NCBI GenBank assembly: GCA_024405115.1 | Contig: JAKSPD010000006.1 | Location: 24,275-88,274, forward strand | Length of the DNA stretch: 64,000 nt | Reading direction: 5' to 3' | Origin: Lachnospiraceae bacterium | Lineage (GTDB): Bacteria; Bacillota; Clostridia; Lachnospirales; Lachnospiraceae | Shown: piece by piece, positions 1-64,000 of the stretch | How positions within the stretch are numbered: the first letter of the stretch is position 1 | Layout: the number at the start of each line of letters is the position of its first letter | The notes under the pieces: model-generated | What the model saw: the letters and a program-made list of their open reading frames with translations, nothing else | Databases searched by the model: none | Told to the model about the DNA's origin: nothing | Translations under genes and position numbers: made by a program

Positions 1-1
1 C

Positions 2-271
2 ATAAGGGACAGGATTCCGGAAAACAGGGCCGGACAGTTCCAGGGAGTGAGGATAATCGGGCAGGTGTTTGTGCCGGGACTCATAGGACCGGCCATCGGC
101 GCAGCCGTATTAAAAAATGCGGAACTGATAATAAACTCCGATGGAACGACATCCTTCCTTCCAAACAGGAACATCTGGGCGGCAGCCCTCATCGTGATAG
201 TGGTCCTTGGTATCCTCCTTGCGGTAATTGATAAAAGGTATCCCGCTTCACAAAAAAAGAGTATACTGTAA
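2..271 (+). CDS. C-terminal fragment of a membrane protein (5' end lies upstream of the window)
   Basis: Reading frame is open from position 2 through the stop at 271. The translated peptide has a hydrophobic TM-like segment (AAALIVIVVLGILLAVI). The listed start at 47 is GTG and is probably internal. Confidence 0.3.
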   Translation: MRDRIPENRAGQFQGVRIIGQVFVPGLIGPAIGAAVLKNAELIINSDGTTSFLPNRNIWAAALIVIVVLGILLAVIDKRYPASQKKSIL

Positions 272-301
272 CTTGAGATTTAACATAAGGAGATTTTTTT
301 A

Positions 302-988
302 ATGAATGTTCAGATTCTGCAGCTGATTGACGGTGCAAAGGCGGCAAAGGGACTTACAGTCATCATCGACGTATTCAGGGCGATGACCGTCGAGGCGTAC
401 GTGATCAGTAACGGTGCGAAGGACCTCATACCCATGGCTTCCATTGAGGATGCTTACAGGTACAGGGATGAGCATCCCGGGACGCTTCTCATGGGAGAGC
501 GCGGCGGTGCAAAATGCCCCGGGTTTGATTTCGGAAACTCGCCCACTGCAGTGAAGGACTATGATTTTACGGGCAGGACCGTCGTACATACCACGAGCGC
601 AGGCACACAGGGAATTGCAAACGCAAAGGACGCCACTGAAATAGTATGCGGAAGCCTTGTGTGTGGAAAGGCTATCGCCGATTACATTAAAAGGCAGGAT
701 CCAAAGGACGTTTCCCTTGTGTGCATGGGACTTGCGGGAAAGAAGGAAACGCGTGAGGACACGCTCTGCGCGGAGTACATAAAGGCACTTTTAGAGGGTG
801 AGACCATAGACCTTTCTAAAGGGATTGAGGAATGTAAGGCTGATGACGGAAAGAAGTTCTTCCTTGGAAACGAGGAGGTTTTCCCGGAGTCTGATTTCTG
901 GCTTTCAGTTGAGGCTGACAGGTTTGATTTCGCCATGAAGGTCATCGGGGGCGAGGACGGCCTTTCACATACGGTAAGAATAGTATAA
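302..988 (+). CDS. ComB-like 2-phosphosulfolactate phosphatase family protein
   Basis: 228 aa. N-terminal motif TVIIDVFRAMTVEAYVISNGAKDLIPMASIEDA resembles the ComB/PF04029 VVIDVLRATST...GA.EVIPV signature. RBS AAGGAG precedes the ATG. Confidence 0.55.
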   Translation: MNVQILQLIDGAKAAKGLTVIIDVFRAMTVEAYVISNGAKDLIPMASIEDAYRYRDEHPGTLLMGERGGAKCPGFDFGNSPTAVKDYDFTGRTVVHTTSAGTQGIANAKDATEIVCGSLVCGKAIADYIKRQDPKDVSLVCMGLAGKKETREDTLCAEYIKALLEGETIDLSKGIEECKADDGKKFFLGNEEVFPESDFWLSVEADRFDFAMKVIGGEDGLSHTVRIV

Positions 989-1016
989 AACCTGAATTGA
1001 GTTTGGGGAGGAAAAT

Positions 1017-1478
1017 ATGGATAACCGCTGCAAGATCCAGGAAATGATAAGAAAGTATGACATGAAGCCGCACGAGGAAAACGGAAGGTATGCGGAATGC
1101 AGTTACCCGTTCCCAAAGGAGAGCCGTGCCGCTTCAGGAAGCTGCTATTTTTATTCGGGTCCGGGGGAGAAGACCCTGTTTCACCGTATAGACTGTGACG
1201 AGTACTGGTGCTATAACGCAGGCTCACCCCTTACGGTATGGATCATCAGTGATAACGGAGAACTGACCATAAAGAAGCTTGGAATTGAGCCGGACGCGGA
1301 GCCTATGCTCTATTTCCCGAAAGGCGTCATCTTCGGAAGCCGCAACATGGATCCTTATGGAGAGGGAACATTCTTCACATGCATCACCGTTCCGCGGTTT
1401 TTCTACCACGGATTCCGTATCATCGAGCAGGAAGAAGTCTTAAGGCACTGCCCGAAGGCCGCGGCATTCTGGGACTGA
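1017..1478 (+). CDS. Cupin-superfamily protein (DUF985/cupin_5-like)
   Basis: 153 aa with small beta-barrel-like composition and a conserved cupin-5-type core (WYFYSGPGE...LGIEPDAE). RBS GGGGAGG lies upstream. Confidence 0.45.
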   Translation: MDNRCKIQEMIRKYDMKPHEENGRYAECSYPFPKESRAASGSCYFYSGPGEKTLFHRIDCDEYWCYNAGSPLTVWIISDNGELTIKKLGIEPDAEPMLYFPKGVIFGSRNMDPYGEGTFFTCITVPRFFYHGFRIIEQEEVLRHCPKAAAFWD

Positions 1479-1490
1479 ACTGATGTAAAT

Positions 1491-1519
1491 TTGACAAGAA
1501 TCCCGAAAGGGTGTATTAT
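1491..1519 (+). promoter_or_regulatory. Sigma-70-type promoter (TTGACA-17 nt-TATTAT) driving the B12 riboswitch/operon
   Basis: TTGACA at 1491-1496 and TATTAT at 1514-1519 with 17-nt spacing, immediately upstream of the riboswitch. Confidence 0.6.
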
Positions 1520-1526
1520 TAGCGTA

Positions 1527-1700
1527 CAAATAAAGAGGTGGAACTCCGGTGAGATTCCGGGACTGTCCCGCAACGGTAATGGCATTTATGCATAAGTCCG
1601 GTCTTCCTGTTGACAACGCCCTGCGACGGATGGGGTGGTCAATACATTGGGAAGAGAGTTTAAGCTCTCTTTTTTGTTACACATCACTGGAAGGTGCCCT
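1527..1700 (+). promoter_or_regulatory. Cobalamin (AdoCbl) riboswitch
   Basis: Contains the conserved core GGTGAGATTCCGGGACTGTCCCGCAACGGTAA (consensus GGUGnnAnUCCnnCnnGnCCCGCnACnGUaA). A B12-box-like segment follows. It sits in the 5' leader of a btuF-like gene and ends in an intrinsic terminator (expression platform). Confidence 0.8.
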
Positions 1701-1724
1701 CCAGAAAGTGATGTGCCGGCAAAG

Positions 1725-1766
1725 GGGAGGCAGTACTCTGGTACTGCCTCCCAAAAATTTTTTCTG
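1725..1766 (+). terminator. Riboswitch expression-platform intrinsic terminator
   Basis: Hairpin GGGAGGCAGTAC-TCTG-GTACTGCCTCCC followed by AAAAATTTTTTCT. It lies 12 nt upstream of the btuF-like RBS/ATG. Confidence 0.8.
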
Positions 1767-1777
1767 GAGAAAAAGTT

Positions 1778-2710
1778 ATGAAAAAAAGTGGTTTATTAAT
1801 TGTGACGGCATTAGTATCAGGTCTTATATTATGTGGCTGCGCCGGTAAAACGGCGACTCCTGCAGTAACTTCACAGATAGCAGGCGATACACAGGAAGCG
1901 GCTGTCACCGTGGAAGAAACTGAAAAACAGTCCGCTTCACCTGAGAGAATAGTTGTCCTTACCGCGGCAGACTGTGAAGTGGTATATGCGCTGGGACTTG
2001 GTGACAAGATTGTTGGAAGAGGAGAATACTGCGACTACCCGGCGGAAGTACTTGACGTTCCTTCGGTTCAGTCAGGATATGAAACAAATATTGAACAGAT
2101 AATTTCATTAAATCCGGACCTTGTCCTCATGGGAAGCATGGACCAGAAAGCAGAGGTTGCGGAGCAGCTTGAAAAGGTCGGGATAACGACCTACAGAAGC
2201 AGGGCCAATAACATCGATGAAGTTTACACGATGATAAAGACCATCAGTACTTACCTTGGAGCCGATGCTGAAAAGAAGGCAGATACACTTATAGAGAGCC
2301 TTAAGGCCGGATTTGCGGACATTAAGGGAAATCCCATATCAGATGGAACGAAAACAGTTTACTTTGAAGTATCACCGCTTCAGTACGGTCTCTGGACCGC
2401 AGGAAATGGGACCTTCATGAATGAGGCTGCGGAAATGATGGGACTTAAAAACTGCTTTGATGATGTTACCGGATGGGCTGAAATTTCAGAGGAGCAGGTG
2501 CTCGAAAGAAATCCGGACTACATAGTTACGGTTTCAATGTACTATGGGGAAGGCCCCACACCCGAGGAGGAAATACTTGCAAGGACAGGCTGGGAAAACG
2601 TGACCGCGGTTAAGGAAAAAAAGATCCTTAACCTTCGAGACAACGAGCTTTCACGTCCGGGTCCCAGACTTCTGGACGGTGTAAAGGCCCTTTATGAGTT
2701 TGCAAGGTGA
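1778..2710 (+). CDS. btuF: ABC transporter substrate-binding lipoprotein, periplasmic-binding-protein type 2 (BtuF-like cobalamin/siderophore binding)
   Basis: Signal peptide with lipobox LILCGCAG. Peripla_BP_2-type architecture (IVVLTAADCEVVYALGLGDKIVG...). Located downstream of the B12 riboswitch and first gene of a btuFCD-like set. Confidence 0.75.
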   Translation: MKKSGLLIVTALVSGLILCGCAGKTATPAVTSQIAGDTQEAAVTVEETEKQSASPERIVVLTAADCEVVYALGLGDKIVGRGEYCDYPAEVLDVPSVQSGYETNIEQIISLNPDLVLMGSMDQKAEVAEQLEKVGITTYRSRANNIDEVYTMIKTISTYLGADAEKKADTLIESLKAGFADIKGNPISDGTKTVYFEVSPLQYGLWTAGNGTFMNEAAEMMGLKNCFDDVTGWAEISEEQVLERNPDYIVTVSMYYGEGPTPEEEILARTGWENVTAVKEKKILNLRDNELSRPGPRLLDGVKALYEFAR

Positions 2711-2849
2711 CGAACGGCCTGCAGCATGAGCCTTACAGCTTAAGGACCGCCTTCAAAGTGTAAATCATAAAAATGGCAGGAACGTTTTTAAGGATAAATA
2801 TGGATTAAATAGCAGAGAAACCATATCAATTCTGTAACAGGAACATCAT

Positions 2850-3830
2850 ATGAAAAAAGGAAACGGGAAATTTACCATAGGGATGTATGCGGCGTCAATA
2901 GCAGTAACGCTTTTTGTCTTTCTGCTCTGCGTACGTGCGGGAAGCGTGGACGTTCCGTTAAGGGAGCTTTTCAACTCCCCCATAATCATGTCCATTCGTG
3001 TTCCCCGTGTAATCTGTGTTGCACTTTCGGGTGCGGCGCTTTCAGTCTGCGGCGCATCCATGCAGGGACTTCTTAAAAATCCGCTTGCTGACGGTTCAAC
3101 GCTGGGCGTTTCGTCAGGTGCTGCACTGGGCGCCGTTACGGCCATAGCGTTTGGCATAAATTTTCCGGGAGTGCCCTTTGCGGGTACCATGATATTGGCG
3201 GCAGCCGCGGCATTCCTTTCACTTCTGCTTATACTCACACTTTCATATAAGCTTGACCACACGCTTTCAACAAACACCATAATCCTCATGGGTGTCATCT
3301 ATTCAATGTTTGCGTCAAGCATCATGAACATAATTATAACCTTTGCCTCAGACAGGATCAGAAGCATCATGTTCTGGACCATGGGTTCCTTACAGGGAAG
3401 CGGCTACGCCGATGCGGCAGTGCTTTTTGCGGCACTCCTTATCTGCGGGACGGTTCTCCTTCTGCATTCAAACGAACTTAATGCATTTGCGGTAGGTGAG
3501 GATAATGCCTCACATATCGGGGTTGACGTGAAAAAAGTCAAGCTCGCCATACTTATAACAGTTTCCGTGCTCATCGGCGTGTGTGTGAGCATAGGCGGAA
3601 CAATTGGCTTCGTGGGTCTTGTCACACCGCACATGGTAAGGATAGTCGTGGGCCCCAATCACAAAAGGCTTCTTCCCATTTCAATGTTCGCGGGAGCCTG
3701 CTTTTTAATGATTTCGGACCTTATTGCAAGGACACTGCTTAACCCGAAGGAGCTTCCGATAGGCGTCGTTACAAGTATAATCGGATCACTTGTATTTGTT
3801 TACATCTACGCAAGGAGGAAGGGAAAATGA
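2850..3830 (+). CDS. btuC: FecCD-family ABC permease (BtuC-like)
   Basis: 326 aa polytopic membrane protein with typical FecCD motifs (RVPRVICVALSGAALSVCGASMQGLLKNPLADGSTLGVSSGAALG...). Adjacent to the BP and ATPase genes. Confidence 0.85.
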   Translation: MKKGNGKFTIGMYAASIAVTLFVFLLCVRAGSVDVPLRELFNSPIIMSIRVPRVICVALSGAALSVCGASMQGLLKNPLADGSTLGVSSGAALGAVTAIAFGINFPGVPFAGTMILAAAAAFLSLLLILTLSYKLDHTLSTNTIILMGVIYSMFASSIMNIIITFASDRIRSIMFWTMGSLQGSGYADAAVLFAALLICGTVLLLHSNELNAFAVGEDNASHIGVDVKKVKLAILITVSVLIGVCVSIGGTIGFVGLVTPHMVRIVVGPNHKRLLPISMFAGACFLMISDLIARTLLNPKELPIGVVTSIIGSLVFVYIYARRKGK

Positions 3831-4627
3831 TGCTCTGTGTTAAGGACCTGACCGTCAGATACGGCTCATTTACGGCACTTTCCGGTCTTTCCTTCACGGT
3901 GGATGAAGGCGAGTGGCTCATGATTGCGGGGCCAAACGGTGCCGGAAAATCGACCGCGCTTGCTGCAATCGCACAGAGTGCCCCCTATACCGGGGAAGTA
4001 CTTATAAATGGTGAAGACATCAAAAAGCTTAAGCCCGCGGAACGTGCCAGAAGAGTGGGTGTGCTTTCACAGAATAATTTCGTGGGATATGGGTTTTCAG
4101 TTGAGGAAGTTGTGGAGCTGGGACTATACTCGCGTTCACATGACGGAAGCAGGAGCGTGGCCGCAACCGGACGGGAAGAGGGTCATTATGAAAAGAATGA
4201 TATCTCAAATGAAGAACGTCTAACCCAGGCATTAAAACTTGTGGGAATGGAAAGTCAGCGTACCCAGTCGGTGCTCACACTTTCCGGTGGAGAACTGCAG
4301 CGTACGTTCCTGGCTCAGGTCCTCGTACAGGACCCGGATATCCTACTGCTGGATGAGCCCACGAATCACCTGGACCTTATTTATCAGAAACAGATCTTTA
4401 AACTTGTCTCTGAATGGCTTAAGACACCGGGACGTGCGGTGGTATCCGTGGTTCATGACCTGTCCCTGGCAAAAAAATACGGGACAAACGCCTTACTAAT
4501 GGACCACGGTGCATTAAAGGCGCAGGGTCTGGCTTCTGAGATCCTTAATAAAGAAAACCTTGACTGTGTTTATCAGATGGATGTTTATCAGTGGATGCAT
4601 GACCTGCATTCAGTCTGGGAGGATTGA
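3827..4627 (+). CDS. btuD: ABC transporter ATP-binding protein (BtuD/FepC-like)
   Basis: Walker A GPNGAGKST, signature LSGGELQR, Walker B LLLDEPTNHLD. Start overlaps the permease stop (ATGA). Confidence 0.85.
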   Translation: MMLCVKDLTVRYGSFTALSGLSFTVDEGEWLMIAGPNGAGKSTALAAIAQSAPYTGEVLINGEDIKKLKPAERARRVGVLSQNNFVGYGFSVEEVVELGLYSRSHDGSRSVAATGREEGHYEKNDISNEERLTQALKLVGMESQRTQSVLTLSGGELQRTFLAQVLVQDPDILLLDEPTNHLDLIYQKQIFKLVSEWLKTPGRAVVSVVHDLSLAKKYGTNALLMDHGALKAQGLASEILNKENLDCVYQMDVYQWMHDLHSVWED

Positions 4628-4628
4628 A

Positions 4629-5651
4629 ATGGATTACGGAAAACTTGTAAAAGCCCATTGGGACAGCGTGGCAAAACCCCTGGACGGACTTGGGACGCTT
4701 GAACATCTAATAATAAAGATTGGCGCGCTCACGAAAACTGAGGATGTTTCAATTGACCGTCGTATCGTATGCGTCATGTGCGCTGATAACGGCGTGGTTA
4801 AGGAGGGGGTGACCCAGACTGATGCCTCCGTAACGGCAATCCAGGCGGGAAACATCGCGCTTCATAAGACATCGGTATGCCGTATGGCAGCCGTGGCGCA
4901 TGCAGATGTTGTCCCTGTTGACATGGGCATGCTGGTACATGTCCCGGGTGTGGAAGGACCGCATCTAAAAGACGGAACAGCAAATCTTGCAGAAGGTCCT
5001 GCAATGAGCCGTGAGGACTGCCTTGCCGCAATCGAATATGGGCGCAGTCTTGCAAAAAAATATAAGGAAGAGGGCTACGACATAATCATCACCGGAGAGA
5101 TGGGAATCGGAAACACCACAACTTCAAGTGCCGTTGCTTCAGTCCTTCTTGACATGAGCGTTGAAAGCGTCACCGGGCGCGGGGCAGGACTTTCAGATGA
5201 AGGTCTTGTACGGAAGGTTAACGCCATTAACCGCGCAATTGCGGTAAATAAGCCTGACAAAAATGACCCCGTTGATGTCCTTTCAAAGCTTGGCGGCTTT
5301 GACATTGCAGGCATGGCGGGACTTTTCCTTGGAGGGTATGAGGCAAGGATACCCGTAGTGATAGACGGACTCATAAGCTCCATTGCTGCACTCATTGCCG
5401 CAAGGCTTGAGCCGGAATCAAGGAAGGCAATGATTCCGAGCCACTCATCGGCGGAGCCGGCTGCAGAAGCAATCCTTAATGAGATTGGTGAGCCAGCCAT
5501 TTTATATGCAAAGATGAAGCTTGGAGAAGGAACCGGCGCCGTGTGCATGCTGCCGCTTCTTGACATGGCACTTTCCGTTTACCAAAGCGGAGTTGCCTTT
5601 AACGATACGGGGCTTAAACCCTACACCGTCCAGGAAGGGGATAAGAGATGA
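4629..5651 (+). CDS. cobT: Nicotinate-nucleotide--dimethylbenzimidazole phosphoribosyltransferase
   Basis: CobT/DBI_PRT signature AKPLDGLGTLEHLIIKIGALT plus conserved C-terminal KLGEGTGA. Start chosen at ATG 4629, immediately after the upstream stop. The track ORF begins at 4560 inside btuD and that extension is likely spurious. Confidence 0.85.
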   Translation: MDYGKLVKAHWDSVAKPLDGLGTLEHLIIKIGALTKTEDVSIDRRIVCVMCADNGVVKEGVTQTDASVTAIQAGNIALHKTSVCRMAAVAHADVVPVDMGMLVHVPGVEGPHLKDGTANLAEGPAMSREDCLAAIEYGRSLAKKYKEEGYDIIITGEMGIGNTTTSSAVASVLLDMSVESVTGRGAGLSDEGLVRKVNAINRAIAVNKPDKNDPVDVLSKLGGFDIAGMAGLFLGGYEARIPVVIDGLISSIAALIAARLEPESRKAMIPSHSSAEPAAEAILNEIGEPAILYAKMKLGEGTGAVCMLPLLDMALSVYQSGVAFNDTGLKPYTVQEGDKR

Positions 5652-6163
5652 TCATACTTTTTACGGGCGGATCGGCCTGCGGAAAAAGTTCATATGCTGA
5701 AGGCGTATGCGTCAAAATGCCGGAGCCGCGCTATTATATAGCAGCGATGAAACCGTACGGCGCGGAAGGCGAGGCCCGCATAAAGCGCCACCGTGCAATG
5801 CGTGCCGGAAAGGGCTTTGAGACTTACGAATGCTACACCGGGTTAAAGGACCTTAAATTCCCTGAAAGGGGAACCGCGCTTTTGGAGTGCATCTGTAACC
5901 TTACGGCCAATGAGATGTTTGATGATGAGGGAAACTTTCATGATCCATACGATGATGTGATGGCCGGAGTTGAAAACCTGATCAATTCATGCAATGACCT
6001 TGTGATCATAACTAACGACGTGGGTGCGGAGCCCGTCAATTACGGCGAGGCCACGGATTCCTATATCCGCGTTATGGGAAAGATAAATGCGGCAATTGCC
6101 CAAAAAGCGGACAAAGTAATTGAGATGGTCGCCGGGGTTCCCATAGTAATAAAGGACATGTGA
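5648..6163 (+). CDS. cobU: Bifunctional adenosylcobinamide kinase/adenosylcobinamide-phosphate guanylyltransferase
   Basis: 171 aa, P-loop GGSACGKSS. CobU-family length and C-terminal conservation. Overlaps the cobT stop (ATGA). Confidence 0.8.
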   Translation: MIILFTGGSACGKSSYAEGVCVKMPEPRYYIAAMKPYGAEGEARIKRHRAMRAGKGFETYECYTGLKDLKFPERGTALLECICNLTANEMFDDEGNFHDPYDDVMAGVENLINSCNDLVIITNDVGAEPVNYGEATDSYIRVMGKINAAIAQKADKVIEMVAGVPIVIKDM

Positions 6164-6222
6164 TCCGCTGCTGAAGGCTGATCAGGTGTCAAAAAGAGGA
6201 GCACATCAACAGAAAGGCTTTA

Positions 6223-7032
6223 ATGATGAAGACCTTACTTAGATCAATAGATATGGCTTTTTCAATGTTTTCCGTGATTCCCATGCCCATCGTGGAATGG
6301 AAGCAGGAAAACATGAAGTACATGCTGTGTTCGCTGCCACTTGTGGGGGCGGTCATAGGCGGGTGCCTTTACTTATGGTACCTTATTTCAGGAGTCTTAG
6401 GCTTTTCACAGCTTCTTACGGCAGCAGGGTACACCCTCATTCCGGTTGCGATATCGGGCGGTATACATCTTGACGGTTTTTGTGATACCGTGGACGCGGT
6501 TTCAAGCCACGCTTCACCGGAAAGGAAGCGGGAAATCCTAAAGGATTCCCACGCGGGTGCATTTGCCATCATCTGGCTCTGCTTTTACATGATTGCATAT
6601 TTTGCACTGGCAGGGGAAGCTGCAGGCATTGTTGCAGGCGGAACATCAGAAAAAGCCGGAAGTATGGGGGGTAACGTCATACTGCTTGTTCTCATCCCCA
6701 TGCTTTCAAGGGCAGCAGGCGCATTTGCGGGAACGGCTTTTCCATCTTCGGGAAAAGAGGGACTTTTAAAATCCTTCCGTGACGGCGCATCGAAAAAGGC
6801 GGCTGTCATCCTGATTATATGGTGCGTGCTGCTTCTTGTGGCCATGGCCTTCATTTCACCCTTGTGCGGTGCGTTATCGGCGGCAGCCGTAGTGATATGT
6901 GCGTTTTCAGTAAGGCGTATGGCATTAAGGGAATTTGGCGGCATGTCCGGCGACATTGCGGGTTTTCTGATTTCAGTCACGGAGCTCGCGCTTTTGGCCG
7001 CGCTTGTTTTATCGGAGAAACTGATTGCGTAA
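6223..7032 (+). CDS. cobS: Adenosylcobinamide-GDP ribazoletransferase (cobalamin 5'-phosphate synthase)
   Basis: 269 aa polytopic membrane protein. N-terminal AFSMFSVIPMP (CobS LTRLP-type) and HLDGFCD motif. Position after cobT-cobU is typical. Confidence 0.8.
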   Translation: MMKTLLRSIDMAFSMFSVIPMPIVEWKQENMKYMLCSLPLVGAVIGGCLYLWYLISGVLGFSQLLTAAGYTLIPVAISGGIHLDGFCDTVDAVSSHASPERKREILKDSHAGAFAIIWLCFYMIAYFALAGEAAGIVAGGTSEKAGSMGGNVILLVLIPMLSRAAGAFAGTAFPSSGKEGLLKSFRDGASKKAAVILIIWCVLLLVAMAFISPLCGALSAAAVVICAFSVRRMALREFGGMSGDIAGFLISVTELALLAALVLSEKLIA

Positions 7033-7141
7033 CGTGGATTTGCAACCAAAACAAAGCTGAAATCGGCCACATGATCAATTAAGTCTTGAATCAACGCGAA
7101 AATTGCTTATATGACTGCCGCGAATGCGCATCGGCGCGAGC

Positions 7142-7422
7142 CATGTAGTGGGAAAGATAAAAAAACGGCAAATGTCCCATTACAAGTAGTGGGAAAAGTG
7201 TCGACAAAGCGAAATGTCCCACTACAAAGTTTCTTAAAAAGGTCAGTTAATAGTGTTAAAATAGTGGGCCAAATGCCATTTGCTCCAAATGTCCCATTAT
7301 AAAAGCATGAATATAAGAGCATTTATTTAATAAACGTAGTGGGACTAACCCCGAAAAAAGCAAATGTCCCATTACAAGTAGTGGGCCAAACCTCAAAAAT
7401 GATAAATATCCCACTACAACAT
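7142..7422. repeat. Structured intergenic repeat element, copy 1: alternating-orientation GGGAC half-sites plus two 26-bp palindromes
   Basis: Half-sites are TAGTGGGAC(AT) (R) and ATGTCCCAYTA (L). Positions: 7145 (R), 7214 (L), 7262 (R), 7289 (L), 7337 (R), 7407 (L). Full palindromes ATGTCCCATTACAAGTAGTGGGA at 7172-7198 and 7364-7390, 192 bp apart. The layout is the same as at 28261-28536. Confidence 0.8.
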
Positions 7423-7472
7423 AAGTTATAAAAACTTGTATTTATAGCATCCGCCATTCATGGGAGGGAAAT

Positions 7473-7880
7473 ATGATTTTAGTAACAGGAAGCGAAGCTT
7501 CAGGAAAGAAAACATATGTAAGAAGTCTCGGATTTACGGATGAAGAAATGTCCTACGATCCGTATTCGGACGCGCCTGTAATTCTTAACGTGGAACGCTC
7601 AGTTTTTGAGGCGCTTCGTGCCGCGGAAGAGGAAGGGCTTACCGCCGATGAAAGAGTGGCACGGACTGAAAAGGCAAAAATAAATGAAGCTGCCCTTTTA
7701 TTCGAGCAGCTTAAGGATAAAAAAGTTGTTACGATTAATGAAGTGGGAAGCGGTGTCATCCCCGCAAACCGTGCGGAACGCATCGGCCGTGAGGCGTCAG
7801 GACGTCTTTCAGTGCTTCTGGCAAAAGAGGCGGAGCAGGTGGTGCGCATGGTATGCGGCATTCCGATAATTCTTAAATAA
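7473..7880 (+). CDS. CobU-like P-loop protein (short paralog of adenosylcobinamide kinase/guanylyltransferase)
   Basis: 135 aa. P-loop GSEASGKKT. The C-terminal INEVGSGVIPANRAERIGREASGRLSVLLAKEAEQVVRMVCGIPIILK aligns with the C-terminus of the cobU product at 5648-6163. It lacks about 40 central residues. RBS GGGAGGG lies upstream. Confidence 0.55.
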   Translation: MILVTGSEASGKKTYVRSLGFTDEEMSYDPYSDAPVILNVERSVFEALRAAEEEGLTADERVARTEKAKINEAALLFEQLKDKKVVTINEVGSGVIPANRAERIGREASGRLSVLLAKEAEQVVRMVCGIPIILK

Positions 7881-7969
7881 TGACTGACACAGTTCCGTCT
7901 GCGTTTTGCTTAAGCTGGCAGAAAAAGGAGCTGTTTATGCGGCTTGCGCCGATTCCGATGACCGGGAGT

Positions 7970-8818
7970 TTACAGTTCCCCGATAAGTGCCGCACCCAGG
8001 ATAAGAACGGCACCGATTATGCCCCTTATGCTCATGGGCTCGCTTAAAAAGATGGCTGAAAGAATGAGCGCCGATACCGGGTCAATGTAGCTTAAGACTG
8101 CAACGGTCTGGGACTTTAAATTTTCCATCGACTTAAAGTAAAGAGCATATGCTATTCCAGTGTGCACGATACCCACGATTACTATCATGATTACCGCCGT
8201 TAAGTTGAGTGTTTTTCCGGGCATCATGAAATTACCGGTTAAAGCCAGGTAAGGAATAAGTACAATTGCAGCTGAACCAAGCTGAATGAATGTTTTCCCG
8301 TAGGAGTCATCCACGGGATTTTTTTTGTTGAGGAAAATCACTGCTGAATAGAAAAGTGCGGCCATGAGCCCGAACACTATGCCCTTTATGTCCGAAGCCC
8401 CGGCGCCGCCTTCTTCGGTTATTCCTGAAACAAGAACCATACCGAACACGGCTGCCGCTGCACAGAGAATCTTCTTTAAGGTAAGCTGCTCCTTAAGGAT
8501 GAGAGGCGAGAGCAGTATTACTATGGTGGGCTGCATGTAATAGCAGAGCGTGGCCGTTGCAACGGTAGTGTAATTATACGCTTCAAAAAGGAATATCCAG
8601 TTAACACCGATGGCCGCACCTGTAAGCACCAGAAGAGCCACCTTCTTTTTTCCGAAGTCAAGCCTTATGCCGCGTCTTATCAGAAGCAGGAAGGATGCTC
8701 CAAGTATGCCGCGCACGAAGCTTAAGGCGGCAGAAGAAAGCGGTATGTACCGCCTGAAAATGCCGATCGTGCCGAAGATCAGCATGGAACCTATTAACAT
8801 GAGATAATTCTTTTTCAT
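7970..8818 (-). CDS. DMT-superfamily (EamA-like) permease
   Basis: 282 aa with 10 predicted TM segments and the two-repeat EamA architecture. Confidence 0.7.
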   Translation of the reverse strand: MKKNYLMLIGSMLIFGTIGIFRRYIPLSSAALSFVRGILGASFLLLIRRGIRLDFGKKKVALLVLTGAAIGVNWIFLFEAYNYTTVATATLCYYMQPTIVILLSPLILKEQLTLKKILCAAAAVFGMVLVSGITEEGGAGASDIKGIVFGLMAALFYSAVIFLNKKNPVDDSYGKTFIQLGSAAIVLIPYLALTGNFMMPGKTLNLTAVIMIVIVGIVHTGIAYALYFKSMENLKSQTVAVLSYIDPVSALILSAIFLSEPMSIRGIIGAVLILGAALIGEL

Positions 8819-9075
8819 ATGTGTTCCTGTTATTTATCTTAAACCAGGCATCTTTGTACCGCAGGGTGGGGATGAGTGCCGTCTGTCCATCGGGGCATGG
8901 CCCGAAAAAACATTATCCTGCAAAGCCGTCGTTTTTTTTGTGTACGGATTTCAGTTTACAGCCTCTTTGGAAAAAAAGCAATAATTGGCAGAATAGAAAA
9001 GGATAATACGCACAGACGTGGCTTTAATGGGGAGTGCTTATAAGTTAAGATATTGATTAAAGGGAGGTGAGACAA

Positions 9076-9297
9076 ATGCTCATAAGTATTATTATAACAG
9101 TTCTTCTGTTTGCAGGAATCTTCAAACTTACGGGCTGGCTCCTTAGGATAGTTGGGAAGATCTTCGGAGCAGTGCTGGGAGTCATCGGATATACAATTTT
9201 AGGATTCCTCGCAATCGGGGCCTTCGGGCTCGCGATTATTGCATTGCCCATCATTTTGGTGGCAGGCATTGCGGCGGTACTGCTGCTTATAATATGA
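9076..9297 (+). CDS. Small hydrophobic membrane protein (hypothetical)
   Basis: 73 aa, two TM helices. Strong RBS AGGGAGGTG 7 nt before ATG 9076. Followed by a hairpin/T-run at about 9313-9350. Confidence 0.4.
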   Translation: MLISIIITVLLFAGIFKLTGWLLRIVGKIFGAVLGVIGYTILGFLAIGAFGLAIIALPIILVAGIAAVLLLII

Positions 9298-9426
9298 TGG
9301 AAAGAACATAAGTAAAGCCCCTCAGCAAACGCGCTGAGGAGCTTTCATTCTTATATTACGCTGAATACAGATATTTCAACAAAACACAGAGGAAAAATCT
9401 CTTCCTTTGTGTATGTGTAATAAGAA

Positions 9427-10176
9427 TCACTTCTGCAGCTTCTTTATCCTCTCCTTTGAGAACTCCGCCGCCTTGACCCATAAGGTCTTCAGCTGTTTTT
9501 TATGTGTGCAGAGCTTTTCAGTACAGTTCTGGCAGTGAAGGTATTCATTCGTGTTTTCGGAGAAACGTTCCGGATATTTATAGACGGCCACTTCCCAGCG
9601 GAGGAGTAACGCTACCGCAAGAATGAGAAGGCTCCATGAGAAAGCGCTCTTTACAAAGAAAAGCGGGGTGAACATCATGGCGTAGTCCCAGTTATATATG
9701 CGGCAGGTTCCGCAGCACTTGTTTTTCAAAAACCAGGTCTGGAAGGGACAGAAGAACAGGATGCATATCATGTCACATATTGAATAAGCGCATGATAACA
9801 GAATCATGAAGCCGTCATCAAGTATGTCGGACATTTTTAATAACCCTATCACCCCATTGAACATTATCCAGGTCAGGGCAACCAGCATGGTAGCGTGGTT
9901 ATCCTGCATGACAATGTCCGTGCGGCCGGTTTTTATGTAGTTTCTTGCGAACTGTTTCTGGCATCCGGGACTTTCAAGTCTGGAGGGGAAGAAACGGAAC
10001 AGCATTTCAACAACGAACACCACCCATATGACGCTCATGATAAGGGGGCGTGAACTGATTTCATCAAGTTTTCCGAATATGTATGCAAAAAAGGCCGCCA
10101 GAAAAAGCAGCGACCTGTAGATAAGTCTTATGTAGTGAAAAATGCTCACAGGAGTAAGATGTATTTTTTTATTCAT
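9427..10176 (-). CDS. Polytopic membrane protein with C-terminal Cys/His cluster (hypothetical; last gene of the MacB-like ABC operon)
   Basis: 249 aa with multiple TM helices, a CCGTC motif and a C-terminal HCQNCTEKLCTH motif. Start overlaps the stop of the FtsX permease gene (translational coupling). Confidence 0.45.
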   Translation of the reverse strand: MNKKIHLTPVSIFHYIRLIYRSLLFLAAFFAYIFGKLDEISSRPLIMSVIWVVFVVEMLFRFFPSRLESPGCQKQFARNYIKTGRTDIVMQDNHATMLVALTWIMFNGVIGLLKMSDILDDGFMILLSCAYSICDMICILFFCPFQTWFLKNKCCGTCRIYNWDYAMMFTPLFFVKSAFSWSLLILAVALLLRWEVAVYKYPERFSENTNEYLHCQNCTEKLCTHKKQLKTLWVKAAEFSKERIKKLQK

Positions 10177-11482
10177 TTCTTATTGCCTCGAGAGGGCTGA
10201 GATTCATTGCCTTTACCGAAGGCGCGAAGCCTGCCGCCATGGAGATTATTATTGCGAATCCCACAGCCGTGGGGCCGAGCCACATGGGGATGAGGGACAT
10301 GTTTCCTGACAGGCCCATGAAGGAAGCGGACATACCCAGGTTATTGACTATATACGAGAGCAGGTAGCTTAAGCCCACACCCAGGCTGCCGCCGATAAGT
10401 CCGATGAATCCTGACTCTATAAGGAACAGGTTTCTTATTTCTCCCATGTCACAGCCAAGAACCTTCATTATGCCTATCTCTTTTGTGCGCTCATAAATAC
10501 TCATCATCATCGTGTTCGCGATTCCGATGGCGGCAACCAGAAGGGATATTGCGCCGATACCGCCCAGGACGGCACGAATCATGTTGGTCTGTTCCTTGCT
10601 CTGGTTCAGCCACTCCATGTTCGATGAGGCATTATAGCCCATGTTTGTGATTTTCTGCTGGACGTCCACCACGTTATTCATGTTGTCGCAGTAAACATAG
10701 GCTTCATTATAAATAAAGTAGCCGTAGGGCTTGCCTTTCTTATTGGTAGGCTGTCCGGGTATGGGATCCTTCTTAAATATGGTCTTAAGCTGTGACTTAA
10801 GGGCATCAATGTCAGTGTAGATTGAATAAGCGTTCTGATTCCATGTCTCAAAATCGCCCTCAACAACACCCGCGACATTTATCAGGTATTTCTTCGGGCC
10901 GCTGTTGCCTGCTTCTTTTGAATTCTGTGCCTGGTAATATTTTGAGGTGTCGTAGATGATATAAAGTGGTTTGTCATAATCGACATCTGGTACGACACCG
11001 GATTCCCAGTAGTTTTCCCTGCTGTGCTCCTTGTTGAAGAAGATCTTGATCATGTTTCCCATGACGAGAGAAAGCTCACCTTCCTTTGGAATGGTTCCGC
11101 TTCCCAGGTCAATGGTCTCAAGATATCTGGTGGTCGTGCCGATAAGCTGTGTATCCGCCGTATAGCTTCCCTGTTTTAAGATGACATTCACTGAAAGGGT
11201 CGGTGACACAAACTCGACGTTCGGAAGCTTTTCAAACTGGGCAATGGTTTTGTCGGTAAGCTGCTTTGTATCATCGTTGTAAGGCGTTGACACATTTATC
11301 ATGTTCATTGAGCCGTAGGAGGCATACATGTCCTCCGTCATTTTTTCCATTCCGTACCCGAGGCTCAGCATGGTTACCACCGATGCGGTACCAATGACAA
11401 CGCCTAATACGGTAAGCAAAGTCCTGAGGCGGCGGCGCCTCAGGCTTTTCAGGCTTTGAATGAACATGTCAGAAATTCTCAT
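10169..11482 (-). CDS. ABC transporter permease, FtsX/MacB family
   Basis: 437 aa. N-terminal TM (LRTLLTVLGVVIGTASVV), large extracytoplasmic domain, and a C-terminal FtsX-like 3-TM bundle. Confidence 0.85.
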   Translation of the reverse strand: MRISDMFIQSLKSLRRRRLRTLLTVLGVVIGTASVVTMLSLGYGMEKMTEDMYASYGSMNMINVSTPYNDDTKQLTDKTIAQFEKLPNVEFVSPTLSVNVILKQGSYTADTQLIGTTTRYLETIDLGSGTIPKEGELSLVMGNMIKIFFNKEHSRENYWESGVVPDVDYDKPLYIIYDTSKYYQAQNSKEAGNSGPKKYLINVAGVVEGDFETWNQNAYSIYTDIDALKSQLKTIFKKDPIPGQPTNKKGKPYGYFIYNEAYVYCDNMNNVVDVQQKITNMGYNASSNMEWLNQSKEQTNMIRAVLGGIGAISLLVAAIGIANTMMMSIYERTKEIGIMKVLGCDMGEIRNLFLIESGFIGLIGGSLGVGLSYLLSYIVNNLGMSASFMGLSGNMSLIPMWLGPTAVGFAIIISMAAGFAPSVKAMNLSPLEAIRNE

Positions 11483-13263
11483 CAGAGCTTTTCCCCTGCT
11501 AAAGCTTTCTTTTTCTTAACGCTCTTTACTATAGCGGTAATTATGATTATAAGGAAGACACCGGCGACTGCCGCTGCGGGAATGAACCATTTCTTTTTGT
11601 AGAAGGGCGGTTCAGGTTCGGGTTGTGGCTCAGGGATGTACTCAAAAATTTCATCGGCGGGAGCCTCATAAACATAGAAGGTTACTGTCTTTTCCCCGGT
11701 CGTTATCTCACCGTATTCGTCCTCATAGGAAACCAGCACGTTGACCGTACCGTCATCCTCAGTTGCCGCTATTCCTTTCAGCATCGTGTCAACGTTTGCG
11801 GATTCTCCCGGCTTGATGTTTCCAAGATAAATCTCTGAGTTATTGATTGAATCCGCCTCGAAGCGGACGGTGGTGTTGTAGAGGATGGTCTTTCCGGTGT
11901 TGTTGACGGGGAACATGACGTTGATCTCGCTGCCCACTTCAATGCTTTCAGGAAGAAGCTCAATGTTTCCGATTCCGAATTTTGATATGGCCTTGACGGG
12001 AATGTCGATGGAAACCTTTTCCTCAGCATTTTTGAATTCAGGAGAATCATACTTTTCGCTGATGTTCACTCCGTATGCACCCGGGTCGATGCCGGCCTTG
12101 GCGGAAAAATACATGCGGAGTTCTGCTGACTCACCGCCCTTCAGGGAGTTGACGACAGTTGAACTTGAACCTGTCTGTGTGGTAAATGCAGGAGAGTTAT
12201 TGACCTTTTCGGATTCAAATGTGAAAAGGATGTTTGAGGCCTCCACGTCGGCGGAAGCATTTTTCATTGTGATCACAAGCTCAAAATCCTGACCCGCATA
12301 GATCACCTCCGGATTTGTACGGAAGCTGTCCACTACTATACGTGCCTTGACACGGTCGTTTGCATTGAAGGCACTTGAAGTGCTGGGCTCTTCCTTTTCC
12401 TTTCCCTTTATATGTACAAAGAACTGCTGTTCGGATGTGAGGATTTCGCCCTCGCTCGACTCCCTGTAGGTGATCTTTACCTTGATGGGGTAGTAGCCGC
12501 TGTAGGTATCCTTTCTGATTGCAAAGCTGTAGGGAAGCTGTACGGTCTCACCGCTCTGGATAAGGTCAAAGTGACGGTCGTAATTGGTTTCGTTTATCTC
12601 AAACGGGAAATCTGTTGATGACTGTTCGCATATCATGGACGCCTTTACGTCCTGGGCACCGATTGTGCCGGAATTGCGGAGGTTGATTGCAAAGTCCATC
12701 ACGTTCGGATATACGCCGTAAGGTGTGAGCTGTCCCTCACCAAGTTCAAATGTAACGCGGCTCTGGGGAGCTGTGGTCTCATGTTCACCGCCACCGGAAG
12801 ATTTTTTTACATAGATCTTGATGTATGTGGGATATCCGCTGTATTCGGGTTCATTACTTATGAACACAGGAACTTTATAGTAGCCTTCCGTAATGTCACG
12901 GCGAAGCCTCATCGTAACGCTTGCCTGATGTGTGCCTTTCCTCAGTTTTCCTATCTTTACAACTGTGTTTTTTTCGGACGGAGTTTCAAACGGGAAGATT
13001 CCATACAGCACCTCATCATCAAAATACTGGTCATCATATGCACTTCCAACCTGAATTCCTGCATAATACTCTAAATCTGATGAAGCATCATTTTCCGTGA
13101 CCTCGTACTGGAAGGTCACTGACATGTTCTGCCCCATATTTCCTGTCTGTATGGATTTCTGCGTTATTTCAATGGCAAATGCCGAAAAAGAGCACGCTGC
13201 CACGATCACGGCCGTGTAAAGGGAAGCCATTAATAGCTTTGCGTTTTTAGTCATCCTTTGCAA
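11482..13263 (-). CDS. Membrane-anchored extracellular repeat protein (CARDB/DUF11-like beta-sandwich repeats) associated with the MacB-type ABC system
   Basis: 593 aa. Signal peptide (AACSFSAFA). Repeated roughly 100-aa beta-rich modules. PEPQPEPEPP linker, then a C-terminal TM anchor and KKKK tail. Coupled to the flanking permease and ATPase genes. Confidence 0.5.
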   Translation of the reverse strand: MQRMTKNAKLLMASLYTAVIVAACSFSAFAIEITQKSIQTGNMGQNMSVTFQYEVTENDASSDLEYYAGIQVGSAYDDQYFDDEVLYGIFPFETPSEKNTVVKIGKLRKGTHQASVTMRLRRDITEGYYKVPVFISNEPEYSGYPTYIKIYVKKSSGGGEHETTAPQSRVTFELGEGQLTPYGVYPNVMDFAINLRNSGTIGAQDVKASMICEQSSTDFPFEINETNYDRHFDLIQSGETVQLPYSFAIRKDTYSGYYPIKVKITYRESSEGEILTSEQQFFVHIKGKEKEEPSTSSAFNANDRVKARIVVDSFRTNPEVIYAGQDFELVITMKNASADVEASNILFTFESEKVNNSPAFTTQTGSSSTVVNSLKGGESAELRMYFSAKAGIDPGAYGVNISEKYDSPEFKNAEEKVSIDIPVKAISKFGIGNIELLPESIEVGSEINVMFPVNNTGKTILYNTTVRFEADSINNSEIYLGNIKPGESANVDTMLKGIAATEDDGTVNVLVSYEDEYGEITTGEKTVTFYVYEAPADEIFEYIPEPQPEPEPPFYKKKWFIPAAAVAGVFLIIIITAIVKSVKKKKALAGEKL

Positions 13264-13269
13264 CTCCTT

Positions 13270-13959
13270 TTAAACTATATCAACTCCGGATTCCACTATC
13301 TTTCCGTCAACTATCGTTATCTGCCTGTCAGCCGTTTTGGCTATTGCCGGGCTGTGTGTAACCATGATGAGCGTTTTCTGATTTTCCGCGCACACGTCCT
13401 TTAGAAGCTTAAGGACTTCCGCGGAGGTCTTTGTGTCAAGGTTACCGGTGGGTTCATCCGCGAAGATGATCTTCGGGTCCCCGGTGAGGGCCCTTGCTAT
13501 ACCCACTCTCTGCTGCTGGCCTCCGCTCATGGCGTTTCCGAGGTTTTTCATTGAATCCTCAAGTCCCACGAGCTTAAGATACTTGATTGCCTCAGCCTCG
13601 CGGGCTTTTTTGGGCACGCCTTTAAACATGAGGGGCAGAGCCACGTTTTCAATTGCGTTCATTGTGGGGATCAGGTTATAGCTCTGAAAGATGAATCCCA
13701 CGTTTCTTCTCCGGAATCCCACGAGGTCATTTTCGCTCATTCCCTCTATGTGCCTTCCGCCGATGATTATTTCACCCTTTGTGGGTGACTCCAGGCCTGC
13801 AAGCATGTTAAGGAGCGTGGACTTACCGGAACCTGAAGGACCTATAATTGCCACGAACTCGCCTTTTTCAATGCTAAAAGAGACACCGTTAAGTGCCTTT
13901 ACCACCGTTTTGCCGGCCTTATAAAATTTGTACAGGTCATGAACCTCTATAACGCTCAT
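13270..13959 (-). CDS. ABC transporter ATP-binding protein (MacB/LolD-like)
   Basis: Walker [11 protein letters not shown]-loop, signature LSGGQQQR, Walker [13 protein letters not shown]. Start set at ATG 13959 (MSVIEVHDL...). The longer TTG-start extension has no RBS. A TATAAT lies about 10 nt upstream, so the mRNA may be leaderless or have a very short leader. Confidence 0.85.
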
Positions 13960-14145
13960 AGATAATCTAATTATACACAAAGAATATCAATATAGGAATT
14001 ACATTTTTCTTTCTATATGGGTATAAAAAAGTTTTCCATATATAAGGTCCCGGAGGGAAACGGCTTCTTAAACCCCGGGTTTAGTGACATGCCGCACTAT
14101 ATGGGGTATACTTGTGACATATTTGATGAGGAGGTGGGACACATC

Positions 14146-14661
14146 ATGAAGGTTACATCGGCGTTAGCCAACAAGAAGATAAAACAGCTCGAAGAGGAAA
14201 AGTCATACTGGATATCAGTTGAGAGAGATTCGCGCACATACACCGCTGCCATTGGAGAGGAGCCGGTCGTTCCCGAGTACGATTACAGGATGGTTTCGGA
14301 AACCATTGACAGTATCGACAGGAAGATAGTGGCGTTACGTCACGCCATAAACCGTGCAAATTGCGAAAACAGCGTGGAAACCGCTGAAGGTATGCTTACC
14401 ATCGACGCACTCCTTGTAAGGATGGCACAGCTTAACCAGCGTAAGACTACGCTCGACGGGATGCGCAAAACGCTTCCGAAGGAAAGGCTTGGTTCAACCG
14501 CATCATGGGGAAACATAAGCAAGGCTCCCGAATACTGCTATGCAAACTATGACATTGAGCTTGCAAAGGCTGACTATGAGAAGATAAACGAAATGATACT
14601 TTCGATGCAGCTGGCACTCGATAAGTATAACCAGACCTTTGAGTTTGAGATTGGGCTTTAA
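14146..14661 (+). CDS. Hypothetical coiled-coil protein
   Basis: 171 aa from ATG 14146 with RBS GAGGAGGTG. Predicted helical/coiled-coil with no recognisable catalytic motif. Divergent from the ABC operon. Confidence 0.4.
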   Translation: MKVTSALANKKIKQLEEEKSYWISVERDSRTYTAAIGEEPVVPEYDYRMVSETIDSIDRKIVALRHAINRANCENSVETAEGMLTIDALLVRMAQLNQRKTTLDGMRKTLPKERLGSTASWGNISKAPEYCYANYDIELAKADYEKINEMILSMQLALDKYNQTFEFEIGL

Positions 14662-14882
14662 TTAAATAGCAGGGCCTTTTTAGGCCCCGCGACATCTTTC
14701 CGGACAGAAAGACGGATTTTTATACTTGCCGGAAACGGTTACTGTTTAGTGTGAATGATTATTTTTTATAGGTTATTTACCATCGTCAGTGTTTAAAGTT
14801 ACTGATCACATATAAGGATATCATTTTACTCTGTCTTTCTGTCGAAAACCTTCATGGCCAGGTTCGGTTTGAAGCCGTGGGG

Positions 14883-14910
14883 CTGCCACCTTCGGGTGGC
14901 AGTTTTTTTA
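14883..14910 (+). terminator. Intrinsic terminator (orphan; about 220 bp downstream of the 14146-14661 gene)
   Basis: Stem CTGCCACC-TTCG-GGTGGCAG followed by TTTTTTT. Confidence 0.6.
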
Positions 14911-14946
14911 TTCATAAACGGACTCTGCCACAATAACCGTATTTTG

Positions 14947-15485
14947 TCACATTAACCGACTTCCGGACGATGGATGCCCGGCAAGGATGAACGGTCTTCC
15001 ATTATTGCAGTGCTTAAAATAATAGTCGATTGCTGCCGTGGCATCCTGTTCCACGGCATATTTGAACAGTTCGTCATTTTCCTCATCCGAAAGCTTCAGG
15101 GCATAGGTTGCATCGAGCTGGCGGCAGAATGGGGCGTATATGTTGCAGCTATCGGCGAAAGCCGTGGCCTGCTTTTCAAATGCAGCCTTTGAAAGGCTTC
15201 TCATGCCCGCATCCCCGATATCCGAAACAACCTCCCCGCTTCCTTTATCCGGGGAATATACCGTGGGATAAAAGTATATGAGGTCAACCTCTTTGTTTCC
15301 GGGAGGGAAAGCCGGTTGTCAGTGCTGCCGTAATCTGTCTTATCGTTCCACTTTTCACTTCCGGGAGTGTTTTTGACAATCTCAGGAACCTTGCCGCCTG
15401 CTTTCCTGCAGGAGCCGCAGCACAGCATCATCAGAAAACAGAGTACAATTATAAATGTCTTTTTCACGGGGTCTACACCCCCCAA
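14947..15485 (-). pseudogene. Frameshifted, 3'-truncated remnant of a DUF3089-like alpha/beta-hydrolase lipoprotein
   Basis: Upstream ORF (15201-15485) encodes a signal peptide with lipobox LCCGSC. A -1 frame change in the G/C homopolymer region around 15300 continues into the 14947-15204 frame (GNKEVDLIYFYPTVYSP...FILAGH). It stops right at the expected GHSxG nucleophile-elbow region. The two ORFs abut with ATGA overlap. Confidence 0.5.
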
Positions 15486-15495
15486 AGCCGTCTGA

Positions 15496-17673
15496 TTACT
15501 GAATCCATACTCCGTCCGTACCTACCCTGTAGCCGTCAGGTGTAACGGTGTTTCTCAAAAGCGCACCCATGGTTCCGCTTCCTGCGGCAGCGGAGAAATA
15601 ATACCACCTGCCGTCTATGAACTGCCAGCCTGTGAGCATCATTCCCTTTGTGTTGTCAGACTGCGGTTCCAGATAGTACCTGTTTCCGTCAGGAGCGTCA
15701 AACCAGCCGGCAAGCATCTTTCCGCCTGCATCAAAGCGGAACCATCCAGCCTTCGGCTGGCTTCCTTTTGCGTACGGGTTGTAAATGTATGCCCAGCTGT
15801 CTGTCAGCGTCTTTCCGTTTGTTCCGGTAAATGTCCAGCTTCCATCCGCATCCAGTGTCCAGGTTCCGGTGAGGGCTCCTGAAGGTACATCGTTGCTGTA
15901 TGAACTGTCGTCATCATCGCCAGGAATTACCGGATCCGGGTCTGAGCTGAAATCATAGTTGAATTCATCATCAATATATTCCTCTTCATTAGGATCGTTA
16001 TACTTTGCTACGAGGACATACCAGGTATCCTTTCCTTCTTTTGTCCATTTTCCGTGAATAATGGTGCTTTCATAGTGGATGGCATAATAGGAATATTTCT
16101 TGAAGTCCCAGATTTCCATGTAGCGGCCCAGCTCAATGGGACTTTCCTCGAATTTATTGACATTACTGATGCCATGGCCGACAAGCTCATAGTCGTGATC
16201 GACAACGTAGCTGTGTGTCTTGATTTCAAAAGGATATGTATTATCGGTCCTCTTAAACAGGAACCGGCTGTCTTTAGTAAAATGCTTGCTGTTATCGAGG
16301 CTTAAGTTACCGATGTTCTTATCAAAGAACAGTGTCTTCAGGTCAGGGCTGTTATATGTGCCGGCCGCCTCAAGGATTGACTCATAGTCAGAGCCTGAAA
16401 GGAGCTCATAGTTTTTTCCGTCAGATGTATATGTCCAGAACGGATTCCAGAAAGATTCTGTCAGCTTTTTGTCCACAAATCCCCGTGATTTTTTGAACTT
16501 CCAGCCACCAAGTTCATTCTGATGTATGGTCTTCTCGTCATCCCAGGAATAGATTTCCTCCGGCCTCTGATGGGTGATGGCCACCGGCATGAGCTTTATC
16601 TCGTGTCCCGGTACCCAGAAATAACGGTACGGCTTTTCGCTGGGACGCTGCTCCTTTAGAAGCTTGTCCATTCCCACTTTCTTGTACGGCTCTTCATCTG
16701 ATCCCTGTAACTGGGACTGAAGCTCACGTATACGTGTTTCAACACTTATCGGGTCAACATGATTATCATTACACCACTTTACCCTGGCTTCAAGGGACAG
16801 CCTTTCAATTACTGCAACACTTAAGTAATAGCCTACGACGAGGTCCTGGAAATTTTCAAGGGCCTCATCCGCCTGATGCTCAAACATGACCTGCTCACGC
16901 ATGTAATCCCGGTAAACCTGAAGCAGGTTTCCGCTGTGTGTCTTATTGTCTGTCAGGTCATATGTATATTCCGTTACCAGAAGTGCATAAATCTTCTGGC
17001 AGTATTTATCGATTTCTGCGTCGCCGGAGGCTTTTTCCGCATCTGACATACCGGAGGTCAGTGCAGTGATCATTTTTTCCTCACGTTCTTCCGGGGTATA
17101 TGTCGTATTTTTTTGGATTTCCGTTACCATCTGGTAATAGTTTTTATAAGTTACATCATCATTGTAGGCAGTGAGGAAATCATTTATTATCTTCTGAAGT
17201 GATGCATCGGTGATCATTTTCTCAACCACCTCGATTTCATGCTTCATCTCTTCCTGGTTTTTCAGTACCTCATCCAGCTTTTTATTGATTTCCTTTGAAG
17301 CCGCATCTCCACCGAAAAGGGCCTCCAGCACCTTGTTTGTTGAAAAGTCAATGGCCGAACCTGCGACATGTTCAACTATCAGTTTAAGGCCGGCAATTAT
17401 AAGGTCGTCAATGGGATCCTTTACTTCAGCCGCATTAAGTAGCGAAACGCCTTCAGATGTTTCATCCAGAGGATCGATTTCCATAGTTTCTTCAACCGTT
17501 TCTGTTTCCATCTGATCGGTTATCCCAAATCCCGCATCAGGAAGGAATTCTGCCTCTTCAATCTGGATATCAGGTGCTTCTTCGGCAAATGAAAGCATCG
17601 GTGCAACCGGTATGCTGGTGCCAAAGACTGCAACGGCGATAACTGCCGATAACATTTTTTTCCAGTTACTCAT
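15496..17673 (-). CDS. Secreted cell-wall-binding-repeat protein (choline/glucan-binding CW_binding_1 repeats) with N-terminal domain of unknown function
   Basis: 725 aa from ATG 17673 (RBS AGAAGG). Signal peptide MSNWKKMLSAVIAVAVFG...FAEE. The C-terminal about 150 aa carry GW..DG.WYY repeats (GWFRFDAGGKMLAGWFDAPDGNRYYL..., GWQFIDGRWYYF). Confidence 0.6.
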   Translation of the reverse strand: MSNWKKMLSAVIAVAVFGTSIPVAPMLSFAEEAPDIQIEEAEFLPDAGFGITDQMETETVEETMEIDPLDETSEGVSLLNAAEVKDPIDDLIIAGLKLIVEHVAGSAIDFSTNKVLEALFGGDAASKEINKKLDEVLKNQEEMKHEIEVVEKMITDASLQKIINDFLTAYNDDVTYKNYYQMVTEIQKNTTYTPEEREEKMITALTSGMSDAEKASGDAEIDKYCQKIYALLVTEYTYDLTDNKTHSGNLLQVYRDYMREQVMFEHQADEALENFQDLVVGYYLSVAVIERLSLEARVKWCNDNHVDPISVETRIRELQSQLQGSDEEPYKKVGMDKLLKEQRPSEKPYRYFWVPGHEIKLMPVAITHQRPEEIYSWDDEKTIHQNELGGWKFKKSRGFVDKKLTESFWNPFWTYTSDGKNYELLSGSDYESILEAAGTYNSPDLKTLFFDKNIGNLSLDNSKHFTKDSRFLFKRTDNTYPFEIKTHSYVVDHDYELVGHGISNVNKFEESPIELGRYMEIWDFKKYSYYAIHYESTIIHGKWTKEGKDTWYVLVAKYNDPNEEEYIDDEFNYDFSSDPDPVIPGDDDDSSYSNDVPSGALTGTWTLDADGSWTFTGTNGKTLTDSWAYIYNPYAKGSQPKAGWFRFDAGGKMLAGWFDAPDGNRYYLEPQSDNTKGMMLTGWQFIDGRWYYFSAAAGSGTMGALLRNTVTPDGYRVGTDGVWIQ

Positions 17674-17811
17674 TTTTAAACCTTCTTTTCTGACTATTGA
17701 ATATATTAATATAATGTACATTTTTTAATACATTTATTATATATATTATTAAATGTTAAAACAATGCCTTGTCAGTATTTTGTTGTATAAAAAATGCACG
17801 GACATATTACA

Positions 17812-17843
17812 GACATTAAAAGACCGCAGCTTAAACTGCGGTC
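17812..17843 (-). terminator. Intrinsic terminator downstream of cysK
   Basis: On the minus strand: hairpin GACCGCAG-TTTAAG-CTGCGGTC followed by a U-run (plus-strand A-run at 17814-17821). Confidence 0.55.
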
Positions 17844-17923
17844 CATGTATATTAAGAGTGTTTTCTGATGCGACAGGGAAGCCTGCAAGCCGGATGCATG
17901 CGGTCCCCATATATAAAAATGTT

Positions 17924-18850
17924 TTATTCAAAAAGGGGTGTTGAGAAGTATCTCTCAGCGGTGTCGGGAAGGACGGTAACGACTGTCTTTCCCGGGCCAA
18001 GCTTTTTTGCAAGCTTTAAAGCCGCGGCAACGTTTGTTCCGCTTGAGATTCCGCACATGAGCCCTTCCTCGCTTGCAAGAAGCTTTGAGGTGCCAAGTGC
18101 CTCCTCATCGGTGATGATGCAGATGTCATCGTAAATGTTCTGGTTAAGGATTGCGGGAATGACGCCGTCGCCTATTCCCATCTGCACGTGAGTTCCGATG
18201 CTTCCGCCTGAAAGCATGGCGGCATTTTCGGGCTCGACAGCCCAGATGGTCATATCGGGATTAGCTTCCTTAAGAACCTCACCGATTCCCGTGAGCGTGC
18301 CGCCCGTGCCTATTCCGGAGCAGAAGCCGTCAATGGGGCCTGCCACGTCGTCAAGAATCTCGCGCGCGGTATGGTTCCTCTGTACTTCCGTGTTAGCAGG
18401 GTTTTCAAACTGCTGCGGAACATATACCTTCGGGTCAGCGGCCTTCATCCTGAGGGCTGTTTCAAGGCATTCCTCAATGGCTTTGCCGATGTCCCCGGCA
18501 TCGTGGATGAGAACCACTTCCGCCCCGTAATGTTCAATGAGCTTGCGGCGTTCCTCACTTACTGAGTCAGGCATTATGATTCTTACCTTATAACCGCGGA
18601 CTGCACCTACGAGGGCAAGACCGATGCCCTGATTACCACTTGTAGGCTCCACGATGATACTGTCCTTATCGATGAGATGGGCCTCTTCAGCCTTTAATAT
18701 CATGTTGTAGGCCGTGCGTGTCTTAATGGAGCCGCCCACGTTGAGTCCTTCAAACTTGACAATGACGCGTGCCATGCCGGGCGTTACCAGATGGTTTAAT
18801 TTTACCATGGGCGTATGGCCCATTGCTTCGAGGATGTTACTGTATACCAT
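17924..18850 (-). CDS. cysK: Cysteine synthase (O-acetylserine sulfhydrylase), PLP-dependent
   Basis: 308 aa. PLP lysine motif GSIKTR and TSGNQGIGLA. Full-length alignment to the CysK/CysM family. Confidence 0.8.
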   Translation of the reverse strand: MVYSNILEAMGHTPMVKLNHLVTPGMARVIVKFEGLNVGGSIKTRTAYNMILKAEEAHLIDKDSIIVEPTSGNQGIGLALVGAVRGYKVRIIMPDSVSEERRKLIEHYGAEVVLIHDAGDIGKAIEECLETALRMKAADPKVYVPQQFENPANTEVQRNHTAREILDDVAGPIDGFCSGIGTGGTLTGIGEVLKEANPDMTIWAVEPENAAMLSGGSIGTHVQMGIGDGVIPAILNQNIYDDICIITDEEALGTSKLLASEEGLMCGISSGTNVAAALKLAKKLGPGKTVVTVLPDTAERYFSTPLFE

Positions 18851-19053
18851 AATGAATTGCTTCCTTAATTAATTTCGCATTAACCACAAAATTATAGCAG
18901 AGAGAATAAGATGATTCAAGGGAAATAAGTAAGTTCCGTCATAAAAACAGGTCCTTCCCAGGTTTCAGTGAAAAATAACAGGAGACATCAATACTTTATT
19001 GTAAAAAAATAATAAAAGGAATATAATAACGGAGGTTTTTCGGAGGTGTAAAA

Positions 19054-19926
19054 ATGACAGCCCTGTTGATGGCCATCACCGTCGGAAGTGCGGTATTTGG
19101 CAATGCATTAAAGAATAAGTTTTCAAAACAGTATCTTAAAAACCAGAGCGACAACCTTTCTTTCAACCTGGTTGGAAATGCACTGGTAATTCTGATCCTG
19201 GTTCTTGCTGGCGGTGCCGTAAAGGTTTCCGGTTACACGTTTAAGGTTGCCGTGGGAATGGGTATTTCAAACCTTCTCTCTGGACTTCTTTTTTCTTTAA
19301 GCCTTGCAAACGGTCCCATGGCCCTCACGACGCTCATTCAGCTTGGAATAAGCCTTGTGCTTTCCGCTTTATGGGGACCCATTTTCTGGCAGGAGGGGAT
19401 CACCTTATGGCAGCTTGCGGGAATTGGATTTCTGCTTGTTTCCATGGTGCTTACTTCAAACGCAAAAGTGGATAAGAACGTTACGTTCAAGTGGCTCATA
19501 ATCACCATTGCCGCAGGCATCGTGAACAGCCTCCTGGGGCTTTTCCAGAAATTCATAACAACAAGTGAATATAATGGGGAACAGATGGGGTTTCTGTTTT
19601 ACTCATTCATCCTCTGTACCGTATGTAACGTGATATGGCTCGCATTCAGAAAGAAGCAGGAGCCCGTATCATTTAAGTACACTAAGGGAATGACAGCAAT
19701 AGCACTTATCTGCGGAGTCACGATGGCCCTCCAGCACATCATTAACCTTAAACTGGTGGGGGTGCTTCCCACAGTCGTATTCTTCCCGATCTGCACAGGC
19801 CTCAGGATCTTGCTTACTGCACTTACGGGAATCATCATCTTTAAGGAAAAGCTTTCAAGACGTCAGCTTATAGGCTTCATCATAGGATTTGCGGCACTTT
19901 TCATGGTGGCCGGCATTTTAGGCTGA
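19054..19926 (+). CDS. DMT-like 10-TM permease (paralog of 39466-40353)
   Basis: 290 aa. C-terminus IIFKEKLSRRQLIGFIIGFAALFMVAGILG matches VIFKERMNRRQIIGFIFGIFALLLTVGVFG in the paralog. Confidence 0.65.
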   Translation: MTALLMAITVGSAVFGNALKNKFSKQYLKNQSDNLSFNLVGNALVILILVLAGGAVKVSGYTFKVAVGMGISNLLSGLLFSLSLANGPMALTTLIQLGISLVLSALWGPIFWQEGITLWQLAGIGFLLVSMVLTSNAKVDKNVTFKWLIITIAAGIVNSLLGLFQKFITTSEYNGEQMGFLFYSFILCTVCNVIWLAFRKKQEPVSFKYTKGMTAIALICGVTMALQHIINLKLVGVLPTVVFFPICTGLRILLTALTGIIIFKEKLSRRQLIGFIIGFAALFMVAGILG

Positions 19927-20002
19927 TTGAAACAGAAAAGCGGCAGCAGTGCATAAATGCATCGTATAGATGTAATTTTTAAATAACGAGGAGAAATTTA
20001 TT

Positions 20003-21433
20003 ATGGAGAAGATTTTCCGCTTAAAGGAAAACAAAACCACGGTGAAGACGGAGATTCTTGCAGGTCTCACCACATTCATGACCATGGCGTACATCATCGC
20101 CCTTAACCCGAATCTTCTTACCAACTTCCAGACGGGCACTCCGCTTTGGAACGGCGTGTTCCTTGCAACCTGCATCGCATCGGCGGTAGGCACGGCATGC
20201 ATGGCATTTCTTGCAAACAAGCCCTTCGTCATGGCTCCCGGAATGGGACTTAACAGCTTCTTCGCAGTTGTTGTTGCAAATATCGTGACCATTACCGGAA
20301 AGACTTATGAGAACGCCTTCCAGGCAGCCCTTACCATCATTCTCGTGGAGGGTATCGTTTTCATAATCCTTTCCGTTCTCAATATCCGTGAGAAGATTGT
20401 TGAATCGATTCCTTTGGGCGTCCGTTACGGAATTTCACCCGCAATCGGACTCATGCTCATGAACATCGGCTTTGGTTCCAACGTGAGCATATATGCTGAC
20501 GGAAACGGATTTGCGGCACCCTTCTACATGATGCGTGACTTCTTCGGTGCGCTCACTCCCAGCGTCATAAGCGGTTCAATGGGTTCCGGCTATTCTACGA
20601 TGGTGCTCACCGTCATCACGACGTTCATCGGTCTTTTTGCCATTATCATCATGGCAAAAAAGGGACGCAAGGCGGCAGTGCTTCTTGGAATGCTTCTGGC
20701 AGCAGTCATTTACTGGGCAGGAGAGGCCATTTTCCTTCATGTCAATCCTTTTGAGTCTTTGGCTACGGCCAGCTTCCTTCCGCCGTTTAAGGACATGGTG
20801 GCAACAACTCTCTTCAAGGTGGATTTTGCAGGGCTCTTTGAAATCGGCTGGTTCACTGCCATCACGCTTATCATCACTTTCTGCATGATCGACATGTTCG
20901 ACACCATCGGTACCCTTGTAGGTACCGCGTCACGTGCCGGAATGCTTGATGAAAAGGGCAACATGCCCAATGCAAAGGAAGCACTTGTTTCTGATGCAGT
21001 CGGTACCGTTGCAGGCGCACTTACGGGAACATCAACTGTAACCACCTTTGTTGAATCGGCGTCAGGCGTGGAAGCAGGAGGACGTACAGGACTTACCGCA
21101 GTCACGGCGGCTGTCATTTTCCTTCTGTGCATGTTCATTGCCCCGTTTGCGGCAATCATTCCTGCGGCAGCAACGTCTTCAGCGCTCATTTATGTAGGTA
21201 TCCTCATGATGCAGGGATTAAGCAAGGTTGATTTCAATGACCTTGACCAGCTTGTTCCCGTGTTCATCATGCTCCTTGCAATGCCCATTTCAGGCTCCAT
21301 CGGACACGGCATCGGCCTTGCACTCATTTCCTACACCGTCATCAAGGTGTTCTCAGGAAAGGCAAAGGATGTCTCAGCGCTTACATATATTATCTCAATA
21401 CTGTTCGTCATTAAGTTCTTTACAGTTGTTTAA
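20003..21433 (+). CDS. NCS2-family nucleobase permease (AzgA/PbuG-like adenine/guanine/hypoxanthine permease)
   Basis: 476 aa. Typical N-terminus FRLKENKTTVKTEILAGLTTFMTMAYIIALNP and polytopic NCS2 topology. Confidence 0.8.
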   Translation: MEKIFRLKENKTTVKTEILAGLTTFMTMAYIIALNPNLLTNFQTGTPLWNGVFLATCIASAVGTACMAFLANKPFVMAPGMGLNSFFAVVVANIVTITGKTYENAFQAALTIILVEGIVFIILSVLNIREKIVESIPLGVRYGISPAIGLMLMNIGFGSNVSIYADGNGFAAPFYMMRDFFGALTPSVISGSMGSGYSTMVLTVITTFIGLFAIIIMAKKGRKAAVLLGMLLAAVIYWAGEAIFLHVNPFESLATASFLPPFKDMVATTLFKVDFAGLFEIGWFTAITLIITFCMIDMFDTIGTLVGTASRAGMLDEKGNMPNAKEALVSDAVGTVAGALTGTSTVTTFVESASGVEAGGRTGLTAVTAAVIFLLCMFIAPFAAIIPAAATSSALIYVGILMMQGLSKVDFNDLDQLVPVFIMLLAMPISGSIGHGIGLALISYTVIKVFSGKAKDVSALTYIISILFVIKFFTVV

Positions 21434-21454
21434 ATAATCGGTTTTGAAGTTATG

Positions 21455-21500
21455 CCTCCATCTGGCCGGATTTCGGATTCAGATGGAGGTTTTTGTTTGT
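21455..21500 (+). terminator. Intrinsic terminator after the NCS2 permease gene
   Basis: CCTCCATCTG...CAGATGGAGG stem followed by TTTTTGTTTGT. Confidence 0.7.
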
Positions 21501-21582
21501 GATCAGGCTGTGTCAGACGGCTTTCAGGACTTTTAAAATCAGGGCGCTTTGATTATAATCACTTAAAGGGGAATAAAAGGAT

Positions 21583-22071
21583 ATGATAGAACACAACATT
21601 GATCCGGTATATGATGAAGATTCCAGGGTGCTGGTCCTGGGCTCCTTTCCGTCACCAAAATCAAGGGAGCAGGGCTTTTTCTACGGCCATCCGCAGAATA
21701 GGATGTGGAGGGTGCTTGCGGCCGTCTTTGAAGAGGAGGTCCCCGTTTCGGTGGAAGAAAGAAGGGCTTTTCTTTTAAGAAACCGCATCGCAATGTGGGA
21801 CGTGCTTTCCGAATGCGAGATAGAGGGCGCATCCGACACAAGCATTAAGAGTGAAAAGCCGAATGATCTTTCAGTGATACTGTCGGCGGCAGCCATAAAG
21901 GCCATATTTACCACCGGCGGGGCGGCCACTAAATTTTACAAAAAGTACGATGAGGGAAAGTATGCAGTGCCTCATTTCGGACTGAAATCCACAAGTCCCG
22001 CAAATGCGGCTGTTAAGCTTCCCGAACTTATCGAAAACTACAGGCGTATCAGGGAATACTGTGAACCTTAA
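21583..22071 (+). CDS. DNA-deoxyinosine glycosylase (UDG-superfamily hypoxanthine-DNA glycosylase)
   Basis: 162 aa. VLVLGSFPSPKSREQGFFYGHPQNRMWRVLA matches the family motif (ILGSmPS..S...YYaHPrN.FW). Confidence 0.65.
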   Translation: MIEHNIDPVYDEDSRVLVLGSFPSPKSREQGFFYGHPQNRMWRVLAAVFEEEVPVSVEERRAFLLRNRIAMWDVLSECEIEGASDTSIKSEKPNDLSVILSAAAIKAIFTTGGAATKFYKKYDEGKYAVPHFGLKSTSPANAAVKLPELIENYRRIREYCEP

Positions 22072-22076
22072 GAAAA

Positions 22077-23108
22077 ATGGAGCAGCATGTAATGAATGAC
22101 AGGAAACACATTTTGATAATCAACACCGGCGGAACGATAGGAATGACAAAGTCTGAGGAGGGTTATAAGCCTGATGCGGAAAACTTCTCAAGGCTTCTTC
22201 ACCGCATGGATGCCCTTATGGCTTTGGAAATGCCGCTTTGGGACATAACAAGGACCGAGGAGATACTGGACTCGTCAAACATGACGGTTGAGGACTGGAA
22301 TGACATTGGAAGGCGCATAGCGGATGTATATGATGATTATGACGGGTTTGTGATTCTTCACGGTACGGATACGATGGCATATACGGCCTCGGCACTGTCC
22401 TTCATGCTCGAGGGGCTTTCAAAGCCGGTGATCATTACAGGGTCACAGATCCCCTTATGCGAGATAAGAAGTGACGGAAGGGACAACATCATTGCCTCCC
22501 TTCTTATTGCGTCCTCCGGAAGGGTGAATGAGGTCTGCATTTATTTTGGAAACAGGCTTCTCAGGGGAAACAGGGCCATTAAGTATTCAGCGGACGGACT
22601 TATCGCATTCGTGTCACCAAACTTCCCGACACTGGCGGAAGCCGGCATAACCATATCCTATAATGACGTGTACCTGAGAAACCGTCATGAAGGCGAATTC
22701 AGATATGTGCCGTTTAAAAACATTCCCATAGGTGTCATTAAGGTATTTCCGGGAATACAGTTCGAACTGTTTGAGGCCATAATGACGGAGCAACTTAAGG
22801 GCGTGGTGCTTGAGACGTTTGGAGCCGGAAACATCCCGCAGCAGGGTGGAGGAAAGCTTCTTCCCATCATAGAAAAGGCCTACAGTAACGGGACCGTCCT
22901 TACCGTGTGTTCGCAGTGTCCACAGGGAACGGTGAGTCTTGGAACCTATGAGACAAGCTCCGCCCTTAAAAAGGTGGGCGCCGTAAGCGGAAAGGACATG
23001 ACAACGGAAGCCGCTGTCGCAAAGCTTTACTATCTTTTCAGCAAGGGGTACGACAAGGAAAAGATAAAGACCCTCATGGGCCAGGACATGAGGGGTGAGA
23101 TGTCATGA
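22077..23108 (+). CDS. ansA: L-asparaginase, type I
   Basis: Threonine-active-site motif INTGGTIGM. GTDTMAYTASALSFML and HGTDT motifs. ATG 22092 (MNDRK...) is an alternative start with better RBS spacing. Confidence 0.85.
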   Translation: MEQHVMNDRKHILIINTGGTIGMTKSEEGYKPDAENFSRLLHRMDALMALEMPLWDITRTEEILDSSNMTVEDWNDIGRRIADVYDDYDGFVILHGTDTMAYTASALSFMLEGLSKPVIITGSQIPLCEIRSDGRDNIIASLLIASSGRVNEVCIYFGNRLLRGNRAIKYSADGLIAFVSPNFPTLAEAGITISYNDVYLRNRHEGEFRYVPFKNIPIGVIKVFPGIQFELFEAIMTEQLKGVVLETFGAGNIPQQGGGKLLPIIEKAYSNGTVLTVCSQCPQGTVSLGTYETSSALKKVGAVSGKDMTTEAAVAKLYYLFSKGYDKEKIKTLMGQDMRGEMS

Positions 23109-23311
23109 GCAAGTATCAGCCTTTGTGGGACTTTATAAGGGAAAACGGCACGGACGGCCTTAAGCTTTCTTATGAGGAAATCGAAAAGATTCTGGGATTC
23201 CCCATTGACCACGCCTTCCTTACCTATAAAAAGGAACTTCTCCACTATGGCTTTATGGTAGAAAAGATTTCCATGAAGGATAAGACAGTGTTATTTAAAA
23301 GAGGTGTTTAA
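23105..23311 (+). CDS. Small hypothetical protein (68 aa), translationally coupled to ansA
   Basis: ATGA start/stop overlap with ansA. No recognisable domain. Confidence 0.35.
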   Translation: MSKYQPLWDFIRENGTDGLKLSYEEIEKILGFPIDHAFLTYKKELLHYGFMVEKISMKDKTVLFKRGV

Positions 23312-23318
23312 ATAGTAA

Positions 23319-23358
23319 ACCTCCGGGAATTATTTTTGCGTAATCCCGGAGGTTTTTG
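23319..23358 (+). terminator. Intrinsic terminator
   Basis: ACCTCCGGGA-(loop)-TCCCGGAGGT followed by TTTTTG. Confidence 0.75.
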
Positions 23359-23396
23359 TGATATGATAAAGTAAAGAAACAAAAGGGGGAAAAGCA

Positions 23397-24047
23397 ATGT
23401 TTGTATTTTGGGGAACAGGAAGCCAGGAGGCAAAGGACCTTGTTGACGCAGTGGTGGTCCGCAGCACTGAAAACTTCAACTGGACATTTATATTTATCCT
23501 TGCAGTAGTATTCTATGTCTACTGGAGCGAAATCCAGAAAAAGAATTACGAGGCTGTGTGTGCGGGCCTTGCGCTTTACGGGGTACACTGGTTTTATGAA
23601 ATCTGTAATGCCATTATAGCAAAGATCTTCGGATATCCGCTCTGGACCGTGAGTAATGAATCAACCACGTTCATTCTTCTTATAGGTGTGTGCTGGGAGC
23701 TTAGCATGATGTTCTCCCTTGCAGGCATCATTTCCTACAAGATGCTTCCGGAGGACAGGTCAAAAAAGATACTCGGTATGGACTGCAGGCTTGCGGGCGC
23801 ATTATCAATGGCACTTTTATTCGCACTTTTTGAGTCCTTCCTTGCAGGAACGTCAAATCACTCATTCATCTGGGTATACAAATGGTGGGGTGTGATTCCG
23901 GTATTCATTACCACATACATCCCGTTCTTCCTTGCAAGCAATTACGTTCCCTTCATGGAGCCCAAAAAGAGAAAGAAAACACTTATCGGAATCTGGGGCG
24001 CAGTGGCAGTGCTCCTTATAGTACTCATCCCGCTTGGAATAATCTGA
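23397..24047 (+). CDS. Hypothetical polytopic membrane protein
   Basis: 216 aa, 5-6 TM helices. RBS GGGGGAAAAG lies upstream. Confidence 0.45.
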   Translation: MFVFWGTGSQEAKDLVDAVVVRSTENFNWTFIFILAVVFYVYWSEIQKKNYEAVCAGLALYGVHWFYEICNAIIAKIFGYPLWTVSNESTTFILLIGVCWELSMMFSLAGIISYKMLPEDRSKKILGMDCRLAGALSMALLFALFESFLAGTSNHSFIWVYKWWGVIPVFITTYIPFFLASNYVPFMEPKKRKKTLIGIWGAVAVLLIVLIPLGII

Positions 24048-24230
24048 CAGGCAAAGAGGCGGCAGAGGCCTCATTTCATGAAATTAATCCTATAGTTCAA
24101 GGTCGCCCGTGCGGTGACCTTTTTTTATGCCATTAATGTTATCATGCATGTGCAGGAGGGAGGCGTTCCGCTTCGGGAAAAGCGGATGAAAAGGCGGAAA
24201 CAATGTGTTAAAGTATTGAAGGGAGAACAG

Positions 24231-24749
24231 ATGGGCAAAAAGACAAAGTGGCTTTGTGTGACGGCCATCGGCATCGCGCTTTTTGTGGTGCTTTCGATGT
24301 GCGTCAGGGTGCCTGTATTCGAGAATTATTATATCTGCCTCGGATACGTGGCCATGGCTGTGTATTGTTATTCCTTTGGCGTGGTAAGCGGTACCGCGGT
24401 CGGGACGCAGGGCGTCATTCTTTATTGCGTCTTAACAAGCGGCCTGCGCGGCATGCCCGGTTGGACGGCAGGAAACCTCGTGATCGGCATCGTGCTCGGG
24501 CTTACGTTTAAGGCCACGAAGAAGATGAAAAGCGCAACCCTTAAATTCGCAATCAATGCTGTGGCAGTAATTCTTTCAGTGGCGGTGGGCATCCTCGGGG
24601 TAAAGTCCATGACGGAATGCGTGCTCTATGCCCAGCCGTTTTTAGTTCGTGTCGCAAAAAATGTTTATGCGGCTGTCGCCGATGTGGTGACTCTCCTCGT
24701 GAGCCTTCCCGTCTGCATGAACCTCGACAGGGTATTTAAGAAGGGATGA
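24231..24749 (+). CDS. Small 5-6 TM membrane protein, possibly an ECF-transporter S component
   Basis: 172 aa from ATG 24231 (RBS GGGAG). Size and topology are typical of ECF S components. The longer track ORF from 24114 lacks an RBS. Confidence 0.4.
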   Translation: MGKKTKWLCVTAIGIALFVVLSMCVRVPVFENYYICLGYVAMAVYCYSFGVVSGTAVGTQGVILYCVLTSGLRGMPGWTAGNLVIGIVLGLTFKATKKMKSATLKFAINAVAVILSVAVGILGVKSMTECVLYAQPFLVRVAKNVYAAVADVVTLLVSLPVCMNLDRVFKKG

Positions 24750-24754
24750 AAAAC

Positions 24755-24832
24755 CGAATAGGGGAAGTGAATAGGGGAAGTGAATAGATGAGTTGAATAG
24801 GGGAAGTGAATAGGGGAAGTGAATAGAGGAAC
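24755..24832. repeat. 13-bp tandem repeat x6 (GAATAGGGGAAGT)
   Basis: Six head-to-tail copies: four perfect, two variant (GAATAGATGAGTT, GAATAGAGGAACC). They begin 6 nt after the stop codon at 24749. Confidence 0.85.
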
Positions 24833-25309
24833 CGTCATGGGCAGGTGCGAGAACACCTGCCTCTGGCAAAACATCAAATCTTGTAGGAAACAGTTGTCAG
24901 AAGCGCATTTCATACAAGAAAATTGTAGGAAACTATGTCAATAAGAAAGGTTTCATACAATTTTTAAATTAGAAATTGTATGAAATTCACCTACACGCAT
25001 AAAAAAACTACAAGAGTATCGAACAAAACAACTATAAATAGTGCATTTTTTGTATGAAATACGTCTATTCAATAAAACAACTACAAAATTTGATCAACAG
25101 AGAATTTTACCACTCAACTGATATAACATGGAAACTGGTATTATGGTCTGTTTTCACGGTTTTTTCTAAAAATAAGAATATTTTTCTGTGGATTGCATAT
25201 TGAAAATGGCTTTTAAAGTTAGTAGGCTATATGCGTGAAGGCCGGAAGCTTAATGCCGCAACTTGTGGAGGAGGACTTCTGGTCGACAACAGGAAAGGAA
25301 GTATTTACA

Positions 25310-26662
25310 ATGAATGATTTAAAGGCAGGATTTGCGAGAGTGGACGTTACTCCCATGATGGGTATTGATATTGCAGGTTATTTTGTAAAAAGAGTTGCTG
25401 ACGGCGTTCTTGACACGCTTGAGGCAAATGCCCTTGCCGTAGAGGCGGGAGGAGAGAAGGCTGTGATGGTAGCAATCGACCACTGCGGACTTGACAAGCA
25501 GTACCTTGGAAAGTACCGTACAATGATTTCAGAAAAGACAGGCCTTCCGAGGGAAAACATCTTCCTTACGGTAACGCATACCCACACGGGTCCGTGCCTT
25601 AACCCTGGAACAACTGATCCCTTACAGCTAGAGTATGACACGTTCCTTGGTCACAGGGTCACAGATGCTGCAGTTGCAGCCTTAGAGGACCTTAAGGATG
25701 CAAAGATGGGAATCGCTGTAGGAAACGCCCCCAACATTGCATTCATCCGCCGTTACGTGATGAAGGACGGCTCAATAAAGACCAACCCCGGCGTAAATAA
25801 CCCTGACATCGTAAGATGCGCAGGCGATACTGATGAGAGAGTTAACGTCATCCGTTTCAACCGCGGGAATGATGACGACATCGTATTTGTGAACTTTGGC
25901 TGCCATCCGGACGTCGTGGGCGGCACGAAGATTTCCGCAGACTGGCCCAAGTTTCTCCGCACGACGGTTGAGAAGGCAATTGACGGCTCAAGGTGCCTCT
26001 TCTTTAACGGAGCCCAGGGAGATGTGAACCACGTGAACGTAAGGCCCAAGGCCGGTGACTTCAATGACATGTTCAATGACTTTGACGGCGTTTCAAGGGG
26101 ATACGGACATGCCCGCTACATGGGAAGAGTTGTCGCGGGAGCAGTCCTTCAGGTATTCGACAAGGTGGAATACATGGATGTCAACAGCCTTAAGTGTAAG
26201 GAGATAATCTTTGAGGCTCCGTCACAGATGCCTTCGGATATAGATGACATCACGGTAGAGGAGGCAAGGCATATCTGTGAACTTCATGATGCAGGAAGAG
26301 ATGAGGAACTTCCCTACAAGGCAATGATGCTCACCACGATGGTCGCACAGGCGCAGAGAATCTTAAAGTATGAAAACGGTCCGGAAACCTTCCCGATGAT
26401 GCTTTCTGCAATCGCAATCGGAGACGTTGCGGTATTCGGAATGCCCGGAGAATGCTTTACCGGAGTTGGAAGAGGCCTTAAGGAAGCCAGGGACTGGAAG
26501 ATGGTATGCCCAGTCATCAACACAAACCAGAAGGAAGGCTACTTCCCGATGACGGACTGCTATAAGGAAGGCGGATACGAGGCAAGAAGCTCAAGGTTCA
26601 AGATGGGAACCGCAGAGCTTATAATTGAGGAAGGCACAAAGCTTCTCGATTCACTTCATTAA
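25310..26662 (+). CDS. Neutral/alkaline ceramidase-like hydrolase (N-terminal Ceramidase_alk-like domain)
   Basis: 450 aa from ATG 25310 (RBS AGGAAAGGAAG). Motifs ARVDVTPMMGIDIAGY and TVTHTHTGP resemble the ceramidase N-terminal domain signatures. Confidence 0.45.
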   Translation: MNDLKAGFARVDVTPMMGIDIAGYFVKRVADGVLDTLEANALAVEAGGEKAVMVAIDHCGLDKQYLGKYRTMISEKTGLPRENIFLTVTHTHTGPCLNPGTTDPLQLEYDTFLGHRVTDAAVAALEDLKDAKMGIAVGNAPNIAFIRRYVMKDGSIKTNPGVNNPDIVRCAGDTDERVNVIRFNRGNDDDIVFVNFGCHPDVVGGTKISADWPKFLRTTVEKAIDGSRCLFFNGAQGDVNHVNVRPKAGDFNDMFNDFDGVSRGYGHARYMGRVVAGAVLQVFDKVEYMDVNSLKCKEIIFEAPSQMPSDIDDITVEEARHICELHDAGRDEELPYKAMMLTTMVAQAQRILKYENGPETFPMMLSAIAIGDVAVFGMPGECFTGVGRGLKEARDWKMVCPVINTNQKEGYFPMTDCYKEGGYEARSSRFKMGTAELIIEEGTKLLDSLH

Positions 26663-26664
26663 TT

Positions 26665-27315
26665 ATGGAAGAATATGTAACACTCAGGAAAAATGATGAT
26701 TCCCTGATCCCGGTATATGCCGGGATTAATGGGTTTGAAACACCCGTATGGCTGCAGTCTGAATGGACCGAGGGACCGTATGCGGAGTATGTCAGAAAAA
26801 ACGGCTGCGGGCACTGCTGTGCCGCCATGGCGGCAAGGCTGTACGGTGTGGAAATCGACCCTTCCATGGAATTTGACACCTGTGTCGAGCTCTGGGACGT
26901 ACCTGATGAAGATCATGACTGGTTTCAGACGGCAAGGGGAATCACGGAGGTCCTCCGTGCCTATGGGGTTGAGTCTTCTGCATTTGGGGTGCCCGAGGAT
27001 GAAGAGGCTCTTTCAATGACGCGTTACCTCATCGAGTGTGCGCTTTCATCCGGGCATCAGGTAATTTTCTGGTCGCATCCTTATGATGATGACAACATCT
27101 TCTCAACTGGCGAGCATTATGTCATGGCTATCGGTTATGATGAAGAAGGTCATGTCGTGGTCCTTAACAGCGGCACAAGGAAAACAAGTGACGGGTATAA
27201 CCTTACTGACCTTGATACAATTATGAGGAGCGTATACCGTGGAAGCCGTGCTTCGCTTTCAGGATGGGGAAAGGAAGATGAACTGCCTGACTGCGGAGGA
27301 ATCGTAATAGTGTGA
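26665..27315 (+). CDS. Putative papain-like/C39-like cysteine peptidase domain protein
   Basis: 216 aa. Candidate catalytic Cys in NGCGHCCAAMA and a downstream His (GEHYVMAIGYD). The assignment is tentative. Confidence 0.3.
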   Translation: MEEYVTLRKNDDSLIPVYAGINGFETPVWLQSEWTEGPYAEYVRKNGCGHCCAAMAARLYGVEIDPSMEFDTCVELWDVPDEDHDWFQTARGITEVLRAYGVESSAFGVPEDEEALSMTRYLIECALSSGHQVIFWSHPYDDDNIFSTGEHYVMAIGYDEEGHVVVLNSGTRKTSDGYNLTDLDTIMRSVYRGSRASLSGWGKEDELPDCGGIVIV

Positions 27316-27319
27316 AATA

Positions 27320-28168
27320 ATGGAGGCATCGCGTAAAGCGGTGCCTTTTATGGGAGATGACATGATCTTATCAGTAGATACAAACATCATAAGAAATGCC
27401 TTTGGCGATGAAAAAGCATTTGAAGTCTTAATGGAAAGCGGCTTTACCGGTGTTGATTTTTCCTTTCATGAAAGACCCGGAGGAGAAGCATTTGACCCTC
27501 TTAAGACAAGGAGGCTACTAGATAATAACGGTCTTACATGTCTGCAGACACACGGTCCTGACTGTTTTGACGCAAAACTTAGGATGGATGAATCCGAACC
27601 CACATATAAGGCTGCGGCTGATGCGATCAGCTGGACACATATCCTTGGCGCAAGGGTCATGGCACTTCATTCCCTTTACATTCCGTGGGTTTCAAAGGAA
27701 GAGGAGTGGGATATAAATATCCGTTTCTTTAAGTCATTTGAACCGTATCTGATTAAAAACGACGTGAAGATAGGGGTTGAGAACCTGCCATTACAGGTCA
27801 CGGACACACCGGAGGACATAAACAGGTTCATAGGAGAGCTTAACAGTCCCTGCTATGGCGCACTTTTGGATACGGGACACGGCCGTATTTCCGGTATTGA
27901 GCCACATGATTACATAAGGCGCCTTAAACCGGGAAGCCTGATTGGAATACATGTCCAGGACCAGCACGGTCAAAAAGATGAACACATCATCCCTTACATG
28001 GGAGAGACAGACTGGGCGGCCCTCATTGATGCCCTCCGCGAGTCCGGCTATCAGGGTCCCCTGTCCCTCGAAATCGTCCATTTCATGGAAAAAGTGCCGA
28101 AGGAACTGCTTCCCGCGGCACATCAATACGCAGCATCCGTCGGCAAATACCTGATCGGTCTGCTCTGA
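27320..28168 (+). CDS. Sugar phosphate isomerase/epimerase family protein (xylose-isomerase-like TIM barrel)
   Basis: 282 aa. AP_endonuc_2-type metal-binding pattern (…HGPD…, ALHS…, GVENLP…, LDTGHG…, LSLEIVHF). Confidence 0.65.
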   Translation: MEASRKAVPFMGDDMILSVDTNIIRNAFGDEKAFEVLMESGFTGVDFSFHERPGGEAFDPLKTRRLLDNNGLTCLQTHGPDCFDAKLRMDESEPTYKAAADAISWTHILGARVMALHSLYIPWVSKEEEWDINIRFFKSFEPYLIKNDVKIGVENLPLQVTDTPEDINRFIGELNSPCYGALLDTGHGRISGIEPHDYIRRLKPGSLIGIHVQDQHGQKDEHIIPYMGETDWAALIDALRESGYQGPLSLEIVHFMEKVPKELLPAAHQYAASVGKYLIGLL

Positions 28169-28260
28169 AACGCTCTGAAGTACTTTGAAAAGTTTGAAAT
28201 GCATCTGAAAAAGGGACTGCCGTATGAAACGGCGGTCCCTTTCATCGGAGAAGGCAGCAG

Positions 28261-28536
28261 GATAGTGGGACATTTTCCAAAAAGGCTTAATGTCCCATTA
28301 CAAATAGTGGGACATTAAAGAATATTGTTTTCTGTCCCACTATATGACGGCCTGTTTTTCGCTGTTTTTCCTTTAAAAATAGTGGGACATATTACGAAAG
28401 AAGAAAATGTCCCACTATAAATACACTAAAAACAGGTTAAATTTGACCGCTTGATAGTGGGACATTTGAAGAAAACGGCGGAAGTCCCATTACAAGTAGT
28501 GGGACTATCGTGAAAAGAGTAAAATGTCCCACTACA
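28261..28536. repeat. Structured intergenic repeat element, copy 2 (same architecture as 7142-7422)
   Basis: Half-sites at 28263 (R), 28333 (L), 28380 (R), 28407 (L), 28455 (R), 28524 (L). Full palindromes ATGTCCCATTACAAATAGTGGGACAT at 28290-28315 and AAGTCCCATTACAAGTAGTGGGACTA at 28482-28507, 192 bp apart. Confidence 0.8.
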
Positions 28537-28690
28537 GGATGCAGTGGCATCGTTCTCATCTGCAGCGCTTTGATCCGGTGTTATCCGATAAAAAAGTCGA
28601 TAAAAAAGGCGCATGACAGCATACAGACATGACTGTGCTTTTTCTTTTATCTGAGGTATACTTATCGGAAAGATGAAAGGAGAAATGTCT

Positions 28691-29881
28691 ATGAAAGCAA
28701 TAATCAATGCAAAGCTTTGTTTCCCGGAGGAGATCCGGGAGGGAAGTATTTTAATAGAAGGCAGGAAGATCATTGCTGCCGGCAATGTTGAAATTCCGGA
28801 AGGAACGGAGATCATTGATGCCAAAAGCCTTTATGCCGGCCCCGGTCTTGTGGACGAACATGTGCATGGATATCAGCAGTGCGGACGTTTTGAAAATATA
28901 ATTGATAACCCGTTGGGCGTTGCGGAAAACCACCTTTATCACGGTACTACTTCGATCACTCCTAGTGCGGGATATACCAATACATTGGAACAGTATCTTT
29001 TTATGATAGGAGAATGCAGAAAGGGTGTCGACGATGAAAACTCATCGATCGTCGGAATGCACTTTGAGGGCCCCTTTGTCAGCAGTAAGTTCGGTGCCCA
29101 TTCGGAGCTTGCGACTCCTTATTCCAGAGAGTATTGTGAAAAGATCTTTGAGGCGGCGAAGGGGATGACCGTTCACTCCACCTATGCTCCCGAGATCCCC
29201 GCTGCTCCGGAATATGAACGGATTCTTACCGAAAACGGCATTATTCATGATATAGGTCATACCGGTGCCGGCCCGGCGGACATTGAGAGAGCGGTCGCAA
29301 ACGGAGCCCGGATCGTTACGCATCTTTATGATGCCATGGGCAACTACCGCGGTGTGGAAGCAGCCTCCTTTGTGACGGGTGATCCGCAGGACTGCGTATC
29401 CGACATTGTTCTGGGAACACCGGGTCTTTATTATGAGCTCATCTGCGATTCCATCGGAGCGCATGTGACGAAATATTCCATCCGGAAAGCATATCGCGCC
29501 GCCGGAGAGGATTATATTATACTGATCACCGACTCCACTGCGCATAAGGACATTCCGGTGACGGAAGAAGCCAGAAAAACCGTATTTGATCAATTTGGGG
29601 TTTACGAGGTCGACGATCTGAATTTTAATGATCTCGGAGAGCTTTCCGGAAGTCGCCTGACACTGGATAAGGGCTGCCGCAACTTCATGAAAGCCACCGG
29701 CTGTGATGTGAGGGTGGCCTTTAAGTGCGCAGCAACAAACCCTGCGAAGGCACTTTACTTAAATGACAGGATCGGCTCCATTGAAGCCGGGCATGATGCC
29801 GATATTCTTCTTGTCGATGATGATTTCTATGTACACCGTCTCTTCTTTAAGGGAAAAGAGATAGAAGAGATCAGGCACTGA
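28691..29881 (+). CDS. NagA-family amidohydrolase (N-acetylglucosamine-6-phosphate deacetylase-like), paralog A
   Basis: Motifs GLVDEHVHG, HFEGPF, THLYDAMG and ELICDS, as in B. subtilis-type NagA. ATG 28691 has RBS AAGGAG. About 50% identical to the paralog at 38122-39303. Confidence 0.6.
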   Translation: MKAIINAKLCFPEEIREGSILIEGRKIIAAGNVEIPEGTEIIDAKSLYAGPGLVDEHVHGYQQCGRFENIIDNPLGVAENHLYHGTTSITPSAGYTNTLEQYLFMIGECRKGVDDENSSIVGMHFEGPFVSSKFGAHSELATPYSREYCEKIFEAAKGMTVHSTYAPEIPAAPEYERILTENGIIHDIGHTGAGPADIERAVANGARIVTHLYDAMGNYRGVEAASFVTGDPQDCVSDIVLGTPGLYYELICDSIGAHVTKYSIRKAYRAAGEDYIILITDSTAHKDIPVTEEARKTVFDQFGVYEVDDLNFNDLGELSGSRLTLDKGCRNFMKATGCDVRVAFKCAATNPAKALYLNDRIGSIEAGHDADILLVDDDFYVHRLFFKGKEIEEIRH

Positions 29882-29997
29882 TCCGGAAATTTCGTATTTG
29901 AAGGTTTTTCCTATCAGGCCTTTGGCATCGGTCCCCGGAGCGATCCGGGGATCGGACGCTGCCTGTGGCATAACGGTTGTTTTCCAACGCTGCCGGT

Positions 29998-32139
29998 TCA
30001 CGCTTTGTTTTCGATAAACTGTGCTTTATATTCCGCAGGCGTCATGTGGTAGAACTTTTTAAAGTTCCGGTAGAAGGTGCTTACGGTTAGGCCGCATTTT
30101 TCCGCGACTTCGGCCGCTTCCAGAGTGGTGTCCCTGAGCATGGCTCCTGCATTTTTCATTCTTATCTGTGTGAGATAGTTTGCGAAGCTCATACCGGTCT
30201 CATCATTCAGTATGGTGTTGATCGTTCTTTCGGAAAGGCCGTGCATACCTGCAATGACGGTGGCATTGAGCATGGAATCGTCATAGTGAGTATTGATATA
30301 ATTGATGATCTCTCTGTTTCTCAGAAGCTTTTCGTCAGACTGAATATTTGCTTTCTGTTCAAACAGATAGTCAACAAGTACTTTCAGCGCAGTTATATTT
30401 GCTTCTCCGGAGATGCTTCTTGCGTAACGGCATTCATTAAAGAAATCCTGCGGGATCTTTACAGCGGTGGCGGCATCTTTGATTATTGTCAGCAATGTGT
30501 AGAATATCTCCTGCGCCGAGGCTGCATTTTCTCTGATCACAGCATCGGCATAGGCGGAAAGCAGTGTCTCGATCTCCCTGATATTCCAGGAGAACAGGGC
30601 GGACTGAAATTCCTTGAAGTCCGGCATGTGAGTCTGCGGCTTCATATCATTTTCTTCATTATTAAAGATAACAAAACAGTTAGCTCCTTCCGGAAGGCTG
30701 AACAATGCCTGCTGAACAGCATCGGCGACACTGTCGATACCGTTAAAGGGTGCACTTACGCCGCATATAATGCGGCTTTTTTCTTCAAGCTCATTGTTGA
30801 TTCCGTCTATATATCCTTTCAGCGTAAATACCGCATCTTCATTGGAAGGAAGCACGATTCCTATCTCCTGACGGTTAAGCGGCTCGATAATAAAGCTGCC
30901 GGGCATGTTATGCTTGAGCTGATAAAGCATCATGCTCTGATATTCACTTTTATCCGGTGCGTTTTTATATCTTGCGACCGCGATTCTGGCACTTTCTGAA
31001 AAAAGCTCCGTATTGGAAGAAAGGTAGCTGAAGTCATCTTCTGTAAGAGGAATTCCGGAAAAGGCTTTTACCAGAAGATTTGATACGATCTTATCCTTCA
31101 TGCTCTTATTCTGTTCTTTTGATTCCGAAAGATAGTTATAAATCGTCACAAGCTCGTTGGAGGACTGCTTTTCCTTCGGTATCTGCTGTGCCTTGATCAG
31201 ATCCTGCACCGGCTGTACATTGATCTGTGAAAAGATCATACAGAGGAAGAGTGCCAGGGCGAGACTGAGCAGGAGCAGAACGTAAACATTTCTCTGTGCT
31301 TCCCTTGTGACGCTCTCAAAGTAGGATTTGGGAATGCTGATGGAAGCCGAAGCGTTAATAACAGGAATGTCGGCGGTCATGGAAACAAATCTGCCGCCGC
31401 TGTTTCCGTTCTTTGTACCGGGTTCTTCGGGAGCTGCTCCGTATTCGGCGAGGACACGGCCGTCGCTGCTGTTGTAAAGTCTGAAATAGATGCTGTCCGG
31501 AAGTGAATCCAGCTGAAAATAATCAAGAAGTCTGTTTTTTTCGATAAGGACAATATATGTGCAGACATCGGCCGATTCCTTAAGTGCACAGGTAAAAAAC
31601 TCACAGCCGGTACGCTCTCTGATATAGATCTCGCTGCAGGGGAACATTTCAAGACTGTGGTTTCTGGCTTCTTTTTTCAGGACTTCAGCCGGAATGTCTC
31701 TGTTCGTGTATTTATAGGAAGAAAGACATTCGCCGCTGGTCATATAGAAGGTGTACGGAGTTACGCAGATGTCGGATTTTCGCATATGAATGATGATATC
31801 AAACGCCGGATTGAAGTATTCCAGCTGATCCGACAGATCATTCATGGTGGAGGTGACAAAACGTGAATGCTCCGCAGTGTTGATACCGGTGAGGTAGGAA
31901 AGATCATGGAAGGTTCTGGAAACATTCATGATCTTCGGCAGATAGTAAAAGCTGTAAAGATCATTGGAAAGAGCCTCCGCATTATGGAGAAGAGAGGACT
32001 GGACCTGTTCCGTATATGATTTCTGCCACAGGGCGGATGTTTTTCTGAAAGAATAGATCTGTACGCATAAAAATATCAGGGTACTTATCAGAAAAGTGAA
32101 AAAACATCTCCAGAAAAGGGACAAATTTTTTAATTTCAT
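29998..32139 (-). CDS. Membrane-anchored AraC-family transcriptional regulator with extracytoplasmic sensor domain
   Basis: 713 aa. N-terminal TM (FFTFLISTLIFLCVQI), second TM at about residue 285, and a C-terminal AraC-type HTH (…FANYLTQIRMKNAGAMLRDTTLEAAEVAEKCGLTVSTFYRNFKKFYHMTPAEYK). Confidence 0.8.
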   Translation of the reverse strand: MKLKNLSLFWRCFFTFLISTLIFLCVQIYSFRKTSALWQKSYTEQVQSSLLHNAEALSNDLYSFYYLPKIMNVSRTFHDLSYLTGINTAEHSRFVTSTMNDLSDQLEYFNPAFDIIIHMRKSDICVTPYTFYMTSGECLSSYKYTNRDIPAEVLKKEARNHSLEMFPCSEIYIRERTGCEFFTCALKESADVCTYIVLIEKNRLLDYFQLDSLPDSIYFRLYNSSDGRVLAEYGAAPEEPGTKNGNSGGRFVSMTADIPVINASASISIPKSYFESVTREAQRNVYVLLLLSLALALFLCMIFSQINVQPVQDLIKAQQIPKEKQSSNELVTIYNYLSESKEQNKSMKDKIVSNLLVKAFSGIPLTEDDFSYLSSNTELFSESARIAVARYKNAPDKSEYQSMMLYQLKHNMPGSFIIEPLNRQEIGIVLPSNEDAVFTLKGYIDGINNELEEKSRIICGVSAPFNGIDSVADAVQQALFSLPEGANCFVIFNNEENDMKPQTHMPDFKEFQSALFSWNIREIETLLSAYADAVIRENAASAQEIFYTLLTIIKDAATAVKIPQDFFNECRYARSISGEANITALKVLVDYLFEQKANIQSDEKLLRNREIINYINTHYDDSMLNATVIAGMHGLSERTINTILNDETGMSFANYLTQIRMKNAGAMLRDTTLEAAEVAEKCGLTVSTFYRNFKKFYHMTPAEYKAQFIENKA

Positions 32140-32257
32140 GGCAATATCTCCGAAAATGAACGTGCTAAGTGAAATTTATCATTTTCGGAAGAAAAAATCT
32201 ATTATAATTTCTCATATTCGGATATTAATTTGAGAAAACAAAGTTATTGCGGCAAAA

Positions 32258-32388
32258 TTCCGGATATGAAAATAACTGTTCCGAATTTGCAAATACCTTA
32301 TCTCCGCAATTACCGGTCTGTAAAATCAGCTTCCGGAATTGCAAATTACAGGCGGAATATTGAATATTGCCTGCCGGATTTGAAAACA
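32258..32388 (+). promoter_or_regulatory. Five direct repeats (TTCCGGAWTTGMAAAT-like) in the divergent AraC/peptide-ABC promoter region; candidate AraC operator
   Basis: Copies at 32258-32274, 32279-32298, 32331-32350, 32351-32371 and 32371-32388. Confidence 0.45.
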
Positions 32389-32458
32389 GTAGGATAGAAG
32401 CGTATCAAATGCATCGTGTCCGCAGAAAGCGGATACAGATAAACAAGGAGGAAAAGTA

Positions 32459-34081
32459 ATGAAAAAAGTACTTGCATTAGTTCTTGCTTCGGCTATGATT
32501 CTCAGCGTTACCGCATGCGGATCAAAGCCTGCAGAGACCAAGGCAGCTGCCGAAGCAGCTCAGACAGAAGCGGCATCTACTGCGGCTGTTATTGAGAATC
32601 AGGTAGCAACAAAGGAAGTTGCAACAGCAGCAGAAGGCGAAACTCTTAATTATAAGAAGAATATCGTCATTGCTCATCACCAGGCTCCCGTATCAAGAGG
32701 ACCCCAGGATACCAATACCGGTATGCAGAAGCTCCTTGGCTTCATGATCTTCGATTCTCTTTTAAGATTCGATCCCGAGACCAAGACTCTTGTAGGTCGT
32801 CTTGCAGAAGATTACTCACAGGAAAATAACGGACTTATATGGACCTTCCATCTTAAGAAGGGTATCAAGTTCCAGAACGGCGAAGAGCTTACCGCAGATG
32901 ACTGCGTATTCACTTTCGAGCGTGCAAAGGAGCTTGGAAAGAATACCAGTGCATGGGTAGACTGCATCGAGAAGATCGAGACTCCCGATGATTACACTGT
33001 TATCTATACCTTAAACAAGTCGAACATGGACTTCGCATTCCAGATGACCAACTACAGTGCATCCATTATCAACAGAGAAGCCTGCGAAGCTGATCCCGAA
33101 AACGGTATCGGCATCGGTACAGGCGGATGGATGATCGATGAGTTCGTAGCAAACGACTATGTATCATTCAAGAGATTTGATAATTCATGGGTATGGGAAG
33201 CTGAAGGAGTCAACCCCACAGAGACAATGACCATCAAGTACATGGCAGATCAGAACGCACGTATGCTTGGCGTTCAGGCAGGCGACCTTGATATCGGATG
33301 TATCGCCAACAACGCTGAATTCTACAACTACCAGGCTCAGGAAGGTCTTGCACCTGTAGTAGCGGCTTCCTGGTCATGCGACTACATCGGAATGAATGCA
33401 AACTGTGAGTATTTCAAGGACGAGAACGTTCGTAAGGCTGTAGCATATGCGATCAACAAGGACGAGGCTCTTGAGATCATCAACAACGGTTTCGGTCTCA
33501 CATGTAAGTCCATGTGGTGCCCCGATACCATCGGCTACAAGGAGAACTTCGAAGAGAACTACGAGTACAACCTTGAAAAGGCAAAAGAGTATCTTGCAAA
33601 GTCAGCTTATCCGAACGGCTTCTCCTGCAAGCTTACCACCATCAGCTCATATTCACTCTATGCGGAGACCGTACAGGCTCAGCTTGCTGCCATCGGAATC
33701 GACTGCCAGGTTGACCTTACAGACTCACCCGGAATGGGCGAGGGCGGAAAGAACGGTACCTTCGAGATGTATATCTGGAACACCACAATGTCACCTTACG
33801 GCGACAACCTCAGAAAGCTTATCACCTCTGACGGAGCAAGCAACTATGCTCACTTCGCTAACGAGAAGATCGACCAGCTCATGTCTGATGCAGCTGCAGA
33901 AGGCGATGAGGCTAAGAGAGCAGAGCTTTATGAGCAGGTCCAGGACGAGCTGAATGCGGACTGCTACCTTGTTCCCATGTTCTTCGGTTACCTTTCCAAC
34001 CTTACAAGAGACAATGTAGAAGGCTATCAGTTCACTTCTGAAGGTTACTACATGTACAATGTAAGAGCCGTAGAGAAGTAA
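32459..34081 (+). CDS. ABC transporter substrate-binding lipoprotein, family 5 (oligopeptide/dipeptide/nickel type)
   Basis: 540 aa. Lipobox LSVTACGS. SBP_bac_5 architecture. Confidence 0.85.
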   Translation: MKKVLALVLASAMILSVTACGSKPAETKAAAEAAQTEAASTAAVIENQVATKEVATAAEGETLNYKKNIVIAHHQAPVSRGPQDTNTGMQKLLGFMIFDSLLRFDPETKTLVGRLAEDYSQENNGLIWTFHLKKGIKFQNGEELTADDCVFTFERAKELGKNTSAWVDCIEKIETPDDYTVIYTLNKSNMDFAFQMTNYSASIINREACEADPENGIGIGTGGWMIDEFVANDYVSFKRFDNSWVWEAEGVNPTETMTIKYMADQNARMLGVQAGDLDIGCIANNAEFYNYQAQEGLAPVVAASWSCDYIGMNANCEYFKDENVRKAVAYAINKDEALEIINNGFGLTCKSMWCPDTIGYKENFEENYEYNLEKAKEYLAKSAYPNGFSCKLTTISSYSLYAETVQAQLAAIGIDCQVDLTDSPGMGEGGKNGTFEMYIWNTTMSPYGDNLRKLITSDGASNYAHFANEKIDQLMSDAAAEGDEAKRAELYEQVQDELNADCYLVPMFFGYLSNLTRDNVEGYQFTSEGYYMYNVRAVEK

Positions 34082-34169
34082 TTCCTTTAAAGCAGGCGGC
34101 GCCTTACGCCCTGTGAGGCGCCGCTTTTCTTATATCCACCTGTCAATCATTCAAATACGGGGAGTATGT

Positions 34170-35120
34170 ATGTGGCGTTATATCGTTAAGAGAATACTGA
34201 TGCTGATACCGGTAGTAATCGGTGCTTCGCTTCTGGTATTCTGTGTTATGAACCTGTCAAAGGGCGACGTTGTATCGGTTATTACAGCGGGTGCCGACAT
34301 GACAAACGAACAGATCGAAGCCGTTCGTGAGGCAATGGGCCTGAACAGGCCGCTGCTTGTCCGCTACGGCGAGTATTTATTTGGAATGTTACGGGGTGAT
34401 TTCGGAAAGAGTGCGATTTCCAATGAACCCGTTTTGAAATTATTCTTTACGCGTTTTCCCGCAACCGTAAAGCTTGCAATCGCTTCATCGATAGTGAATA
34501 TCGTGCTCTCGATCCCGCTTGGTATCTTTTCTGCCAGACATCAGGGCTCGGTTGCGGATAATGCAGCCATGGTATTTGCCCTTATGGGACTTTCGATGCC
34601 TGCTTTCTGGCTTGGACTCATGCTCATGGTCCTTTTCTGCGTGAATCTTCAGTGGCTCCCGGCTACAGGCGGAGGAACCGATTTCAAGTCGATCATCCTT
34701 CCCGCAGTAACAATGGGTATCGGAATGATGGCGACGACCACACGAACCACACGTTCTGCCATGCTTGACGTGCTTCGTCAGGATTATCTGAGAACCGCAA
34801 GAGCAAAGGGTGTTCCCGAGAAAAAGGTCATCAATCTTCATGCGCTCAAAAATGCCATGATCCCGATCCTGACAACAGTAGGTACACAGCTTGCAAAGGC
34901 ATTCGGAGGCGGAGCCGTGATCGAAATGGTATTCGCATATCCCGGAGTGGGAAAGCTTCTTCTTGATGCGATCAATAACCGTGATACGACACTTGCCTGC
35001 GGCTGTATCGTACTTCAGACAACGATTACGGTAGTCGTACTTCTTATCGTCGATATCCTTTATGCGTTCGTTGACCCGAGAGTAAAGGCTCAGTATGCGA
35101 AGGGAGGTAAGAAGAAATAA
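34170..35120 (+). CDS. ABC transporter permease (DppB/OppB-like)
   Basis: Start at ATG 34170 (RBS GGGGAG). BPD_transp_1 EAA-loop region RTARAKGVPEKKVINLHALKNAMIP. Confidence 0.85.
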   Translation: MWRYIVKRILMLIPVVIGASLLVFCVMNLSKGDVVSVITAGADMTNEQIEAVREAMGLNRPLLVRYGEYLFGMLRGDFGKSAISNEPVLKLFFTRFPATVKLAIASSIVNIVLSIPLGIFSARHQGSVADNAAMVFALMGLSMPAFWLGLMLMVLFCVNLQWLPATGGGTDFKSIILPAVTMGIGMMATTTRTTRSAMLDVLRQDYLRTARAKGVPEKKVINLHALKNAMIPILTTVGTQLAKAFGGGAVIEMVFAYPGVGKLLLDAINNRDTTLACGCIVLQTTITVVVLLIVDILYAFVDPRVKAQYAKGGKKK

Positions 35121-36007
35121 TGGCTAAGAAAAATGAAGTAAAATCGGAAAAGGTCGTTATCCGCTCGCAGGGACGTGAGATCTGGAGACGTCTTACCAAA
35201 AACAAAGGTGCCATGATCGGACTTGCTATCATAATTCTTCTTACGATCCTTGCGTGCACCGTAGATCTTTTTATCGATTACGATACGCAGATCGCAGCCA
35301 TTGATGCAAAGCACCGTTTTGTCGATCCCTGTGCGGAGTTTCCGTTCGGAACCGATAACATGGGACGAAACCTTTTCATCCGTGTGATCTACGGAACAAA
35401 GTATTCGCTCTTCATAGGTGTCATGGGTACCGTATTTGCCTGCGTTGTGGGCATCACACTGGGTCTGCTTGCCGGTTATTACGGAAGCCCCGTGGATGAC
35501 GTGATCATGAGGATCATCGATATCATCCAGGCCATCCCCGCTGTCATGATGGGTATCGTTATTGTTTCGGCACTGGGTGCCAGCATGACCAACCTGATCA
35601 TTGCCATCGGAATCGCCGGTGTCCCGTACCTTACGCGAATCACAAGAGCAGCGGTTCTGACGGTAAAGAACCAGGAATATATCGAGGCGGCAAAGGCAGT
35701 AGGGTTAAGTGAAGCAGCTATTATGGTAAAGCATATCCTTCCCAACTGCGTTTCGCCCATTCTGGTAGCTGCAACGATGCAGGTGGCTCAGGTTATCCTT
35801 GCCGCTTCATCACTGAGCTTCCTGGGACTGGGTGTTCCGGTTCCAAGCCCGGAGTGGGGCTCGCTTCTTTCCGCAGGACGTGCCTATATCGCCAGCCATG
35901 CATACCTTTGCCTGTATCCCGGAATCGCGATCGTGATCACGGTACTTGCATTCAACCTTTTCGGAGACGGATTCAGAGATGCTCTTGATCCGAAGCTTCG
36001 TAAATAA
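35120..36007 (+). CDS. ABC transporter permease (DppC/OppC-like)
   Basis: 295 aa. N-terminal OppC_N-like region plus a 6-TM permease core. Start overlaps the upstream stop. Confidence 0.85.
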   Translation: MAKKNEVKSEKVVIRSQGREIWRRLTKNKGAMIGLAIIILLTILACTVDLFIDYDTQIAAIDAKHRFVDPCAEFPFGTDNMGRNLFIRVIYGTKYSLFIGVMGTVFACVVGITLGLLAGYYGSPVDDVIMRIIDIIQAIPAVMMGIVIVSALGASMTNLIIAIGIAGVPYLTRITRAAVLTVKNQEYIEAAKAVGLSEAAIMVKHILPNCVSPILVAATMQVAQVILAASSLSFLGLGVPVPSPEWGSLLSAGRAYIASHAYLCLYPGIAIVITVLAFNLFGDGFRDALDPKLRK

Positions 36008-36021
36008 CGGGAGGGAAAGCG

Positions 36022-37029
36022 ATGGAAACAAAGAATACAGTTCTTGATATAGAAAATCTTTCCGTTGAATTCCATGTGGACGGAGAGATCGCAAAATCGG
36101 TCACGGATGTGACAATAAAGCTTCATGAAGGCACTACACTCGGCCTTGTGGGAGAGACCGGTGCCGGAAAGACAACGACGGCACTTGCGGCACTGAATCT
36201 GATCCAGTGTCCTCCCGGAGTTATTAAAGCGGATAAGATAGAAGTATGCGGAAATGACATGCTTCATGCAAAGCAGCATGAGCTCGAGAAGATCCGCGGA
36301 AAAGACATTTCCATGATCTTCCAGGATCCCATGACCAGCCTTAACCCCGTATTTGATGTGGGAACCCAGATTCAGGAATCCATTCTTCTTCACGAAAAGT
36401 TAAGCCGTGAAGAGGCCTGGGAGAAGGCAATGCAGATGCTTGAGCTTGTTGGGATCCCGAGAGAAAGAGGACATGAGTATCCCCACCAGTTCTCCGGCGG
36501 AATGAAGCAGAGAGTTGTCATTGCCATTTCTCTTGCATGTACTCCCAAGGTGCTTATCGCCGATGAGCCCACAACGGCACTTGACGTTACCATTCAGGCA
36601 CAGGTTCTTGAGATGATGAAGGAACTCCGTGACAAGTACGGAACGGCAATGATCATGATTACGCATGACCTTGGAATCGTAGCGGAAAGCTGTGACTATG
36701 TTGCAGTAATGTATGCCGGCAGGATCATTGAATACGGCACACTTGACGAGATCTTCAACAACACGCGCCATCCGTATACAGAGGGACTCTTCAACTCACT
36801 TCCGAACATCCATAACCGTGTCGGAAAGCTTAAGCCCATCCCGGGAATGATGCCTGACCCGAGGTCAATCCCCGAAGGATGCGCATTTGCAGACAGGTGT
36901 CCTTACGCTACAGATGAGTGCAGAAGGACACTTCCGGAAACATTAAAGGTTAACGATGACCACGTGGTTGCATGTCTTCGTTACAATGAGCCTGATTTCA
37001 TGATTGAAAGGAGCAGGAAAAATGGGTGA
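36022..37029 (+). CDS. ABC transporter ATP-binding protein (DppD/OppD-like)
   Basis: Walker A GETGAGKTT, signature FSGGMKQR, Walker B LIADEPTTALD, and a C-terminal oligopeptide-ABC C-domain with CxxC motifs. Confidence 0.9.
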   Translation: METKNTVLDIENLSVEFHVDGEIAKSVTDVTIKLHEGTTLGLVGETGAGKTTTALAALNLIQCPPGVIKADKIEVCGNDMLHAKQHELEKIRGKDISMIFQDPMTSLNPVFDVGTQIQESILLHEKLSREEAWEKAMQMLELVGIPRERGHEYPHQFSGGMKQRVVIAISLACTPKVLIADEPTTALDVTIQAQVLEMMKELRDKYGTAMIMITHDLGIVAESCDYVAVMYAGRIIEYGTLDEIFNNTRHPYTEGLFNSLPNIHNRVGKLKPIPGMMPDPRSIPEGCAFADRCPYATDECRRTLPETLKVNDDHVVACLRYNEPDFMIERSRKNG

Positions 37030-37984
37030 GGTTTTACTTGAGGTAAAAAATCTGCAGAAGTATTTCTCCACACCCCGTGGAATGCTCCATGCTGTAGATA
37101 ACGTTTCATTTACAATTGAAAAAGGAAAGACACTTGGCGTGGTTGGTGAGTCAGGCTGTGGAAAGACCACATGTGGACGTACCATCCTCCGTCTTACCGA
37201 GCCCACAGGGGGACAGGTTCTCTTTGAGGGTAAGGACGTTTCAAAGTATAAGGGAAGGGAGCTTGCACACTTAAGACGTGACATGCAGATCATCTTCCAG
37301 GATCCGTTCTCATCACTGGATCCCAGAATGTCCGTCAGCCAGATCATCGCTGAGCCCATCAAGTACAATAAGCTCCTTCATGGTAAGGAGGCCATTGACG
37401 CAAGGGTACTTGAACTTATGGACACAGTTGGCCTTTCAAGGAGAATGGTTAACTCATATCCCCATGAACTGGACGGCGGAAGAAGACAGAGAGTCGGAAT
37501 CGCAAGGGCGCTTGCACTTAACCCGAAGTTCATCGTATGTGACGAGCCCGTTTCCGCACTTGATGTTTCCATCCAGGCGCAGATCCTTAACCTTCTTGAC
37601 GAGCTCCAGGATTCACTGGGACTTACATACATGTTCATTACACATGACCTTGCAGTAGTTAATCACTTTGCTGACGACATTGCGGTCATGTACCTTGGAC
37701 AGCTTGTAGAGAAGGCACCAGCAGAGGAGCTCTTTGACAACCCGCTTCATCCTTACACGAAGGCCCTTCTTTCTGCAATCCCTGTACCGGATACGCATGC
37801 GAAGAACAAGAGGATCGTGCTGAAGGGTGAGATCACTTCCCCCATCAACCCCGGAGAGGAGTGCCGTTTCGCAAAGAGATGTCTTTATGCGGATGACTGC
37901 TGTAAGGGAAAAGGCCCCGAGCTTGTTGAGGTCAAGCCCGGACACTTTGTAGCCTGCCATCACTGCGGCATTGCAAATCAGTAA
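37022..37984 (+). CDS. ABC transporter ATP-binding protein (DppF/OppF-like)
   Basis: Start at ATG 37022 (RBS GGAGCAGGAAAA). Walker A GESGCGKTT, signature LDGGRRQR, Walker B IVCDEPVSALD. Confidence 0.9.
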   Translation: MGEVLLEVKNLQKYFSTPRGMLHAVDNVSFTIEKGKTLGVVGESGCGKTTCGRTILRLTEPTGGQVLFEGKDVSKYKGRELAHLRRDMQIIFQDPFSSLDPRMSVSQIIAEPIKYNKLLHGKEAIDARVLELMDTVGLSRRMVNSYPHELDGGRRQRVGIARALALNPKFIVCDEPVSALDVSIQAQILNLLDELQDSLGLTYMFITHDLAVVNHFADDIAVMYLGQLVEKAPAEELFDNPLHPYTKALLSAIPVPDTHAKNKRIVLKGEITSPINPGEECRFAKRCLYADDCCKGKGPELVEVKPGHFVACHHCGIANQ

Positions 37985-38121
37985 ACCGGATAGAATCAAA
38001 CAATGACGAATCGCCTGATTTCTTCTTCACGTGTTTCAGAGGGATCTGAATTTCGGGAGAGGGCTCAGGCGGTTTTGCACAGGTTCCAATAAGTGAGAAA
38101 ACATAAGGAGTATCGTTTGAC

Positions 38122-39303
38122 ATGAAAGCAATCGTAAACGGAAAACTTGTTTTTCCTGACAGAATCACGGAAGGCGTCGTTTTAATGGACGGTGACCGGA
38201 TCATTGCTTCCGGGGACTGCCTGGTACCGGAAGGCTGTGAGATCATAGATGCAAAGGGACTTTATGTGGGCCCGGGTCTTTTTGACGAGCATGTTCACGG
38301 CTACAAGCAGTACGGCGAGTGCATCGACGCAAAGGATGACGCCAGGGCTGCGGCGCTTGCACATTTAAAGCACGGCACCACACAGATCACTCCTTCTGCT
38401 GCCTATTCCCTTACGAAAGAGGAATTTATAAGCCAGATCGACCAGTGCAACGAGGCAATGGAAAAGGGAGACACAAACATCGTGGGGATTCACTTTGAGG
38501 GACCCTTTACGAATCCAAAGCATGGGGCAAACTCACATCTGACATGGGAGTTTTCTGAGGAAGCATGTAAAGAAATCTTTGAGCGTGCGGGAAAGAATGT
38601 CCTTCACTGCACCTATGCTCCGGAAATGCCGCACGGTGAGAGAATGGAAGAAGTTCTCAAAAAGTACGGTGTCATCGGTGACATCGGACATACAAGGGCC
38701 GATGAGGCAAGCCTTTTGCGTGCCGTAAAGAACGGAGCACGTATCGTTACGCATCTTTTCGATGCCATGGGTAAGTACGGCTTTGACGAAGCAGGACAGA
38801 TGACTCCGGGCGGACTTTCCCTGCAGGGAACTGTTGCGGACATCCTCCTTGGAATTCCGGACCTTTATTATGAACTGATCTGTGATTCCCGCTGCATCCA
38901 TGTAAATGCATCCAGCATGCGCCTTGCATTAAGGTGTGCCGGAGAAGATTATATCATCTGCATTTCGGATACCACAGGCCGTCCGAATCAGCTGAATCCG
39001 GAGGATTATCCGCCGGAGGATCCGAAGAGCGCAACAGATCTTAACTTCAATCAGCTTGGTCAGCTTTCGGGAAGCCGGCTTTCCGCATCACAGAGTGTCG
39101 CGCACTTCATGAAGGAGACCGGAACCGATGTCAGAGTGGGCTTCAAGGTTGGTTCCGCAAACTCTGCAAAGGCACTGAATCTCTATGACAGCTACGGCTC
39201 CATCGAAGCGGGAAAGTATGCAAACATCATTTTCGTTGATGAAAAGTTTACCGTGAAGAAGGTCATCTTTAAAGGTAACGAACTTTCAGAAATCAGAGAG
39301 TAA
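38122..39303 (+). CDS. NagA-family amidohydrolase, paralog B
   Basis: Motifs GLFDEHVHG, HFEGPF, THLFDAMG and ELICDS. Collinear with 28691-29881. Confidence 0.6.
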   Translation: MKAIVNGKLVFPDRITEGVVLMDGDRIIASGDCLVPEGCEIIDAKGLYVGPGLFDEHVHGYKQYGECIDAKDDARAAALAHLKHGTTQITPSAAYSLTKEEFISQIDQCNEAMEKGDTNIVGIHFEGPFTNPKHGANSHLTWEFSEEACKEIFERAGKNVLHCTYAPEMPHGERMEEVLKKYGVIGDIGHTRADEASLLRAVKNGARIVTHLFDAMGKYGFDEAGQMTPGGLSLQGTVADILLGIPDLYYELICDSRCIHVNASSMRLALRCAGEDYIICISDTTGRPNQLNPEDYPPEDPKSATDLNFNQLGQLSGSRLSASQSVAHFMKETGTDVRVGFKVGSANSAKALNLYDSYGSIEAGKYANIIFVDEKFTVKKVIFKGNELSEIRE

Positions 39304-39465
39304 TTACCGTCTCTATTGCGCAAAATCTGCAGATTTGGCAGATTTGCGCGAAAAAGGCATCGTTTTTTGTGCAAAACTCGCAAAAAGATTAAAATTGTGC
39401 GAAAAGGCTCTTGAGCTGTTCTGCGGAGCGAGAGCCTGCCGCATGAAACAGGAAAGGCAGCATTC

Positions 39466-40353
39466 ATGTCTGTTTCAGTTTTTTTATATCTTATTTTATC
39501 TTTGTTCTGCAGTACCGGAACGAATGCGGTAAAGAGAACTTTTTCCAAAGAAATCATGCACACAAAGAGTGATAATCTCTGGTATTCGTTCCTTGGAAAT
39601 ATAGTGTCCATCGCGGTTCTTTTGTTTTTTGGCGGGTTTAAGGCTTCGCCTTATACGCTTTTTCTGGCTTTCCTGATGGGAATGGACCATCTTGTCACGG
39701 TTCTTCTTTTTACTAAGGCACTTCAGCTTGGCCCCCTTTCCATATCCACACTGATATCAAAGGCCATCATACTTATTGTATCCTCCCTCATAGGTCCGCT
39801 GTTCTTTGCAGAAGAACTTACGCTTACACTTATTCTTGGAATCATATGCATTCTGGGCTCCATGGTGTTAATTACGGACTTTAAGTCTGATAAGACCATG
39901 AGCATCAGATGGTTTGTGCTCATTGCATTATACGGCATTATCTGCGGATTTCAGGGGCTTTTCCAAAAGCTATTGGTGGAGTCACCTTATGCCGCAGAAA
40001 AGCCGGGATTTACCTTCTGGTCATTTGTTTTTGCTGCCATCGTAAACCTTGTGCTTCTTATCTTGAGCATGAGTACTGGAAAAAAGGAACCGGTTACTTA
40101 TAAGTTAAAAGGTTTTGCACTGTTTTCCATCATATTCAGCGGCGTATCCGCAAGTATCCTGTATGTGGTAAACTTAATACTGGTGGAGGCGCTTTCCACC
40201 GCCGTATTTTTCCCGATCAATATGTGTTCCACCATTCTGCTTACGACACTTGTGGGTGTTGTGATTTTTAAGGAGAGGATGAACCGGCGTCAGATCATCG
40301 GTTTTATTTTTGGAATTTTCGCTCTGCTGCTTACAGTCGGAGTGTTTGGATAA
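39466..40353 (+). CDS. DMT-like 10-TM permease (paralog of 19054-19926)
   Basis: 295 aa. Conserved C-terminal region shared with the paralog. Confidence 0.65.
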   Translation: MSVSVFLYLILSLFCSTGTNAVKRTFSKEIMHTKSDNLWYSFLGNIVSIAVLLFFGGFKASPYTLFLAFLMGMDHLVTVLLFTKALQLGPLSISTLISKAIILIVSSLIGPLFFAEELTLTLILGIICILGSMVLITDFKSDKTMSIRWFVLIALYGIICGFQGLFQKLLVESPYAAEKPGFTFWSFVFAAIVNLVLLILSMSTGKKEPVTYKLKGFALFSIIFSGVSASILYVVNLILVEALSTAVFFPINMCSTILLTTLVGVVIFKERMNRRQIIGFIFGIFALLLTVGVFG

Positions 40354-40365
40354 ACGGAGGATCAA

Positions 40366-41406
40366 TTGTCAATAATGACTGAAAAAGTTTTTATTTCCGT
40401 TGAAAAGCCTCAGTATAAGGCAAATCTTCACTGTCATACCACAATATCGGACGGTCACAATACACCGGAGGAAATGAAGGAGTACTATAAAGCACGCGGG
40501 TATCAGATCATGGCCATGACGGATCATGAGTTCCTGGTGGATCATACGGATCTTGCGGATGAAGATTTTCTCTGCATCAACGGCTATGAGTATGCTTTTG
40601 CGGAAGGCGGCGTGACCGGACTCACGGACCTTGCAAAATACAGAAAAGCCCGTACAATGGAATTCAACCTTTATGCGAAAGACCCGAAAAATACCACACA
40701 GGTATGTTTTAATCCGGAATGGGTGATCCACGGGGAGATGTGGCGCATACCGGAGATCAAAGCATATGAGAGAGACCTTCCCAGGGATTATACCGGGGAA
40801 TGTATGCAGAACCTGATCGATAAAGCCAGAGAGCATGGTTTTCTTGTCAATCTGAACCACCCGAATTATTCATATGAGGATACAGACTTTTTCGGAGACT
40901 TCCGGGGACTTATGTCCATGGAGATCATCAATCAGGGCAGTTATTACAAATACAGCGAGTTTAACGGCCAGATGTATGACCGGATGCTGAAGCTGGGTCA
41001 TCGTATCGGAATTCTTGCATCGGATGATAATCACAGGGCAAGTATCGACGGAGACGAGCTGGATCCCCGTCCGTGGGGCTGCACGATGATCCAGCCGGAG
41101 ACCTTTACGTATGAGGGAGTCATAGAGGCACTGGAAAAAGGAAATTATTACGCCAGCCAGGCACCTGTGATCGATTCCCTTGTCATGGAAGACGGTGCAG
41201 TAAAAATCAAGAGTAAAAACGCAAAATGTTTTGTCATGCTTACAGAGTTCCGGAATTCAAAGGCGGTTTCGGCACCGCTTCATGAGACGATCGACGAAGC
41301 GGAGTTCCCTGTCCCGGAAGGAGAGAGATACCTTCGTTTTGAAGTGTTTGATGCATACGGACGCCGTGCCGCCACAAGAGCCTATTTCCGTGACGAGTGG
41401 GAATAA
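40366..41406 (+). CDS. PHP-domain metal-dependent phosphoesterase
   Basis: N-terminal LHCHTTISDG (PHP motif I) plus MTDHE and NHP motifs. The track start at 40366 is TTG, 5 nt after GGAGG. ATG 40375 is an alternative. Confidence 0.65.
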   Translation: MSIMTEKVFISVEKPQYKANLHCHTTISDGHNTPEEMKEYYKARGYQIMAMTDHEFLVDHTDLADEDFLCINGYEYAFAEGGVTGLTDLAKYRKARTMEFNLYAKDPKNTTQVCFNPEWVIHGEMWRIPEIKAYERDLPRDYTGECMQNLIDKAREHGFLVNLNHPNYSYEDTDFFGDFRGLMSMEIINQGSYYKYSEFNGQMYDRMLKLGHRIGILASDDNHRASIDGDELDPRPWGCTMIQPETFTYEGVIEALEKGNYYASQAPVIDSLVMEDGAVKIKSKNAKCFVMLTEFRNSKAVSAPLHETIDEAEFPVPEGERYLRFEVFDAYGRRAATRAYFRDEWE

Positions 41407-41420
41407 AGGAGGAAAAAGAG

Positions 41421-41795
41421 ATGTCAATTGCAGTGATAAACATGCGGGAAGGATACTCGAAAGAGCAGAAGGCAGAACTTCTGAAGAGAACAAAAAAAGC
41501 CTGCATGGACGGCCTTCGGGTGGGCGAGCTTCACTCCTTCTGCCGTATCGATGAGATACCGCTTGAGAACTGTGACGAACAGACAAAGAGAATGATCAGT
41601 CTGTTTGTCTATACCACGGACGGAAAGAGTGTGGAAGGAAAAGATCTTGTATGTCAGGAATTTGAGGATGCCTGCAGAGAGGTGTTAGGCCCGGATTTTG
41701 GCTTCACGATCGTCATTTTCAAAGAGCATACAGATCTGGATGCCGGAAGCAAAGGCCATTTAAGACCCCTGAAGCCGGGATATCCGAACTACTGA
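41421..41795 (+). CDS. Hypothetical protein with tandem tautomerase-like halves
   Basis: 124 aa from ATG 41421 (RBS AGGAGG). Two roughly 60-aa halves with beta-alpha-beta-like pattern (MSIAVINMREGYSKEQKAELLKR…; MISLFVYTTDGKSVEGKDLVCQEFEDACREVLG). There is no N-terminal Pro. Confidence 0.3.
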   Translation: MSIAVINMREGYSKEQKAELLKRTKKACMDGLRVGELHSFCRIDEIPLENCDEQTKRMISLFVYTTDGKSVEGKDLVCQEFEDACREVLGPDFGFTIVIFKEHTDLDAGSKGHLRPLKPGYPNY

Positions 41796-42017
41796 TGTTT
41801 TTTGGCAAAAAAATAGTTCTTTTTCAATGATTTTGCCGTTTTTGATTCCTGTTTGGTAAAAAATCGGCGGTAGACGTGGTATTTTGCAGGCTTTTAAAGA
41901 AATTCCGAAAATAGCGGTAAGGATCAGCCAATCCTTCAATATTTTTGCCATTTGTATCTGGAAACTGGCAAAAAAACGAAGAAACGACGGAATTTTTGCC
42001 GGAGAGGGAGCTTATAT

Positions 42018-43124
42018 ATGGAAAGAAACTGGAAAGAAATTGACCGCAACATGGCGATCAGCGAGGTAAAAGATAAGGATCAGCTCAGCTGGTTCGACAT
42101 GAAGGAGACAAAGGAGCCGTTCCGTGTGAGCGGCCTGTACTGGTTCCGCGATAACAAAGGCTATTGCCGTGTACCGGAGGAATGGCTTCCCGTTCTTTCG
42201 GAAAAGGCACCGGGTGCCCGATACATGGCGGAGGATAATGCCGGCGGGCAGATTGCTTTTGAGACCGATGCGGAAAGGATCGTTGTGGATGTAAAGCTGG
42301 AGTGTCCGCAGCTCTGGGACCACTCACCGGCCACCATGGAAATGGGCTGCGACTGTTATATTGCCTATGAGGGAGAAGAACTCCATTTTGGAGGCGTTGC
42401 GAGATTTGACGCAAGGAAGAACTCCTATACGGCCGAAGTTCTGAGCGGCCACCCTAAAAAGCCCAAGCAGGTCGTGATCAATCTGCCTCTTTACGACCCT
42501 GTCGAAAGTTTTCGGATAGGCCTTCCGAAGGACGCATATATCAGGGCTCCGAAACCGTTTGCAAAGAAGAGCCCGATCGTTGTTTACGGCACATCCACCA
42601 CTCAGGGCGGCTGTGTTTCCCGCCCCGGCATCCTTCCGACAAATGTGATAGGACGCAGAATGAACCGCGAGATACTTAACTTCGGATTTTCAGGAAGCGG
42701 AAACGGTGAACCTGAGCTTGCGCAGATACTTGCAGAGATCAGAGATCCCGCTATGTACGAGCTGGAATATGAAAACAATGCCGGAGAACGTATTTACACC
42801 ACACTTGAGCCGTTTATTGACATTCTTCGCGAAAAGCATCCGGATACCCCCATTCTTGTGAGCTCCCGCGTGCCGGTATATAAGTTCAGTCATATTCCGG
42901 AGAGAATGAAGCAGTATGCGGACAGGCGCGAATATCAGAGGAAGACGGTGGAACGCCGCCGTGCGGAAGGTGATAAAAATCTTTACTTCCTTGACGGATG
43001 GAAAGCCTTCGAAGGAATACGCGATCCCGAAGACCTTTATGTGGACGGGATCCACCCGACGGATATGGGTGCCAGGGCTATCGCCGATTTCCTTGAGCCG
43101 TGGTTCCGAAAGCTTGCGGAGTGA
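42018..43124 (+). CDS. SGNH/GDSL-type hydrolase (carbohydrate esterase-like) with N-terminal beta-sandwich domain
   Basis: 368 aa from ATG 42018 (RBS GGAGAGGGAG). Catalytic-Ser block VVYGTSTTQGG. A C-terminal DGIHP block supplies the Asp/His. Confidence 0.6.
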   Translation: MERNWKEIDRNMAISEVKDKDQLSWFDMKETKEPFRVSGLYWFRDNKGYCRVPEEWLPVLSEKAPGARYMAEDNAGGQIAFETDAERIVVDVKLECPQLWDHSPATMEMGCDCYIAYEGEELHFGGVARFDARKNSYTAEVLSGHPKKPKQVVINLPLYDPVESFRIGLPKDAYIRAPKPFAKKSPIVVYGTSTTQGGCVSRPGILPTNVIGRRMNREILNFGFSGSGNGEPELAQILAEIRDPAMYELEYENNAGERIYTTLEPFIDILREKHPDTPILVSSRVPVYKFSHIPERMKQYADRREYQRKTVERRRAEGDKNLYFLDGWKAFEGIRDPEDLYVDGIHPTDMGARAIADFLEPWFRKLAE

Positions 43125-43381
43125 TTTTCTCCGAATCGTTACGCCATGTTCCAATCGTTTGTCGATCCATAAACTGTTATTATGGGAGCCATAATAATAG
43201 ACAAATACTGCGTGACTTCTGCGTAACAATCGGTCGAAACGCTGAAATTCAGAAAGATGTGTTACTGACATCGAAATAACGTCAGGTAATGTGTTATGAT
43301 ACCAAAAACAGAAGTCCGCCCGGTGCGGGGATTTCTGACGGCAGCTTTGATTTTACGTTTTGAATCACCGAGGTATACGAC

Positions 43382-44213
43382 ATGAATGATCTGGCTTACT
43401 TTGATCCCGATGTGGCAGCGGCAATAGACGCGGAGCTTGAGCGTCAGCGCAGCAATATCGAACTGATTGCATCCGAAAACATAGTATCTCCCGCTACGGC
43501 TTCCAGAACGGAAGCCCCATAGAGGATAACCCCGACTACCTCAAGCTCTTCTACCAGATGGGCAACCGCTTCATAATGCTCACGTACAATAAGCAGAACT
43601 TCATCGGTTGCGCGGAGGCGAGCCTAATGACAGCGGGCTTTCAAAACTCGGAAAAGATGTCGTAAAGGAGATGAACAGGCTGGGTATTGCGGTCGACCTC
43701 TCACATGTGGGGCACAAGACCTCATGGGATGCCATCGAGGTCTCAGACAGGCCATGCATCTTCACACACGCAAACCCGATAGCAATGGCCCCGGTGGCAC
43801 GTAATAAGTCTGACGAACTCGTTAAGTTCTGTGTTTCAAAGGGCGGAGTGATTGGCCCGAAGCACATGATAGGAAACATGACAGATAAGCTTGCTGAAGA
43901 GACCACCGTGCAGGACTATGTCAACATGATTGACTACTGGGTAAACCTTGTGGGAATCGACAGCGTGACAATCGGAACCGATTTTTCGGGAACCGTGACA
44001 GGGCTTGCGGAGGCAGACGCCCAGATAAACATGATAAGGGCAATGAGCCCGAACGCATATGTCGGGAAACGCTGCAAGCCCAAGGGATTTGACCGCATCG
44101 ACGGGCTTTTTAACGTTACGAGGGGATTAGTGAAGCTTGGATACACAGATGAGGACATTGCAAAGATATATTCCCTCAATATGAGAAGGGCACTCGGGGA
44201 AATCTGGAAATAA
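43382..44213 (+). pseudogene. Composite remnant: glyA 5' fragment (46 codons) joined to a 5'-truncated, frameshifted M19 membrane-dipeptidase gene
   Basis: 43382-43522 encodes [38 protein letters not shown]…stop, a GlyA N-terminus with IELIASEN. From about 43490 in the +2 frame, M19 homology begins ([34 protein letters not shown]) and stops at 43606. After a further +1 shift at about 43610 it continues to 44213 (…GLSKLGKDVVKEMNRLGIAVDLSHVGH…). The M19 N-terminal roughly 95 residues carrying the zinc ligands are absent. Confidence 0.65.
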
Positions 44214-44264
44214 AGATTACGCAGGGATGCTTTGGGAAAATGATTTTCGGGTAATAATGGAAAG

Positions 44265-45494
44265 ATGATAAGGGAAAATCAGGGAAAACTTCATTATGGC
44301 TGGGTGATTGCAGTCTGCTGCATACTTTTTGTGTGCGGTTCCTCGCTTGTTTCCACTGGAATGTCCACAAACTTAAACGCAATGAGGCAGCATCTGGGAT
44401 TTACGAACACCCAGACTTCGATGGTGCTTACGCTTCGGAGCATCGTGGGTTTCATTGCCGCGGTTTTTTCTGCAAGGTATTATGAAAAGCTGGGGCTTCG
44501 AAACGGCATCTGCCTTGCAATGCTTTCAGGCGTGCTTGCTTTTTTACTGTTTATAATTGGCGGGAAAAACATATATATCGTGTACATCGGCGGAGCCGTT
44601 TCCGGAGTATGCTATACATTTGGAATGATGCTTCCCGCATCGATGCTCATAAAGAACTGGTTCAATAAGTCAAGGGGCTTTGCACTGGCGATAGCCTCAT
44701 GCGGAACGGCAGCAGTATCCGTAATCTTTGCCCCGCTTACCCAGAGCATGGTCGATAATCATGGAATAATGTCTGCATTCATAATGGAGGGAGGATACCT
44801 TCTTCTGATGGCGGTCCTTTTATTCTTCCTTATAAAGGACAGACCTGAAATGATGGGCCTTGAGCCTTATGGTGGGAAGGACTGGGTTCCGGAGACAAAG
44901 GGGAGGGAACCGAAGGAGGCAACAAGCCTTACCAGAGGCTGGTACTATGCATATATTTTTGCGATAGTGCTCATAGGAATAGTGGCGAGCCCTGCAAATG
45001 CAAACCACACGAATAACTTTGTGACGGCAGGCCTTAAGCCCATGGATGTCGCAAAGGCAATTTCACTTTACGGGATACTTGTCACCGTTTCAAAGATCCT
45101 GTTCGGAAAGGCAGTCGACAGGGTCGGGACGTTTGCCACGACCATGATTTACGGGCTTAATTTCGTGATAGCACTTTCGCTGGAGGCATGCGTGAACTTT
45201 AACCCGAGGAACTGGTTCATGATCCTGTCACTTGCAATCTATGCCTTTGGCACGCTCGTGACCTCACTCGGATACCCGAACTGGACCGTTGACCTTGATT
45301 CATCTCATTACAATAAGACCTTAAGCCGCTGCCAGACCGGATATCAGTTTGGCGCCATCATAGGCTCCTATGTTCCCGGCGTCATCGCGGACGCGACCGG
45401 AAGCTATGCGGGAGCATATTTCTTCTTTGCCGCCTGCATCGCAATTGCGGTAATCATAGTGGCAGGGGCATATAACTCGCAGAAGAAGAAATGA
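44265..45494 (+). CDS. MFS transporter (OFA-like)
   Basis: 409 aa, 12 TM with a central cytoplasmic loop. Confidence 0.75.
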   Translation: MIRENQGKLHYGWVIAVCCILFVCGSSLVSTGMSTNLNAMRQHLGFTNTQTSMVLTLRSIVGFIAAVFSARYYEKLGLRNGICLAMLSGVLAFLLFIIGGKNIYIVYIGGAVSGVCYTFGMMLPASMLIKNWFNKSRGFALAIASCGTAAVSVIFAPLTQSMVDNHGIMSAFIMEGGYLLLMAVLLFFLIKDRPEMMGLEPYGGKDWVPETKGREPKEATSLTRGWYYAYIFAIVLIGIVASPANANHTNNFVTAGLKPMDVAKAISLYGILVTVSKILFGKAVDRVGTFATTMIYGLNFVIALSLEACVNFNPRNWFMILSLAIYAFGTLVTSLGYPNWTVDLDSSHYNKTLSRCQTGYQFGAIIGSYVPGVIADATGSYAGAYFFFAACIAIAVIIVAGAYNSQKKK

Positions 45495-45509
45495 GGGCCT
45501 GTCATCAAA

Positions 45510-45720
45510 ATTTGTAATAAACAGCTTAGCAGGCGTTATTTATTACAAAGGAATTGTAATTATTGATGGTCAGCGGGATGTTTTATTACAATTATTGTCT
45601 GTGGGTTTTGTAATAAAGTGCTGTCACGTGAGGCAGTTATTACAATTTAACCTCAGAAAAATGGTCATTTTGAAGAAAAACTTGTAATAATTCAATGCCA
45701 GAAGCAGAAAAGTTACAAGA
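45510..45720. repeat. Intergenic array of 8 alternating-orientation TTGTAATAA/TTATTACAA motifs
   Basis: Copies at about 45512, 45540, 45554, 45584, 45609, 45638, 45682 and 45712, with alternating orientation and 14-44 bp spacing. A CACGTG-centred imperfect palindrome sits at 45620-45636. Confidence 0.6.
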
Positions 45721-45832
45721 TTTGATCAAATCAAAAAATGGCGATGCCGCAATAAAAAAGGGATGCCGTACTACTGAATTCTTACAGTAACTTTCAGTAA
45801 TGCAGCATCCCTTTAAACTTTTGATACCATGT

Positions 45833-46414
45833 TCATGCCAGTTTTACTGTTTCCGGCCTTCCGTTTTCATTTACCGCCTCGTATTCAATGAAGCCGATTG
45901 TTTTCATGACGCCGTTCCAGCGTTCACGCATGTCAGGCTCATAGAAATCGGGACGGAACCCCAGTCCATAGTAAATCATTATCGCCGGGATACGGAATTC
46001 ATCAGTAAAGAGGCGCATCCTCCTGATGCCGTGTGCAATCGCATAGTTTACGCATGCGGCACATACGGCATGCCCGCCGCCCAGGTTTCTTGCGTTTCTC
46101 CTTGTTCCCACCATGTGGAGATAAGCCTCCATGGGATCATCTGTCATCTGGACTGCAGCCGTGGAGATAAGACGTCCGTAGGAAGCCATCACAAAAAGGA
46201 TTCCGTCATCCGGAATCTTTTTATCGCCAAGCATTACTGACCCGTAAAGCTTTTCATCATAATAGCGGTTTAACTGCTCGCAGGCGGAAGCCCACTGCTT
46301 TGAAAACTCACGCTTTGTGAAAAGCTTTGAAGACGAATCGATAATCGAAAATCCGTCTTTCAGGATTACCTCGGCAGGTTTCAGGTTTTCACATACCATT
46401 TTGATCTGCGACAT
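45833..46414 (-). CDS. GNAT-family N-acetyltransferase
   Basis: 193 aa from ATG 46414 (RBS GGAG). Acetyl-CoA-binding motif RRNARNLGGGHAV. The track ORF extends to 46675 only by reading through the tandem repeats. Confidence 0.7.
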   Translation of the reverse strand: MSQIKMVCENLKPAEVILKDGFSIIDSSSKLFTKREFSKQWASACEQLNRYYDEKLYGSVMLGDKKIPDDGILFVMASYGRLISTAAVQMTDDPMEAYLHMVGTRRNARNLGGGHAVCAACVNYAIAHGIRRMRLFTDEFRIPAIMIYYGLGFRPDFYEPDMRERWNGVMKTIGFIEYEAVNENGRPETVKLA

Positions 46415-46540
46415 AAAGTCTCCACTTACCTTTATAAAAGAATTATAAACGGGCCATGCAATAATTTCAACAGGTCTGTTCACGAAACATGTGCCGAGGC
46501 ATATGTAACCTTTGACTTGGACCGGAAGCCGTGACCGACA

Positions 46541-46670
46541 AAGAATGAAATAATCGGGACATTCAGCCTTAAACAAATTGAAATAATCGGGAAATACACT
46601 ATAATTTATATTGAAATAATCGGGGAAAATGCTATAATTTATAATGAAATAATCGGAAAGGATGGCACGA
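46541..46670 (+). repeat. About 33-bp tandem direct repeat x4 (core TGAAATAATCGG) with embedded TATAAT hexamers, upstream of the AAA-ATPase gene
   Basis: Cores at 46544, 46578, 46611 and 46644, spaced 34/33/33 bp. Copies 2 and 3 include CTATAATTTAT. The repeats end at the ATPase start codon. Confidence 0.75.
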
Positions 46671-48002
46671 TGCATGTTCAGACGTAAGATATATGAAAGC
46701 CTTCTTGATTGGAAAAAACATTACAACGGCAAGTATGCCTGCCTGATAGAAGGGGCAAGGCGTGTCGGAAAAACAAGTATAGTGGAAGAATTTGCAAAAA
46801 ACGAATATAAGTCATATATACTGATTGATTTTTCAAAGGCATCAAAAGAAATCCTGGAAAGTTTTGACAGCATCGGTGATTTAAACTATTTCTTTTTGAA
46901 GCTGCAGACCGAGGCGGGAATAAATCTGTACACAAGAGAATCTGTAATAATATTTGATGAAGTTCAGCTATTCCCCAAAGCAAGGCAGGCGATTAAACAT
47001 CTTGTAGCTGATGGGAGATATGATTATATTGAGACGGGATCACTGATTTCAATAAGGAAAAACACCAAGGATATCTTAATACCTTCGGAAGAGCATAGGA
47101 TTTCAATGTATCCGATGGATTATGAAGAGTTTACATGGGCACTTGGCAGTTCCCTTGATCCGTTGAGGAATTTTTTTGACTCGGGGCTTCAGCTCGGTGA
47201 GACTGTAAACAGAAATCAGATGCGACGTTACAGACTCTATCTTGCGGTGGGGGGCATGCCTCAGGCAGTAGAGGCTTATGTTGAACACAGGAGTTTTGAT
47301 GAGATAGATGACATAAAAAGAGAAATAATTGCACTTTATCATGAAGATCTGTATAAGCTGGATCCTACAGGAAGGCTTTCAATGGCTTATGATGCTATTC
47401 CGGGTCAGTTGGCAGGAAAGAGGAAAAGGTTTATTTTGAGTGCCGCTACGGGTAAGGAGAAGGAAGAAAAAGATATTGAAAGAATAAATGATTTTGCGGA
47501 TTCGAAGATGGTCCTGCCCTGCTATAATGTAACAAAGCCTGCAGTGTCACTTTCGCAGACAAAAGATATTGAAACATACAAGCTATATCTTTCAGATGTC
47601 GGGCTGTTTACAACAATGCTTTTTAATGATTCAGATGACAGTCATGAAGACATATATAAAAAGCTTCTCAGCGATAAACTGGATGCAGACCTTGGTTATT
47701 TATATGAGAACGCCGTGGCTCAGGAAATTATGTCAAAAGGCAGAAAACTGTATTATCATACGTGGCAGAAAGAAGGCAGCACGCATTCTTATGAGGTTGA
47801 CTTCCTGATAGCAAAGAACAGAAAAATTATCCCAATCGAAGTCAAATCATCAAAAGTCAGGCCGCATAAGTCCATGGATGAGTTCTGCAGGAAATATTCA
47901 AAAGATGTTGGTGAAAGATATATTCTTTCAAAAAAGGATGTATCAAAAGATGGTATGCTGCAGTTGAAGCCATTATATATGGTGCAGTATGTTGTTGAGT
48001 AA
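46662..48002 (+). CDS. AAA+ ATPase with DUF4143 C-terminal domain (COG1373-type ATP-binding protein)
   Basis: Walker A GARRVGKTS, Walker B IIFDEVQ. The C-terminal half resembles DUF4143. ATG 46674 is an alternative start. Confidence 0.75.
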   Translation: MARCMFRRKIYESLLDWKKHYNGKYACLIEGARRVGKTSIVEEFAKNEYKSYILIDFSKASKEILESFDSIGDLNYFFLKLQTEAGINLYTRESVIIFDEVQLFPKARQAIKHLVADGRYDYIETGSLISIRKNTKDILIPSEEHRISMYPMDYEEFTWALGSSLDPLRNFFDSGLQLGETVNRNQMRRYRLYLAVGGMPQAVEAYVEHRSFDEIDDIKREIIALYHEDLYKLDPTGRLSMAYDAIPGQLAGKRKRFILSAATGKEKEEKDIERINDFADSKMVLPCYNVTKPAVSLSQTKDIETYKLYLSDVGLFTTMLFNDSDDSHEDIYKKLLSDKLDADLGYLYENAVAQEIMSKGRKLYYHTWQKEGSTHSYEVDFLIAKNRKIIPIEVKSSKVRPHKSMDEFCRKYSKDVGERYILSKKDVSKDGMLQLKPLYMVQYVVE

Positions 48003-48085
48003 GCGTAAGGAAACAAGTCCCGGACATTTATAGTCAAAGAATAGGGGACGGACTCATATACTTTGCAAACGAATTAAGAAAGACG

Positions 48086-48457
48086 ATGAATCTTTCGGCA
48101 GAGGAGCTTTCGGAAGAGCCGTTTGAGAGATCGCTTCGCAAGATGGCAGCCCCGGTAAATCACGAAGGCTCCACAGACACTGCAGACGTAAGCTGGAATG
48201 CGCCGACCGTGCAGTTCCATATAGGCACCTGGTGCGAAGGGACGCCGGGCCACTCATGGCAGGTGGTTTCGCAGGGAAAAAGCCGTTATGCAAAGGAAAT
48301 GGAGCTCTATGCAGGAAAGTGCATCGCAGGAACGATAATGAGGCTCTTTGACAGGCCGGAAGCCTTAAGGGAGGTTCATGATGAGTGGTTCTCAAAGACA
48401 AAAGGGGCATATGCCTGTCCGCTTCCAGAAAACCTGAGGCCGTTTATGGCGGAATAG
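48086..48457 (+). pseudogene. 3' remnant of an M20-family amidohydrolase (AbgB/hippurate-hydrolase-like C-terminus)
   Basis: 123 aa matching the C-terminal about 120 residues of M20D amidohydrolases (GSTDTADVSWNAPTVQF…GTPGHSWQVVSQGKS…). An in-frame stop lies 19 codons upstream. No N-terminal catalytic domain is present in any frame. Confidence 0.6.
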
Positions 48458-48721
48458 GAAACTGGATTACAGTAAAAAACATTGAAAAGTATTTACACCC
48501 TCATGGCAGATCATGAGGGTGTACTGCTTTTACTGGAAGATGTTATGAATAAAGGAAGTTAAAAGTAAAACGGCAGATTACACGCCGTTTTATTTTGCCA
48601 AAAAAGCGAAAATACGGCAGGGTTTTCGAGGAGATTGCGATTTATTTAACAAAGTTAAAACGGTAGACTTTATGGCAGAAGAGCACATACTTCTAAAATC
48701 GACAAAAGGAGGGGAAAACAT

Positions 48722-50212
48722 ATGAAGTTGATTTTCACAATAGGAATTGTGCTGGTTGCATTAGTAGTACTTGGAATCCTGATTTCAGCGTGCTATAAGA
48801 AGGCTCCCCCGAATACCGCCATGGTAATAACCGGACCGGGAGGCGCAAGGACGATCATAGGTAAAGGATGCCTTGTAGTACCGTTTTTGGAGAGATGCGA
48901 CTTCATGAGTCTGGAGAACATACAGTCAGACTTCACAAGCCGTGACGAGATCCCGACAAAGGATGCAATCAACATCTTAGTGGATGCGGTCGCAAACGTA
49001 TCAGTATCACAGGACCCGGAGCTTTTAAAGATAGCGGCTTCAAAGTTTTTGGGATACTCACTGGACCAGATTAAGGAGATCATAACTCCGGTATTCGAAG
49101 GTAACATCCGTGAGATCATATCACAGACAACATTAAGGGAACTCATCCAGGGCGACAAGAAAGTATTTGCGGAAAGGGTCATCGACAACGTGACGCCCAA
49201 CCTCCGTGACATGGGACTGGAGCTTACGACATTCAACATCCAGAACTTCAAGGACCGTAACGGAGTGATTGACAACCTGGGACTTGAAAACACGGTACAG
49301 ATTTCAAAGGACGCTTCCATTTCAAAGGCTAACGCCGAAAAGGAAATCGCAATCGCCCGTGCAGAGGCGCAGAAGGCCGCAAATGAGGCGCAGGTAAATA
49401 CGAACCTTGAGGTGGCAAGACGCCAGAACGAACTGGACATTAAGAGTGCGGAGCTTAAGAAAGCAGCCGACATCAAGAAGGCTGAAGCCGATGCCGCATA
49501 TGAGATCCAGCAGGAGGCACAGAGAAAAGACCTTGAGATCACGAAGGCAAATGCGAACCTTGCCCGTCAGGAAAAAGAGATCGAGTTAAAGGAAAGAGCC
49601 GTATCCATTAAGGAACGCGAGCTTGAGGCAACGGTAAAGAAGGAAGCGGATGCTGCAAAGTATGCCGCACAGCAGAATGCGGACGCGGAGCTTTACAAGA
49701 CCGAAAAGGCATCTGAGGCAGAGCTCTTTGAGAGACAGAAGAAGGCTGAGGCTGAAAAGTTTGAGGCTGAGCAGAGGGCAGAAGCTGAAAAGGCACGTTC
49801 AGAGGCTGCAAGGGTAGCAATGGAAAATGAGGCAGCCGGCATCAAGGCAAAGGGTGAAGCAGAAGCACTTGCAATCAAGGCAAAGGCAGAAGCGGAGGCA
49901 GAAGGTCTCTTAAAGAAGGCCGAAGCAATGGCCAAGTACGGTGAGGCAGCTAAGCAGGACATGCAGCTCCAGGCATTAAGGGTTTACTTCGAGCAGCTTC
50001 CCGCAATCGCAGAAGCAATCGGACAGGGCTACGCAAACGTAGACAAGATCGTGATGTACGGAGACGATACGGAAAAGTTCGCAGGCAACATGATTTCGAA
50101 CCTGACCCAGGTTTCTGAGGGAATAAGTGAAGGACTGGGAATAGACCTTAAGGGTCTTTTATCAGGAGCACTCGGTGCAAAGATAGCCGTAGACGCAGGA
50201 AAGAAGGAATAA
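48722..50212 (+). CDS. Flotillin-like SPFH/band-7 domain protein
   Basis: 496 aa. N-terminal TM, SPFH domain, and a long Ala/Glu/Lys-rich coiled coil (EAEKARSEA…). Confidence 0.8.
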   Translation: MKLIFTIGIVLVALVVLGILISACYKKAPPNTAMVITGPGGARTIIGKGCLVVPFLERCDFMSLENIQSDFTSRDEIPTKDAINILVDAVANVSVSQDPELLKIAASKFLGYSLDQIKEIITPVFEGNIREIISQTTLRELIQGDKKVFAERVIDNVTPNLRDMGLELTTFNIQNFKDRNGVIDNLGLENTVQISKDASISKANAEKEIAIARAEAQKAANEAQVNTNLEVARRQNELDIKSAELKKAADIKKAEADAAYEIQQEAQRKDLEITKANANLARQEKEIELKERAVSIKERELEATVKKEADAAKYAAQQNADAELYKTEKASEAELFERQKKAEAEKFEAEQRAEAEKARSEAARVAMENEAAGIKAKGEAEALAIKAKAEAEAEGLLKKAEAMAKYGEAAKQDMQLQALRVYFEQLPAIAEAIGQGYANVDKIVMYGDDTEKFAGNMISNLTQVSEGISEGLGIDLKGLLSGALGAKIAVDAGKKE

Positions 50213-50336
50213 TATAATAAATCGCCCACGGGGCGTATACGGCAGGGCAACCAGCCGATGAAAGATAAATGAAAAAGCTGCATATTGAACATGCGGCTCA
50301 CTGTGATTATAATTAGGAAGCCGTTTTAATAGAAAG

Positions 50337-50370
50337 CCGCCACGCCGAAAGGCAGTGGCGGTTTTCGTTA
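50337..50370. terminator. Intrinsic terminator between convergent flotillin and ROK genes (possibly bidirectional)
   Basis: Stem CCGCCACGCC-GAAA-GGCAGTGGCGG followed by TTTTCGTTATT on the plus strand. Confidence 0.6.
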
Positions 50371-50407
50371 TTAAAAAATTCAATTTCGTTTATGAAGCTA
50401 AAAGAGT

Positions 50408-51631
50408 TTATTCAATGATACTGTCAAGATATTTTGAAGTAACGAATAAAGCGGTTGCAAGGTTTTCCTGTTCCGGTTTCAGATGGGCGCGGGTAATATT
50501 CAGCTGGCGGCTGAATTTATTAATGATCTTACTTTTGGCATCAATTATCGCATCTTCAATGATGGGGCCGTCAAGGCCGTCAATATATCCGGAAAGAACG
50601 ATATGGTCAGGATCATAAATGTTGTATATCGTTGTCAGTCCGGCTCCGAGATACTTTGATACACTGCTTAATAACTGATACATGACAAGGCTGCCTTTTT
50701 CCCATGCCTCAAAGACAAGGCTTGGGTTAAGCGGCTTATGTTTCCTGACTACGAGATCGTAAAGGACGTCGTTCTCATCTATGGAATCGAGGGAAGCCCT
50801 GACGCGCTCCAGCATCTGCGTCATACCACAGTAATACTCAAAACAGCCGTTGTTGCCACAGTAGCATTTTGGTCCGAACGGATTAAGCGAGATATGACCG
50901 ACTTCTCCGGAAATGCCGGTTTTTCCACGGATCATTTTGCCATTAAAGAAATTGACCATGCCTATTCCTGTCGAAAGGTTAAGGTAGATTACGTTTTTTT
51001 CAGAACCGTCAAGCCATCTCAGTTCATAAAGCGCCCTTATCCTGGTTATTCCCTCAGCATGAACGGGAAGGTGAAGTGCGGCACTGAGCGGGGTTACAAA
51101 ATTTAAATGCTGCCAGTTAAAGATGGGGGCGTATATTAACTGGTTTGAATCAACCATGCCTCCAATGCAGAGCCCGATGGCACAAAGAAGCTTTCTCACA
51201 TTCTCTGGCTGCCTGTTTATGAAACTCTGCAGATACTCGATTATTTCTTTAATCAGGATTATCTCAGTGTGTTCGGTATTGACATGAAGCATGCAGGGTA
51301 TGGTTTCATTGGAAATGACATTGCCCAGTAGATCCTGAACGGCAAGATCGATGGAATCCTCTATGGTACCGTTCATAATGCACGTTAACACGAGGGCTTT
51401 CTTTTCGTTGAAACGAAGCAGTGTCGTTTTTCTGCCGGCGGCAGAATTTTCCTGTCTGCTTTCATACACAAGTTCTTCCTGGATCAGCTCCGTTACGATA
51501 TTGGTGACGGTTCCTGTACTTAAACCAAGTGCACTGGCCAAGGTAATCCTTGATGTCTCGCCATTGTTGATAAGGTACTCGAGGATGTTTCTTTTGTTTG
51601 TGATTTTTACAGATAAGATAACCGGATTCAT
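50408..51631 (-). CDS. ROK-family transcriptional regulator (NagC/XylR-like)
   Basis: N-terminal wHTH (SRITLASALGLSTGTVTNIVTEL). ROK sugar-kinase-like domain with zinc motif CYCGNNGCFEYYCG. Confidence 0.85.
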   Translation of the reverse strand: MNPVILSVKITNKRNILEYLINNGETSRITLASALGLSTGTVTNIVTELIQEELVYESRQENSAAGRKTTLLRFNEKKALVLTCIMNGTIEDSIDLAVQDLLGNVISNETIPCMLHVNTEHTEIILIKEIIEYLQSFINRQPENVRKLLCAIGLCIGGMVDSNQLIYAPIFNWQHLNFVTPLSAALHLPVHAEGITRIRALYELRWLDGSEKNVIYLNLSTGIGMVNFFNGKMIRGKTGISGEVGHISLNPFGPKCYCGNNGCFEYYCGMTQMLERVRASLDSIDENDVLYDLVVRKHKPLNPSLVFEAWEKGSLVMYQLLSSVSKYLGAGLTTIYNIYDPDHIVLSGYIDGLDGPIIEDAIIDAKSKIINKFSRQLNITRAHLKPEQENLATALFVTSKYLDSIIE

Positions 51632-51685
51632 AAATGTTCTCTATGCAAAAATAAATTTAGGCAATTATAGCACAAAACCAAAAGG

Positions 51686-52417
51686 TCATACAACGGTATT
51701 GATATCAATGTGTTCCCTGAAAGCGGTGGAGTTCCAGGCACCTATGTATCTGTCAACGATATACCCTGCAACAAAAGCCGGACTCCTAAGGACATTTTCC
51801 TCTTTATACTTTCTGAACTCGGAGACCATGTCAAAAACATCGTCAGGAACCATTCGTATTTTTTCCTGCATTTCCGTATCCATGACGCCCGGGTCAATTG
51901 AAACAATGCGGAAGTCCCTGTTCTCCAGCTGGAAAACTTCAAGAAAAGCGTTTATATAGGCTTTTGAGGCGCAGTAGTTGCCCCATCCCTTTAACGGGAA
52001 GTCAGCTGCACCGCTGTCGAGGTTTATGATTCTCAGCCTTATACCATGTTCCTTTACATAGGCTGCAAGCAGGTTTATCAGCACTACCGGCTGATGTATG
52101 TTTGCATCTATCATAGCATCAATCTCTTCACTTCTGTAGTTTCCGACAGGTTTAAGCGGCTCGATGGAAAATGAATTGATGATAAGCGTGACTTCAGATG
52201 TTCCTTCAGGTATCAATTTCAAAATGTCCCTGAAGCTGTCGTTTTCATGAAGCCTGTATCCTGTAATGCCGGTTTCTCCGAAAATACTTCTGAATTTTTC
52301 CTGGTTTCTGTAGACCGCAATCAGACTCAGTTTTTCCAGCTTTTGAATCTCATAAGCCAGATTTCTTCCAAGCCCGCCTGTTGATCCTGTCAGAATGACT
52401 GTCATCTGATTTTTCAT
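51686..52417 (-). CDS. SDR-family NAD(P)-dependent oxidoreductase
   Basis: TGSTGGLGRNLA (TGxxxGxG) and active-site YCASKAY (YxxxK). Confidence 0.8.
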   Translation of the reverse strand: MKNQMTVILTGSTGGLGRNLAYEIQKLEKLSLIAVYRNQEKFRSIFGETGITGYRLHENDSFRDILKLIPEGTSEVTLIINSFSIEPLKPVGNYRSEEIDAMIDANIHQPVVLINLLAAYVKEHGIRLRIINLDSGAADFPLKGWGNYCASKAYINAFLEVFQLENRDFRIVSIDPGVMDTEMQEKIRMVPDDVFDMVSEFRKYKEENVLRSPAFVAGYIVDRYIGAWNSTAFREHIDINTVV

Positions 52418-52422
52418 GGTTC

Positions 52423-53346
52423 TTAAAGTGATTCGGAAAAAACTTCGATGCCGTAGGATTTCAGTATTTCTGCCAGTTCGCTGATATATTCCTTTGACTG
52501 CGGTTCCATTTCAGGAAGAGGATAGTCTCCCAGTGTGTAATCTGACCATATTGTCTTGTTACCGTATTTTGAAGCGGCGAGCTTGTTGTATGGGAGAAGC
52601 TCGCATCTTATTATTTTATTGTTTAAATCATCCCTTACAAACCTTCCAATTGCGTCAATGTCCTCTTTTGAGTCAGTATATCCCGGTATAAGGGGAATCC
52701 TTATTATGATGTTCGCGTCATTTTGTGTAAGGAATTTCAGGTTTTCAAGAATCAGCGTGTTATCCATGCCCGTGTATTCCTTATGAAGGGCCGGGTCAAT
52801 CTTCTTAATGTCGTACAGGTAAAGATCGGCATAAGGAAGAATACGTTCAAAACTGCTTTTCGGAACGGCGCCGCAGGTGTCGATTGCGGAACGGATTCCG
52901 TTTTCCTTTAACAGCCTGACCGTTTCCGTAAGGAAATCAATGTGCAGCATGCATTCTCCACCGGAGAAGGTAACGCCTCCCTTTGATGAATCAAAGAAAA
53001 TTCTTTCGTCTTTTACGATTTTAAGGACATCCTCTGGAGTATAGTAAGTGCTTCCAAATTGCCTTGCCTGGGCAAAGCAGGTTTTTACACATTTGCCGCA
53101 CATCTCACAGGACGCCTTCAGGAGCTGGAGATTCCTGTCGAGTTTTCCGCACACTTCCACACACTTCCCGCATCCGATACATTTCATTTGGGTAAAGGTA
53201 ATCACCGTTTCGTCTTTTTGGGATTCCGGATTCTGACACCATAAACATCTTAACGGGCATCCCATAAGAAAAAAGGTAGTCCTTATGCCCGGACCGTCAT
53301 GAACGGCATAATGCTTCACATCAAAAATTCTTACTTTATTCTCCAT
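52423..53346 (-). CDS. Glycyl-radical enzyme activating enzyme (radical SAM)
   Basis: N-terminal HDGPGIRTTFFLMGCPLRCLWCQNPES (CX3CX2C) plus two ferredoxin-like clusters CIGCGKCVEVC and CEMCGKCVKTC. Confidence 0.9.
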   Translation of the reverse strand: MENKVRIFDVKHYAVHDGPGIRTTFFLMGCPLRCLWCQNPESQKDETVITFTQMKCIGCGKCVEVCGKLDRNLQLLKASCEMCGKCVKTCFAQARQFGSTYYTPEDVLKIVKDERIFFDSSKGGVTFSGGECMLHIDFLTETVRLLKENGIRSAIDTCGAVPKSSFERILPYADLYLYDIKKIDPALHKEYTGMDNTLILENLKFLTQNDANIIIRIPLIPGYTDSKEDIDAIGRFVRDDLNNKIIRCELLPYNKLAASKYGNKTIWSDYTLGDYPLPEMEPQSKEYISELAEILKSYGIEVFSESL

Positions 53347-53426
53347 AACAGATCCTTTTTAAAATAACAACCCTGCAGCACCATTATAACGGACTGCAGG
53401 GCAATTAATAAAGATAAAATAACAGA

Positions 53427-55664
53427 TTAGAAACTCAGTGTTGATCTCTGGATGATATGATCCTGCCAGTGCTTTGCAACCTGTGTAAAGTATGTTGAGA
53501 ATCCCCAGATTCTTACAATAAGGTCTCTGTAGTTTTCAGGATGTTTCTGAGCATCAAGGAGAACCTTGTTATCCAGAACGTTGATCTGAGCCTGTTCACC
53601 ACCAAGCTGGCAATATGTCTGCATAAGAGTGATGAACTTATCTCTTCCTTCCTGTGTACTGAGTGCTGAAGGATGGAACTTCATATCAAGTACCGATCCG
53701 CCGGCGCATTTGCTTACATCAAGCTTTCCGCAGGAAAGGACAACAGCGGTAGGTCCATTATGGTCAGCGCCCATCATCGGTGAAAGGTTGTCAGCATAGA
53801 ACTGTTTAGCCTTTCTTCCGTCTGCGGATGCACCGAGGATTCTTGCTGCATATACATAACCGGTAGCAGAGGAGATTCTTGCACGGTATGTCTGTCCGGC
53901 AGCATTACGATGCTTGGTTACTTCCTGTACATAGTATTCAAGGATGTCATTTGCAATCTTGTCAACTTCAGAATCATTGTTGCCAAATTTCGGGAATTCA
54001 TTCAGGATTCTCTGTCTGAGATCTTCATGTCCTTCCCAGTTGTCAAGAAGAATGTCATTGAACTCTCTCAGGGTATACTCTTTATCCTCGTATACGAGCT
54101 TCTTAATGGCGTAAAGTGAGTCAGCTGCATTGGAAAGGGCACCGAGCTGAAAGTCCGTTTCATTATAGATTGCTCCCCAATCGTCAAAGTCGCGACCATT
54201 TTCAATGGGGCCTTCCATCATGGAAGAATAGAAGGGTGAGGGAGAAAGCATGGAACGGTTCACATAGCTTGTTACCATATCAATGTAATGCTTCATCTGC
54301 ACCTTATATGCATTAAAGAGCTTAGAATATGTGTCGAACCACTCGGGTTCACCTGTAGGAATTCCCCAACGGTCTCCGATCAGTCCCATTGCCGGAAGGC
54401 TTCCGGGATTGCCAAGAGCAAATTTACCATTGTTCATTGCCCACTCAAGTGATCTGAGGGCACATACACCGCCGACATTTCTGTTGAGAGCTTTTCCCTG
54501 AACGGTCATTTCCCAGCAGCCGGAAGCAGCATAATCTCTTGCATCTTCAATCGTATATTCCGGGTGCGCCATGAAAGCGGGGATGATGACATCGTCATTT
54601 TCATATGTCGGGAATCCCATTCCCAGACTGTTGAGATATGCAGCCTTTTCCCAGATCTCGCGGGGAGTCTTTGAGCTGACACGGAGATGTACCTTGGGAT
54701 CGGTCACCTTCATGTCGCACTTTGCATCAAGGATCATCATGGTAATATCGTTGTATGTGGGTTCTCCGGTAAGAGGATCACATCCACCGATAGTGATTGA
54801 CTGGCCGGTATCACTGTTGATACGGATGTCTTCGCCGTGGGTTCTGTCCACTTCATAGTTCAGCTTCATGAAGAAAGCTTCGAGAATTTCTAATGCAAAT
54901 TCCTTTGTGAGTGTGCCATTCTCAATATCTTTCTTATAGAACGGATACAGAGTGATATCTACACGTCCAAGAGGAACAAGATAACCGCCTTCTGTCCAGA
55001 TCAGGAACTGGATGAAATACATTAACTGAACAGCCTGCCAGTATGTCTGCGGTGCACCGTTCTGAAGAACGTTCATATTCTCAGCCATGGTAAGGAGTTC
55101 TTCTTTGCGCTCACCCTCAGCTGCGGCTGCCTGTTCACGGCAGAGATCCTCATAACGCTTCATTGCCTTGAGGCAGGCCTTATTGGAAATGAGGACAGAC
55201 TCATAATAAGTCTTTTTATCACAGTCGTCCGTCTCGGCCAGTCTCTTTTCAACGTCGGCGATCAGAGCCGGAATACCCATGGGAACTACCTTGTAGTAAG
55301 CGGGAATGGAGCTGTCATTCAGTCCAAAACCTCTGTCATCCTGACCAAGGTTGAAAGCGTTGTCAAACATACTTGAGTACATTCCATATTCACCAACCTC
55401 AAAGTTATGGTTGCCCCACATGATTTCTTCATGTGTAACATACTTCGGAAGCTTATAAAGTGTTTTTCCTCCGCAGATAAGGTCTCCTTCTAATAAGAAG
55501 ACAGGCATTTTCTCAAGAGCCAGATCAAAAGCAAGAGCTTTTCTTATTGCAAATGGCCTCTTTTCGTTTTCTTCCAAAATAGAGAGGTGAAGGTCTTCAA
55601 CTCTGAACTTTTTATGTTCATCAGCGAAGAACATTTCTCTTAAAGCATTTATTCTATCAGTCAT
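53427..55664 (-). CDS. Glycyl radical enzyme of the PFL2/glycerol-dehydratase/CutC/HypD clade, substrate unknown
   Basis: 745 aa from ATG 55664 (RBS TGGAGG). Thiyl-Cys loop SGCWEMTVQGK, compared with GCVEP in known dehydratases. C-terminal glycine-radical motif VRIWGFSTYF, a variant of RVAGYSAFF. Confidence 0.8.
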   Translation of the reverse strand: MTDRINALREMFFADEHKKFRVEDLHLSILEENEKRPFAIRKALAFDLALEKMPVFLLEGDLICGGKTLYKLPKYVTHEEIMWGNHNFEVGEYGMYSSMFDNAFNLGQDDRGFGLNDSSIPAYYKVVPMGIPALIADVEKRLAETDDCDKKTYYESVLISNKACLKAMKRYEDLCREQAAAAEGERKEELLTMAENMNVLQNGAPQTYWQAVQLMYFIQFLIWTEGGYLVPLGRVDITLYPFYKKDIENGTLTKEFALEILEAFFMKLNYEVDRTHGEDIRINSDTGQSITIGGCDPLTGEPTYNDITMMILDAKCDMKVTDPKVHLRVSSKTPREIWEKAAYLNSLGMGFPTYENDDVIIPAFMAHPEYTIEDARDYAASGCWEMTVQGKALNRNVGGVCALRSLEWAMNNGKFALGNPGSLPAMGLIGDRWGIPTGEPEWFDTYSKLFNAYKVQMKHYIDMVTSYVNRSMLSPSPFYSSMMEGPIENGRDFDDWGAIYNETDFQLGALSNAADSLYAIKKLVYEDKEYTLREFNDILLDNWEGHEDLRQRILNEFPKFGNNDSEVDKIANDILEYYVQEVTKHRNAAGQTYRARISSATGYVYAARILGASADGRKAKQFYADNLSPMMGADHNGPTAVVLSCGKLDVSKCAGGSVLDMKFHPSALSTQEGRDKFITLMQTYCQLGGEQAQINVLDNKVLLDAQKHPENYRDLIVRIWGFSTYFTQVAKHWQDHIIQRSTLSF

Positions 55665-55916
55665 AGCTGAGCCTCCATATAATTTAATGAATAAAATATA
55701 TGACCATTTCATAAAAAAGTCAAGCAACTTAAGCGTTATTTGTGTTGTGAAAAATGCACAAATATTGCCCCGCTTTTTCTACATACAGAAGTCACAATAG
55801 AATAAACAGCGTTATTGACATGAAATGAATTCGGAATTATTATTTAATCATTAAATTAAGCTGTGAGCTTAGTTTGTGCCAAATTTAAAAATTGACACAT
55901 AGAAAGGAGTTGAAAC

Positions 55917-56609
55917 ATGAAAAAGATTATTGATATCACTGGCATCATTGATAAAGGAATGTGGAATTACGAGCCTCCGTTCCCGGACATTGAGATCAAG
56001 CCGCTTCCGCCCATTCCGTGGCTTGGCGGAAAAACAGTTGGATGCGAGATCTTTGAAGGCCTTCACAGCCAGTCAGGAACCTATCTTGAGACTCCCGCAC
56101 ATAACTTTGGAAACAATAACGGAAGTTATGCGCTGATCGAGGTTCCCGTAGATAAGATCTATGAGATTCCCTGTGTTGTACTCAATATTGGACCTTTTGA
56201 GATGAATCCTGAAGAGGGCCGTCATCCGATTACTGTGGAAGAACTTAAGGCATGTCCCAATGCTGACCAGATTCGTGAAGGCGATGCTGTAATCGTTGGA
56301 ACAGGCTGGGGCAAGTACTGGTTCCATCCGGATAATCTGAAATATGCTCCGTACTTCACCACAGATGCAATGGAGTGGATCATTGCTCAGAAGCCTTTCC
56401 TTATCGGCGGTGATTCTGCTAGATGGGATTGCCTGGAAGATCCGCAGGCATTCTGGGATGATTTCTATGGCAATGATATTCTGATGGGTGGACCGTTTGT
56501 GGATCTTGAGAAGGTTACAGCTCCCCGCTGCAAGCTGACGATCCTTCCTCCCAAGTTCCCGATCACAAGTTGCGCACCTTCAAGAGCTCTCATCATTGAA
56601 GAGGACTAA
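55917..56609 (+). CDS. Cyclase-family protein (kynurenine-formamidase-like, PF04199)
   Basis: 230 aa. Metal-binding-like motif LHSQSGTYLETPAHNF (H..GTH.D.P.H pattern). Confidence 0.55.
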   Translation: MKKIIDITGIIDKGMWNYEPPFPDIEIKPLPPIPWLGGKTVGCEIFEGLHSQSGTYLETPAHNFGNNNGSYALIEVPVDKIYEIPCVVLNIGPFEMNPEEGRHPITVEELKACPNADQIREGDAVIVGTGWGKYWFHPDNLKYAPYFTTDAMEWIIAQKPFLIGGDSARWDCLEDPQAFWDDFYGNDILMGGPFVDLEKVTAPRCKLTILPPKFPITSCAPSRALIIEED

Positions 56610-56651
56610 ATCAAATATAGTAGGAAATAGTATTTTAAAGGAGGAGATGAA

Positions 56652-58208
56652 ATGAAAAAGTTCACAAAGCTTGCAGCTGTGCTTATGGCTATGGCTATGG
56701 TTATCGGACTCGTTGGATGTTCAGATGGCGCAGCACCCGCAGCAACAGAAGCACCCGCAGCAACAGAAGCAGCAACAGAGGCAGCTAAGGAAAGCAAGAC
56801 CCTCACAATTGTAAACGGTAATGACCTTGATGAGTTCAACCCGTTCACGAACCAGCAGACAGCGTACATCACATTCTTTGCATTTAACTGCTATGAGCCG
56901 TTATTCCATCTGAATGAGAACATGGAATATGAAATGGACCTTGCAACAAATGTTGAGCAGAAGGATGATACCACAATTGTTATTACTACCAGAGAGAATG
57001 TAAAATTCCATAATGGTCAGACATTTGGTCCCGAAGATGTAGTATATACAATTCAGAAGACACTGGATCCTGCAGTAAGCGCTTGGAGAATCACACAGTA
57101 CGAAATCGTTGATTCTATTGAAGCCACAGGTGCAAACGAAGTTACCATTAAGCTTAAGAATGCATCACCCGCATTCCTTGATAACCTTGCTTATACTCCT
57201 ATCGTCTGCAAGGAAGATGATCCCGCACAGATGGCTCAGAAGGTTAACGGAACCGGTGCTTACAAGTTTGTAAGCTGGACTCCCAACGACAGCATTAATC
57301 TTGAAAAGTTTGCAGATTACTGGGATGCAGATAAGATTAACTTTGATGCCCTTGTAATCAAGCCCATTCCGGATGCATCAGTAGCTATCACAAACCTTGA
57401 AACAGGAGCTGTAGATCTTTACAACAGCATTACTGTGGAAGCAGCTGACACCATTGAGAGCAAGGCTGGTCTTAAGGTTATTTCAGCTAAGGCATCTAAT
57501 ACAGTTGACCTTTTCGAAATTGGACGTCATAACTTTGAGCCGTTCAGCGATCCTGAAGTATTAAGAGCAATGTTCCTTGCACTTGACAGACAGACCATCA
57601 ACGATTCTGTATATGGCGGCAAGGGTAAGCCCACCACATCAATGTATCCTAGCGCAACAAAGTATCATATTGATTCCGATAATGAAGGATATGATATTGA
57701 AAAGGCTAAGGAAGTTCTTGCAGCAACACCTTATAAGGATGGATTTGAGTTTGATCTTGAAGTTCTTGCAGGATACTCAGCAGCAGAGCAGGAAGCTATC
57801 ATCTGGCAGGCAGACCTTGCTAAGCTTGGAATCAAGATGAATGTTAAGGTTGAAGAGATGTCAGTATGGCTTGATGCATATCTTAACAGAACATATCAGA
57901 TGATCTGGAACTCTTATGGCATGGTAGGTTCAGATCCCGCAACATTCAACTCAATCATTATTTCACAGCTCTTTGATTACCAGGCAAAGGATATTCCTGA
58001 ACTCGAAGATCTCGTAGCAGCAGGCGCATCAACAAGTGATGATGCAGTACGTAAGGAAGCATACGAGAAGATTCAGAAGATCGTTGCTGAGTACCGTCCT
58101 GTTTGCCCGTTCGTGGAGGCTCCCCTTCTTTACGGCGCAACAGAGTCACTTACAGGTCTTGAAATCAATGGTATGGGACATATGTTCCTCAAGAACGTTG
58201 ACAAGTAA
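56652..58208 (+). CDS. ABC transporter substrate-binding lipoprotein, family 5 (peptide/nickel type)
   Basis: Signal peptide with lipobox LVGCSDG, then an Ala/Thr/Glu-rich linker and the SBP_bac_5 fold. Confidence 0.85.
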   Translation: MKKFTKLAAVLMAMAMVIGLVGCSDGAAPAATEAPAATEAATEAAKESKTLTIVNGNDLDEFNPFTNQQTAYITFFAFNCYEPLFHLNENMEYEMDLATNVEQKDDTTIVITTRENVKFHNGQTFGPEDVVYTIQKTLDPAVSAWRITQYEIVDSIEATGANEVTIKLKNASPAFLDNLAYTPIVCKEDDPAQMAQKVNGTGAYKFVSWTPNDSINLEKFADYWDADKINFDALVIKPIPDASVAITNLETGAVDLYNSITVEAADTIESKAGLKVISAKASNTVDLFEIGRHNFEPFSDPEVLRAMFLALDRQTINDSVYGGKGKPTTSMYPSATKYHIDSDNEGYDIEKAKEVLAATPYKDGFEFDLEVLAGYSAAEQEAIIWQADLAKLGIKMNVKVEEMSVWLDAYLNRTYQMIWNSYGMVGSDPATFNSIIISQLFDYQAKDIPELEDLVAAGASTSDDAVRKEAYEKIQKIVAEYRPVCPFVEAPLLYGATESLTGLEINGMGHMFLKNVDK

Positions 58209-58283
58209 TTTAAGTAAATCGTTTTAAAACAGTTGTTACGTGCTGGCGGCAGTTTACTGCCGCCAGTATATTGAGAAACGGAG

Positions 58284-59258
58284 GTGCCCGTTTTGCGAAG
58301 CGCAAATGTCATCAAGTATATCTTAAAGCGCCTTTTAATGGCTGTATTCGTACTGTTGCTTGTTACGGTAATAGTATTCGTGGCAGTCAGACTGGCGCCA
58401 GGCGATCCCGTCCAGGCTAAGATAGGCCCGCACGGAGACTATTCCCCGGAAAATGTTGCCAGGGTAAGTGCTGCACTTGGACTGGATAAACCTATTTATG
58501 TTCAGTATCTTGTATGGGTTAGGGACTGCCTTAAGGGCAGCTTTGGCTATTCATTAATAAATGGTGCGGACGTGGGACAGCTCATAGCCCAGAAGATTCC
58601 TGTAAGTATGGAACTCATTCTTGTTGCCATGGTACTGGCCCTGCTTATTTCGATTCCGCTTGGTGTTTATTCCGCACTAAAAAAGGGTTCTGTTTTTGAC
58701 CAGGTAGTCAGTGTCATTTCCACAGGACTTCTTGCAGTACCTACATTCTGTGTAGGATTGCTTCTTTTAATTCTGATATCCGTTAAATTAAGGCTTCTTC
58801 CTTCCAGCGGATACGTTCCGTTCAGTGAAAATCCCGGACAGAATCTGAAGTTGTTAATTATGCCTGCTCTCACGCTTGGACTTGCTGAACAGGCTTCACT
58901 TACCAGATATATACGTTCAGAAACAATAGAAGTATTAAACTCAAACTATATCAGGACAGCCCGTGCCAAAGGTCTTCCTGTAAAAGTGGTTAATTTCAAG
59001 CATGCGTTCAAAAACGTACTCGTAACGGTTATTACGCTCGTGGGTATGAGATTTGCGCAGCTTTTCGGCGGTACTGTCATTATTGAACAGCTGTTTGGCT
59101 GGTCAGGACTCGGATGGTTTACATATCAGTCAATCATCAGCCGTGACTATCCCGCCGTTCAGGCATCGGTTCTGCTGGTCGCCGTGATATTCGTTGTGGT
59201 CAACATGCTGGTTGACATTCTTTATGCGGTTATTGACCCGCGTATCAAACTTGAGTGA
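58284..59258 (+). CDS. ABC transporter permease (DppB-like)
   Basis: BPD_transp_1 with RTARAKGLPVKVVNFKHAFKNVLV. The start codon is uncertain. Confidence 0.8.
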   Translation: MPVLRSANVIKYILKRLLMAVFVLLLVTVIVFVAVRLAPGDPVQAKIGPHGDYSPENVARVSAALGLDKPIYVQYLVWVRDCLKGSFGYSLINGADVGQLIAQKIPVSMELILVAMVLALLISIPLGVYSALKKGSVFDQVVSVISTGLLAVPTFCVGLLLLILISVKLRLLPSSGYVPFSENPGQNLKLLIMPALTLGLAEQASLTRYIRSETIEVLNSNYIRTARAKGLPVKVVNFKHAFKNVLVTVITLVGMRFAQLFGGTVIIEQLFGWSGLGWFTYQSIISRDYPAVQASVLLVAVIFVVVNMLVDILYAVIDPRIKLE

Positions 59259-59271
59259 CGGGGGTGAAGAT

Positions 59272-60090
59272 ATGAAGATTCGTAAAGTTAAATTCACGAC
59301 CGTATTCGCACTTGCAATATTGTTTGTAGTTCTTTTAATGACATTTTTCCCGTCTATTTTTACGAGCTATGATCCTCTTGCCGTGGAACCAAAGATCAAG
59401 CTTCAGGGACCGAGCCCGGAGCATTTCCTGGGCGTTGACGAGTACGGAAGGGATATATGGTGCAGACTTGTCTATGGTGCACGTCCAAGTATAGAGGTTG
59501 GATTTGGTTCGGCACTCCTTGCCATGCTGGTGGGAGTTCCGCTTGGACTTATCGCAGGTTATTTCGGCGGATGGGTTGACAACGTGATCATGAGGATTAT
59601 GGACGCGTTCCTTTCATTCCCGTCAGTTCTTCTTGCAATTCTGCTCATTACGGTATTTGACCCGTCTGTTAAGACGCTTATATTTACTATCACGATTGTA
59701 AGTTTCCCGGCGTACGGACGAATAGTTCGAAGCTCCGTACTTTCGTTAAAGGAGAGGGATTTCACTGAAGCGGCCAGGGCATCGGGTGCAAAGCCGTCCT
59801 ACATAATGTTCAGGACGATCCTTCCTAACTGTGCTTCCGGCATAATTGTCCAGTTCTCACTGTTTGCGGCTTCAGCAATCCTTATCGAGGCCAGCATGAG
59901 CTTCCTCGGACTTGGAATTCAGCCGCCCACACCGGCATGGGGCTCAATGCTTTCATATGCCAAGGCTTATATCGGTAAATCAATGCTGTACATTCTTACG
60001 CCCACGATCATGATTTTCCTTACAGTATTAAGCATTAACCTTTTAGGTGATGCGTTAAGGGAATGGCTTGATCCCACAAGGCTTAAGTAA
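59272..60090 (+). CDS. ABC transporter permease (DppC-like)
   Basis: Start ATG 59272 (RBS GGGGGTGAAG). EAA-loop region AARASGAKPSYIMFRTILPN. Confidence 0.8.
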   Translation: MKIRKVKFTTVFALAILFVVLLMTFFPSIFTSYDPLAVEPKIKLQGPSPEHFLGVDEYGRDIWCRLVYGARPSIEVGFGSALLAMLVGVPLGLIAGYFGGWVDNVIMRIMDAFLSFPSVLLAILLITVFDPSVKTLIFTITIVSFPAYGRIVRSSVLSLKERDFTEAARASGAKPSYIMFRTILPNCASGIIVQFSLFAASAILIEASMSFLGLGIQPPTPAWGSMLSYAKAYIGKSMLYILTPTIMIFLTVLSINLLGDALREWLDPTRLK

Positions 60091-60100
60091 AGGAGGAAAT

Positions 60101-61075
60101 ATGTCAGAAAAAGTTCTTGAAGTAAAAAATCTTGAGACACATTTCTTCTCAAGCCGTGGCGTGGCAAAGGCCGTTGACAGGGTAAGCTACAGTGTTTCAA
60201 AAGGAGAGATACTCGGAGTGGTTGGAGAGTCGGGTTGCGGTAAATCCGTAACGGCACTTTCCATACTTCAGCTGATTCAGTCACCTCCGGGAAAAATCGT
60301 TGGAGGGGAAATACTGCTTGACGGCAGGGACCTTCTGAAGCTTTCAAAAAAGGAAATGGAAGCAGTCCGTGGTAATAAGATTTCCATGATCTTCCAGGAA
60401 CCCATGACGTCACTTAACCCGCTTCTTACGGTGGGTGACCAGATCATGGAACCGATCAGGCTTCACAGGGGCCTTGGGAAGAAGGAAGCCAAGACGGAGG
60501 CAATCCGTATGCTTGAAGCCGTGGGAATTCCAAATGCTGAAAAACGTTTCCATGAGTATCCAAACTCCATGTCCGGCGGCATGAGGCAGAGGGTAATGAT
60601 AGCCATGGCGCTTTCATGCCGTCCTGAGGTGCTTATCGCAGATGAACCCACCACCGCCCTTGACGTGACAATACAGGCGCAGATACTTGACCTGATGCTG
60701 AAGCTCAGGGATGAAACCGGAACTGCAATAATAATGATTACCCATGACCTTGGAGTAGTGGCTGAAATGTGTGACAGGGCTGCAGTTATGTACTGTGGTT
60801 CAGTTGTTGAGCAGGGACCGGTAAAGGAAATCTTCAAAAATCCTGTTCATCCTTACACCAAGGGACTTATTGCATCTATTCCAAAGTTATCCGATGAACA
60901 TGAAAAGCTTTTCAATATCCGTGGAGCTGTTCCCAATCTCCGTAATCTTCCCGAAGGCTGCCGGTTTGCCGACAGATGTGATTACTGTATGGAAAAGTGC
61001 AGGAAAGCCATACCGGAAATTACCACGGTATCTGAAGGTCATGAGGTCAGATGCTTTCTGAATGGGGGTGAATGA
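60101..61075 (+). CDS. ABC transporter ATP-binding protein (DppD-like)
   Basis: Start ATG 60101 (RBS AAGGAGG). Walker A GESGCGKSV, signature MSGGMRQR, Walker B LIADEPTTALD. Confidence 0.9.
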   Translation: MSEKVLEVKNLETHFFSSRGVAKAVDRVSYSVSKGEILGVVGESGCGKSVTALSILQLIQSPPGKIVGGEILLDGRDLLKLSKKEMEAVRGNKISMIFQEPMTSLNPLLTVGDQIMEPIRLHRGLGKKEAKTEAIRMLEAVGIPNAEKRFHEYPNSMSGGMRQRVMIAMALSCRPEVLIADEPTTALDVTIQAQILDLMLKLRDETGTAIIMITHDLGVVAEMCDRAAVMYCGSVVEQGPVKEIFKNPVHPYTKGLIASIPKLSDEHEKLFNIRGAVPNLRNLPEGCRFADRCDYCMEKCRKAIPEITTVSEGHEVRCFLNGGE

Positions 61076-61076
61076 A

Positions 61077-62066
61077 ATGCCTGAGAAAAAAGTACTGATA
61101 CATGCAGATGGTGTAAAAAAGTATTTTCCTTCTTCAGAGGGATTTAAAACGAAATATGTAAAAGCTGTTGACAATGTTTCGCTTGATGTTTACAAAGGAG
61201 AGACATTAGGACTGGTAGGCGAGTCCGGATGTGGAAAATCGACATTTGGAAGATGCCTTTTGAGGCTTTTTGACATTACCGGAGGAACAATAGAGTTTAA
61301 CGGAAAGGATATTTATGCAATGTCCCCCAACGACCTTATTAAAGAGCGAAGGAACATGCAGCTTATTTTCCAGGACCCGCTCGCCTCCCTTAACCCGAGA
61401 CTGCGCATCAGGCAGATTGTTGAGGAACCTCTTCATTTCCATAAGGAACAGCTGGATTTTGATATCAACGATAAGGCAAAGGTCCGCGAAGTTGTTGATA
61501 AGACCCTTCGTGATGTCGGACTTGATCCGGATCTCTGCGCTGACAGGTATCCGCATGAGTTTTCAGGCGGACAGCAGCAGAGGGTTGGAATCGCGAGGGC
61601 ACTTATTTTAAAGCCCGATTTCATCGTATGTGATGAGGCGGTATCGGCGTTAGACGTATCCGTTCAGGCACAGGTGCTTAATCTGCTTGAGGAACTCAAA
61701 AAGGAATATGACCTTACTTACCTGTTCATATCGCATAACCTTTCCGTAATCAAGCATGTATGCGACAGGATTGCCGTAATGTATCTGGGACAGGTGGTGG
61801 AGCTTGCAGACCGTGACGTACTGTTCAGCAATCCGCAGCATCCATACACCAAGGCGCTCATTTCAGCCATTCCCATTCCGGACCCTGAAAAGAAGAGAAA
61901 CAGGATTCTCCTCGAAGGAGACATTCCCAGTCCAATGAACCCGCCTTCAGGCTGCCGCTTCCATACGAGATGCTACGAGTGCGGAGAAAACTGCGGGTGT
62001 TCGGAGCCCTCCATGATTGAGGTAGAACCCGGACATTTCGTTGCATGCCATAAGTTTGACAAATAA
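61077..62066 (+). CDS. ABC transporter ATP-binding protein (DppF-like)
   Basis: Walker A GESGCGKST, signature FSGGQQQR, Walker B IVCDEAVSALD. Confidence 0.9.
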   Translation: MPEKKVLIHADGVKKYFPSSEGFKTKYVKAVDNVSLDVYKGETLGLVGESGCGKSTFGRCLLRLFDITGGTIEFNGKDIYAMSPNDLIKERRNMQLIFQDPLASLNPRLRIRQIVEEPLHFHKEQLDFDINDKAKVREVVDKTLRDVGLDPDLCADRYPHEFSGGQQQRVGIARALILKPDFIVCDEAVSALDVSVQAQVLNLLEELKKEYDLTYLFISHNLSVIKHVCDRIAVMYLGQVVELADRDVLFSNPQHPYTKALISAIPIPDPEKKRNRILLEGDIPSPMNPPSGCRFHTRCYECGENCGCSEPSMIEVEPGHFVACHKFDK

Positions 62067-62077
62067 GAAAAAATGTA

Positions 62078-63331
62078 ATGGACAAAAAAGAGCTGCTTCA
62101 ATTCATTGATGACCGTAAGGATGATCTTTTTAAGACCCTTTGTGATCTTATAAAGATTGAGTCAGTAAACTACGGGTCTCATGGAGACGAAAAGGAAATT
62201 GCGGAATACCTTGGTGCCGAATATGAAAAGTACGGTTTTAAGGGAGAAGTATATTCACCTTTAAGTATTGAGGGAATCGAGAACCATCCTGATTACTATC
62301 CCGGAAGACACCTTGAAAACAGGTACAACGCTTCCGTGACTGTTCCCGGAACATGCCATGACAAGCGGCTCATGCTGGCGGCACACATTGATACGGAAAT
62401 ACTTGGCGACCGCTCTACATGGACGATGGAACCGCTTTGCGGGGACATTCATGACGGAAGTATCTGGGGAAGAGGGGCAGGTGACGACAAGTCAGGAGTG
62501 GCTGTTGCATGGTTCCTTATCAGGATTTTTAAGGAGGCAGGCATAGAGCTTCCTTATGACCTTGTATTCACGGCATACTGTGACGAGGAAGGTGGTGGCG
62601 GAAACGGCACTCTTGCAGCCTGTCTAAAGTATCCAAGTGACGATGTCCTTAACCTTGACTGCGAACATATGCAGATAGTGTCAGGCGGCGCCGGCGGTGC
62701 CTGCCTGGCGGCAGATTTTGTGACTAAGGAACCCGTAGACACAAGTGAAATCATGCTTACCGCATTCAGCATTTATGCCGAGGAGATGGCTAAATTCAGG
62801 CAGCGCAGGCATGACGAGCTTATGGAATACCCGAGATTTGCGAGAAGCACCATTCCGGATGAGGCATATCGTATCCAGGACATAATGGCCGGTGGAACGC
62901 TTTCCCTTAACAGGGGAAGAATCAACTCATGCTTCTATACCACAAAGAGCGAGAAGGAAATCAATAAGGAGTTTGCGGAAATAACAGACACCCTTAACGA
63001 ACGCCTTGATTCTTATGGAGTAATTTTCGAAGGTTTCAGGTTCACTACAAGGTTCTTCAGGTTTGCAGAGGTACCCGAGGATAACACGTCGGTTGAACTT
63101 TTAAAGAAGGCATACAGGGAAGTTACCGGAAGGGAACAGGAGGATGTAGGTTCCTGTCTTTCAGACCTTACCATATATATGCACAACTGCACCAAAAACT
63201 CGGTATGCTTCGGAGTCGGCGGAGGCTTTGGAGAATACGGTGGGGCACATCAGCCTGATGAACATATCGGATGCGATGAATTACTTGAGTTTGCAAAGAT
63301 CCTTGCTTCCTTCATGATGGATTACAGGTAA
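62078..63331 (+). CDS. M20-family metallopeptidase (ArgE/DapE/dipeptidase-like)
   Basis: 417 aa. Metal-binding blocks AAHIDTE and GRGAGDDKSG, catalytic DEEGGG, and a C-terminal H-containing block. Confidence 0.7.
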   Translation: MDKKELLQFIDDRKDDLFKTLCDLIKIESVNYGSHGDEKEIAEYLGAEYEKYGFKGEVYSPLSIEGIENHPDYYPGRHLENRYNASVTVPGTCHDKRLMLAAHIDTEILGDRSTWTMEPLCGDIHDGSIWGRGAGDDKSGVAVAWFLIRIFKEAGIELPYDLVFTAYCDEEGGGGNGTLAACLKYPSDDVLNLDCEHMQIVSGGAGGACLAADFVTKEPVDTSEIMLTAFSIYAEEMAKFRQRRHDELMEYPRFARSTIPDEAYRIQDIMAGGTLSLNRGRINSCFYTTKSEKEINKEFAEITDTLNERLDSYGVIFEGFRFTTRFFRFAEVPEDNTSVELLKKAYREVTGREQEDVGSCLSDLTIYMHNCTKNSVCFGVGGGFGEYGGAHQPDEHIGCDELLEFAKILASFMMDYR

Positions 63332-63339
63332 ATAACGAA

Positions 63340-63810
63340 ATGCGCTTTATTCCAGGGAAAATAGAAGATTACGACGTCTGTGCCGATATCTACAGGAATA
63401 CCATGCTTATGGAAAGATATTCCGAGGGGGAGGACCGGGAAGAGGTTCTTAAGGATGCCCTTATTAAATATCTGGTAGAGGATAAGACAATTCTGGCGGT
63501 GGATGACAGCGGAAGGGTTGCAGGATTCCTTATGTATTCATATAAAGGAATGTACGGGTCATTACCATATATAGCGGAACTTGGCGTGGATGAGGCGTTA
63601 CGCGGGAAGGGCATCGGAACCGCACTTCTGAGGGAGTTTATCAGAAGGTGCGTGGAAAAAGATGCACCCGTCTGTTTTATCAGCGTGTCTTCCTTTAATC
63701 CAGGCGCAAAGGCCCTTTATGAAAAGGAAGGCTTCAGGGAACTGACAGTGATTAAGGATTTCCTGAAAGAAGGCATAGATGAATGCCTCATGATGAAGAG
63801 ATTAAAATAA
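63340..63810 (+). CDS. GNAT-family N-acetyltransferase
   Basis: 156 aa. Acetyl-CoA-binding motif LRGKGIGTALL. Confidence 0.8.
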   Translation: MRFIPGKIEDYDVCADIYRNTMLMERYSEGEDREEVLKDALIKYLVEDKTILAVDDSGRVAGFLMYSYKGMYGSLPYIAELGVDEALRGKGIGTALLREFIRRCVEKDAPVCFISVSSFNPGAKALYEKEGFRELTVIKDFLKEGIDECLMMKRLK

Positions 63811-63879
63811 TCAAGTGGTACCTTTTCAGGCGCGGACTTTTGTGGTCACTTGTAAAAGTTAATTCCACTTTGTAAGATT

Positions 63880-63927
63880 AAATTCCACCTTGTAGGAGGA
63901 AATTCTATGGGGTGGAATTTTTTTGTT
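63880..63927 (+). terminator. Intrinsic terminator after the GNAT gene
   Basis: AAATTCCACC…GGTGGAATTT stem followed by TTTTTTGTT. Confidence 0.6.
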
Positions 63928-64000
63928 CTGAAAAAGGTGGTTTTTTATCCTGAGTTTTACAGCAGAATAGAGTAAAAAGTGCCCTGAGAGCCTTATTTTA

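What the first reader, a model, noticed from the sequence alone, without database searches (positions are those of the whole stretch)
7142..7422. About 280-bp intergenic element built from alternating GGGAC half-sites and two 26-bp palindromes; present twice with identical motif spacing but diverged spacers
**Motifs and positions.** Both copies contain the same ordered series of sites. L is ATGTCCCAYTA and R is TAGTGGGAC(AT). Offsets relative to the first full palindrome are:
- R at -27
- L+R full 26-bp palindrome at 0 (ATGTCCCATTACAARTAGTGGGACAT)
- L at +42/43
- R at +90
- L at +117
- R at +165
- second full palindrome at +192
- L at +234/235

Copy 1 occupies 7142-7422 and copy 2 occupies 28261-28536.

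**Why it looks functional.** The sequence between the motifs is not alignable between the copies. That pattern points to selection on the sites and their geometry, as in a multi-site protein-binding or nucleoprotein-assembly region, rather than a recently transposed MITE. Orientation alternates regularly.

**Context.** Both copies lie between co-directional plus-strand genes: cobS to the CobU-like gene, and a sugar-phosphate isomerase to a NagA-like amidohydrolase. The 33-bp repeats at 46541 contain a related AATCGGGACAT core.

I do not recognise this as a described repeat family.
Basis: seen in the sequence. Interest (0 to 1): 0.72.

Follow-up and report, generated by a model that had tools for sequence, protein, structure and literature searches.

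The report
Modular hairpin-array repeat in Lachnospiraceae
The two 280-bp stretches are real copies of a non-coding repeat built from five 38-bp hairpin units. It is found only in one poorly sampled group of gut-type Lachnospiraceae, is present, absent, doubled or shortened between close relatives, and most resembles the clustered REP/BIME and BOX repeats of other bacteria rather than a gene-specific control region.

Summary
Both loci (7146-7416 and 28263-28534) carry five units of TAGTGGGAC(AT)-N16-20-(AT)GTCCCAYTA. Linkers are 4/37/37/4 bp, giving unit spacing 41-42, 75, 75, 42.

Arms are 82-96% identical between copies. Loops and linkers are 39-51% identical, close to flank level.

New evidence changes the interpretation:
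- At the cobS locus, two relatives have no array.
- One relative has two tandem arrays, each behind the same 15-nt leader.
- One relative keeps the geometry but has different inner arms (TAGTGCC...TGCACTA).
- At the second locus, one strain has only two units. The exchange lies inside the 12-bp GTCCCATTACAA shared by the two junctions.
- Another strain lost 10 bp of a linker.
- A second element type with the same 37/38-nt units and 42-bp doublet occurs twice more in the window.

Nothing like it was found in Rfam, 185,579 reference genomes, JGI metagenomes, viral contigs, phages or plasmids.

Best reading: a lineage-restricted, dispensable, modular interspersed repeat of the BIME/BOX/MITE kind. 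The agent that moves or maintains it, and its genome-wide copy number, are unknown. A host-level DNA- or RNA-level function is not excluded.

The parts
7128..7142 (+). 15-nt leader GCATCGGCGCGAGCC just upstream of copy 1
   Evidence: Identical (15/15) in front of both tandem arrays of relative L079. Copy 2 has only CATCGG at the matching place (28243-28248).
7146..7416 (+). Copy 1: five-unit array, unit starts 7146, 7187, 7262, 7337, 7379 (spacing 41, 75, 75, 42)
   Evidence: Identical in 10 metagenome contigs of the same species.
7146..7182 (+). Copy 1 unit 1 (37 nt): TAGTGGGAA...GTCCCATTA
7187..7224 (+). Copy 1 unit 2 (38 nt): TAGTGGGAA...GTCCCACTA
7262..7299 (+). Copy 1 unit 3 (38 nt): TAGTGGGCC...GTCCCATTA
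7337..7374 (+). Copy 1 unit 4 (38 nt): TAGTGGGAC...GTCCCATTA
7379..7416 (+). Copy 1 unit 5 (38 nt): TAGTGGGCC...ATCCCACTA
7172..7197 (.).
   Evidence: GTCCCATTACAAGTAGTGGG is exact in both junctions of copy 1.
7364..7389 (.). Copy 1 junction 2: L-CAAG-R, 192 bp after junction 1
7225..7261 (+). Copy 1 linker 1 (37 nt). It ends in AGTGTTAAAA, a stretch kept in the cobS-locus arrays of relatives.
   Evidence: 0.73 identity to linker 1 of L079 array A
7300..7336 (+). Copy 1 linker 2 (37 nt)
28263..28534 (+). Copy 2: five-unit array, unit starts 28263, 28305, 28380, 28455, 28497 (spacing 42, 75, 75, 42). All R arms read TAGTGGGAC.
   Evidence: Strain variants: L065 has a 10-bp shorter linker 1; L066 has units 1 and 5 only.
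28263..28300 (+). Copy 2 unit 1
28305..28342 (+). Copy 2 unit 2
28380..28417 (+). Copy 2 unit 3
28455..28492 (+). Copy 2 unit 4
28497..28534 (+). Copy 2 unit 5
28290..28315 (.). Copy 2 junction 1: L-CAAA-R
   Evidence: Left partner of the exchange that gives the two-unit allele in L066.
28482..28507 (.). Copy 2 junction 2: L-CAAG-R
28210..28242 (+). Context only: G+C-rich hairpin (AAAGGGACTGCCGT/ACGGCGGTCCCTTT) between the upstream gene and copy 2; possible terminator
   Evidence: inverted repeat I9. The terminator scan found only a minus-strand match here.
45512..45718 (+). Second element type of the same architecture ("type B"), copy 1. Four units TTGTAATAAA...TTTATTACAA of 37, 38, 38, 37 nt; spacing 42, 54, 74; termini CATCAAA ... 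ATTTGATCAA.
24881..25086 (+). Type B, copy 2. Four units TTGTA(G/T)GAAA...TTTCATACAA of 37, 38, 38, 37 nt; spacing 42, 53, 74; same termini but different inner arms.

Best explanation
**What it is.** A lineage-restricted, non-coding, modular interspersed repeat of about 300 bp, of the same general kind as enterobacterial REP/BIME clusters, pneumococcal BOX elements and MITEs.

**Layout.** A short leader is followed by five 37-38-bp palindromic units. Each unit has 9-13-nt arms (TAGTGGGACAT / ATGTCCCAYTA) around a 16-20-nt A-rich loop. The units are joined by linkers of 4, 37, 37 and 4 bp.

**Shown.**
- The whole five-unit module is the unit of inheritance and spread. It sits at two or more unrelated intergenic sites.
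- It is dispensable.
- It changes by recombination among its own repeats: loss of three units by exchange inside the junction palindromes, tandem doubling, homogenisation of the two doublets, and slippage in linkers.

**Inferred.**
- The arms and the spacing are what a trans-acting partner needs. This could be a hairpin- or half-site-recognising transposase or nuclease in the manner of RAYT/IS200-IS605, or another DNA-binding protein. Alternatively, hairpin formation on one strand is what matters.
- Only element lineages that keep the arms and spacing persist, while loops and linkers drift.
- Inner arms can switch as a set (GGGAC to CC/TG in L078; ATAAA versus KGAAA between the two type B copies). 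The outer pentamers (TAGTG...CACTA, TTGTA...TACAA) and the geometry stay.
- Any effect on neighbouring genes, such as hairpins inside an operon transcript, would be a by-product.
For: **1. Discrete module at unrelated loci.** Same order and spacing at cobS/cobU-like and at TIM-barrel/amidohydrolase.

**2. The geometry recurs in relatives.** L079 array A has spacing 42/75/75/42. L078 has 41/74/74/41 with 37-nt units, so the linkers are again 4/37/37/4.

**3. Present or absent at an orthologous, syntenic site.**
- L074/L075 have a 114-bp spacer between cobS and the cobU-like gene, and L076/L077 an 85-bp one, with no array.
- The window, L078 and L079 carry one or two arrays there.
- The protein tree is (((L078,L079),window),L074),L076.

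**4. Tandem doubling in L079.** Each array is preceded by the same 15-nt leader, GCATCGGCGCGAGCC, that precedes window copy 1. The element therefore has a defined end beyond the arms.

**5. Strain-level instability.**
- L066 carries U1-CAAG-U5 with identical flanks. The crossover lies inside the 12-bp GTCCCATTACAA shared by the two junctions.
- L065 lacks 10 bp of linker 1.
- In L079 array A the two doublets are 72/80 identical, against 53-57/80 in the window copies.

**6. Conservation pattern.** Arms are 91-96% identical, loops 45-51%, linkers 41-48%. This holds both between paralogues and between the cobS-locus arrays of the window and L079.

**7. Same architecture with other arms.**
- The two type B arrays in the window share unit lengths, spacing and termini.
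- Hairpin arrays with yet other arms occur in relatives L072/L073.
- That makes four arrays in 64 kb.

**8. No local coding partner and no known RNA family.** Pfam and Rfam.

**9. Literature parallels.**
- BOX elements are modular and vary between strains by gain and loss of modules (PMC3049150, read).
Against: - Genome-wide copy number is unknown. Only two type A arrays are seen in 64 kb, and I could not reach the rest of the genome.
- No clean target-site duplication. CAGGA flanks copy 2 on both sides, and CATCG-like strings flank both copies, but intergenic flanks in relatives are too diverged to define an empty site base by base.
- No transposase, RAYT or recombinase was found in the window.
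- One gain at the cobS locus followed by vertical descent explains the distribution. Mobility is therefore inferred from only two loci.
- A static, selfish copy should decay evenly. High arm conservation beside near-saturated filler needs either continued turnover or conversion, or selection on the arms at the locus. The second would favour a host function.
- Loops are A-rich on the sense strand: A 0.36-0.48 against T 0.14-0.36, with a background of 0.32/0.27. G-T mismatches outnumber A-C by 13 to 7. Both hint at a strand-specific, possibly RNA-level, role.
Confidence: 0.55

Rival explanations
1. Structured RNA. The array is transcribed with the flanking co-directional genes, or on its own. 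Its five stem-loops then act at the RNA level: protecting or processing the operon transcript, as shown for some REP, ERIC and Correia elements, or titrating a double-strand- or A-rich-loop-binding protein. This can coexist with a repeat-element origin.
For: - Both window copies lie between same-strand genes, and no terminator was predicted before copy 1.
- Either strand folds far better than shuffles, with z about -10.5.
- When arms change, some pairs change on both sides: 11 such cells against 4.0 in shuffles, and position 6 goes G-C to C-G in L078.
- Every non-Watson-Crick pair at arm position 3 is a G-T wobble on the sense strand: 7 of 23 units, with no A-C there.
- Loops are A-rich on the sense strand beyond background.
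Against: - Folding does not distinguish the strands: -113 against -107 kcal/mol.
- The CATTA variant is position-specific. It sits in the L arms next to junctions and is inherited, so it represents few independent events.
- In L078 pairing drops to about 6 bp, with mismatches at positions 7-8 in all five units.
- One type B copy lies between convergent genes.
- The array is dispensable in relatives with the same operon.
- No Rfam match.
- No expression data.
Confidence: 0.15
2. Host nucleoprotein site. Ten half-sites at fixed spacing are bound cooperatively by a dimeric sequence-specific DNA-binding protein. The complex regulates the downstream gene or organises local DNA.
For: - Arms and spacing are conserved against drifting filler.
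- Same-orientation sites fall at 0, 42, 117, 192 and 234 bp, near whole numbers of helical turns (sequence).
- A central A-run in the loops and phased T5 runs in copy 2 linker 1 could bend DNA.
- The concerted switch of inner arms in L078 is what co-evolution with a binding protein would give.
Against: - The neighbouring genes are functionally unrelated.
- The array is absent from relatives with the same gene order, doubled in L079, and cut to two units in L066.
- Spacing is altered by 10 bp in L065 and irregular in L079 array B at 39/86/62/42.
- In L078, R and L half-sites differ systematically from each other at position 7. That is not expected for symmetric half-sites.
- Three different arm sequences share the same geometry in one 64-kb window, which would need several paralogous binders.
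- No array-like match in 185,579 reference genomes.
Confidence: 0.15
3. Site-specific recombination substrate. The L-4 bp-R junctions (12+2+12 bp, like hix/gix or res site I; half-site TGTCCCAYTA resembles the resolvase TGTCYNNTA, recalled from memory) are crossover sites for a serine or tyrosine recombinase. The other half-sites are accessory sites. The array excises or inverts segments.
For: The only structural polymorphism seen at copy 2 is an exact loss of the 192 bp between the two junctions. The exchange point lies within the 12-bp GTCCCATTACAA at the junction centre. The junction is the best-conserved block, exact in all four window junctions.
Against: - No recombinase gene in the window.
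- No inverted variant among 13 contigs covering the arrays.
- The deletion is equally explained by slippage or short-homology recombination between direct repeats.
- The 10-bp linker deletion is a plain direct-repeat slip.
- TGTC...GACA spans 24 bp here, against 28 bp in res site I (sequence; comparison from memory).
Confidence: 0.06
4. Nothing special: a chance cluster of motifs, or a simple segmental duplication of one intergenic region.
For: Only two copies are visible in the window.
Against: - Motif clustering is far beyond chance.
- Flanks and filler are unrelated while arms and geometry match.
- Independent arrays with the same layout exist in relatives.
Confidence: 0.01

Closest known systems
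REP / BIME clusters of Enterobacteria and Pseudomonas, including REPINs (PMC3333891, PMC2817692, PMC3116915)
   Same: - Extragenic, roughly 35-40-nt palindromic units clustered at regular spacing.
- The conserved palindrome parts contrast with variable linkers.
- The number of units differs between loci and between strains.
- Several families with different sequences can share one genome.
- Families are lineage-specific.
- The density here, 4 arrays in 64 kb, is of the order I recall for E. coli REP clusters.
   Different: - Here only 9-13-nt arms are conserved around a long (16-20 nt) variable loop. REPs have a near-continuous G+C-rich stem with a small loop.
- The 5' GTAG is only partly present (G/A-TAG) and lies inside the stem.
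- The array is a fixed five-unit module with its own leader, not an open-ended Y/Z alternation.
- No RAYT is known for it.
- The host is a Firmicute. The REP/RAYT paper I checked (PMC3333891) does not mention Firmicutes, and I recall no such system described there.
BOX elements of Streptococcus pneumoniae and S. suis (PMC3049150)
   Same: - A Firmicute, non-coding, modular composite repeat with defined end modules.
- An internal module number that changes between strains.
- Predicted stem-loops if transcribed.
- Found in intergenic and operon-internal positions.
   Different: - No sequence similarity.
- BOX modules (boxA, boxB, boxC) are conserved over their whole length, whereas here only the arms are.
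- BOX has more than 100 copies per genome (from memory). The copy number here is unknown.
MITEs with internal or subterminal repeats (Correia, ERIC, RUP; plant CACTA/En-Spm-type subterminal motifs as an analogy)
   Same: - Short, non-coding and AT-rich, with ends that are inverted repeats of each other.
- Present or absent at orthologous sites.
- Motif arrays are conserved for transposase recognition while the filler drifts.
   Different: - No demonstrated target-site duplication.
- No cognate IS.
- The copies seen are old and diverged rather than near-identical.
res / hix-type serine-recombinase sites
   Same: Alternating-orientation half-sites at fixed spacing. The junctions are 12+2+12-bp palindromes. 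A deletion exactly between two junctions was observed.
   Different: No recombinase gene nearby. The half-site polarity of the R...L pairs is opposite to res subsites. No inversion variants were seen.
CRISPR arrays
   Same: Conserved, partly palindromic repeats alternating with non-conserved filler of fixed length.
   Different: The fillers are 4, 16-20 and 37 nt long in a fixed five-unit pattern. The same pattern occurs at every locus. There is no leader-end growth and no cas genes.

Membership tests
REP/BIME | Extragenic location | tested here: met
   All arrays lie between ORFs with Pfam-supported identities.
REP/BIME | Imperfect palindrome of about 20-40 nt that can form a stem-loop | tested here: inconclusive
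   Units are 37-38 nt with 83.8% of arm cells paired. However, the stem is only 9-13 bp around a 16-20-nt loop. The 26-bp junctions (11-bp stem, 4-nt loop, one conserved G-T) look more REP-like.
REP/BIME | Conserved GTAG tetranucleotide 5' of the palindrome foot (PMC3333891) | tested here: inconclusive
   Four of the ten window R arms are preceded by G, giving GTAG; four have ATAG and two AATAG. The tetranucleotide lies inside the stem, not 5' of it.
REP/BIME | High copy number (more than 100 per genome; PMC2817692 abstract) | not testable with these tools
   Only 64 kb of the genome is readable. Two type A and two type B arrays are in the window.
REP/BIME | Clusters of regularly spaced units, with unit number variable between loci and strains | tested here: met
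   Spacing is 42/75/75/42. Alleles with 5 and 2 units exist, and single and double arrays.
REP/BIME | Associated RAYT (Y1 HUH transposase) flanked by the repeats | not testable with these tools
   No such gene among the window ORFs scanned with Pfam. The rest of the genome could not be read.
MITE | Terminal inverted repeats | tested here: met
   The first R and last L are inverted repeats. In copy 2, TAGTGGGACATTTT / AAAATGTCCCACTA are 14 nt and 100% complementary (I8). Type B termini are ATCAAA...TTTGAT.
MITE | Target-site duplication | tested here: inconclusive
   CAGGA flanks copy 2 directly on both sides. Copy 1 has no such direct repeat at the array edge. GCATCGGCG / GCATCCGCC lie 4 and 30 nt outside it. 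Empty sites in relatives are too diverged to align.
MITE | Presence/absence polymorphism at orthologous sites | tested here: met
   At the cobS locus the array is present in the window, L078 and L079, and absent in L074-L077. One gain suffices on the tree.
MITE | Cognate autonomous IS with matching ends | not testable with these tools
   None in the window. blastn of copy 2 found nothing in phages or plasmids.
BOX element | boxA-boxB(n)-boxC modules with conserved sequences | not tested
   No comparison with boxA, boxB or boxC sequences was run. The layout differs by inspection: no end modules conserved over their whole length, and a fixed set of five units. Only the modular principle is shared (for the BOX definition).
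CRISPR | Direct repeats separated by unique spacers of about 30-40 nt, plus cas genes | tested here: not met
   Filler lengths are 4, 16-20 and 37 nt in a fixed pattern. No cas domains among the ORFs scanned.
Any Rfam RNA family | Score at or above the gathering threshold | tested here: not met
   The only hit in the whole window is the AdoCbl riboswitch at 1524-1644. E-value mode over both arrays gives only sub-threshold noise.
Serine-recombinase res/hix site | Adjacent or cognate recombinase, with inversion or resolution products | tested here: inconclusive
   A resolution-like product exists (L066). No recombinase gene and no inversion variants were found.

The most novel reading that the evidence does not exclude
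The arrays are not junk. They would be host-maintained five-hairpin scaffolds whose arms co-evolve with an as yet unknown lineage-specific partner. That partner could be a hairpin- or half-site-binding protein, for example a Firmicute counterpart of the REP/RAYT partnership, or a new ribonucleoprotein or nucleoprotein system. Purifying selection would keep arm sequence and 4/37/37/4 geometry at fixed chromosomal sites. Inner arms would be re-specified as a set when the partner changes (GGGAC to CC/TG in L078; ATAAA versus KGAAA in type B).
Probability: 0.2. Interest if true: 0.7.

Novelty: new variant of a known kind. Interest (0 to 1): 0.45.

Why it matters
Clustered palindromic repeats such as REP/BIME and REPIN, with their domesticated transposases, are well studied in Proteobacteria. 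To my knowledge they are essentially undescribed in Clostridia and Lachnospiraceae, which dominate gut communities and are known mostly from fragmented MAGs.

A family with a fixed five-unit module, conserved arms and geometry but free filler, and set-wise switching of the inner arms would be useful in several ways:
- It offers a tractable case for asking what maintains such repeats: a replicator-level or a host-level constraint.
- It is a source of strain-level structural variation. Three of the ten contigs covering copy 1 start inside the array.
- It is a possible handle on an unknown hairpin-binding enzyme.

If it turns out to be just a low-copy decaying repeat, it is of local interest only.

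Tried and rejected
**Searches for the motif elsewhere**
- *Literature search for the 9-mers:* only primer noise.
- *Unit pattern in viral contigs:* single conserved hairpins in unrelated large-phage contigs, with no arrays.
- *Unit pattern in 185,579 reference genomes:* 39 loci, about or below my hand estimate of the chance number. None is array-like and none is the source genome. The multi-copy hits (Acidocella, an alphaproteobacterial MAG, Bacillota MAG KA22) are other single-hairpin repeats between housekeeping genes.
- *Junction pattern:* one chance hit in JGI metagenomes and none in viral contigs.
- *blastn of copy 2 against plasmids and phages:* nothing.

**Attempts to find more copies in this genome**
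- I searched 5.8 billion predicted proteins with a profile of the array's open frames, hoping for spurious ORF calls. The 45-aa profile shared words with one candidate and scored nothing. Gene callers do not call ORFs across these arrays, so this route has little sensitivity.

**Ideas tested and dropped**
- *Restriction-site idea (GGGAC is a BsmFI-type site, from memory):* GGGAC/GTCCC is not avoided outside the arrays, with O/E 1.17.
- *Promoter or terminator role:* scans gave nothing above shuffles.
- *Sigma-54 or NtrC-like reading of the flanks and of the L078 junctions:* the spacing does not fit (by eye). Dropped.
- *Relation to the 33-bp repeats at 46541:* rejected.
- *Whole-array long hairpin (linker 1 pairing with linker 2):* 43% complementarity in copy 1 by hand count, not convincing.
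- *Loop orthology between arrays:* corresponding loops are no more alike than non-corresponding loops. The exceptions are copy 1 against L078 (0.64 against 0.55) and the U5 loop.
Full report
**1.

Reading both stretches and searching the window for TAGTGGGAC with at most one mismatch gives 22 hits against 8.2 expected. None of 100 shuffles reached 22. Twenty of the hits lie in 7146-7416 and 28263-28534.

The repeat finder shows what the building block is: an inverted repeat TAGTGGGAC(AT)-N16-20-(AT)GTCCCAYTA of 37-38 bp. It is present five times in each stretch. Start-to-start spacing is 41, 75, 75, 42 in copy 1 and 42, 75, 75, 42 in copy 2.

Copy 2 is crisp, and copy 1 has degenerate R arms (GGGAA, GGGCC). 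In an ungapped register the two copies are 82-91% identical in the arms, 39% in the loops, 42% in the linkers and 35% in the flanks.

The 33-bp repeats at 46541-46656 are a separate tandem repeat upstream of an AAA_14/DUF4143 ATPase. Only the first of them contains GGGACAT, so I do not regard them as related.

**2. It is not a described family and is not found outside one small lineage**

- Rfam finds only an AdoCbl riboswitch in the window and nothing meaningful over the arrays in E-value mode.
- The unit pattern gave 39 loci in 185,579 reference genomes, about or below my hand estimate of the chance number. None has more than an isolated hairpin.
- The junction pattern gave one chance hit in JGI metagenomes and none in viral contigs.
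- blastn of copy 2 finds nothing in phages or plasmids.

The source is a Lachnospiraceae MAG (GCA_024500545.1; CobS is MCQ2400940.1). It is apparently not readable in the reference collection. The closest relatives exist only as short Logan and ENA metagenome contigs.

**3. What relatives show at the cobS locus**

The same species gives ten contigs with an identical copy 1. Three of them start inside the array.

Four further lineages with the same gene order (CobT, CobU, CobS, CobU-like, EamA) were recovered.
- **L074/L075 and L076/L077** have only 114 and 85 bp between cobS and the cobU-like gene, with no array.
- **L078** has a five-unit array with 37-nt units and linkers of 4/37/37/4 bp. 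Its arms read TAGTGCC...TGCACTA. Only the outer TAGTG...CACTA is shared with the window.
- **L079** has two arrays in tandem.
  - Array A is canonical, with spacing 42/75/75/42.
  - Array B is a variant: TTAGTGGG...CCCACTAA, ACGT linker, spacing 39/86/62/42.
  - Each is preceded by GCATCGGCGCGAGCC. That 15-mer also precedes window copy 1 at 7128-7142 (15/15).

CobS and CobU-like identities give the tree (((L078,L079),window),L074),L076. One gain of the array in the inner clade would therefore suffice. L078 and L079 are close sisters (93-94% protein identity) yet carry different arm sets.

Window copy 1 and L079 array A are 91-96% identical in the arms, 51% in the loops and 48% in the linkers. 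That is about the same as paralogous copy 1 against copy 2.

**4. What strains show at the second locus**

- **L065** (99% protein identity) has all five units but lacks one of two 10-bp direct repeats in linker 1, so 75 becomes 65.
- **L066** has identical flanks but only U1-CAAG-U5. The left side is of junction-1 type and the right side of junction-2 type. The exchange therefore happened within the 12-bp GTCCCATTACAA shared by the two junction palindromes.
- **More distant relatives (L067-L073)** have other downstream genes and no type A array. L072 and L073 carry arrays of hairpins with quite different arms (AATACACAAA-N20-TTTGTGTATT).

**5. The window holds a second element type with the same architecture**

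At 45512-45718 and at 24881-25086 there are four units TTGTA...TACAA of 37, 38, 38 and 37 nt. Spacing is 42, 54, 74 in the first and 42, 53, 74 in the second. Both share the termini CATCAAA ... ATTTGATCAA and a partly alignable first loop. The inner arms differ between the two copies: ATAAA/TTTAT against (G/T)GAAA/TTTCA.

This makes four arrays in 64 kb. Both types show the same rule: unit size, the 42-bp doublet and the outer pentamer are kept, while the inner arms are specific to the copy.

None of the window ORFs scanned with Pfam carries a transposase, recombinase or Cas domain.

**6. Structure or sequence?**

On 23 units, 83.8% of arm cells pair. Cells changed on both sides number 11, against 4.0 in shuffles (0/500). 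Almost all of these come from the single L078 lineage (position 6 G-C to C-G, position 9 C-G to A-U). In L078, positions 7-8 are mismatched in every unit.

R and L in L078 differ systematically at position 7. In the window and L079 array A, the L arms next to junctions are always CATTA. The units therefore look like copies of an asymmetric master rather than independently optimised symmetric half-sites.

Loops have a weak consensus with a central A5-6 run. On the sense strand they are A-rich: A 0.36-0.48 against T 0.14-0.36, with an intergenic background of 0.32/0.27. Both strands fold equally well, with z about -10.5.

This leaves a single-strand (RNA or ssDNA) role possible but unproven.

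**7. Interpretation**

- **Shown.**
  - A discrete five-unit module with a defined leader occurs at unrelated sites.
  - It is dispensable.
  - It is doubled, shortened or altered between close relatives by recombination among its own repeats.
  - It coexists with a sister element type of the same architecture.
- **Parallels in the literature.**
  - REPs are conserved while their linkers are highly variable, and the number of tandem BIMEs differs from locus to locus and from strain to strain (PMC3333891).
  - BOX elements are modular and vary between strains by gain and loss of modules (PMC3049150).
- **Inferred.**
  - Arms and geometry are kept because a trans-acting partner, or hairpin formation, requires them.
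  - The module spreads by an unknown transposition-like process.
- **Against.**
  - Copy number is unknown.
  - No clean target-site duplication was found.
  - No enzyme was identified.
  - Strong arm conservation beside near-saturated filler at an apparently vertically inherited site could also mean selection for a host function.

I put 0.55 on the interspersed-repeat reading, 0.15 each on an RNA-level and a DNA-binding host function (both can overlap with it), and 0.06 on a dedicated recombination site.

**8. Novelty and score**

The element is not a member of REP/BIME, BOX, CRISPR or any Rfam family by the features I could test. It is a new variant of the known kind "clustered palindromic interspersed repeats", in a phylum where I know of no described example.

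It is interesting to specialists for three reasons: the fixed module, the contrast between arms and filler, and the set-wise switch of inner arms. With the present evidence it does not overturn anything.

Interest is 0.45. The most novel reading not excluded is a host-maintained scaffold that co-evolves with an unknown binder. I give it a probability of about 0.2 and would rate it about 0.7 if true.

Noticed in passing
window 45512-45718 and 24881-25086: Two copies of a second four-unit hairpin-array element ("type B", TTGTA...TACAA). Unit lengths are identical (37, 38, 38, 37), spacing is 42, 53/54, 74, and the termini CATCAAA...ATTTGATCAA are shared. The inner arms differ between the copies.
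   Followed up: partly
L073 2186-2320 and the end of L072 (about 2505-2545): Downstream of the TIM-barrel gene, relatives carry arrays of hairpins with other arms (AACTACACAAAA-N19-TTTTGTGTAGTT; AATACACAAA-N20-TTTGTGTATT; spacing about 53). Both contigs end inside them.
   Followed up: partly
window 24756-24831: A tandem 13-mer GAATAGGGGAAGT, 5.8 copies, directly after the ECF S-component gene. It is followed by a G+C-rich hairpin (24838-24862) and then the type B array.
   Followed up: no
window 46541-46656: Four 33-bp direct repeats (GAAATAATCGGG...) immediately upstream of an AAA_14/DUF4143 ATPase gene (46662-48002). They are unrelated to the finding and may be an operator or iteron-like array.
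   Followed up: partly
window 1524-1644: An AdoCbl (B12) riboswitch (59.7 bits) ahead of the BtuF/FecCD/ABC plus CobT-CobU-CobS salvage cluster that ends at copy 1.
   Followed up: no
window 7473-7880: The gene after copy 1 is a 135-aa second CobU paralogue. It matches only the C-terminal part of the CobU profile (positions 97-166). It is conserved next to cobS in all relatives, with or without the array.
   Followed up: partly
window 32230-32400: Several copies of TTCCGGA(A/T)TTGCAAAT-like motifs upstream of an SBP_bac_5 transporter gene (32459), next to a divergent AraC-type regulator (29998-32139, minus strand). They are probably regulator binding sites.
   Followed up: no
window 63849-63925: Three direct repeats of about 20 bp (TTGTAA..AATTCCAC), followed by the inverted GTGGAATTTTTTT. 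This looks like a terminator embedded in a small repeat after the GNAT gene.
   Followed up: no
L019, L030, L034 (Bacillota MAG KA22): A different interspersed hairpin family, (TA)GTGGGACAGAGGGGACAGGTCCATTTGTCCCAC(TA). Its loop is conserved and its outer arms are identical to the window's. It occurs singly or in pairs between housekeeping genes, for example between a pseudouridine synthase gene and a tRNA ligase gene.
   Followed up: partly
L016-L052 (Acidocella MAG 20 and an alphaproteobacterial MAG): The hairpin CTAGTGGGACACGGCATTTTCAATGACGTGTCCCACTAG recurs on many contigs, often within 100 bp of a contig end. It is probably a high-copy repeat that breaks those assemblies.
   Followed up: no
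L001, L002, L006, L008-L011, L013, L014 (viral contigs of 45-270 kb): A conserved hairpin TAGTGGGACGCTAATAC.CTAAC.GC.GTCCCACTA sits in a conserved context in a group of large phage-like contigs. It is unrelated to the finding.
   Followed up: no
L067-L070, downstream of the TIM-barrel gene: In these relatives the position occupied by copy 2 and the amidohydrolase gene holds instead a 76-aa gene plus a PIN-domain gene (VapBC-like). This region is a hotspot of gene-content change.
   Followed up: no

Follow-up and report, generated by a model that had tools for sequence, protein, structure and literature searches.

Genomic context of the two arrays

The DNA analyzed here (the window, 64 kb in full), metabolic in gene content, comes from the MAG of an uncultured member of the Clostridia, probably of the Lachnospiraceae, and carries two copies of a repeat array. 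Copy 2 is preceded by a xylose-isomerase-like TIM-barrel gene and followed by a gene for a NagA-like amidohydrolase. Copy 1 begins 113 bp past the stop codon of cobS and is followed by a truncated gene for a 135-aa CobU-like protein (NCBI MCQ2400941.1); it seemingly sits inside a co-directional cob operon. Upstream of copy 1 are an AdoCbl riboswitch (1524-1644, Rfam) and then the btuFCD-cobT-cobU-cobS cluster. The 73-aa and 249-aa neighbors are membrane proteins.

The TIM-barrel gene is followed by a hairpin that adjoins copy 2 and is not part of it. The preliminary description called this hairpin weak, but it is strong, with a 14-bp stem, an energy of -29.8 kcal/mol and z = -6. Its appearance is that of a bidirectional terminator whose minus-strand T run is the better one. 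No integrase, transposase, resolvase, recombinase, ParA/ParB, RpiR or Y1 transposase, and no plasmid or phage gene, was found among the ~47 window ORFs scanned. Promoter-like sites did not overlap copy 2, and the one that overlapped copy 1 was at chance level.

Architecture of the arrays

Each array is a series of five convergent dyads, or modules, with the consensus TAGTGGGAC-N20-GTCCCAYTA (Table 1). In copy 2 all modules are 38 bp long and the linkers between them measure 4, 37, 37 and 4 bp. The half-sites of copy 2 lie at 28263, 28305, 28380, 28455 and 28497 on the plus strand and at 28292, 28334, 28409, 28484 and 28526 on the minus strand; those of copy 1 lie at 7146, 7187, 7262, 7337 and 7379 (plus) and at 7174, 7216, 7291, 7366 and 7408 (minus). 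The resulting offsets come to 0/42/117/192/234 (copy 2) and 0/41/116/191/233 (copy 1); the layouts differ only in the first module, which in copy 1 is shorter by 1 bp. These positions bear out the preliminary description in giving copy 2 the architecture of copy 1, with palindromes 192 bp apart; its claim of identical relative offsets holds for all linkers and for the later modules and fails at the shortened first module of copy 1. The downstream gene (28691), which it had placed about 150 bp past the last site, begins 157 bp past it.

Table 1. Coordinates of the two arrays, their parts and related arrays. Positions refer to the window unless a contig is named.
Feature	Location	Strand	Description
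Array copy 1	7146-7416	+	modules 7146-7182, 7187-7224, 7262-7299, 7337-7374, 7379-7416
Hairpin 3' of the TIM-barrel gene	28212-28245		neighbor of the array
CAGGA direct repeat, left	28258-28262	+	immediate left flank of copy 2
Array copy 2	28263-28534	+	five modules
Module u1	28263-28300	+	TAGTGGGACAT-N16-ATGTCCCATTA
Junction palindrome 1	28290-28315		u1 right arm, 4 bp, u2 left arm; ATGTCCCATTACAAATAGTGGGACAT
Module u2	28305-28342	+	
Module u3	28380-28417	+	central
Module u4	28455-28492	+	
Junction palindrome 2	28482-28507		u4 right arm, 4 bp, u5 left arm; AAGTCCCATTACAAGTAGTGGGACTA
Module u5	28497-28534	+	
CAGGA direct repeat, right	28535-28539	+	immediate right flank of copy 2; read from sequence
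Sister array	41802-42003	+	arms TGGCAAAAA/TTTTTGCCA; two 37-38-bp modules and a lone arm
Sister array	45511-45718	+	four TTGTAATAA-N19-21-TTATTACAA modules; between convergent MFS and GNAT genes
Sister-species array	L029 5525-5791 and L030 4861-5127		37-bp modules, arms TAGTGCC...TGCACTA
Sister array	L028 608-823		arms TTCCACAA; four modules
Sister array	L028 5274-5650		arms GGATGTGAAA and GGAGGGGAAA; seven modules, symmetric linkers 14-14-25-25-13-13
Sister array	L029 12166-12330		arms GCCCCTCAAA; same locus as the L030 array of the next line
Sister array	L030 about 11590-11850		arms TGACCG...CGCGGTCA; six modules, central A-run in each

When half-sites are paired as TAGTGGG-N23/24-CCCAYTA all ten are accounted for, whereas the junction palindromes account for four of the ten, so that the unit is better described as the convergent 38-bp dyad. 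The two junction palindromes, built of 9-11-bp inverted arms around a 4-8-bp center (GTCCCAYTA-CAAG-TAGTGGGAC), are direct repeats that lie 192 bp apart in both copies. The ends of copy 2 form 11-bp terminal inverted repeats (left arm of u1, TAGTGGGACAT; right arm of u5, ATGTCCCACTA), and the CAGGA on its two flanks is a 5-bp direct repeat resembling a target-site duplication. Of the three arrays compared (copy 1, copy 2 and the related L029 array described below), only copy 2 has such a flank.

The 7-mer TAGTGGG was matched 15 times in the 64 kb (4.8 ± 2.4 expected), and all 15 matches fall within the two arrays; its absence elsewhere in the window has a p of about 0.01. With up to one mismatch allowed, the 9-mer gave 22 matches against 8.2 ± 3.2 expected, a number reached in none of 100 shuffles. 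Scans for arrays of the same type returned none in 40 dinucleotide shuffles of the window and none in a 50-kb E. coli control. The first scan for clustered dyads was limited to gaps of 18-29 bp and was thus biased towards the known geometry; a second one without this restriction again returned modules of equal size. The array is real and non-random, and it was previously uncatalogued.

Conserved arms, free spacers and predicted folds

The arm core TAGTGGG/CCCAYTA is retained in 20 of 20 arms of copies 1 and 2, and modules of 38 or 37 bp and linkers of 4-37-37-4 bp are likewise preserved to the base, the first module of copy 1 aside. Conservation between copy 1 and copy 2 is limited to these arms and lengths, with ~50% identity elsewhere. 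Among copy 1, copy 2 and the L029 array, the identity of spacers and linkers is 46-56% and is no higher for corresponding than for non-corresponding modules. The dyad centers are approximately in helical phase, with offsets of 0, 42, 117, 192 and 234 bp in the window and 0, 41, 115, 189 and 230 bp in L029. Positions outside the arms are A-rich on the plus strand (A 41-49%, T 22-31%).

Pairing is confined to the outer 7-11 bp of a module, and the 16-24 nt in between are non-complementary. Folded as single strands, the modules of copy 1 reach -6.9 kcal/mol and those of L029 -8.5 kcal/mol, with loops of ~21 nt, and u1 of copy 2 reaches -16.3 kcal/mol. The weak fold of the copy 1 modules (~-7 kcal/mol) is due to decay of the inner left arms, where positions 8-9 read AA, AA, CC, AC and CC; the right arms retain ATGTCCC (AAATGTCCCAYTAC) without a compensating change opposite the decayed bases. 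Compensatory base changes were not found within an arm family. Arm position 6 reads G:C in the window and C:G in L029, a switch that is just as compatible with a dyad protein site. Judged from the sequences, and given that the decay in copy 1 is one-sided, the arms are not maintained as base pairs. For the whole array a strong fold is predicted on either strand (-113 and -107 kcal/mol, z about -10.6), as follows trivially when ten arms are complementary to one another. A global fold-back was rejected, as the identity of the non-arm sequence to its own reverse complement was only 0.41-0.43 against ~0.30 expected. Fixed geometry and fixed arms combined with free spacers are what a stereospecific protein-DNA complex, and not a set of RNA hairpins, would demand.

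Variants at the two loci in related genomes

Copy 1 is nearly unchanged in contigs of the same species. Several of these contigs start inside the array, with the breaks at the junctions, and no inverted-orientation variant was present in 7 same-species contigs. In a sister species with a CobU-like protein 87% identical (contigs L029 and L030), a five-module array with linkers of 4-37-37-4 bp occupies the spacer between cobS and the cobU-like gene, beginning 5 bp past the cobS stop codon. The arm types of the window and of L029 have only GTAGTG/CACTAC in common. The gene order is also kept in two further species (L031 and L035), whose spacers measure 85 and 114 bp and contain no array; when these short spacers were compared with the filled ones, the flanks were too diverged for exact boundaries. 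As there is no module-by-module homology between the spacers, vertical descent with concerted change of the arms and independent insertion are indistinguishable. We therefore make no claim of concerted evolution of the arms between copy 1 and L029, independent insertion of related elements being equally possible.

A variant of copy 2 consisting of u1 and u5 only was found in L038. It corresponds to a 192-bp deletion between the junction palindromes and is exactly what an exchange between junctions 1 and 2 would yield, in which case the crossover lies inside GTCCCATTACAA. Direct repeats of 12-26 bp could equally well have given the deletion by slippage or homologous exchange. The variant lies within an imported block that is 98-100% identical to the window (~27980-29929), in a genome that is otherwise ~82% identical to it in the neighboring genes. 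In other species a toxin-antitoxin pair, and not the array, comes after the TIM-barrel gene, and the neighborhoods of the amidohydrolase gene differ among species.

A wider class of intergenic dyad arrays

The window and related contigs contain at least six more arrays of 35-41-bp modules, with other arms (Table 1). Their arms measure 7-12 bp and their spacers 17-21 bp, and many modules have a central A- or T-run. Some of them are located just past terminators or between convergent genes; the seven-module array of L028 lies past a terminator and is convergent with the next gene. At the locus shared by L029 (12166-12330) and L030, the two near-identical genomes carry 325 bp and 690 bp of unrelated modules, respectively. 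Since almost nothing is shared at this one locus, such regions must turn over fast. Copies 1 and 2 are members of this wider class of intergenic dyad arrays, in which each family has its own arms and which belongs to a Clostridia, probably Lachnospiraceae, lineage.

Database searches and excluded identities

At the gathering score, an Rfam search of the window returned the AdoCbl riboswitch only, and the array gave nothing beyond chance-level matches at E up to 1. Copy 2 had no blastn match in plasmid and phage collections. When 185,579 GTDB species genomes were searched with the paired-module pattern, one chance-level site was obtained, in an actinomycete. Viral contigs contained neither this pattern nor the species-independent core pattern. 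In metagenome contigs the paired-module pattern had 8 matches, all of unrelated build. L012 and L014 contain 39-bp perfect palindromes that include the same 7-mer, and the matches in L013 and L018 flank organelle-like rRNA. A search of the literature on the motif and on REP-like elements in Firmicutes found no description of such arrays.

Several identities were considered and rejected. A sigma-54 enhancer is out, as neither copy has a -24/-12 promoter downstream. DnaA, MraZ and AbrB boxes gave partial word matches only, and these are lost in the L029 variant. Periods of 42 and 75 bp are multiples of 3 and might suggest a coding repeat, but in L029 they become 41 and 74 bp. A CRISPR array and a type III toxin-antitoxin (ToxI-like) array are both out: the repeats are inverted, the linkers irregular, and there is no cas gene or toxN-like gene.

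Comparison with known repeat systems

REP clusters and BIMEs of Enterobacteria and REPINs of Pseudomonas are extragenic and lineage-specific, and several families can occur per genome. The array resembles them in being extragenic, in its alternating short palindromic arms and fixed linkers, in its locations inside operons, after terminators and between convergent genes, and in a presence that differs among related species. As in REPs, GTAG/CTAC stands at the outer arm edge, here in roughly half the modules of the window and in 5 of 5 L029 modules, whereas the other arm families of the sister arrays are without GTAG. A REP is a near-complete hairpin with a small loop, while a module of the array pairs only its outer 7-11 of 38 bp. 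REPs number tens to hundreds per genome and go with a RAYT (Y1 transposase) gene; the 64 kb analyzed contain two copies of the array, and no RAYT/Y1_Tnp match was obtained among the ~47 window ORFs scanned (for background on RAYTs see PMC5581495).

With a length of ~270 bp and 11-bp terminal inverted repeats, the array is also similar to MITEs and to further non-autonomous transposons whose transposase binds subterminal repeats. The 5-bp direct repeat at copy 2, the apparent insertion polymorphism between species and the several families of one design add to this likeness. The differences are that its internal sites alternate rather than point inward from each end, and that the copies are ~50% identical outside the arms rather than near-identical; an autonomous partner of the array is not known. 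The TIMEs derived from Tn3 have 38-bp inverted repeats and 5-bp duplications, but the arm sequence of the array is unrelated to the inverted repeats of the Tn3 family.

The res sites of serine resolvases consist of two or three subsites, ~25-34-bp inverted repeats at critically fixed distances, whose arms co-vary with the enzyme. The array likewise has several dyads at fixed distances, and the L038 variant is a deletion product between two direct sites. It differs in having five 38-bp modules instead of two or three subsites, in the absence of a recombinase gene beside it and in the many arm families in one genome.

The arms of F-plasmid sopC, TGGGACC-N2-GGTCCCA, recur with a 43-bp period and are bound by SopB, for which the arms alone matter (PMC3177203). 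The array shares the hexamer (TGGGAC-N20-GTCCCA) and the regularity of the inverted repeats, with 42 bp between adjacent modules. In sopC, however, the arms are 2 bp apart and make up a 16-bp site for one HTH dimer, whereas those of the array are 20 bp apart. In addition, sopC comprises 12 near-identical direct repeats on a plasmid with sopAB adjacent, while the array is chromosomal, with diverged spacers and no par genes. A centromere of the parS/sopC type is not supported, as there is no compact ~16-bp palindrome per repeat, no parA/parB among the ~47 window ORFs scanned and no plasmid or phage match.

The half-sites of the RpiR-family regulators RccR and HexR are TGTAGT/ACTACA, with an RccR spacer of 3-16 bp and a long-spacer site with a central A-run (PMC11014249). 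The GTAGT...ACTAC core common to the window and L029 arrays is a resemblance only: RccR sites are single, and the array has five dyads with half-sites ~30 bp apart. With this spacing and without an RpiR gene in the window, the array does not match an operator of the RpiR/HexR type. The array is assigned to none of the BIME/REPIN, sopC, res and RpiR-operator families.

Interpretation of the arrays

The best-supported reading, drawn from sequence comparison, is a lineage-specific extragenic repeat whose arms would be putative docking sites for a dimeric sequence-specific protein; the general notion of the preliminary description, a motif read by a protein, is thereby kept. We give a probability of roughly 0.4 to a BIME- or MITE-like, non-autonomous element, prone to insertion and recombination, as opposed to an operator for the two downstream genes. 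Since the features under selection are the 7-11-bp arms and their exact spacing, the arrays are probably read as double-stranded DNA by a sequence-specific protein. One dimer may bind each module, so that five dimers would be held in a fixed arrangement on roughly the same helix face, and the A-rich module center may assist bending. Candidates for the cognate protein, whose gene would lie elsewhere in the genome, are transposases, recombinases and domesticated derivatives, and the element would be mobile now or have been so in the past.

The polymorphism in presence and in module number, the CAGGA on both sides of copy 2, the occurrence of several arm families of one design in operon, terminator and convergent-gene settings, and the lack of a linked gene all speak for a BIME- or MITE-like element, as do the u1 and u5 variant in its imported segment and the same-species contigs that start inside the array. 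Against it count the absence of a candidate binding protein, transposase or recombinase among the ~47 window ORFs, the divergence of copies 1 and 2, unlike the product of a recent MITE burst, and the restriction of the duplication-like flank to copy 2. To our knowledge, strictly alternating arm orientation is the layout of no known transposon end, which also counts against this reading. The one chance site among 185,579 species genomes speaks against a high-copy family, provided that the species is present and unmasked in the collection. That the motif does not occur outside the arrays (p about 0.01) would be expected of a host factor as much as of a selfish element.

The preliminary description had proposed co-regulation of the two downstream genes. 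As an operator array, the five dyads would be bound by a dimeric or tetrameric transcription factor that controls the cobU-like and nagA-like genes, with a sugar-phosphate sensor of the RpiR/HexR type as one candidate. In its favor, plus-strand genes follow both copies, which are oriented alike, copy 2 precedes a NagA-like gene, and the motif is absent elsewhere in the window. Similarity to the RccR/HexR half-sites TGTAGT/ACTACA is seen in the GTAGT/ACTAC core, which is shared across species, and, in the 45.5-kb array, in the TGTAAT/ATTACA arms; a long spacer with a central A-run is also accepted by RccR/HexR (PMC11014249). The core half-sites are ~30 bp apart, though, against 3-16 bp for RccR, and the only nearby regulator candidate is an AraC-type gene that is unlinked to the array in L038. 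The array is missing before the orthologous cobU-like gene in two species with spacers of 85-114 bp, copy 1 lies inside an apparent co-directional operon, copy 2 has no predicted promoter, and a two-module variant exists. Arrays of the same build between convergent genes (45511-45718 and L028 5274-5650) have no promoter there to control. These results tell against co-regulation, and we regard an operator as unlikely.

A host architectural site, doubtful to a similar degree, would be a nucleoprotein platform that acts as a roadblock, insulator or topology site without being mobile. E. coli BIMEs, which bind gyrase and IHF, provide a model for it. It would agree with an exact geometry kept while the sequence diverges to saturation, with dyad centers approximately in helical phase and with locations within operons, after terminators and between convergent genes. 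It would, however, need a separate reader for each arm family, and the arrays are dispensable and hypervariable among close relatives, as the unrelated modules of L029 (325 bp) and L030 (690 bp) demonstrate.

The junction palindromes could also be crossover sites of a tyrosine or serine recombinase, with the other arms as accessory sites as in res or cer. The L038 variant is what recombination between the two junctions would produce, the junctions are direct repeats at the same 192-bp distance in both copies, contigs break at them, and the precise architecture recalls the res synaptosome. No recombinase gene was found in the window, however, the deletion has the equally good explanations of slippage and homologous exchange, the 7 same-species contigs hold no inversion variants, and the arm families are too many for dedicated recombinases. 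Such a site is thus very unlikely. The earlier idea of an attachment or partition site finds no support either, as neither an integrase, ParA/ParB, plasmid or phage gene (~47 ORFs) nor a plasmid or phage match was found.

A structured RNA is the least probable of these explanations and very unlikely. Five transcribed hairpins, or junction hairpins with 4-nt loops, would act on the flanking mRNAs as stabilizers or processing sites, or serve as a sponge for an RNA-binding protein: the very stable fold on both strands, right-arm C/T variation compatible with G-U pairs on the plus strand and the A-rich plus strand outside the arms are in its favor, but there is no Rfam family at the gathering threshold, the stability follows trivially from the complementary arms, the stems of copy 1 decay one-sidedly without compensation within the family, the A-richness in the sister arrays does not consistently follow the sense strand of the neighboring genes, and loops of 16-24 nt that are free in sequence yet fixed in length, like the linkers, are nothing that hairpins need.

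Returning to the BIME- or MITE-like reading, uncultured gut Clostridia would, if it is right, carry uncatalogued families of rigidly built dyad arrays. A further-reaching version, which is tentative and rather unlikely, is that these are an undescribed class of chromosomal Clostridia elements: modular dyad platforms of 35-41 bp with a rigid, family-specific architecture, each with its own co-evolving DNA-binding or recombinase paralogue, as a Gram-positive counterpart of REP-RAYT or as a new multi-dimer nucleoprotein machine. Identifying the reader protein could then reveal a new element-enzyme pair analogous to REP-RAYT; if the array is an ordinary lineage-specific MITE, its value lies mainly in annotation. 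The arrays may influence operon polarity or genome plasticity. They break metagenome assemblies, and strains differ in module number and presence, which, as arrays lie inside operons, is relevant to MAG quality and strain typing.

Surroundings of the two array copies

Comparison of the window with contig L038, which carries a two-module variant of copy 2, showed a ~1.95-kb block of 98-100% identity that contains copy 2, the NagA-like gene on one side of it and, on the other, the 3' end of the TIM-barrel gene. As the neighbouring genes are only ~82% identical, the sequence comparison indicates that this block was recently moved between species. The amidohydrolase downstream of copy 2 is 84-89% identical in relatives, and each related species examined has it in a different neighbourhood. 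In contig L028 the orthologous gene has a repeat nest upstream of it, in which CTGCGTGAAACGTCAATT... is repeated directly about five times and inverted GTGAAAC/GTTTCAC arms come after these copies.

A strong hairpin near copy 2 has the words GGGAC/GTCCC in its stem. The T-run of this terminator-like hairpin is better on the - strand, and a leftward transcript crossing copy 2 would be stopped there; no - strand promoter was predicted. Beside copy 1, a second and truncated CobU-like gene (135 aa) was observed, the gene order being full-length cobU (5648-6163), cobS and the truncated gene. Of the CobU profile, its product matches the C-terminal 70 residues only, and the gene is kept in at least four related species.

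Positions of the features in the window or, where a contig is named, in that contig
Feature	Position	Composition
Truncated CobU-like gene	7473-7880	
Block shared with L038	~27980-29929	
Hairpin near copy 2	28212-28245	
Third dyad array	45511-45718	four modules TTGTAATAA-N19-21-TTATTACAA; linkers of 3, 14 and 34 bp
Fourth array	41802-42003	arms TGGCAAAAA/TTTTTGCCA; two 37-38-bp modules and one lone arm
Gapped word, exact sites (n=10)	670, 6876, 7130, 7941, 10384, 11653, 14157, 15151, 24671, 43076	ATCGGCGNNAGCC
Tandem repeat	24743-24843	13-nt unit GAATAGGGGAAGT, ~7 copies
Direct repeats	46550-46660	four (ATAATCG...), 33-bp period
Paralogous operon stretches	36290-37610, 60360-61700	60-74% identical DNA
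Repeat nest	L028 3700-3930	
Degenerate module	L020 13344-13444; ends of L021 and L023	TAGTGGGAAA
Palindromes	L012 1-140; L014 1360-1460	TAGTGGGAAATAATATGGAATCCATATTATTTCCCACTA, 39 bp and perfect, 42-bp period

Further arrays and array-like modules

The third dyad array, with arms unlike those of copies 1 and 2, is enclosed by convergent MFS (44265-45494, +) and GNAT (45833-46675, -) genes and immediately followed by a hairpin (~45748-45812). Downstream of the fourth array lies a GDSL-lipase gene; because its listed TTG start (41952) is located within the array, the real start is probably further downstream.

Three contigs of another species (L020, L021 and L023) terminate within a degenerate module, which is preceded by ATCGGCGCCAGCC, with an EamA gene upstream. 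This module resembles a member of the window array family in decayed or variable form. Palindromes in two unrelated JGI metagenome contigs (L012 and L014) have the 7-mer TAGTGGG and the period in common with the window array, a likeness that is probably a coincidence arising from the search pattern.

Over-represented words and other repeats

The gapped word ATCGGCGNNAGCC had 19 matches in the window at ≤1 mismatch versus 1.0 expected, and ATCGGCG occurred 26 times versus 6 expected. Exact sites of the gapped word were concentrated in the first 25 kb (9 of 10), and between one copy and array copy 1, which lies downstream of it, there are 3 bp. Within genes the word was found on both strands and in varying frames. 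The sister-species contigs L029 and L030 were also dense in it; it was rare in L031 and L035, from species that lack the array at the cobS locus. Possibly the word is akin to uptake, Chi or REP sequences.

The 13-nt tandem repeat is directly preceded by an ECF-transporter S-component gene. The GNAT gene (- strand) carries the 33-bp-period repeats in its 5' part, where they overlap the start of an AAA_14/DUF4143 gene. The paralogous stretches belong to two oligopeptide-type ABC operons, the SBP_bac_5 genes of which are at 32459 and 56652.

Follow-up and report, generated by a model that had tools for sequence, protein, structure and literature searches.

The window, a 64,000-nt stretch of DNA, encodes a glycyl radical enzyme (GRE) of 745 aa on the minus strand (53427-55664), identified from Pfam matches (PFL-like, E=5e-131; Gly_radical, E=4.5e-28), family alignments, and an AlphaFold model. 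Translation would begin from the ATG at 55664, which a GGAGG precedes by 8 nt, and the start Met is common to the aligned homologues. On the same strand, with intergenic gaps of 80, 5, and 54 nt, follow genes for a GRE-activating radical SAM enzyme (52423-53346, 307 aa), a classical SDR oxidoreductase (51686-52417, 243 aa), and a ROK-family transcriptional regulator (50408-51631, 407 aa). All four genes are intact, and their open reading frames lie exactly where an earlier note had placed them. The activase (Radical_SAM; TIGR02494, 303 bits against a cut-off of 174) reached no equivalog model; it contains a CX3CX2C motif, as CPLRCLWC, and two further Cys-rich ferredoxin-like motifs. The SDR (adh_short) carries the TGxxxGxG and YxxxK motifs, and its nearest NCBIfam models, of the benzil-reductase and sepiapterin-reductase type, both scored below cut-off. 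The regulator joins an N-terminal winged HTH (Pfam HTH_24/MarR) to a ROK domain, the architecture of the NagC/Mlc-type repressors, but scores far below cut-off as NagC (138 bits against 650) or Mlc (128 bits).

The interval 55665-55916, to which no strand is assigned, is a putative divergent control region based on consensus matches. Sigma-70-like promoter candidates are found at 55723-55695 on the minus strand for the GRE operon and at 55815-55843 on the plus strand for the cyclase/ABC operon, and between the divergent units lies a perfect inverted repeat, TATTTGTG-N12-CACAAATA (55737-55764), which is a candidate operator. The short gaps, single strand, and promoter-like sites make co-transcription of the GRE, activase, SDR, and ROK genes likely; the co-transcription of GRE and activase claimed previously fits this layout, from which it is deduced.

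The plus-strand unit begins with a cyclase-fold protein of 230 aa (PF04199; 55917-56609), assigned from Pfam and profile matches, a structural model, and synteny. It is followed by a family-5 (Opp/Dpp/Nik-type) substrate-binding protein (SBP_bac_5; 56652-58208, 518 aa), two ABC permeases (BPD_transp_1; 58284-60090, as ORFs 58284-59258 and 59194-60090, the latter probably starting further downstream than its call), two Opp-type ABC ATPases (ABC_tran and oligo_HPY; 60068-62066, as 60068-61075 and 61062-62066), an M20 metallohydrolase of the ArgE/DapE deacylase type (Peptidase_M20; 62078-63331, 417 aa; TIGR01910 118 bits, below cut-off), and a GNAT N-acetyltransferase (Acetyltransf_1; 63340-63810, 156 aa), all on the plus strand. 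Every divergent neighbour named earlier was thereby confirmed by Pfam. Among solved structures, the binding protein is closest to 5u4o, GsiB/YliB, and 6hlx, an entry for the opine-binding protein AgaA.

The AlphaFold model of the GRE (pLDDT 89.3) matched propanediol dehydratase, glycerol dehydratase (GD), HypD, and CutC with TM values of 0.83-0.87, in agreement with the PFL2-type fold and Gly-radical motif ascribed to it in the earlier note. It has in common with these 1,2-eliminases the ten-stranded barrel, the Gly-radical motif, the catalytic Cys, the CXE Glu, and an adjacent gene for a dedicated activase that bears auxiliary clusters; approximately 45 residues of the N-terminal region are deleted relative to them in the alignment. 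The Cys loop (G382-C383-W384-E385; 54510-54521, minus strand, by translation) aligns with C433 and E435 of GD, and the glycyl radical motif (R718-I-W720-G721-F-S-T-Y-F, or RIWGFSTYF; 53487-53513, minus strand, by translation) aligns G721 with G763. The GRE is intact: it keeps Cys383 and Gly721 as catalytic residues, together with Glu385 as the glutamate of CXE. The corresponding reference motifs are GCVEP (GD, CutC), GCVET (HypD), GCIET (YbiW), and GCVEL (PflD) for the Cys loop, and RVAGYSAFF (YbiW, PflD), RVAGYSAYF (CutC), and RVAGYSAQF (GD) for the radical site. Where the eliminases have Val/Ile (the X of CXE) and Ala (before the radical Gly), the GRE has Trp in both places, essentially the contrast with GCVEP and RVAGYSAFF drawn previously. 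The C, W, and E of the Cys loop are invariant in 73/73 full-length family members, and Trp directly precedes the radical Gly in 70 of the 73.

Similarity scores delimit the clade to which the GRE belongs. It comprises approximately 76 sequence clusters, after which bit scores drop from 576 to 398; CWE and R[IVL]WG occur in all 76, and the next matches carry mostly CVE and RVAG. The GRE fell below every NCBIfam cut-off, missing all equivalogs by a wide margin (TIGR01774, 456 against 678; HypD, 409 against 1100; CutC, 370 against 1050). Its identity to the real sequences of GD, CutC, HypD, YbiW, and PflD is 28-34%, with bit scores lower than those among the five references themselves, and a June 2026 review listed no enzyme matching the clade. 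The clade is sharply separated from all characterised GREs and has no characterised member, consistent with the earlier placement of the GRE outside the characterised signatures.

Active-site residues were mapped onto GD, CutC, and HypD; the Cys, Glu, and Gly are kept and the substrate-contacting residues are replaced. The position of the second acid/base (His164 in GD, Asp in CutC, His160 in HypD, His in YbiW and PflD) is not conserved, being a variable Leu/Ile/Arg, and with this residue lost the reaction may not follow the course taken by the known eliminases. The HypD Asp278/GD His281 position is Tyr or Phe in the clade, the equivalents of GD Ser282 and Asp447 are replaced, and the position of GD Tyr339 (Phe in CutC and HypD) is an invariant Gly287. 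Q108, R111, and R617 are invariant, R395 is near-invariant (66/73), and R594 and R596, both on an active-site strand, occur in 72 and 71 of the 73 members, respectively; the two members lacking R596 both belong to the locus type that has no cyclase gene. In the C-S lyases IslA, IseG, and HpsG, two Arg and one Gln anchor a sulfonate, which is anionic, and Q108, R111, R594, and R596 would fall in the corresponding loop and strand, the positional match being by numbering only. From alignment position and this analogy with IslA numbering, the R594/R596 pair may bind an anion.

The same comparison bears on whether the GRE is a divergent version of a characterised enzyme, be it glycerol/propanediol dehydratase, CutC, HypD, YbiW/PflD, or a C-S lyase, which we regard as very improbable. 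The fold and CXE motif are the same, Gly at the Tyr339 position is found in PflD, R395 has a counterpart in R453 of YbiW, and the Gln and Arg set recalls the sulfonate-binding triad of the C-S lyases. All equivalog models, however, were missed by more than a factor of two, and the substrate contacts of GD, CutC, and HypD are gone. Microcompartment shell, aldehyde dehydrogenase, P5C reductase, PTS, and Fsa aldolase genes were neither present in the window nor conserved in the related loci, and other aldehyde-processing genes of the eliminase systems are likewise missing here. The C-S lyases gave the weakest eliminase fold matches (TM 0.79-0.81), and no sulfite reductase, sulfite exporter, or sulfonate-related gene was found in the window or any related locus. 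YbiW and PflD, CXE isomerases that cleave 1,5-anhydro-hexitol-6-phosphate ('anhydroglycolysis'), are the only characterised sugar-acting GREs; they resemble the GRE in their carbohydrate-type genomic context but are only 28-32% identical to it and have a G-H loop His that the clade has lost. Because the GRE loci contain no nearby PTS, sugar phosphatase, or Fsa aldolase, and no conserved kinase, a non-phosphorylated substrate is more likely.

Gene neighbourhoods were compared across approximately 20 loci related to the GRE clade. The conserved core consists of the GRE, the activase, and the divergently transcribed cyclase-fold protein, with activase and cyclase-fold genes both linked to the GRE across phyla. 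The activase adjoins the GRE wherever a related locus extends far enough to show it, and the cyclase-fold gene is the most conserved partner after it, being found beside the GRE in Firmicutes, Spirochaetes, and Planctomycetota and missing from one locus type. A ROK orthologue (41-60% identity) occupies the same position in Firmicute loci. Orthologues of the binding protein were found in L001-4, L006, L008, L014, and L037, with the permeases conserved alongside; those of the ATPases are 62-78% identical, M20 homologues (36-37% identity) are present in L002, L007, and L013, and a Christensenella locus has a GNAT in the equivalent position. No SDR homologue was found in the approximately 20 loci, even where the GRE is 88% identical. 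The SDR is an addition specific to the window's lineage, not a conserved member of the pathway, and could be a passenger, though unrelated oxidoreductases recur by the GRE (an aldo-keto reductase in L030, a GFO_IDH_MocA protein in L028, and, in Spirochaetes, a different SDR whose gene overlaps the stop codon of the GRE). Since the SDR is not conserved and the cyclase gene is, the functional unit is not the minus-strand operon, as the earlier note had it, but spans both divergent transcription units.

The cyclase-fold protein, previously listed as a neighbouring hydrolase, has lost most of the metal-ligand motif of its fold, which makes that label uncertain. Its profile matches kynurenine formamidase and isatin hydrolase (E~1e-11), and its model (pLDDT 93.8) shares their fold (TM 0.72-0.80), but identity is 17-20% and the metal motif HxGTHxDxPxH of kynurenine formamidase, aligned as HTGTHVDAPLH, is replaced by QxGTYxExxxH (Q52-x-G-T-Y56-x-E58-T-x-x-H62), invariant in 38/38 subfamily members. 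One interpretation, which we think improbable, is that the protein is a non-catalytic GRE subunit modulating activation or substrate access, as in the small subunits of HPAD and benzylsuccinate synthase. Replacement of the canonical metal ligands would fit such a role, as would its standing as the only partner besides the activase conserved across phyla and the arrangement in Planctomycetota, where a bare cyclase-GRE-activase cassette lies between housekeeping genes with the cyclase gene in the same orientation as the GRE and 2-6 nt ahead of it. In Firmicutes, however, the gene heads the transcription unit opposite to the GRE, and the same subfamily and motif occur in L038 and L040, which have no GRE, and in L039, whose GRE is unrelated, the subfamily having about three times as many sequence clusters as the GRE clade. 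The strictly invariant polar set (Q, Y, E, H, D166, and R223) also resembles an active site. The protein is thus most likely a separate enzyme acting on substrate or product. Where the subfamily occurs without this GRE, its surroundings also have a carbohydrate or amine flavour (FGGY kinase, TIM, DeoR, AAC(3)-like acetyltransferase, DegT aminotransferases).

The reading we favour, as somewhat more likely than not, is that the two divergent sides form one catabolic module centred on the GRE. The enzyme's reaction would be that of a CXE-type radical eliminase or isomerase, and its substrate a carbohydrate derivative that is anionic and contains nitrogen. The earlier hint of a sugar-derived substrate, taken from the ROK regulator, gains independent support from related loci, where CUT1 or CUT2 sugar-type transporters, LacI or GntR-PBP regulators, a NagB-like protein, and sugar oxidoreductases or xylose-isomerase-like TIM barrels are found. 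ROK, NagB-like, M20 deacylase, and transporter genes are frequent extras, the transporters switching between SBP_bac_5 (peptide-type) and SBP_bac_1 or Peripla_BP_4 (sugar-type). The NagB-like gene occurs in at least nine distinct related loci; its product is a remote homologue of glucosamine-6-phosphate deaminases (E=1.3e-9) but at approximately 320 aa is some 50 residues longer than NagB and has no Pfam match. The gene, which underpins the amino-sugar argument, was absent from the 64,000-nt window, and its family (1812 clusters) has many other contexts, a point against the carbohydrate reading. The peptide-type transporter and M20 'peptidase', seen here and in most Firmicute loci, would fit a peptide or amino-acid substrate too.

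Such a substrate is the basis of a HypD-like alternative that we consider unlikely: Opp-type import of di- or oligopeptides, M20 release of a hydroxy- or otherwise modified amino acid, and its dehydration or cleavage by the GRE, the conserved Arg residues holding the amino acid's carboxylate. SBP_bac_5, Opp-type ATPase, M20, and GNAT genes lie beside the GRE both in the window and in several loci of Firmicutes, HypD is among its best sequence and fold matches, and Arg594 and Arg596 lie, by alignment position, on the strand bearing the HypD Thr that contacts the substrate carboxylate. The HypD signature is nevertheless lost (His160 to a variable residue, Asp278 to Tyr, Phe340 to Gly), and the HypD model scored only 409 against its 1100 cut-off. 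Near the GRE in related loci there is no conserved P5C reductase or other amino-acid enzyme, and in other lineages the same clade is served by the CUT1/CUT2 transporters, LacI/GntR-PBP/ROK regulators, and NagB-like partner described above.

Under the favoured carbohydrate reading, the substrate would probably be an amino sugar of acidic character or a sugar-amino-acid conjugate. It would enter through the divergent Opp-type ABC importer, the M20 deacylase and GNAT would trim it, and the ROK repressor would sense it. The activase would place the radical on Gly721, from which it would be relayed to Cys383; the thiyl radical would then take H from a hydroxyl-bearing substrate carbon, with Glu385 deprotonating that hydroxyl. 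Departure of a beta-leaving group (OH, OR, or amine), as in CXE-type 1,2-eliminases and isomerases, would yield a carbonyl product, which in this genome is probably reduced by the operon's SDR. Of the undescribed GRE-based pathway envisaged in the earlier note, the uncharacterised GRE clade and the sugar hint stand, and the role of the SDR and the operon boundaries are revised.

The four-gene operon that an earlier note had read from the sequence, together with its Cys-loop and radical motifs, proved intact, with all four minus-strand open reading frames in the positions assigned to them there. The glycyl-radical enzyme (GRE; 53427–55664, minus strand) is a 745-aa protein that starts at an ATG behind a GGAGG and contains PFL-like (PF02901, E=5e-131) and Gly_radical (PF01228, E=4.5e-28) domains; its translation has the Cys loop GCWE at 54510–54521 and the radical motif RIWGFSTYF at 53487–53513, both on the minus strand. 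Adjoining it is the activase (52423–53346, minus strand), which has the CX3CX2C motif CPLRCLWC and two Cys-rich ferredoxin-like motifs, and the GRE-activase pair is intact. The activase passed the generic GRE-activase model TIGR02494 (303 bits, cut-off 174) and matched no specific NCBIfam equivalog model at its cut-off. The SDR (51686–52417, minus strand; TGxxxGxG and YxxxK motifs) begins 5 nt past the activase stop and is followed by the ROK protein (50408–51631, minus strand), whose N-terminal winged HTH ahead of the ROK domain indicates a regulator and not a kinase. The ROK regulator scored below the NagC and Mlc equivalog cut-offs (138 vs 650 and 128 vs 530 bits, respectively) and conforms only to the generic HTH plus ROK architecture.

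Pfam analysis of the divergent genes identified a PF04199 'cyclase' (55917–56609, plus strand), a family-5 binding protein, two permeases, two Opp-type ATPases, an M20 hydrolase, and a GNAT. The region between the GRE and cyclase genes contains promoter-like sites facing both ways, and between these lies a perfect 8-bp inverted repeat, TATTTGTG-N12-CACAAATA (55737–55764), which is possibly the operator for the ROK regulator. No solved relative of the M20 protein was found at E<=1e-10. Among solved structures, the binding protein came closest to an uncharacterised protein, to GsiB/YliB, and to AgaA (entry 6hlx), which binds the opine agropinic acid. These relatives are weakly suggestive of, and compatible with, a sugar-amino-acid conjugate as ligand.

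The GRE reached no NCBIfam cut-off, scoring 456 bits against TIGR01774 (PFL2/glycerol dehydratase subfamily; cut-off 678), 409 bits against the HypD equivalog (cut-off 1100), 370 bits against the CutC equivalog (cut-off 1050), and 116 bits against the pyruvate formate-lyase model TIGR01255 (cut-off 994). Pyruvate formate-lyase function, already argued against in the earlier note, is ruled out by the absence of a Cys-Cys pair (G382-C383). In a search of 5.8 billion proteins, the window GRE belonged to a clade of about 76 clusters (726–750 aa, 40–91% identity), beyond which an abrupt step in score, from 576 to 398 bits, leads to other GREs; no high-identity clustering within a characterised GRE family was seen. 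C-W-E is common to all 76 clusters and R-[IVL]-W-G is characteristic, but Tyr precedes the Gly in GREs of Planctomycetota; the next hits beyond the clade mostly contain C-V-E and R-V-A-G. We refer to this group as the CWE/xWG clade.

For comparison we used reference sequences from annotated records, these being the C. butyricum glycerol dehydratase (GD), the K. pneumoniae choline TMA-lyase CutC, a PGAP-named hydroxyproline dehydratase (HypD), and the E. coli isomerases YbiW and PflD. The window GRE aligned with each of the five at 28–34% identity and 300–318 bits, whereas the references scored 376–623 bits among themselves, which places the clade outside the group of known eliminases and isomerases. 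Its AlphaFold model (pLDDT 89.3) matched PD (propanediol dehydratase), GD, HypD, CutC, HplG, YbiW, and PflD about equally (TM 0.83–0.87, 24–29% identity). A June 2026 review gives the characterised PFL-like GREs as PFL/TdcE, four decarboxylases, the X-succinate synthases, GD, PD, HpfG, HypD, HpyG, HpzG, CutC, IslA/IseG, HpsG, HplG, YbiW, and PflD, and stresses that whole GRE clades are still unassigned (PMC13450708). The CWE/xWG clade matches no enzyme enumerated in that review (PMC13450708), and in the GRE literature searched, papers of 2024–2026 included, we found no description of it, nor any report later than the review. The clade is thus uncharacterised, and the window protein is very probably a functional GRE without an assigned specificity. 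With the fold shared about equally among many known enzymes on one side, and the scores and identities on the other, we consider it highly improbable that the window GRE shares the function of an already known GRE.

Conservation of the active site was counted over 73 full-length clade members, and the GD residue positions were verified on the C. butyricum sequence. Residues C383, W384, E385, and G721 are invariant (73/73), as are Q108, D109, R111, W223, E225, R234, D236, H276, D285, G287, Y500, R617, and R718. C383 aligns with GD C433 and G721 with GD G763, and the catalytic Cys and Gly are therefore present throughout. The CXE motif is kept in all GRE eliminases and isomerases (PMC13450708) and is present here as C383-W384-E385, so that the catalytic triad of the CXE enzymes is in place. 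A Trp directly precedes the radical Gly, and the clade is marked by two diagnostic Trp substitutions flanking the radical-relay residues.

Mapping of the active site onto GD, CutC, and HypD indicated that the Glu is kept but that the residues which distinguish the known enzymes are not. The second acid/base of the G-(H/D) loop (GD His164, CutC Asp216, HypD His160, YbiW His165, PflD His156) is absent, the alignment position being occupied by L115 and varying among Leu, Ile, Arg, Val, and Thr across the clade. The diol-binding residues His164, Ser282, and Asp447 of GD are replaced by Leu115, Leu229, and Asn396, and the HypD residues Asp278, His160, and Phe340 by Tyr228, Leu115, and Gly287; the position of GD His281 and HypD Asp278 is Tyr or Phe in the clade. 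The Asp of the CutC G-D loop is likewise replaced. Among the locus genes in the window there was no proC (P5C reductase, the HypD partner) and there were no BMC microcompartment genes, the context of CutC. These results agree with the proposal in the earlier note that the GRE lies outside the CutC, GD/PD, and HypD signatures. Loss of the usual second acid/base makes it likely that the substrate and the details of the chemistry are new.

Other features bear on the size and charge of the substrate. The bulky aromatic of GD, CutC, and HypD (Tyr339 or Phe) is replaced by the invariant Gly of an S-D-T-G-Q motif, PflD likewise having Gly at this position, which points to more room in the pocket. The strand corresponding to GD 638–645 reads Y-R-A-R-I-S-S-A-T and contains R594 (72 of 73 members) and R596 (71 of 73), the latter missing only in clade members P0075 and P0076, whose locus type, seen for P0075 at L028, is without the cyclase gene. 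Compared with the known enzymes, the clade lacks about 45 N-terminal residues. We infer from these residues a CXE-type mechanism that would act on a larger substrate bearing an anionic group, and eliminase- or isomerase-type chemistry is the likelier kind, though held with some reserve. C-S lyases anchor their sulfonate group through two Arg and one Gln (PMC13450708), residues to which the Arg and Gln of the clade may correspond, going by numbering only. A sulfonate substrate was considered for this constellation and rejected, no sulfite-handling gene being present at any locus.

The genes that accompany the GRE were compared across 26 genome loci, to which metagenome contigs were added. The activase follows the GRE wherever flank exists, and the cyclase-fold gene is present in nearly all loci, its linkage being conserved in spite of a changing position: it is divergent in most Firmicutes, downstream in a 52%-identity group, and directly upstream, at 2–6 nt, in Planctomycetota. 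The four Planctomycetota loci (L018–L021), whose GREs have Tyr and not Trp preceding the radical Gly, consist of a bare cyclase-GRE-activase cassette that lacks transporter and regulator genes and is flanked by endonuclease V/KsgA on one side and by unrelated, anti-sigma-type genes on the other. The ROK regulator accompanies the GRE in Firmicutes, and regulators of LacI, GntR-PBP, and GntR-FCD types occur at other related loci. An Opp-type transporter was found in the window and in L001–4, L006, L014, and L037, a CUT2 transporter in L005 and L030, and CUT1 transporters in Spirochaete loci; M20 deacylases recur in L002, L007, and L013. The functional unit is thus GRE, activase, and cyclase-fold protein, and the transport, deacylase, NagB-like, and regulator genes are variable. 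Of the operon taken as the unit in the earlier note, the GRE-activase linkage held, but the SDR is not shared by related loci and the divergent cyclase gene is conserved.

No homologue of the window SDR was found at any related locus, even where the GRE is 88% identical and the gene order is cyclase | GRE-activase-ROK(-NagB-like). This rules out the SDR as a conserved pathway enzyme and marks it as a lineage-specific add-on. Unrelated oxidoreductases nevertheless recur beside the GRE: Spirochaetes have a URO-D protein and a non-orthologous SDR whose gene overlaps the stop codon of the GRE, L030 has an aldo-keto reductase, and L028 has three GFO_IDH_MocA proteins and a xylose-isomerase-like barrel. 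That oxidoreductases were recruited repeatedly and independently suits a pathway with a carbonyl product or alcohol precursor, and gives qualified support to the suggestion that the SDR reduces a carbonyl product. At L035, some 3 kb downstream of the gene for a close relative of the window GRE, a further uncharacterised GRE of 701 aa (15569–17674) is encoded along with a dedicated activase and an AraC regulator.

The cyclase-fold partner belongs to a subfamily of 251 clusters in which Q-x-G-T-Y-x-E-T-x-x-H is invariant. A single-sequence search gave no solved relative of this protein; a profile search did, and in its alignment the subfamily motif falls where solved kynurenine formamidases and related hydrolases have their metal motif, H-T-G-T-H-V-D-A-P-L-H. 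The partner thus has the fold of kynurenine formamidase and isatin hydrolase but not their HxGTHxDxPxH metal motif. Its model (pLDDT 93.8), for which the alignment was built from database hits, matched isatin hydrolase and KynB at TM 0.72–0.80 and 17–20% identity. One explanation for the conserved linkage is that the protein is an accessory subunit of the GRE. Members of the subfamily occur, however, without this GRE, in L038 with an AAC(3)-like acetyltransferase and a TIM-barrel protein and in L040 with Amidohydro_2, an FGGY kinase, TIM, a NagB-like protein, and DeoR, and in L039 alongside an unrelated, likewise uncharacterised 707-aa GRE (4850–6973) in a cluster that also contains ROK, an AAC(3)-like acetyltransferase, creatininase, two DegT aminotransferases, and GFO_IDH_MocA. 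We therefore set aside a GRE-specific subunit as the leading view, regard it as improbable, and read the protein as a pathway enzyme. The contexts of the subfamily are consistently carbohydrate- and amine-flavoured. The Cys loop of the 707-aa GRE in L039 is HACNWPD, with no Glu following the Cys.

A NagB-like protein of 315–323 aa, with no Pfam hit, is encoded in at least nine distinct loci (L002–7, L012, L013, L017, L036), and its profile matched glucosamine-6-phosphate deaminases at E=1.3e-9, a remote homology. Members of the family, 315–330 aa long, are located at 12026–12991 in L030, 221–1183 in L033, 11582–12529 in L029, 14629–15600 in L036, and 7823–8815 in L040. The family comprises 1812 clusters, more than the cyclase subfamily, and its commonest context (DHDPS-type lyase, URO-D, DUF386, SDR, and aldo-keto reductase) is an acidic-sugar theme. 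The gene was not found in the window, which ends 190 bp past the GNAT gene, so that it may lie beyond or be missing from the genome.

The sugar-derived substrate suggested in the earlier note is retained in part. The clade is probably linked to sugars, given the sugar-type transporters and regulators at other loci, and for the window GRE the chances of a carbohydrate-derived substrate are about even. The Opp-type transporter and M20 protein favour a peptide-derived hydroxy-amino acid processed by HypD-like logic, a reading that we consider unlikely, as the transporter type switches between loci, the HypD residues are lost, and both the regulators and the NagB-like partner count against it. A bolder proposal, which we hold as less likely than not, is that the clade performs a GRE reaction not yet described, in which acidic amino sugars or sugar-amino-acid conjugates undergo radical C-N/C-O cleavage. 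The GRE would act alongside a cyclase-fold enzyme that has given up the canonical metal site and, often, a NagB-like deaminase/isomerase. Candidate substrates would be sialic-, nonulosonic-, and muramic-type acids, and Amadori, Heyns, and opine-type glycated amino acids. In the likeliest working of the module, the substrate would be an anionic, nitrogen-containing carbohydrate derivative that the divergent ABC system brings in and the M20 and GNAT proteins process, and to which the ROK repressor responds, perhaps at the inverted repeat. Gly721 and Cys383 would relay the radical, hydrogen would be abstracted from the carbinol carbon, and Glu385 would deprotonate the hydroxyl; elimination of a beta leaving group (OH, OR, or amine) would then yield a carbonyl compound, which the operon SDR would probably reduce here.

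To our knowledge, each assignment of a GRE so far has uncovered how an abundant compound from host or diet is used anaerobically (choline, hydroxyproline, isethionate, 1,5-anhydroglucitol). The CWE/xWG clade is found in environmental anaerobes and in gut-associated Clostridia, one of them the cultured strain Christensenella intestinihominis AF73-05CM02 (L002). If the bolder proposal is correct, gut Clostridia, Christensenella, Spirochaetes, and Planctomycetota would have a new anaerobic route for acidic amino sugars or sugar-amino-acid conjugates, one independent of phosphorylation. As many GRE clades await assignment, the clade is no categorical surprise; its value is as a well-delimited substrate-discovery target with a cultured host, for which the partner set of remodelled-site cyclase-fold protein, NagB-like protein, deacylase, binding protein, and ROK regulator is a concrete and testable entry point.

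Elsewhere in the window, a 741-aa open reading frame (15496–17721, minus strand) resembles the GRE in length but is not a second one; only C-terminal choline-binding repeats are recognisable in it, and it is therefore probably a cell-wall-anchored protein. A second Opp-type cluster (29998–39303) contains SBP_bac_5 (32459–34081), four open reading frames of permease/ATPase size to 37984, and Amidohydro_1 (38122–39303), with a 713-aa AraC-type protein (29998–32139) divergent from it, and is a further uptake and amidohydrolase unit. An AdoCbl (cobalamin) riboswitch at 1524–1644 on the plus strand (59.7 bits, over the Rfam gathering threshold) lies upstream of plus-strand open reading frames at 1778–5651.
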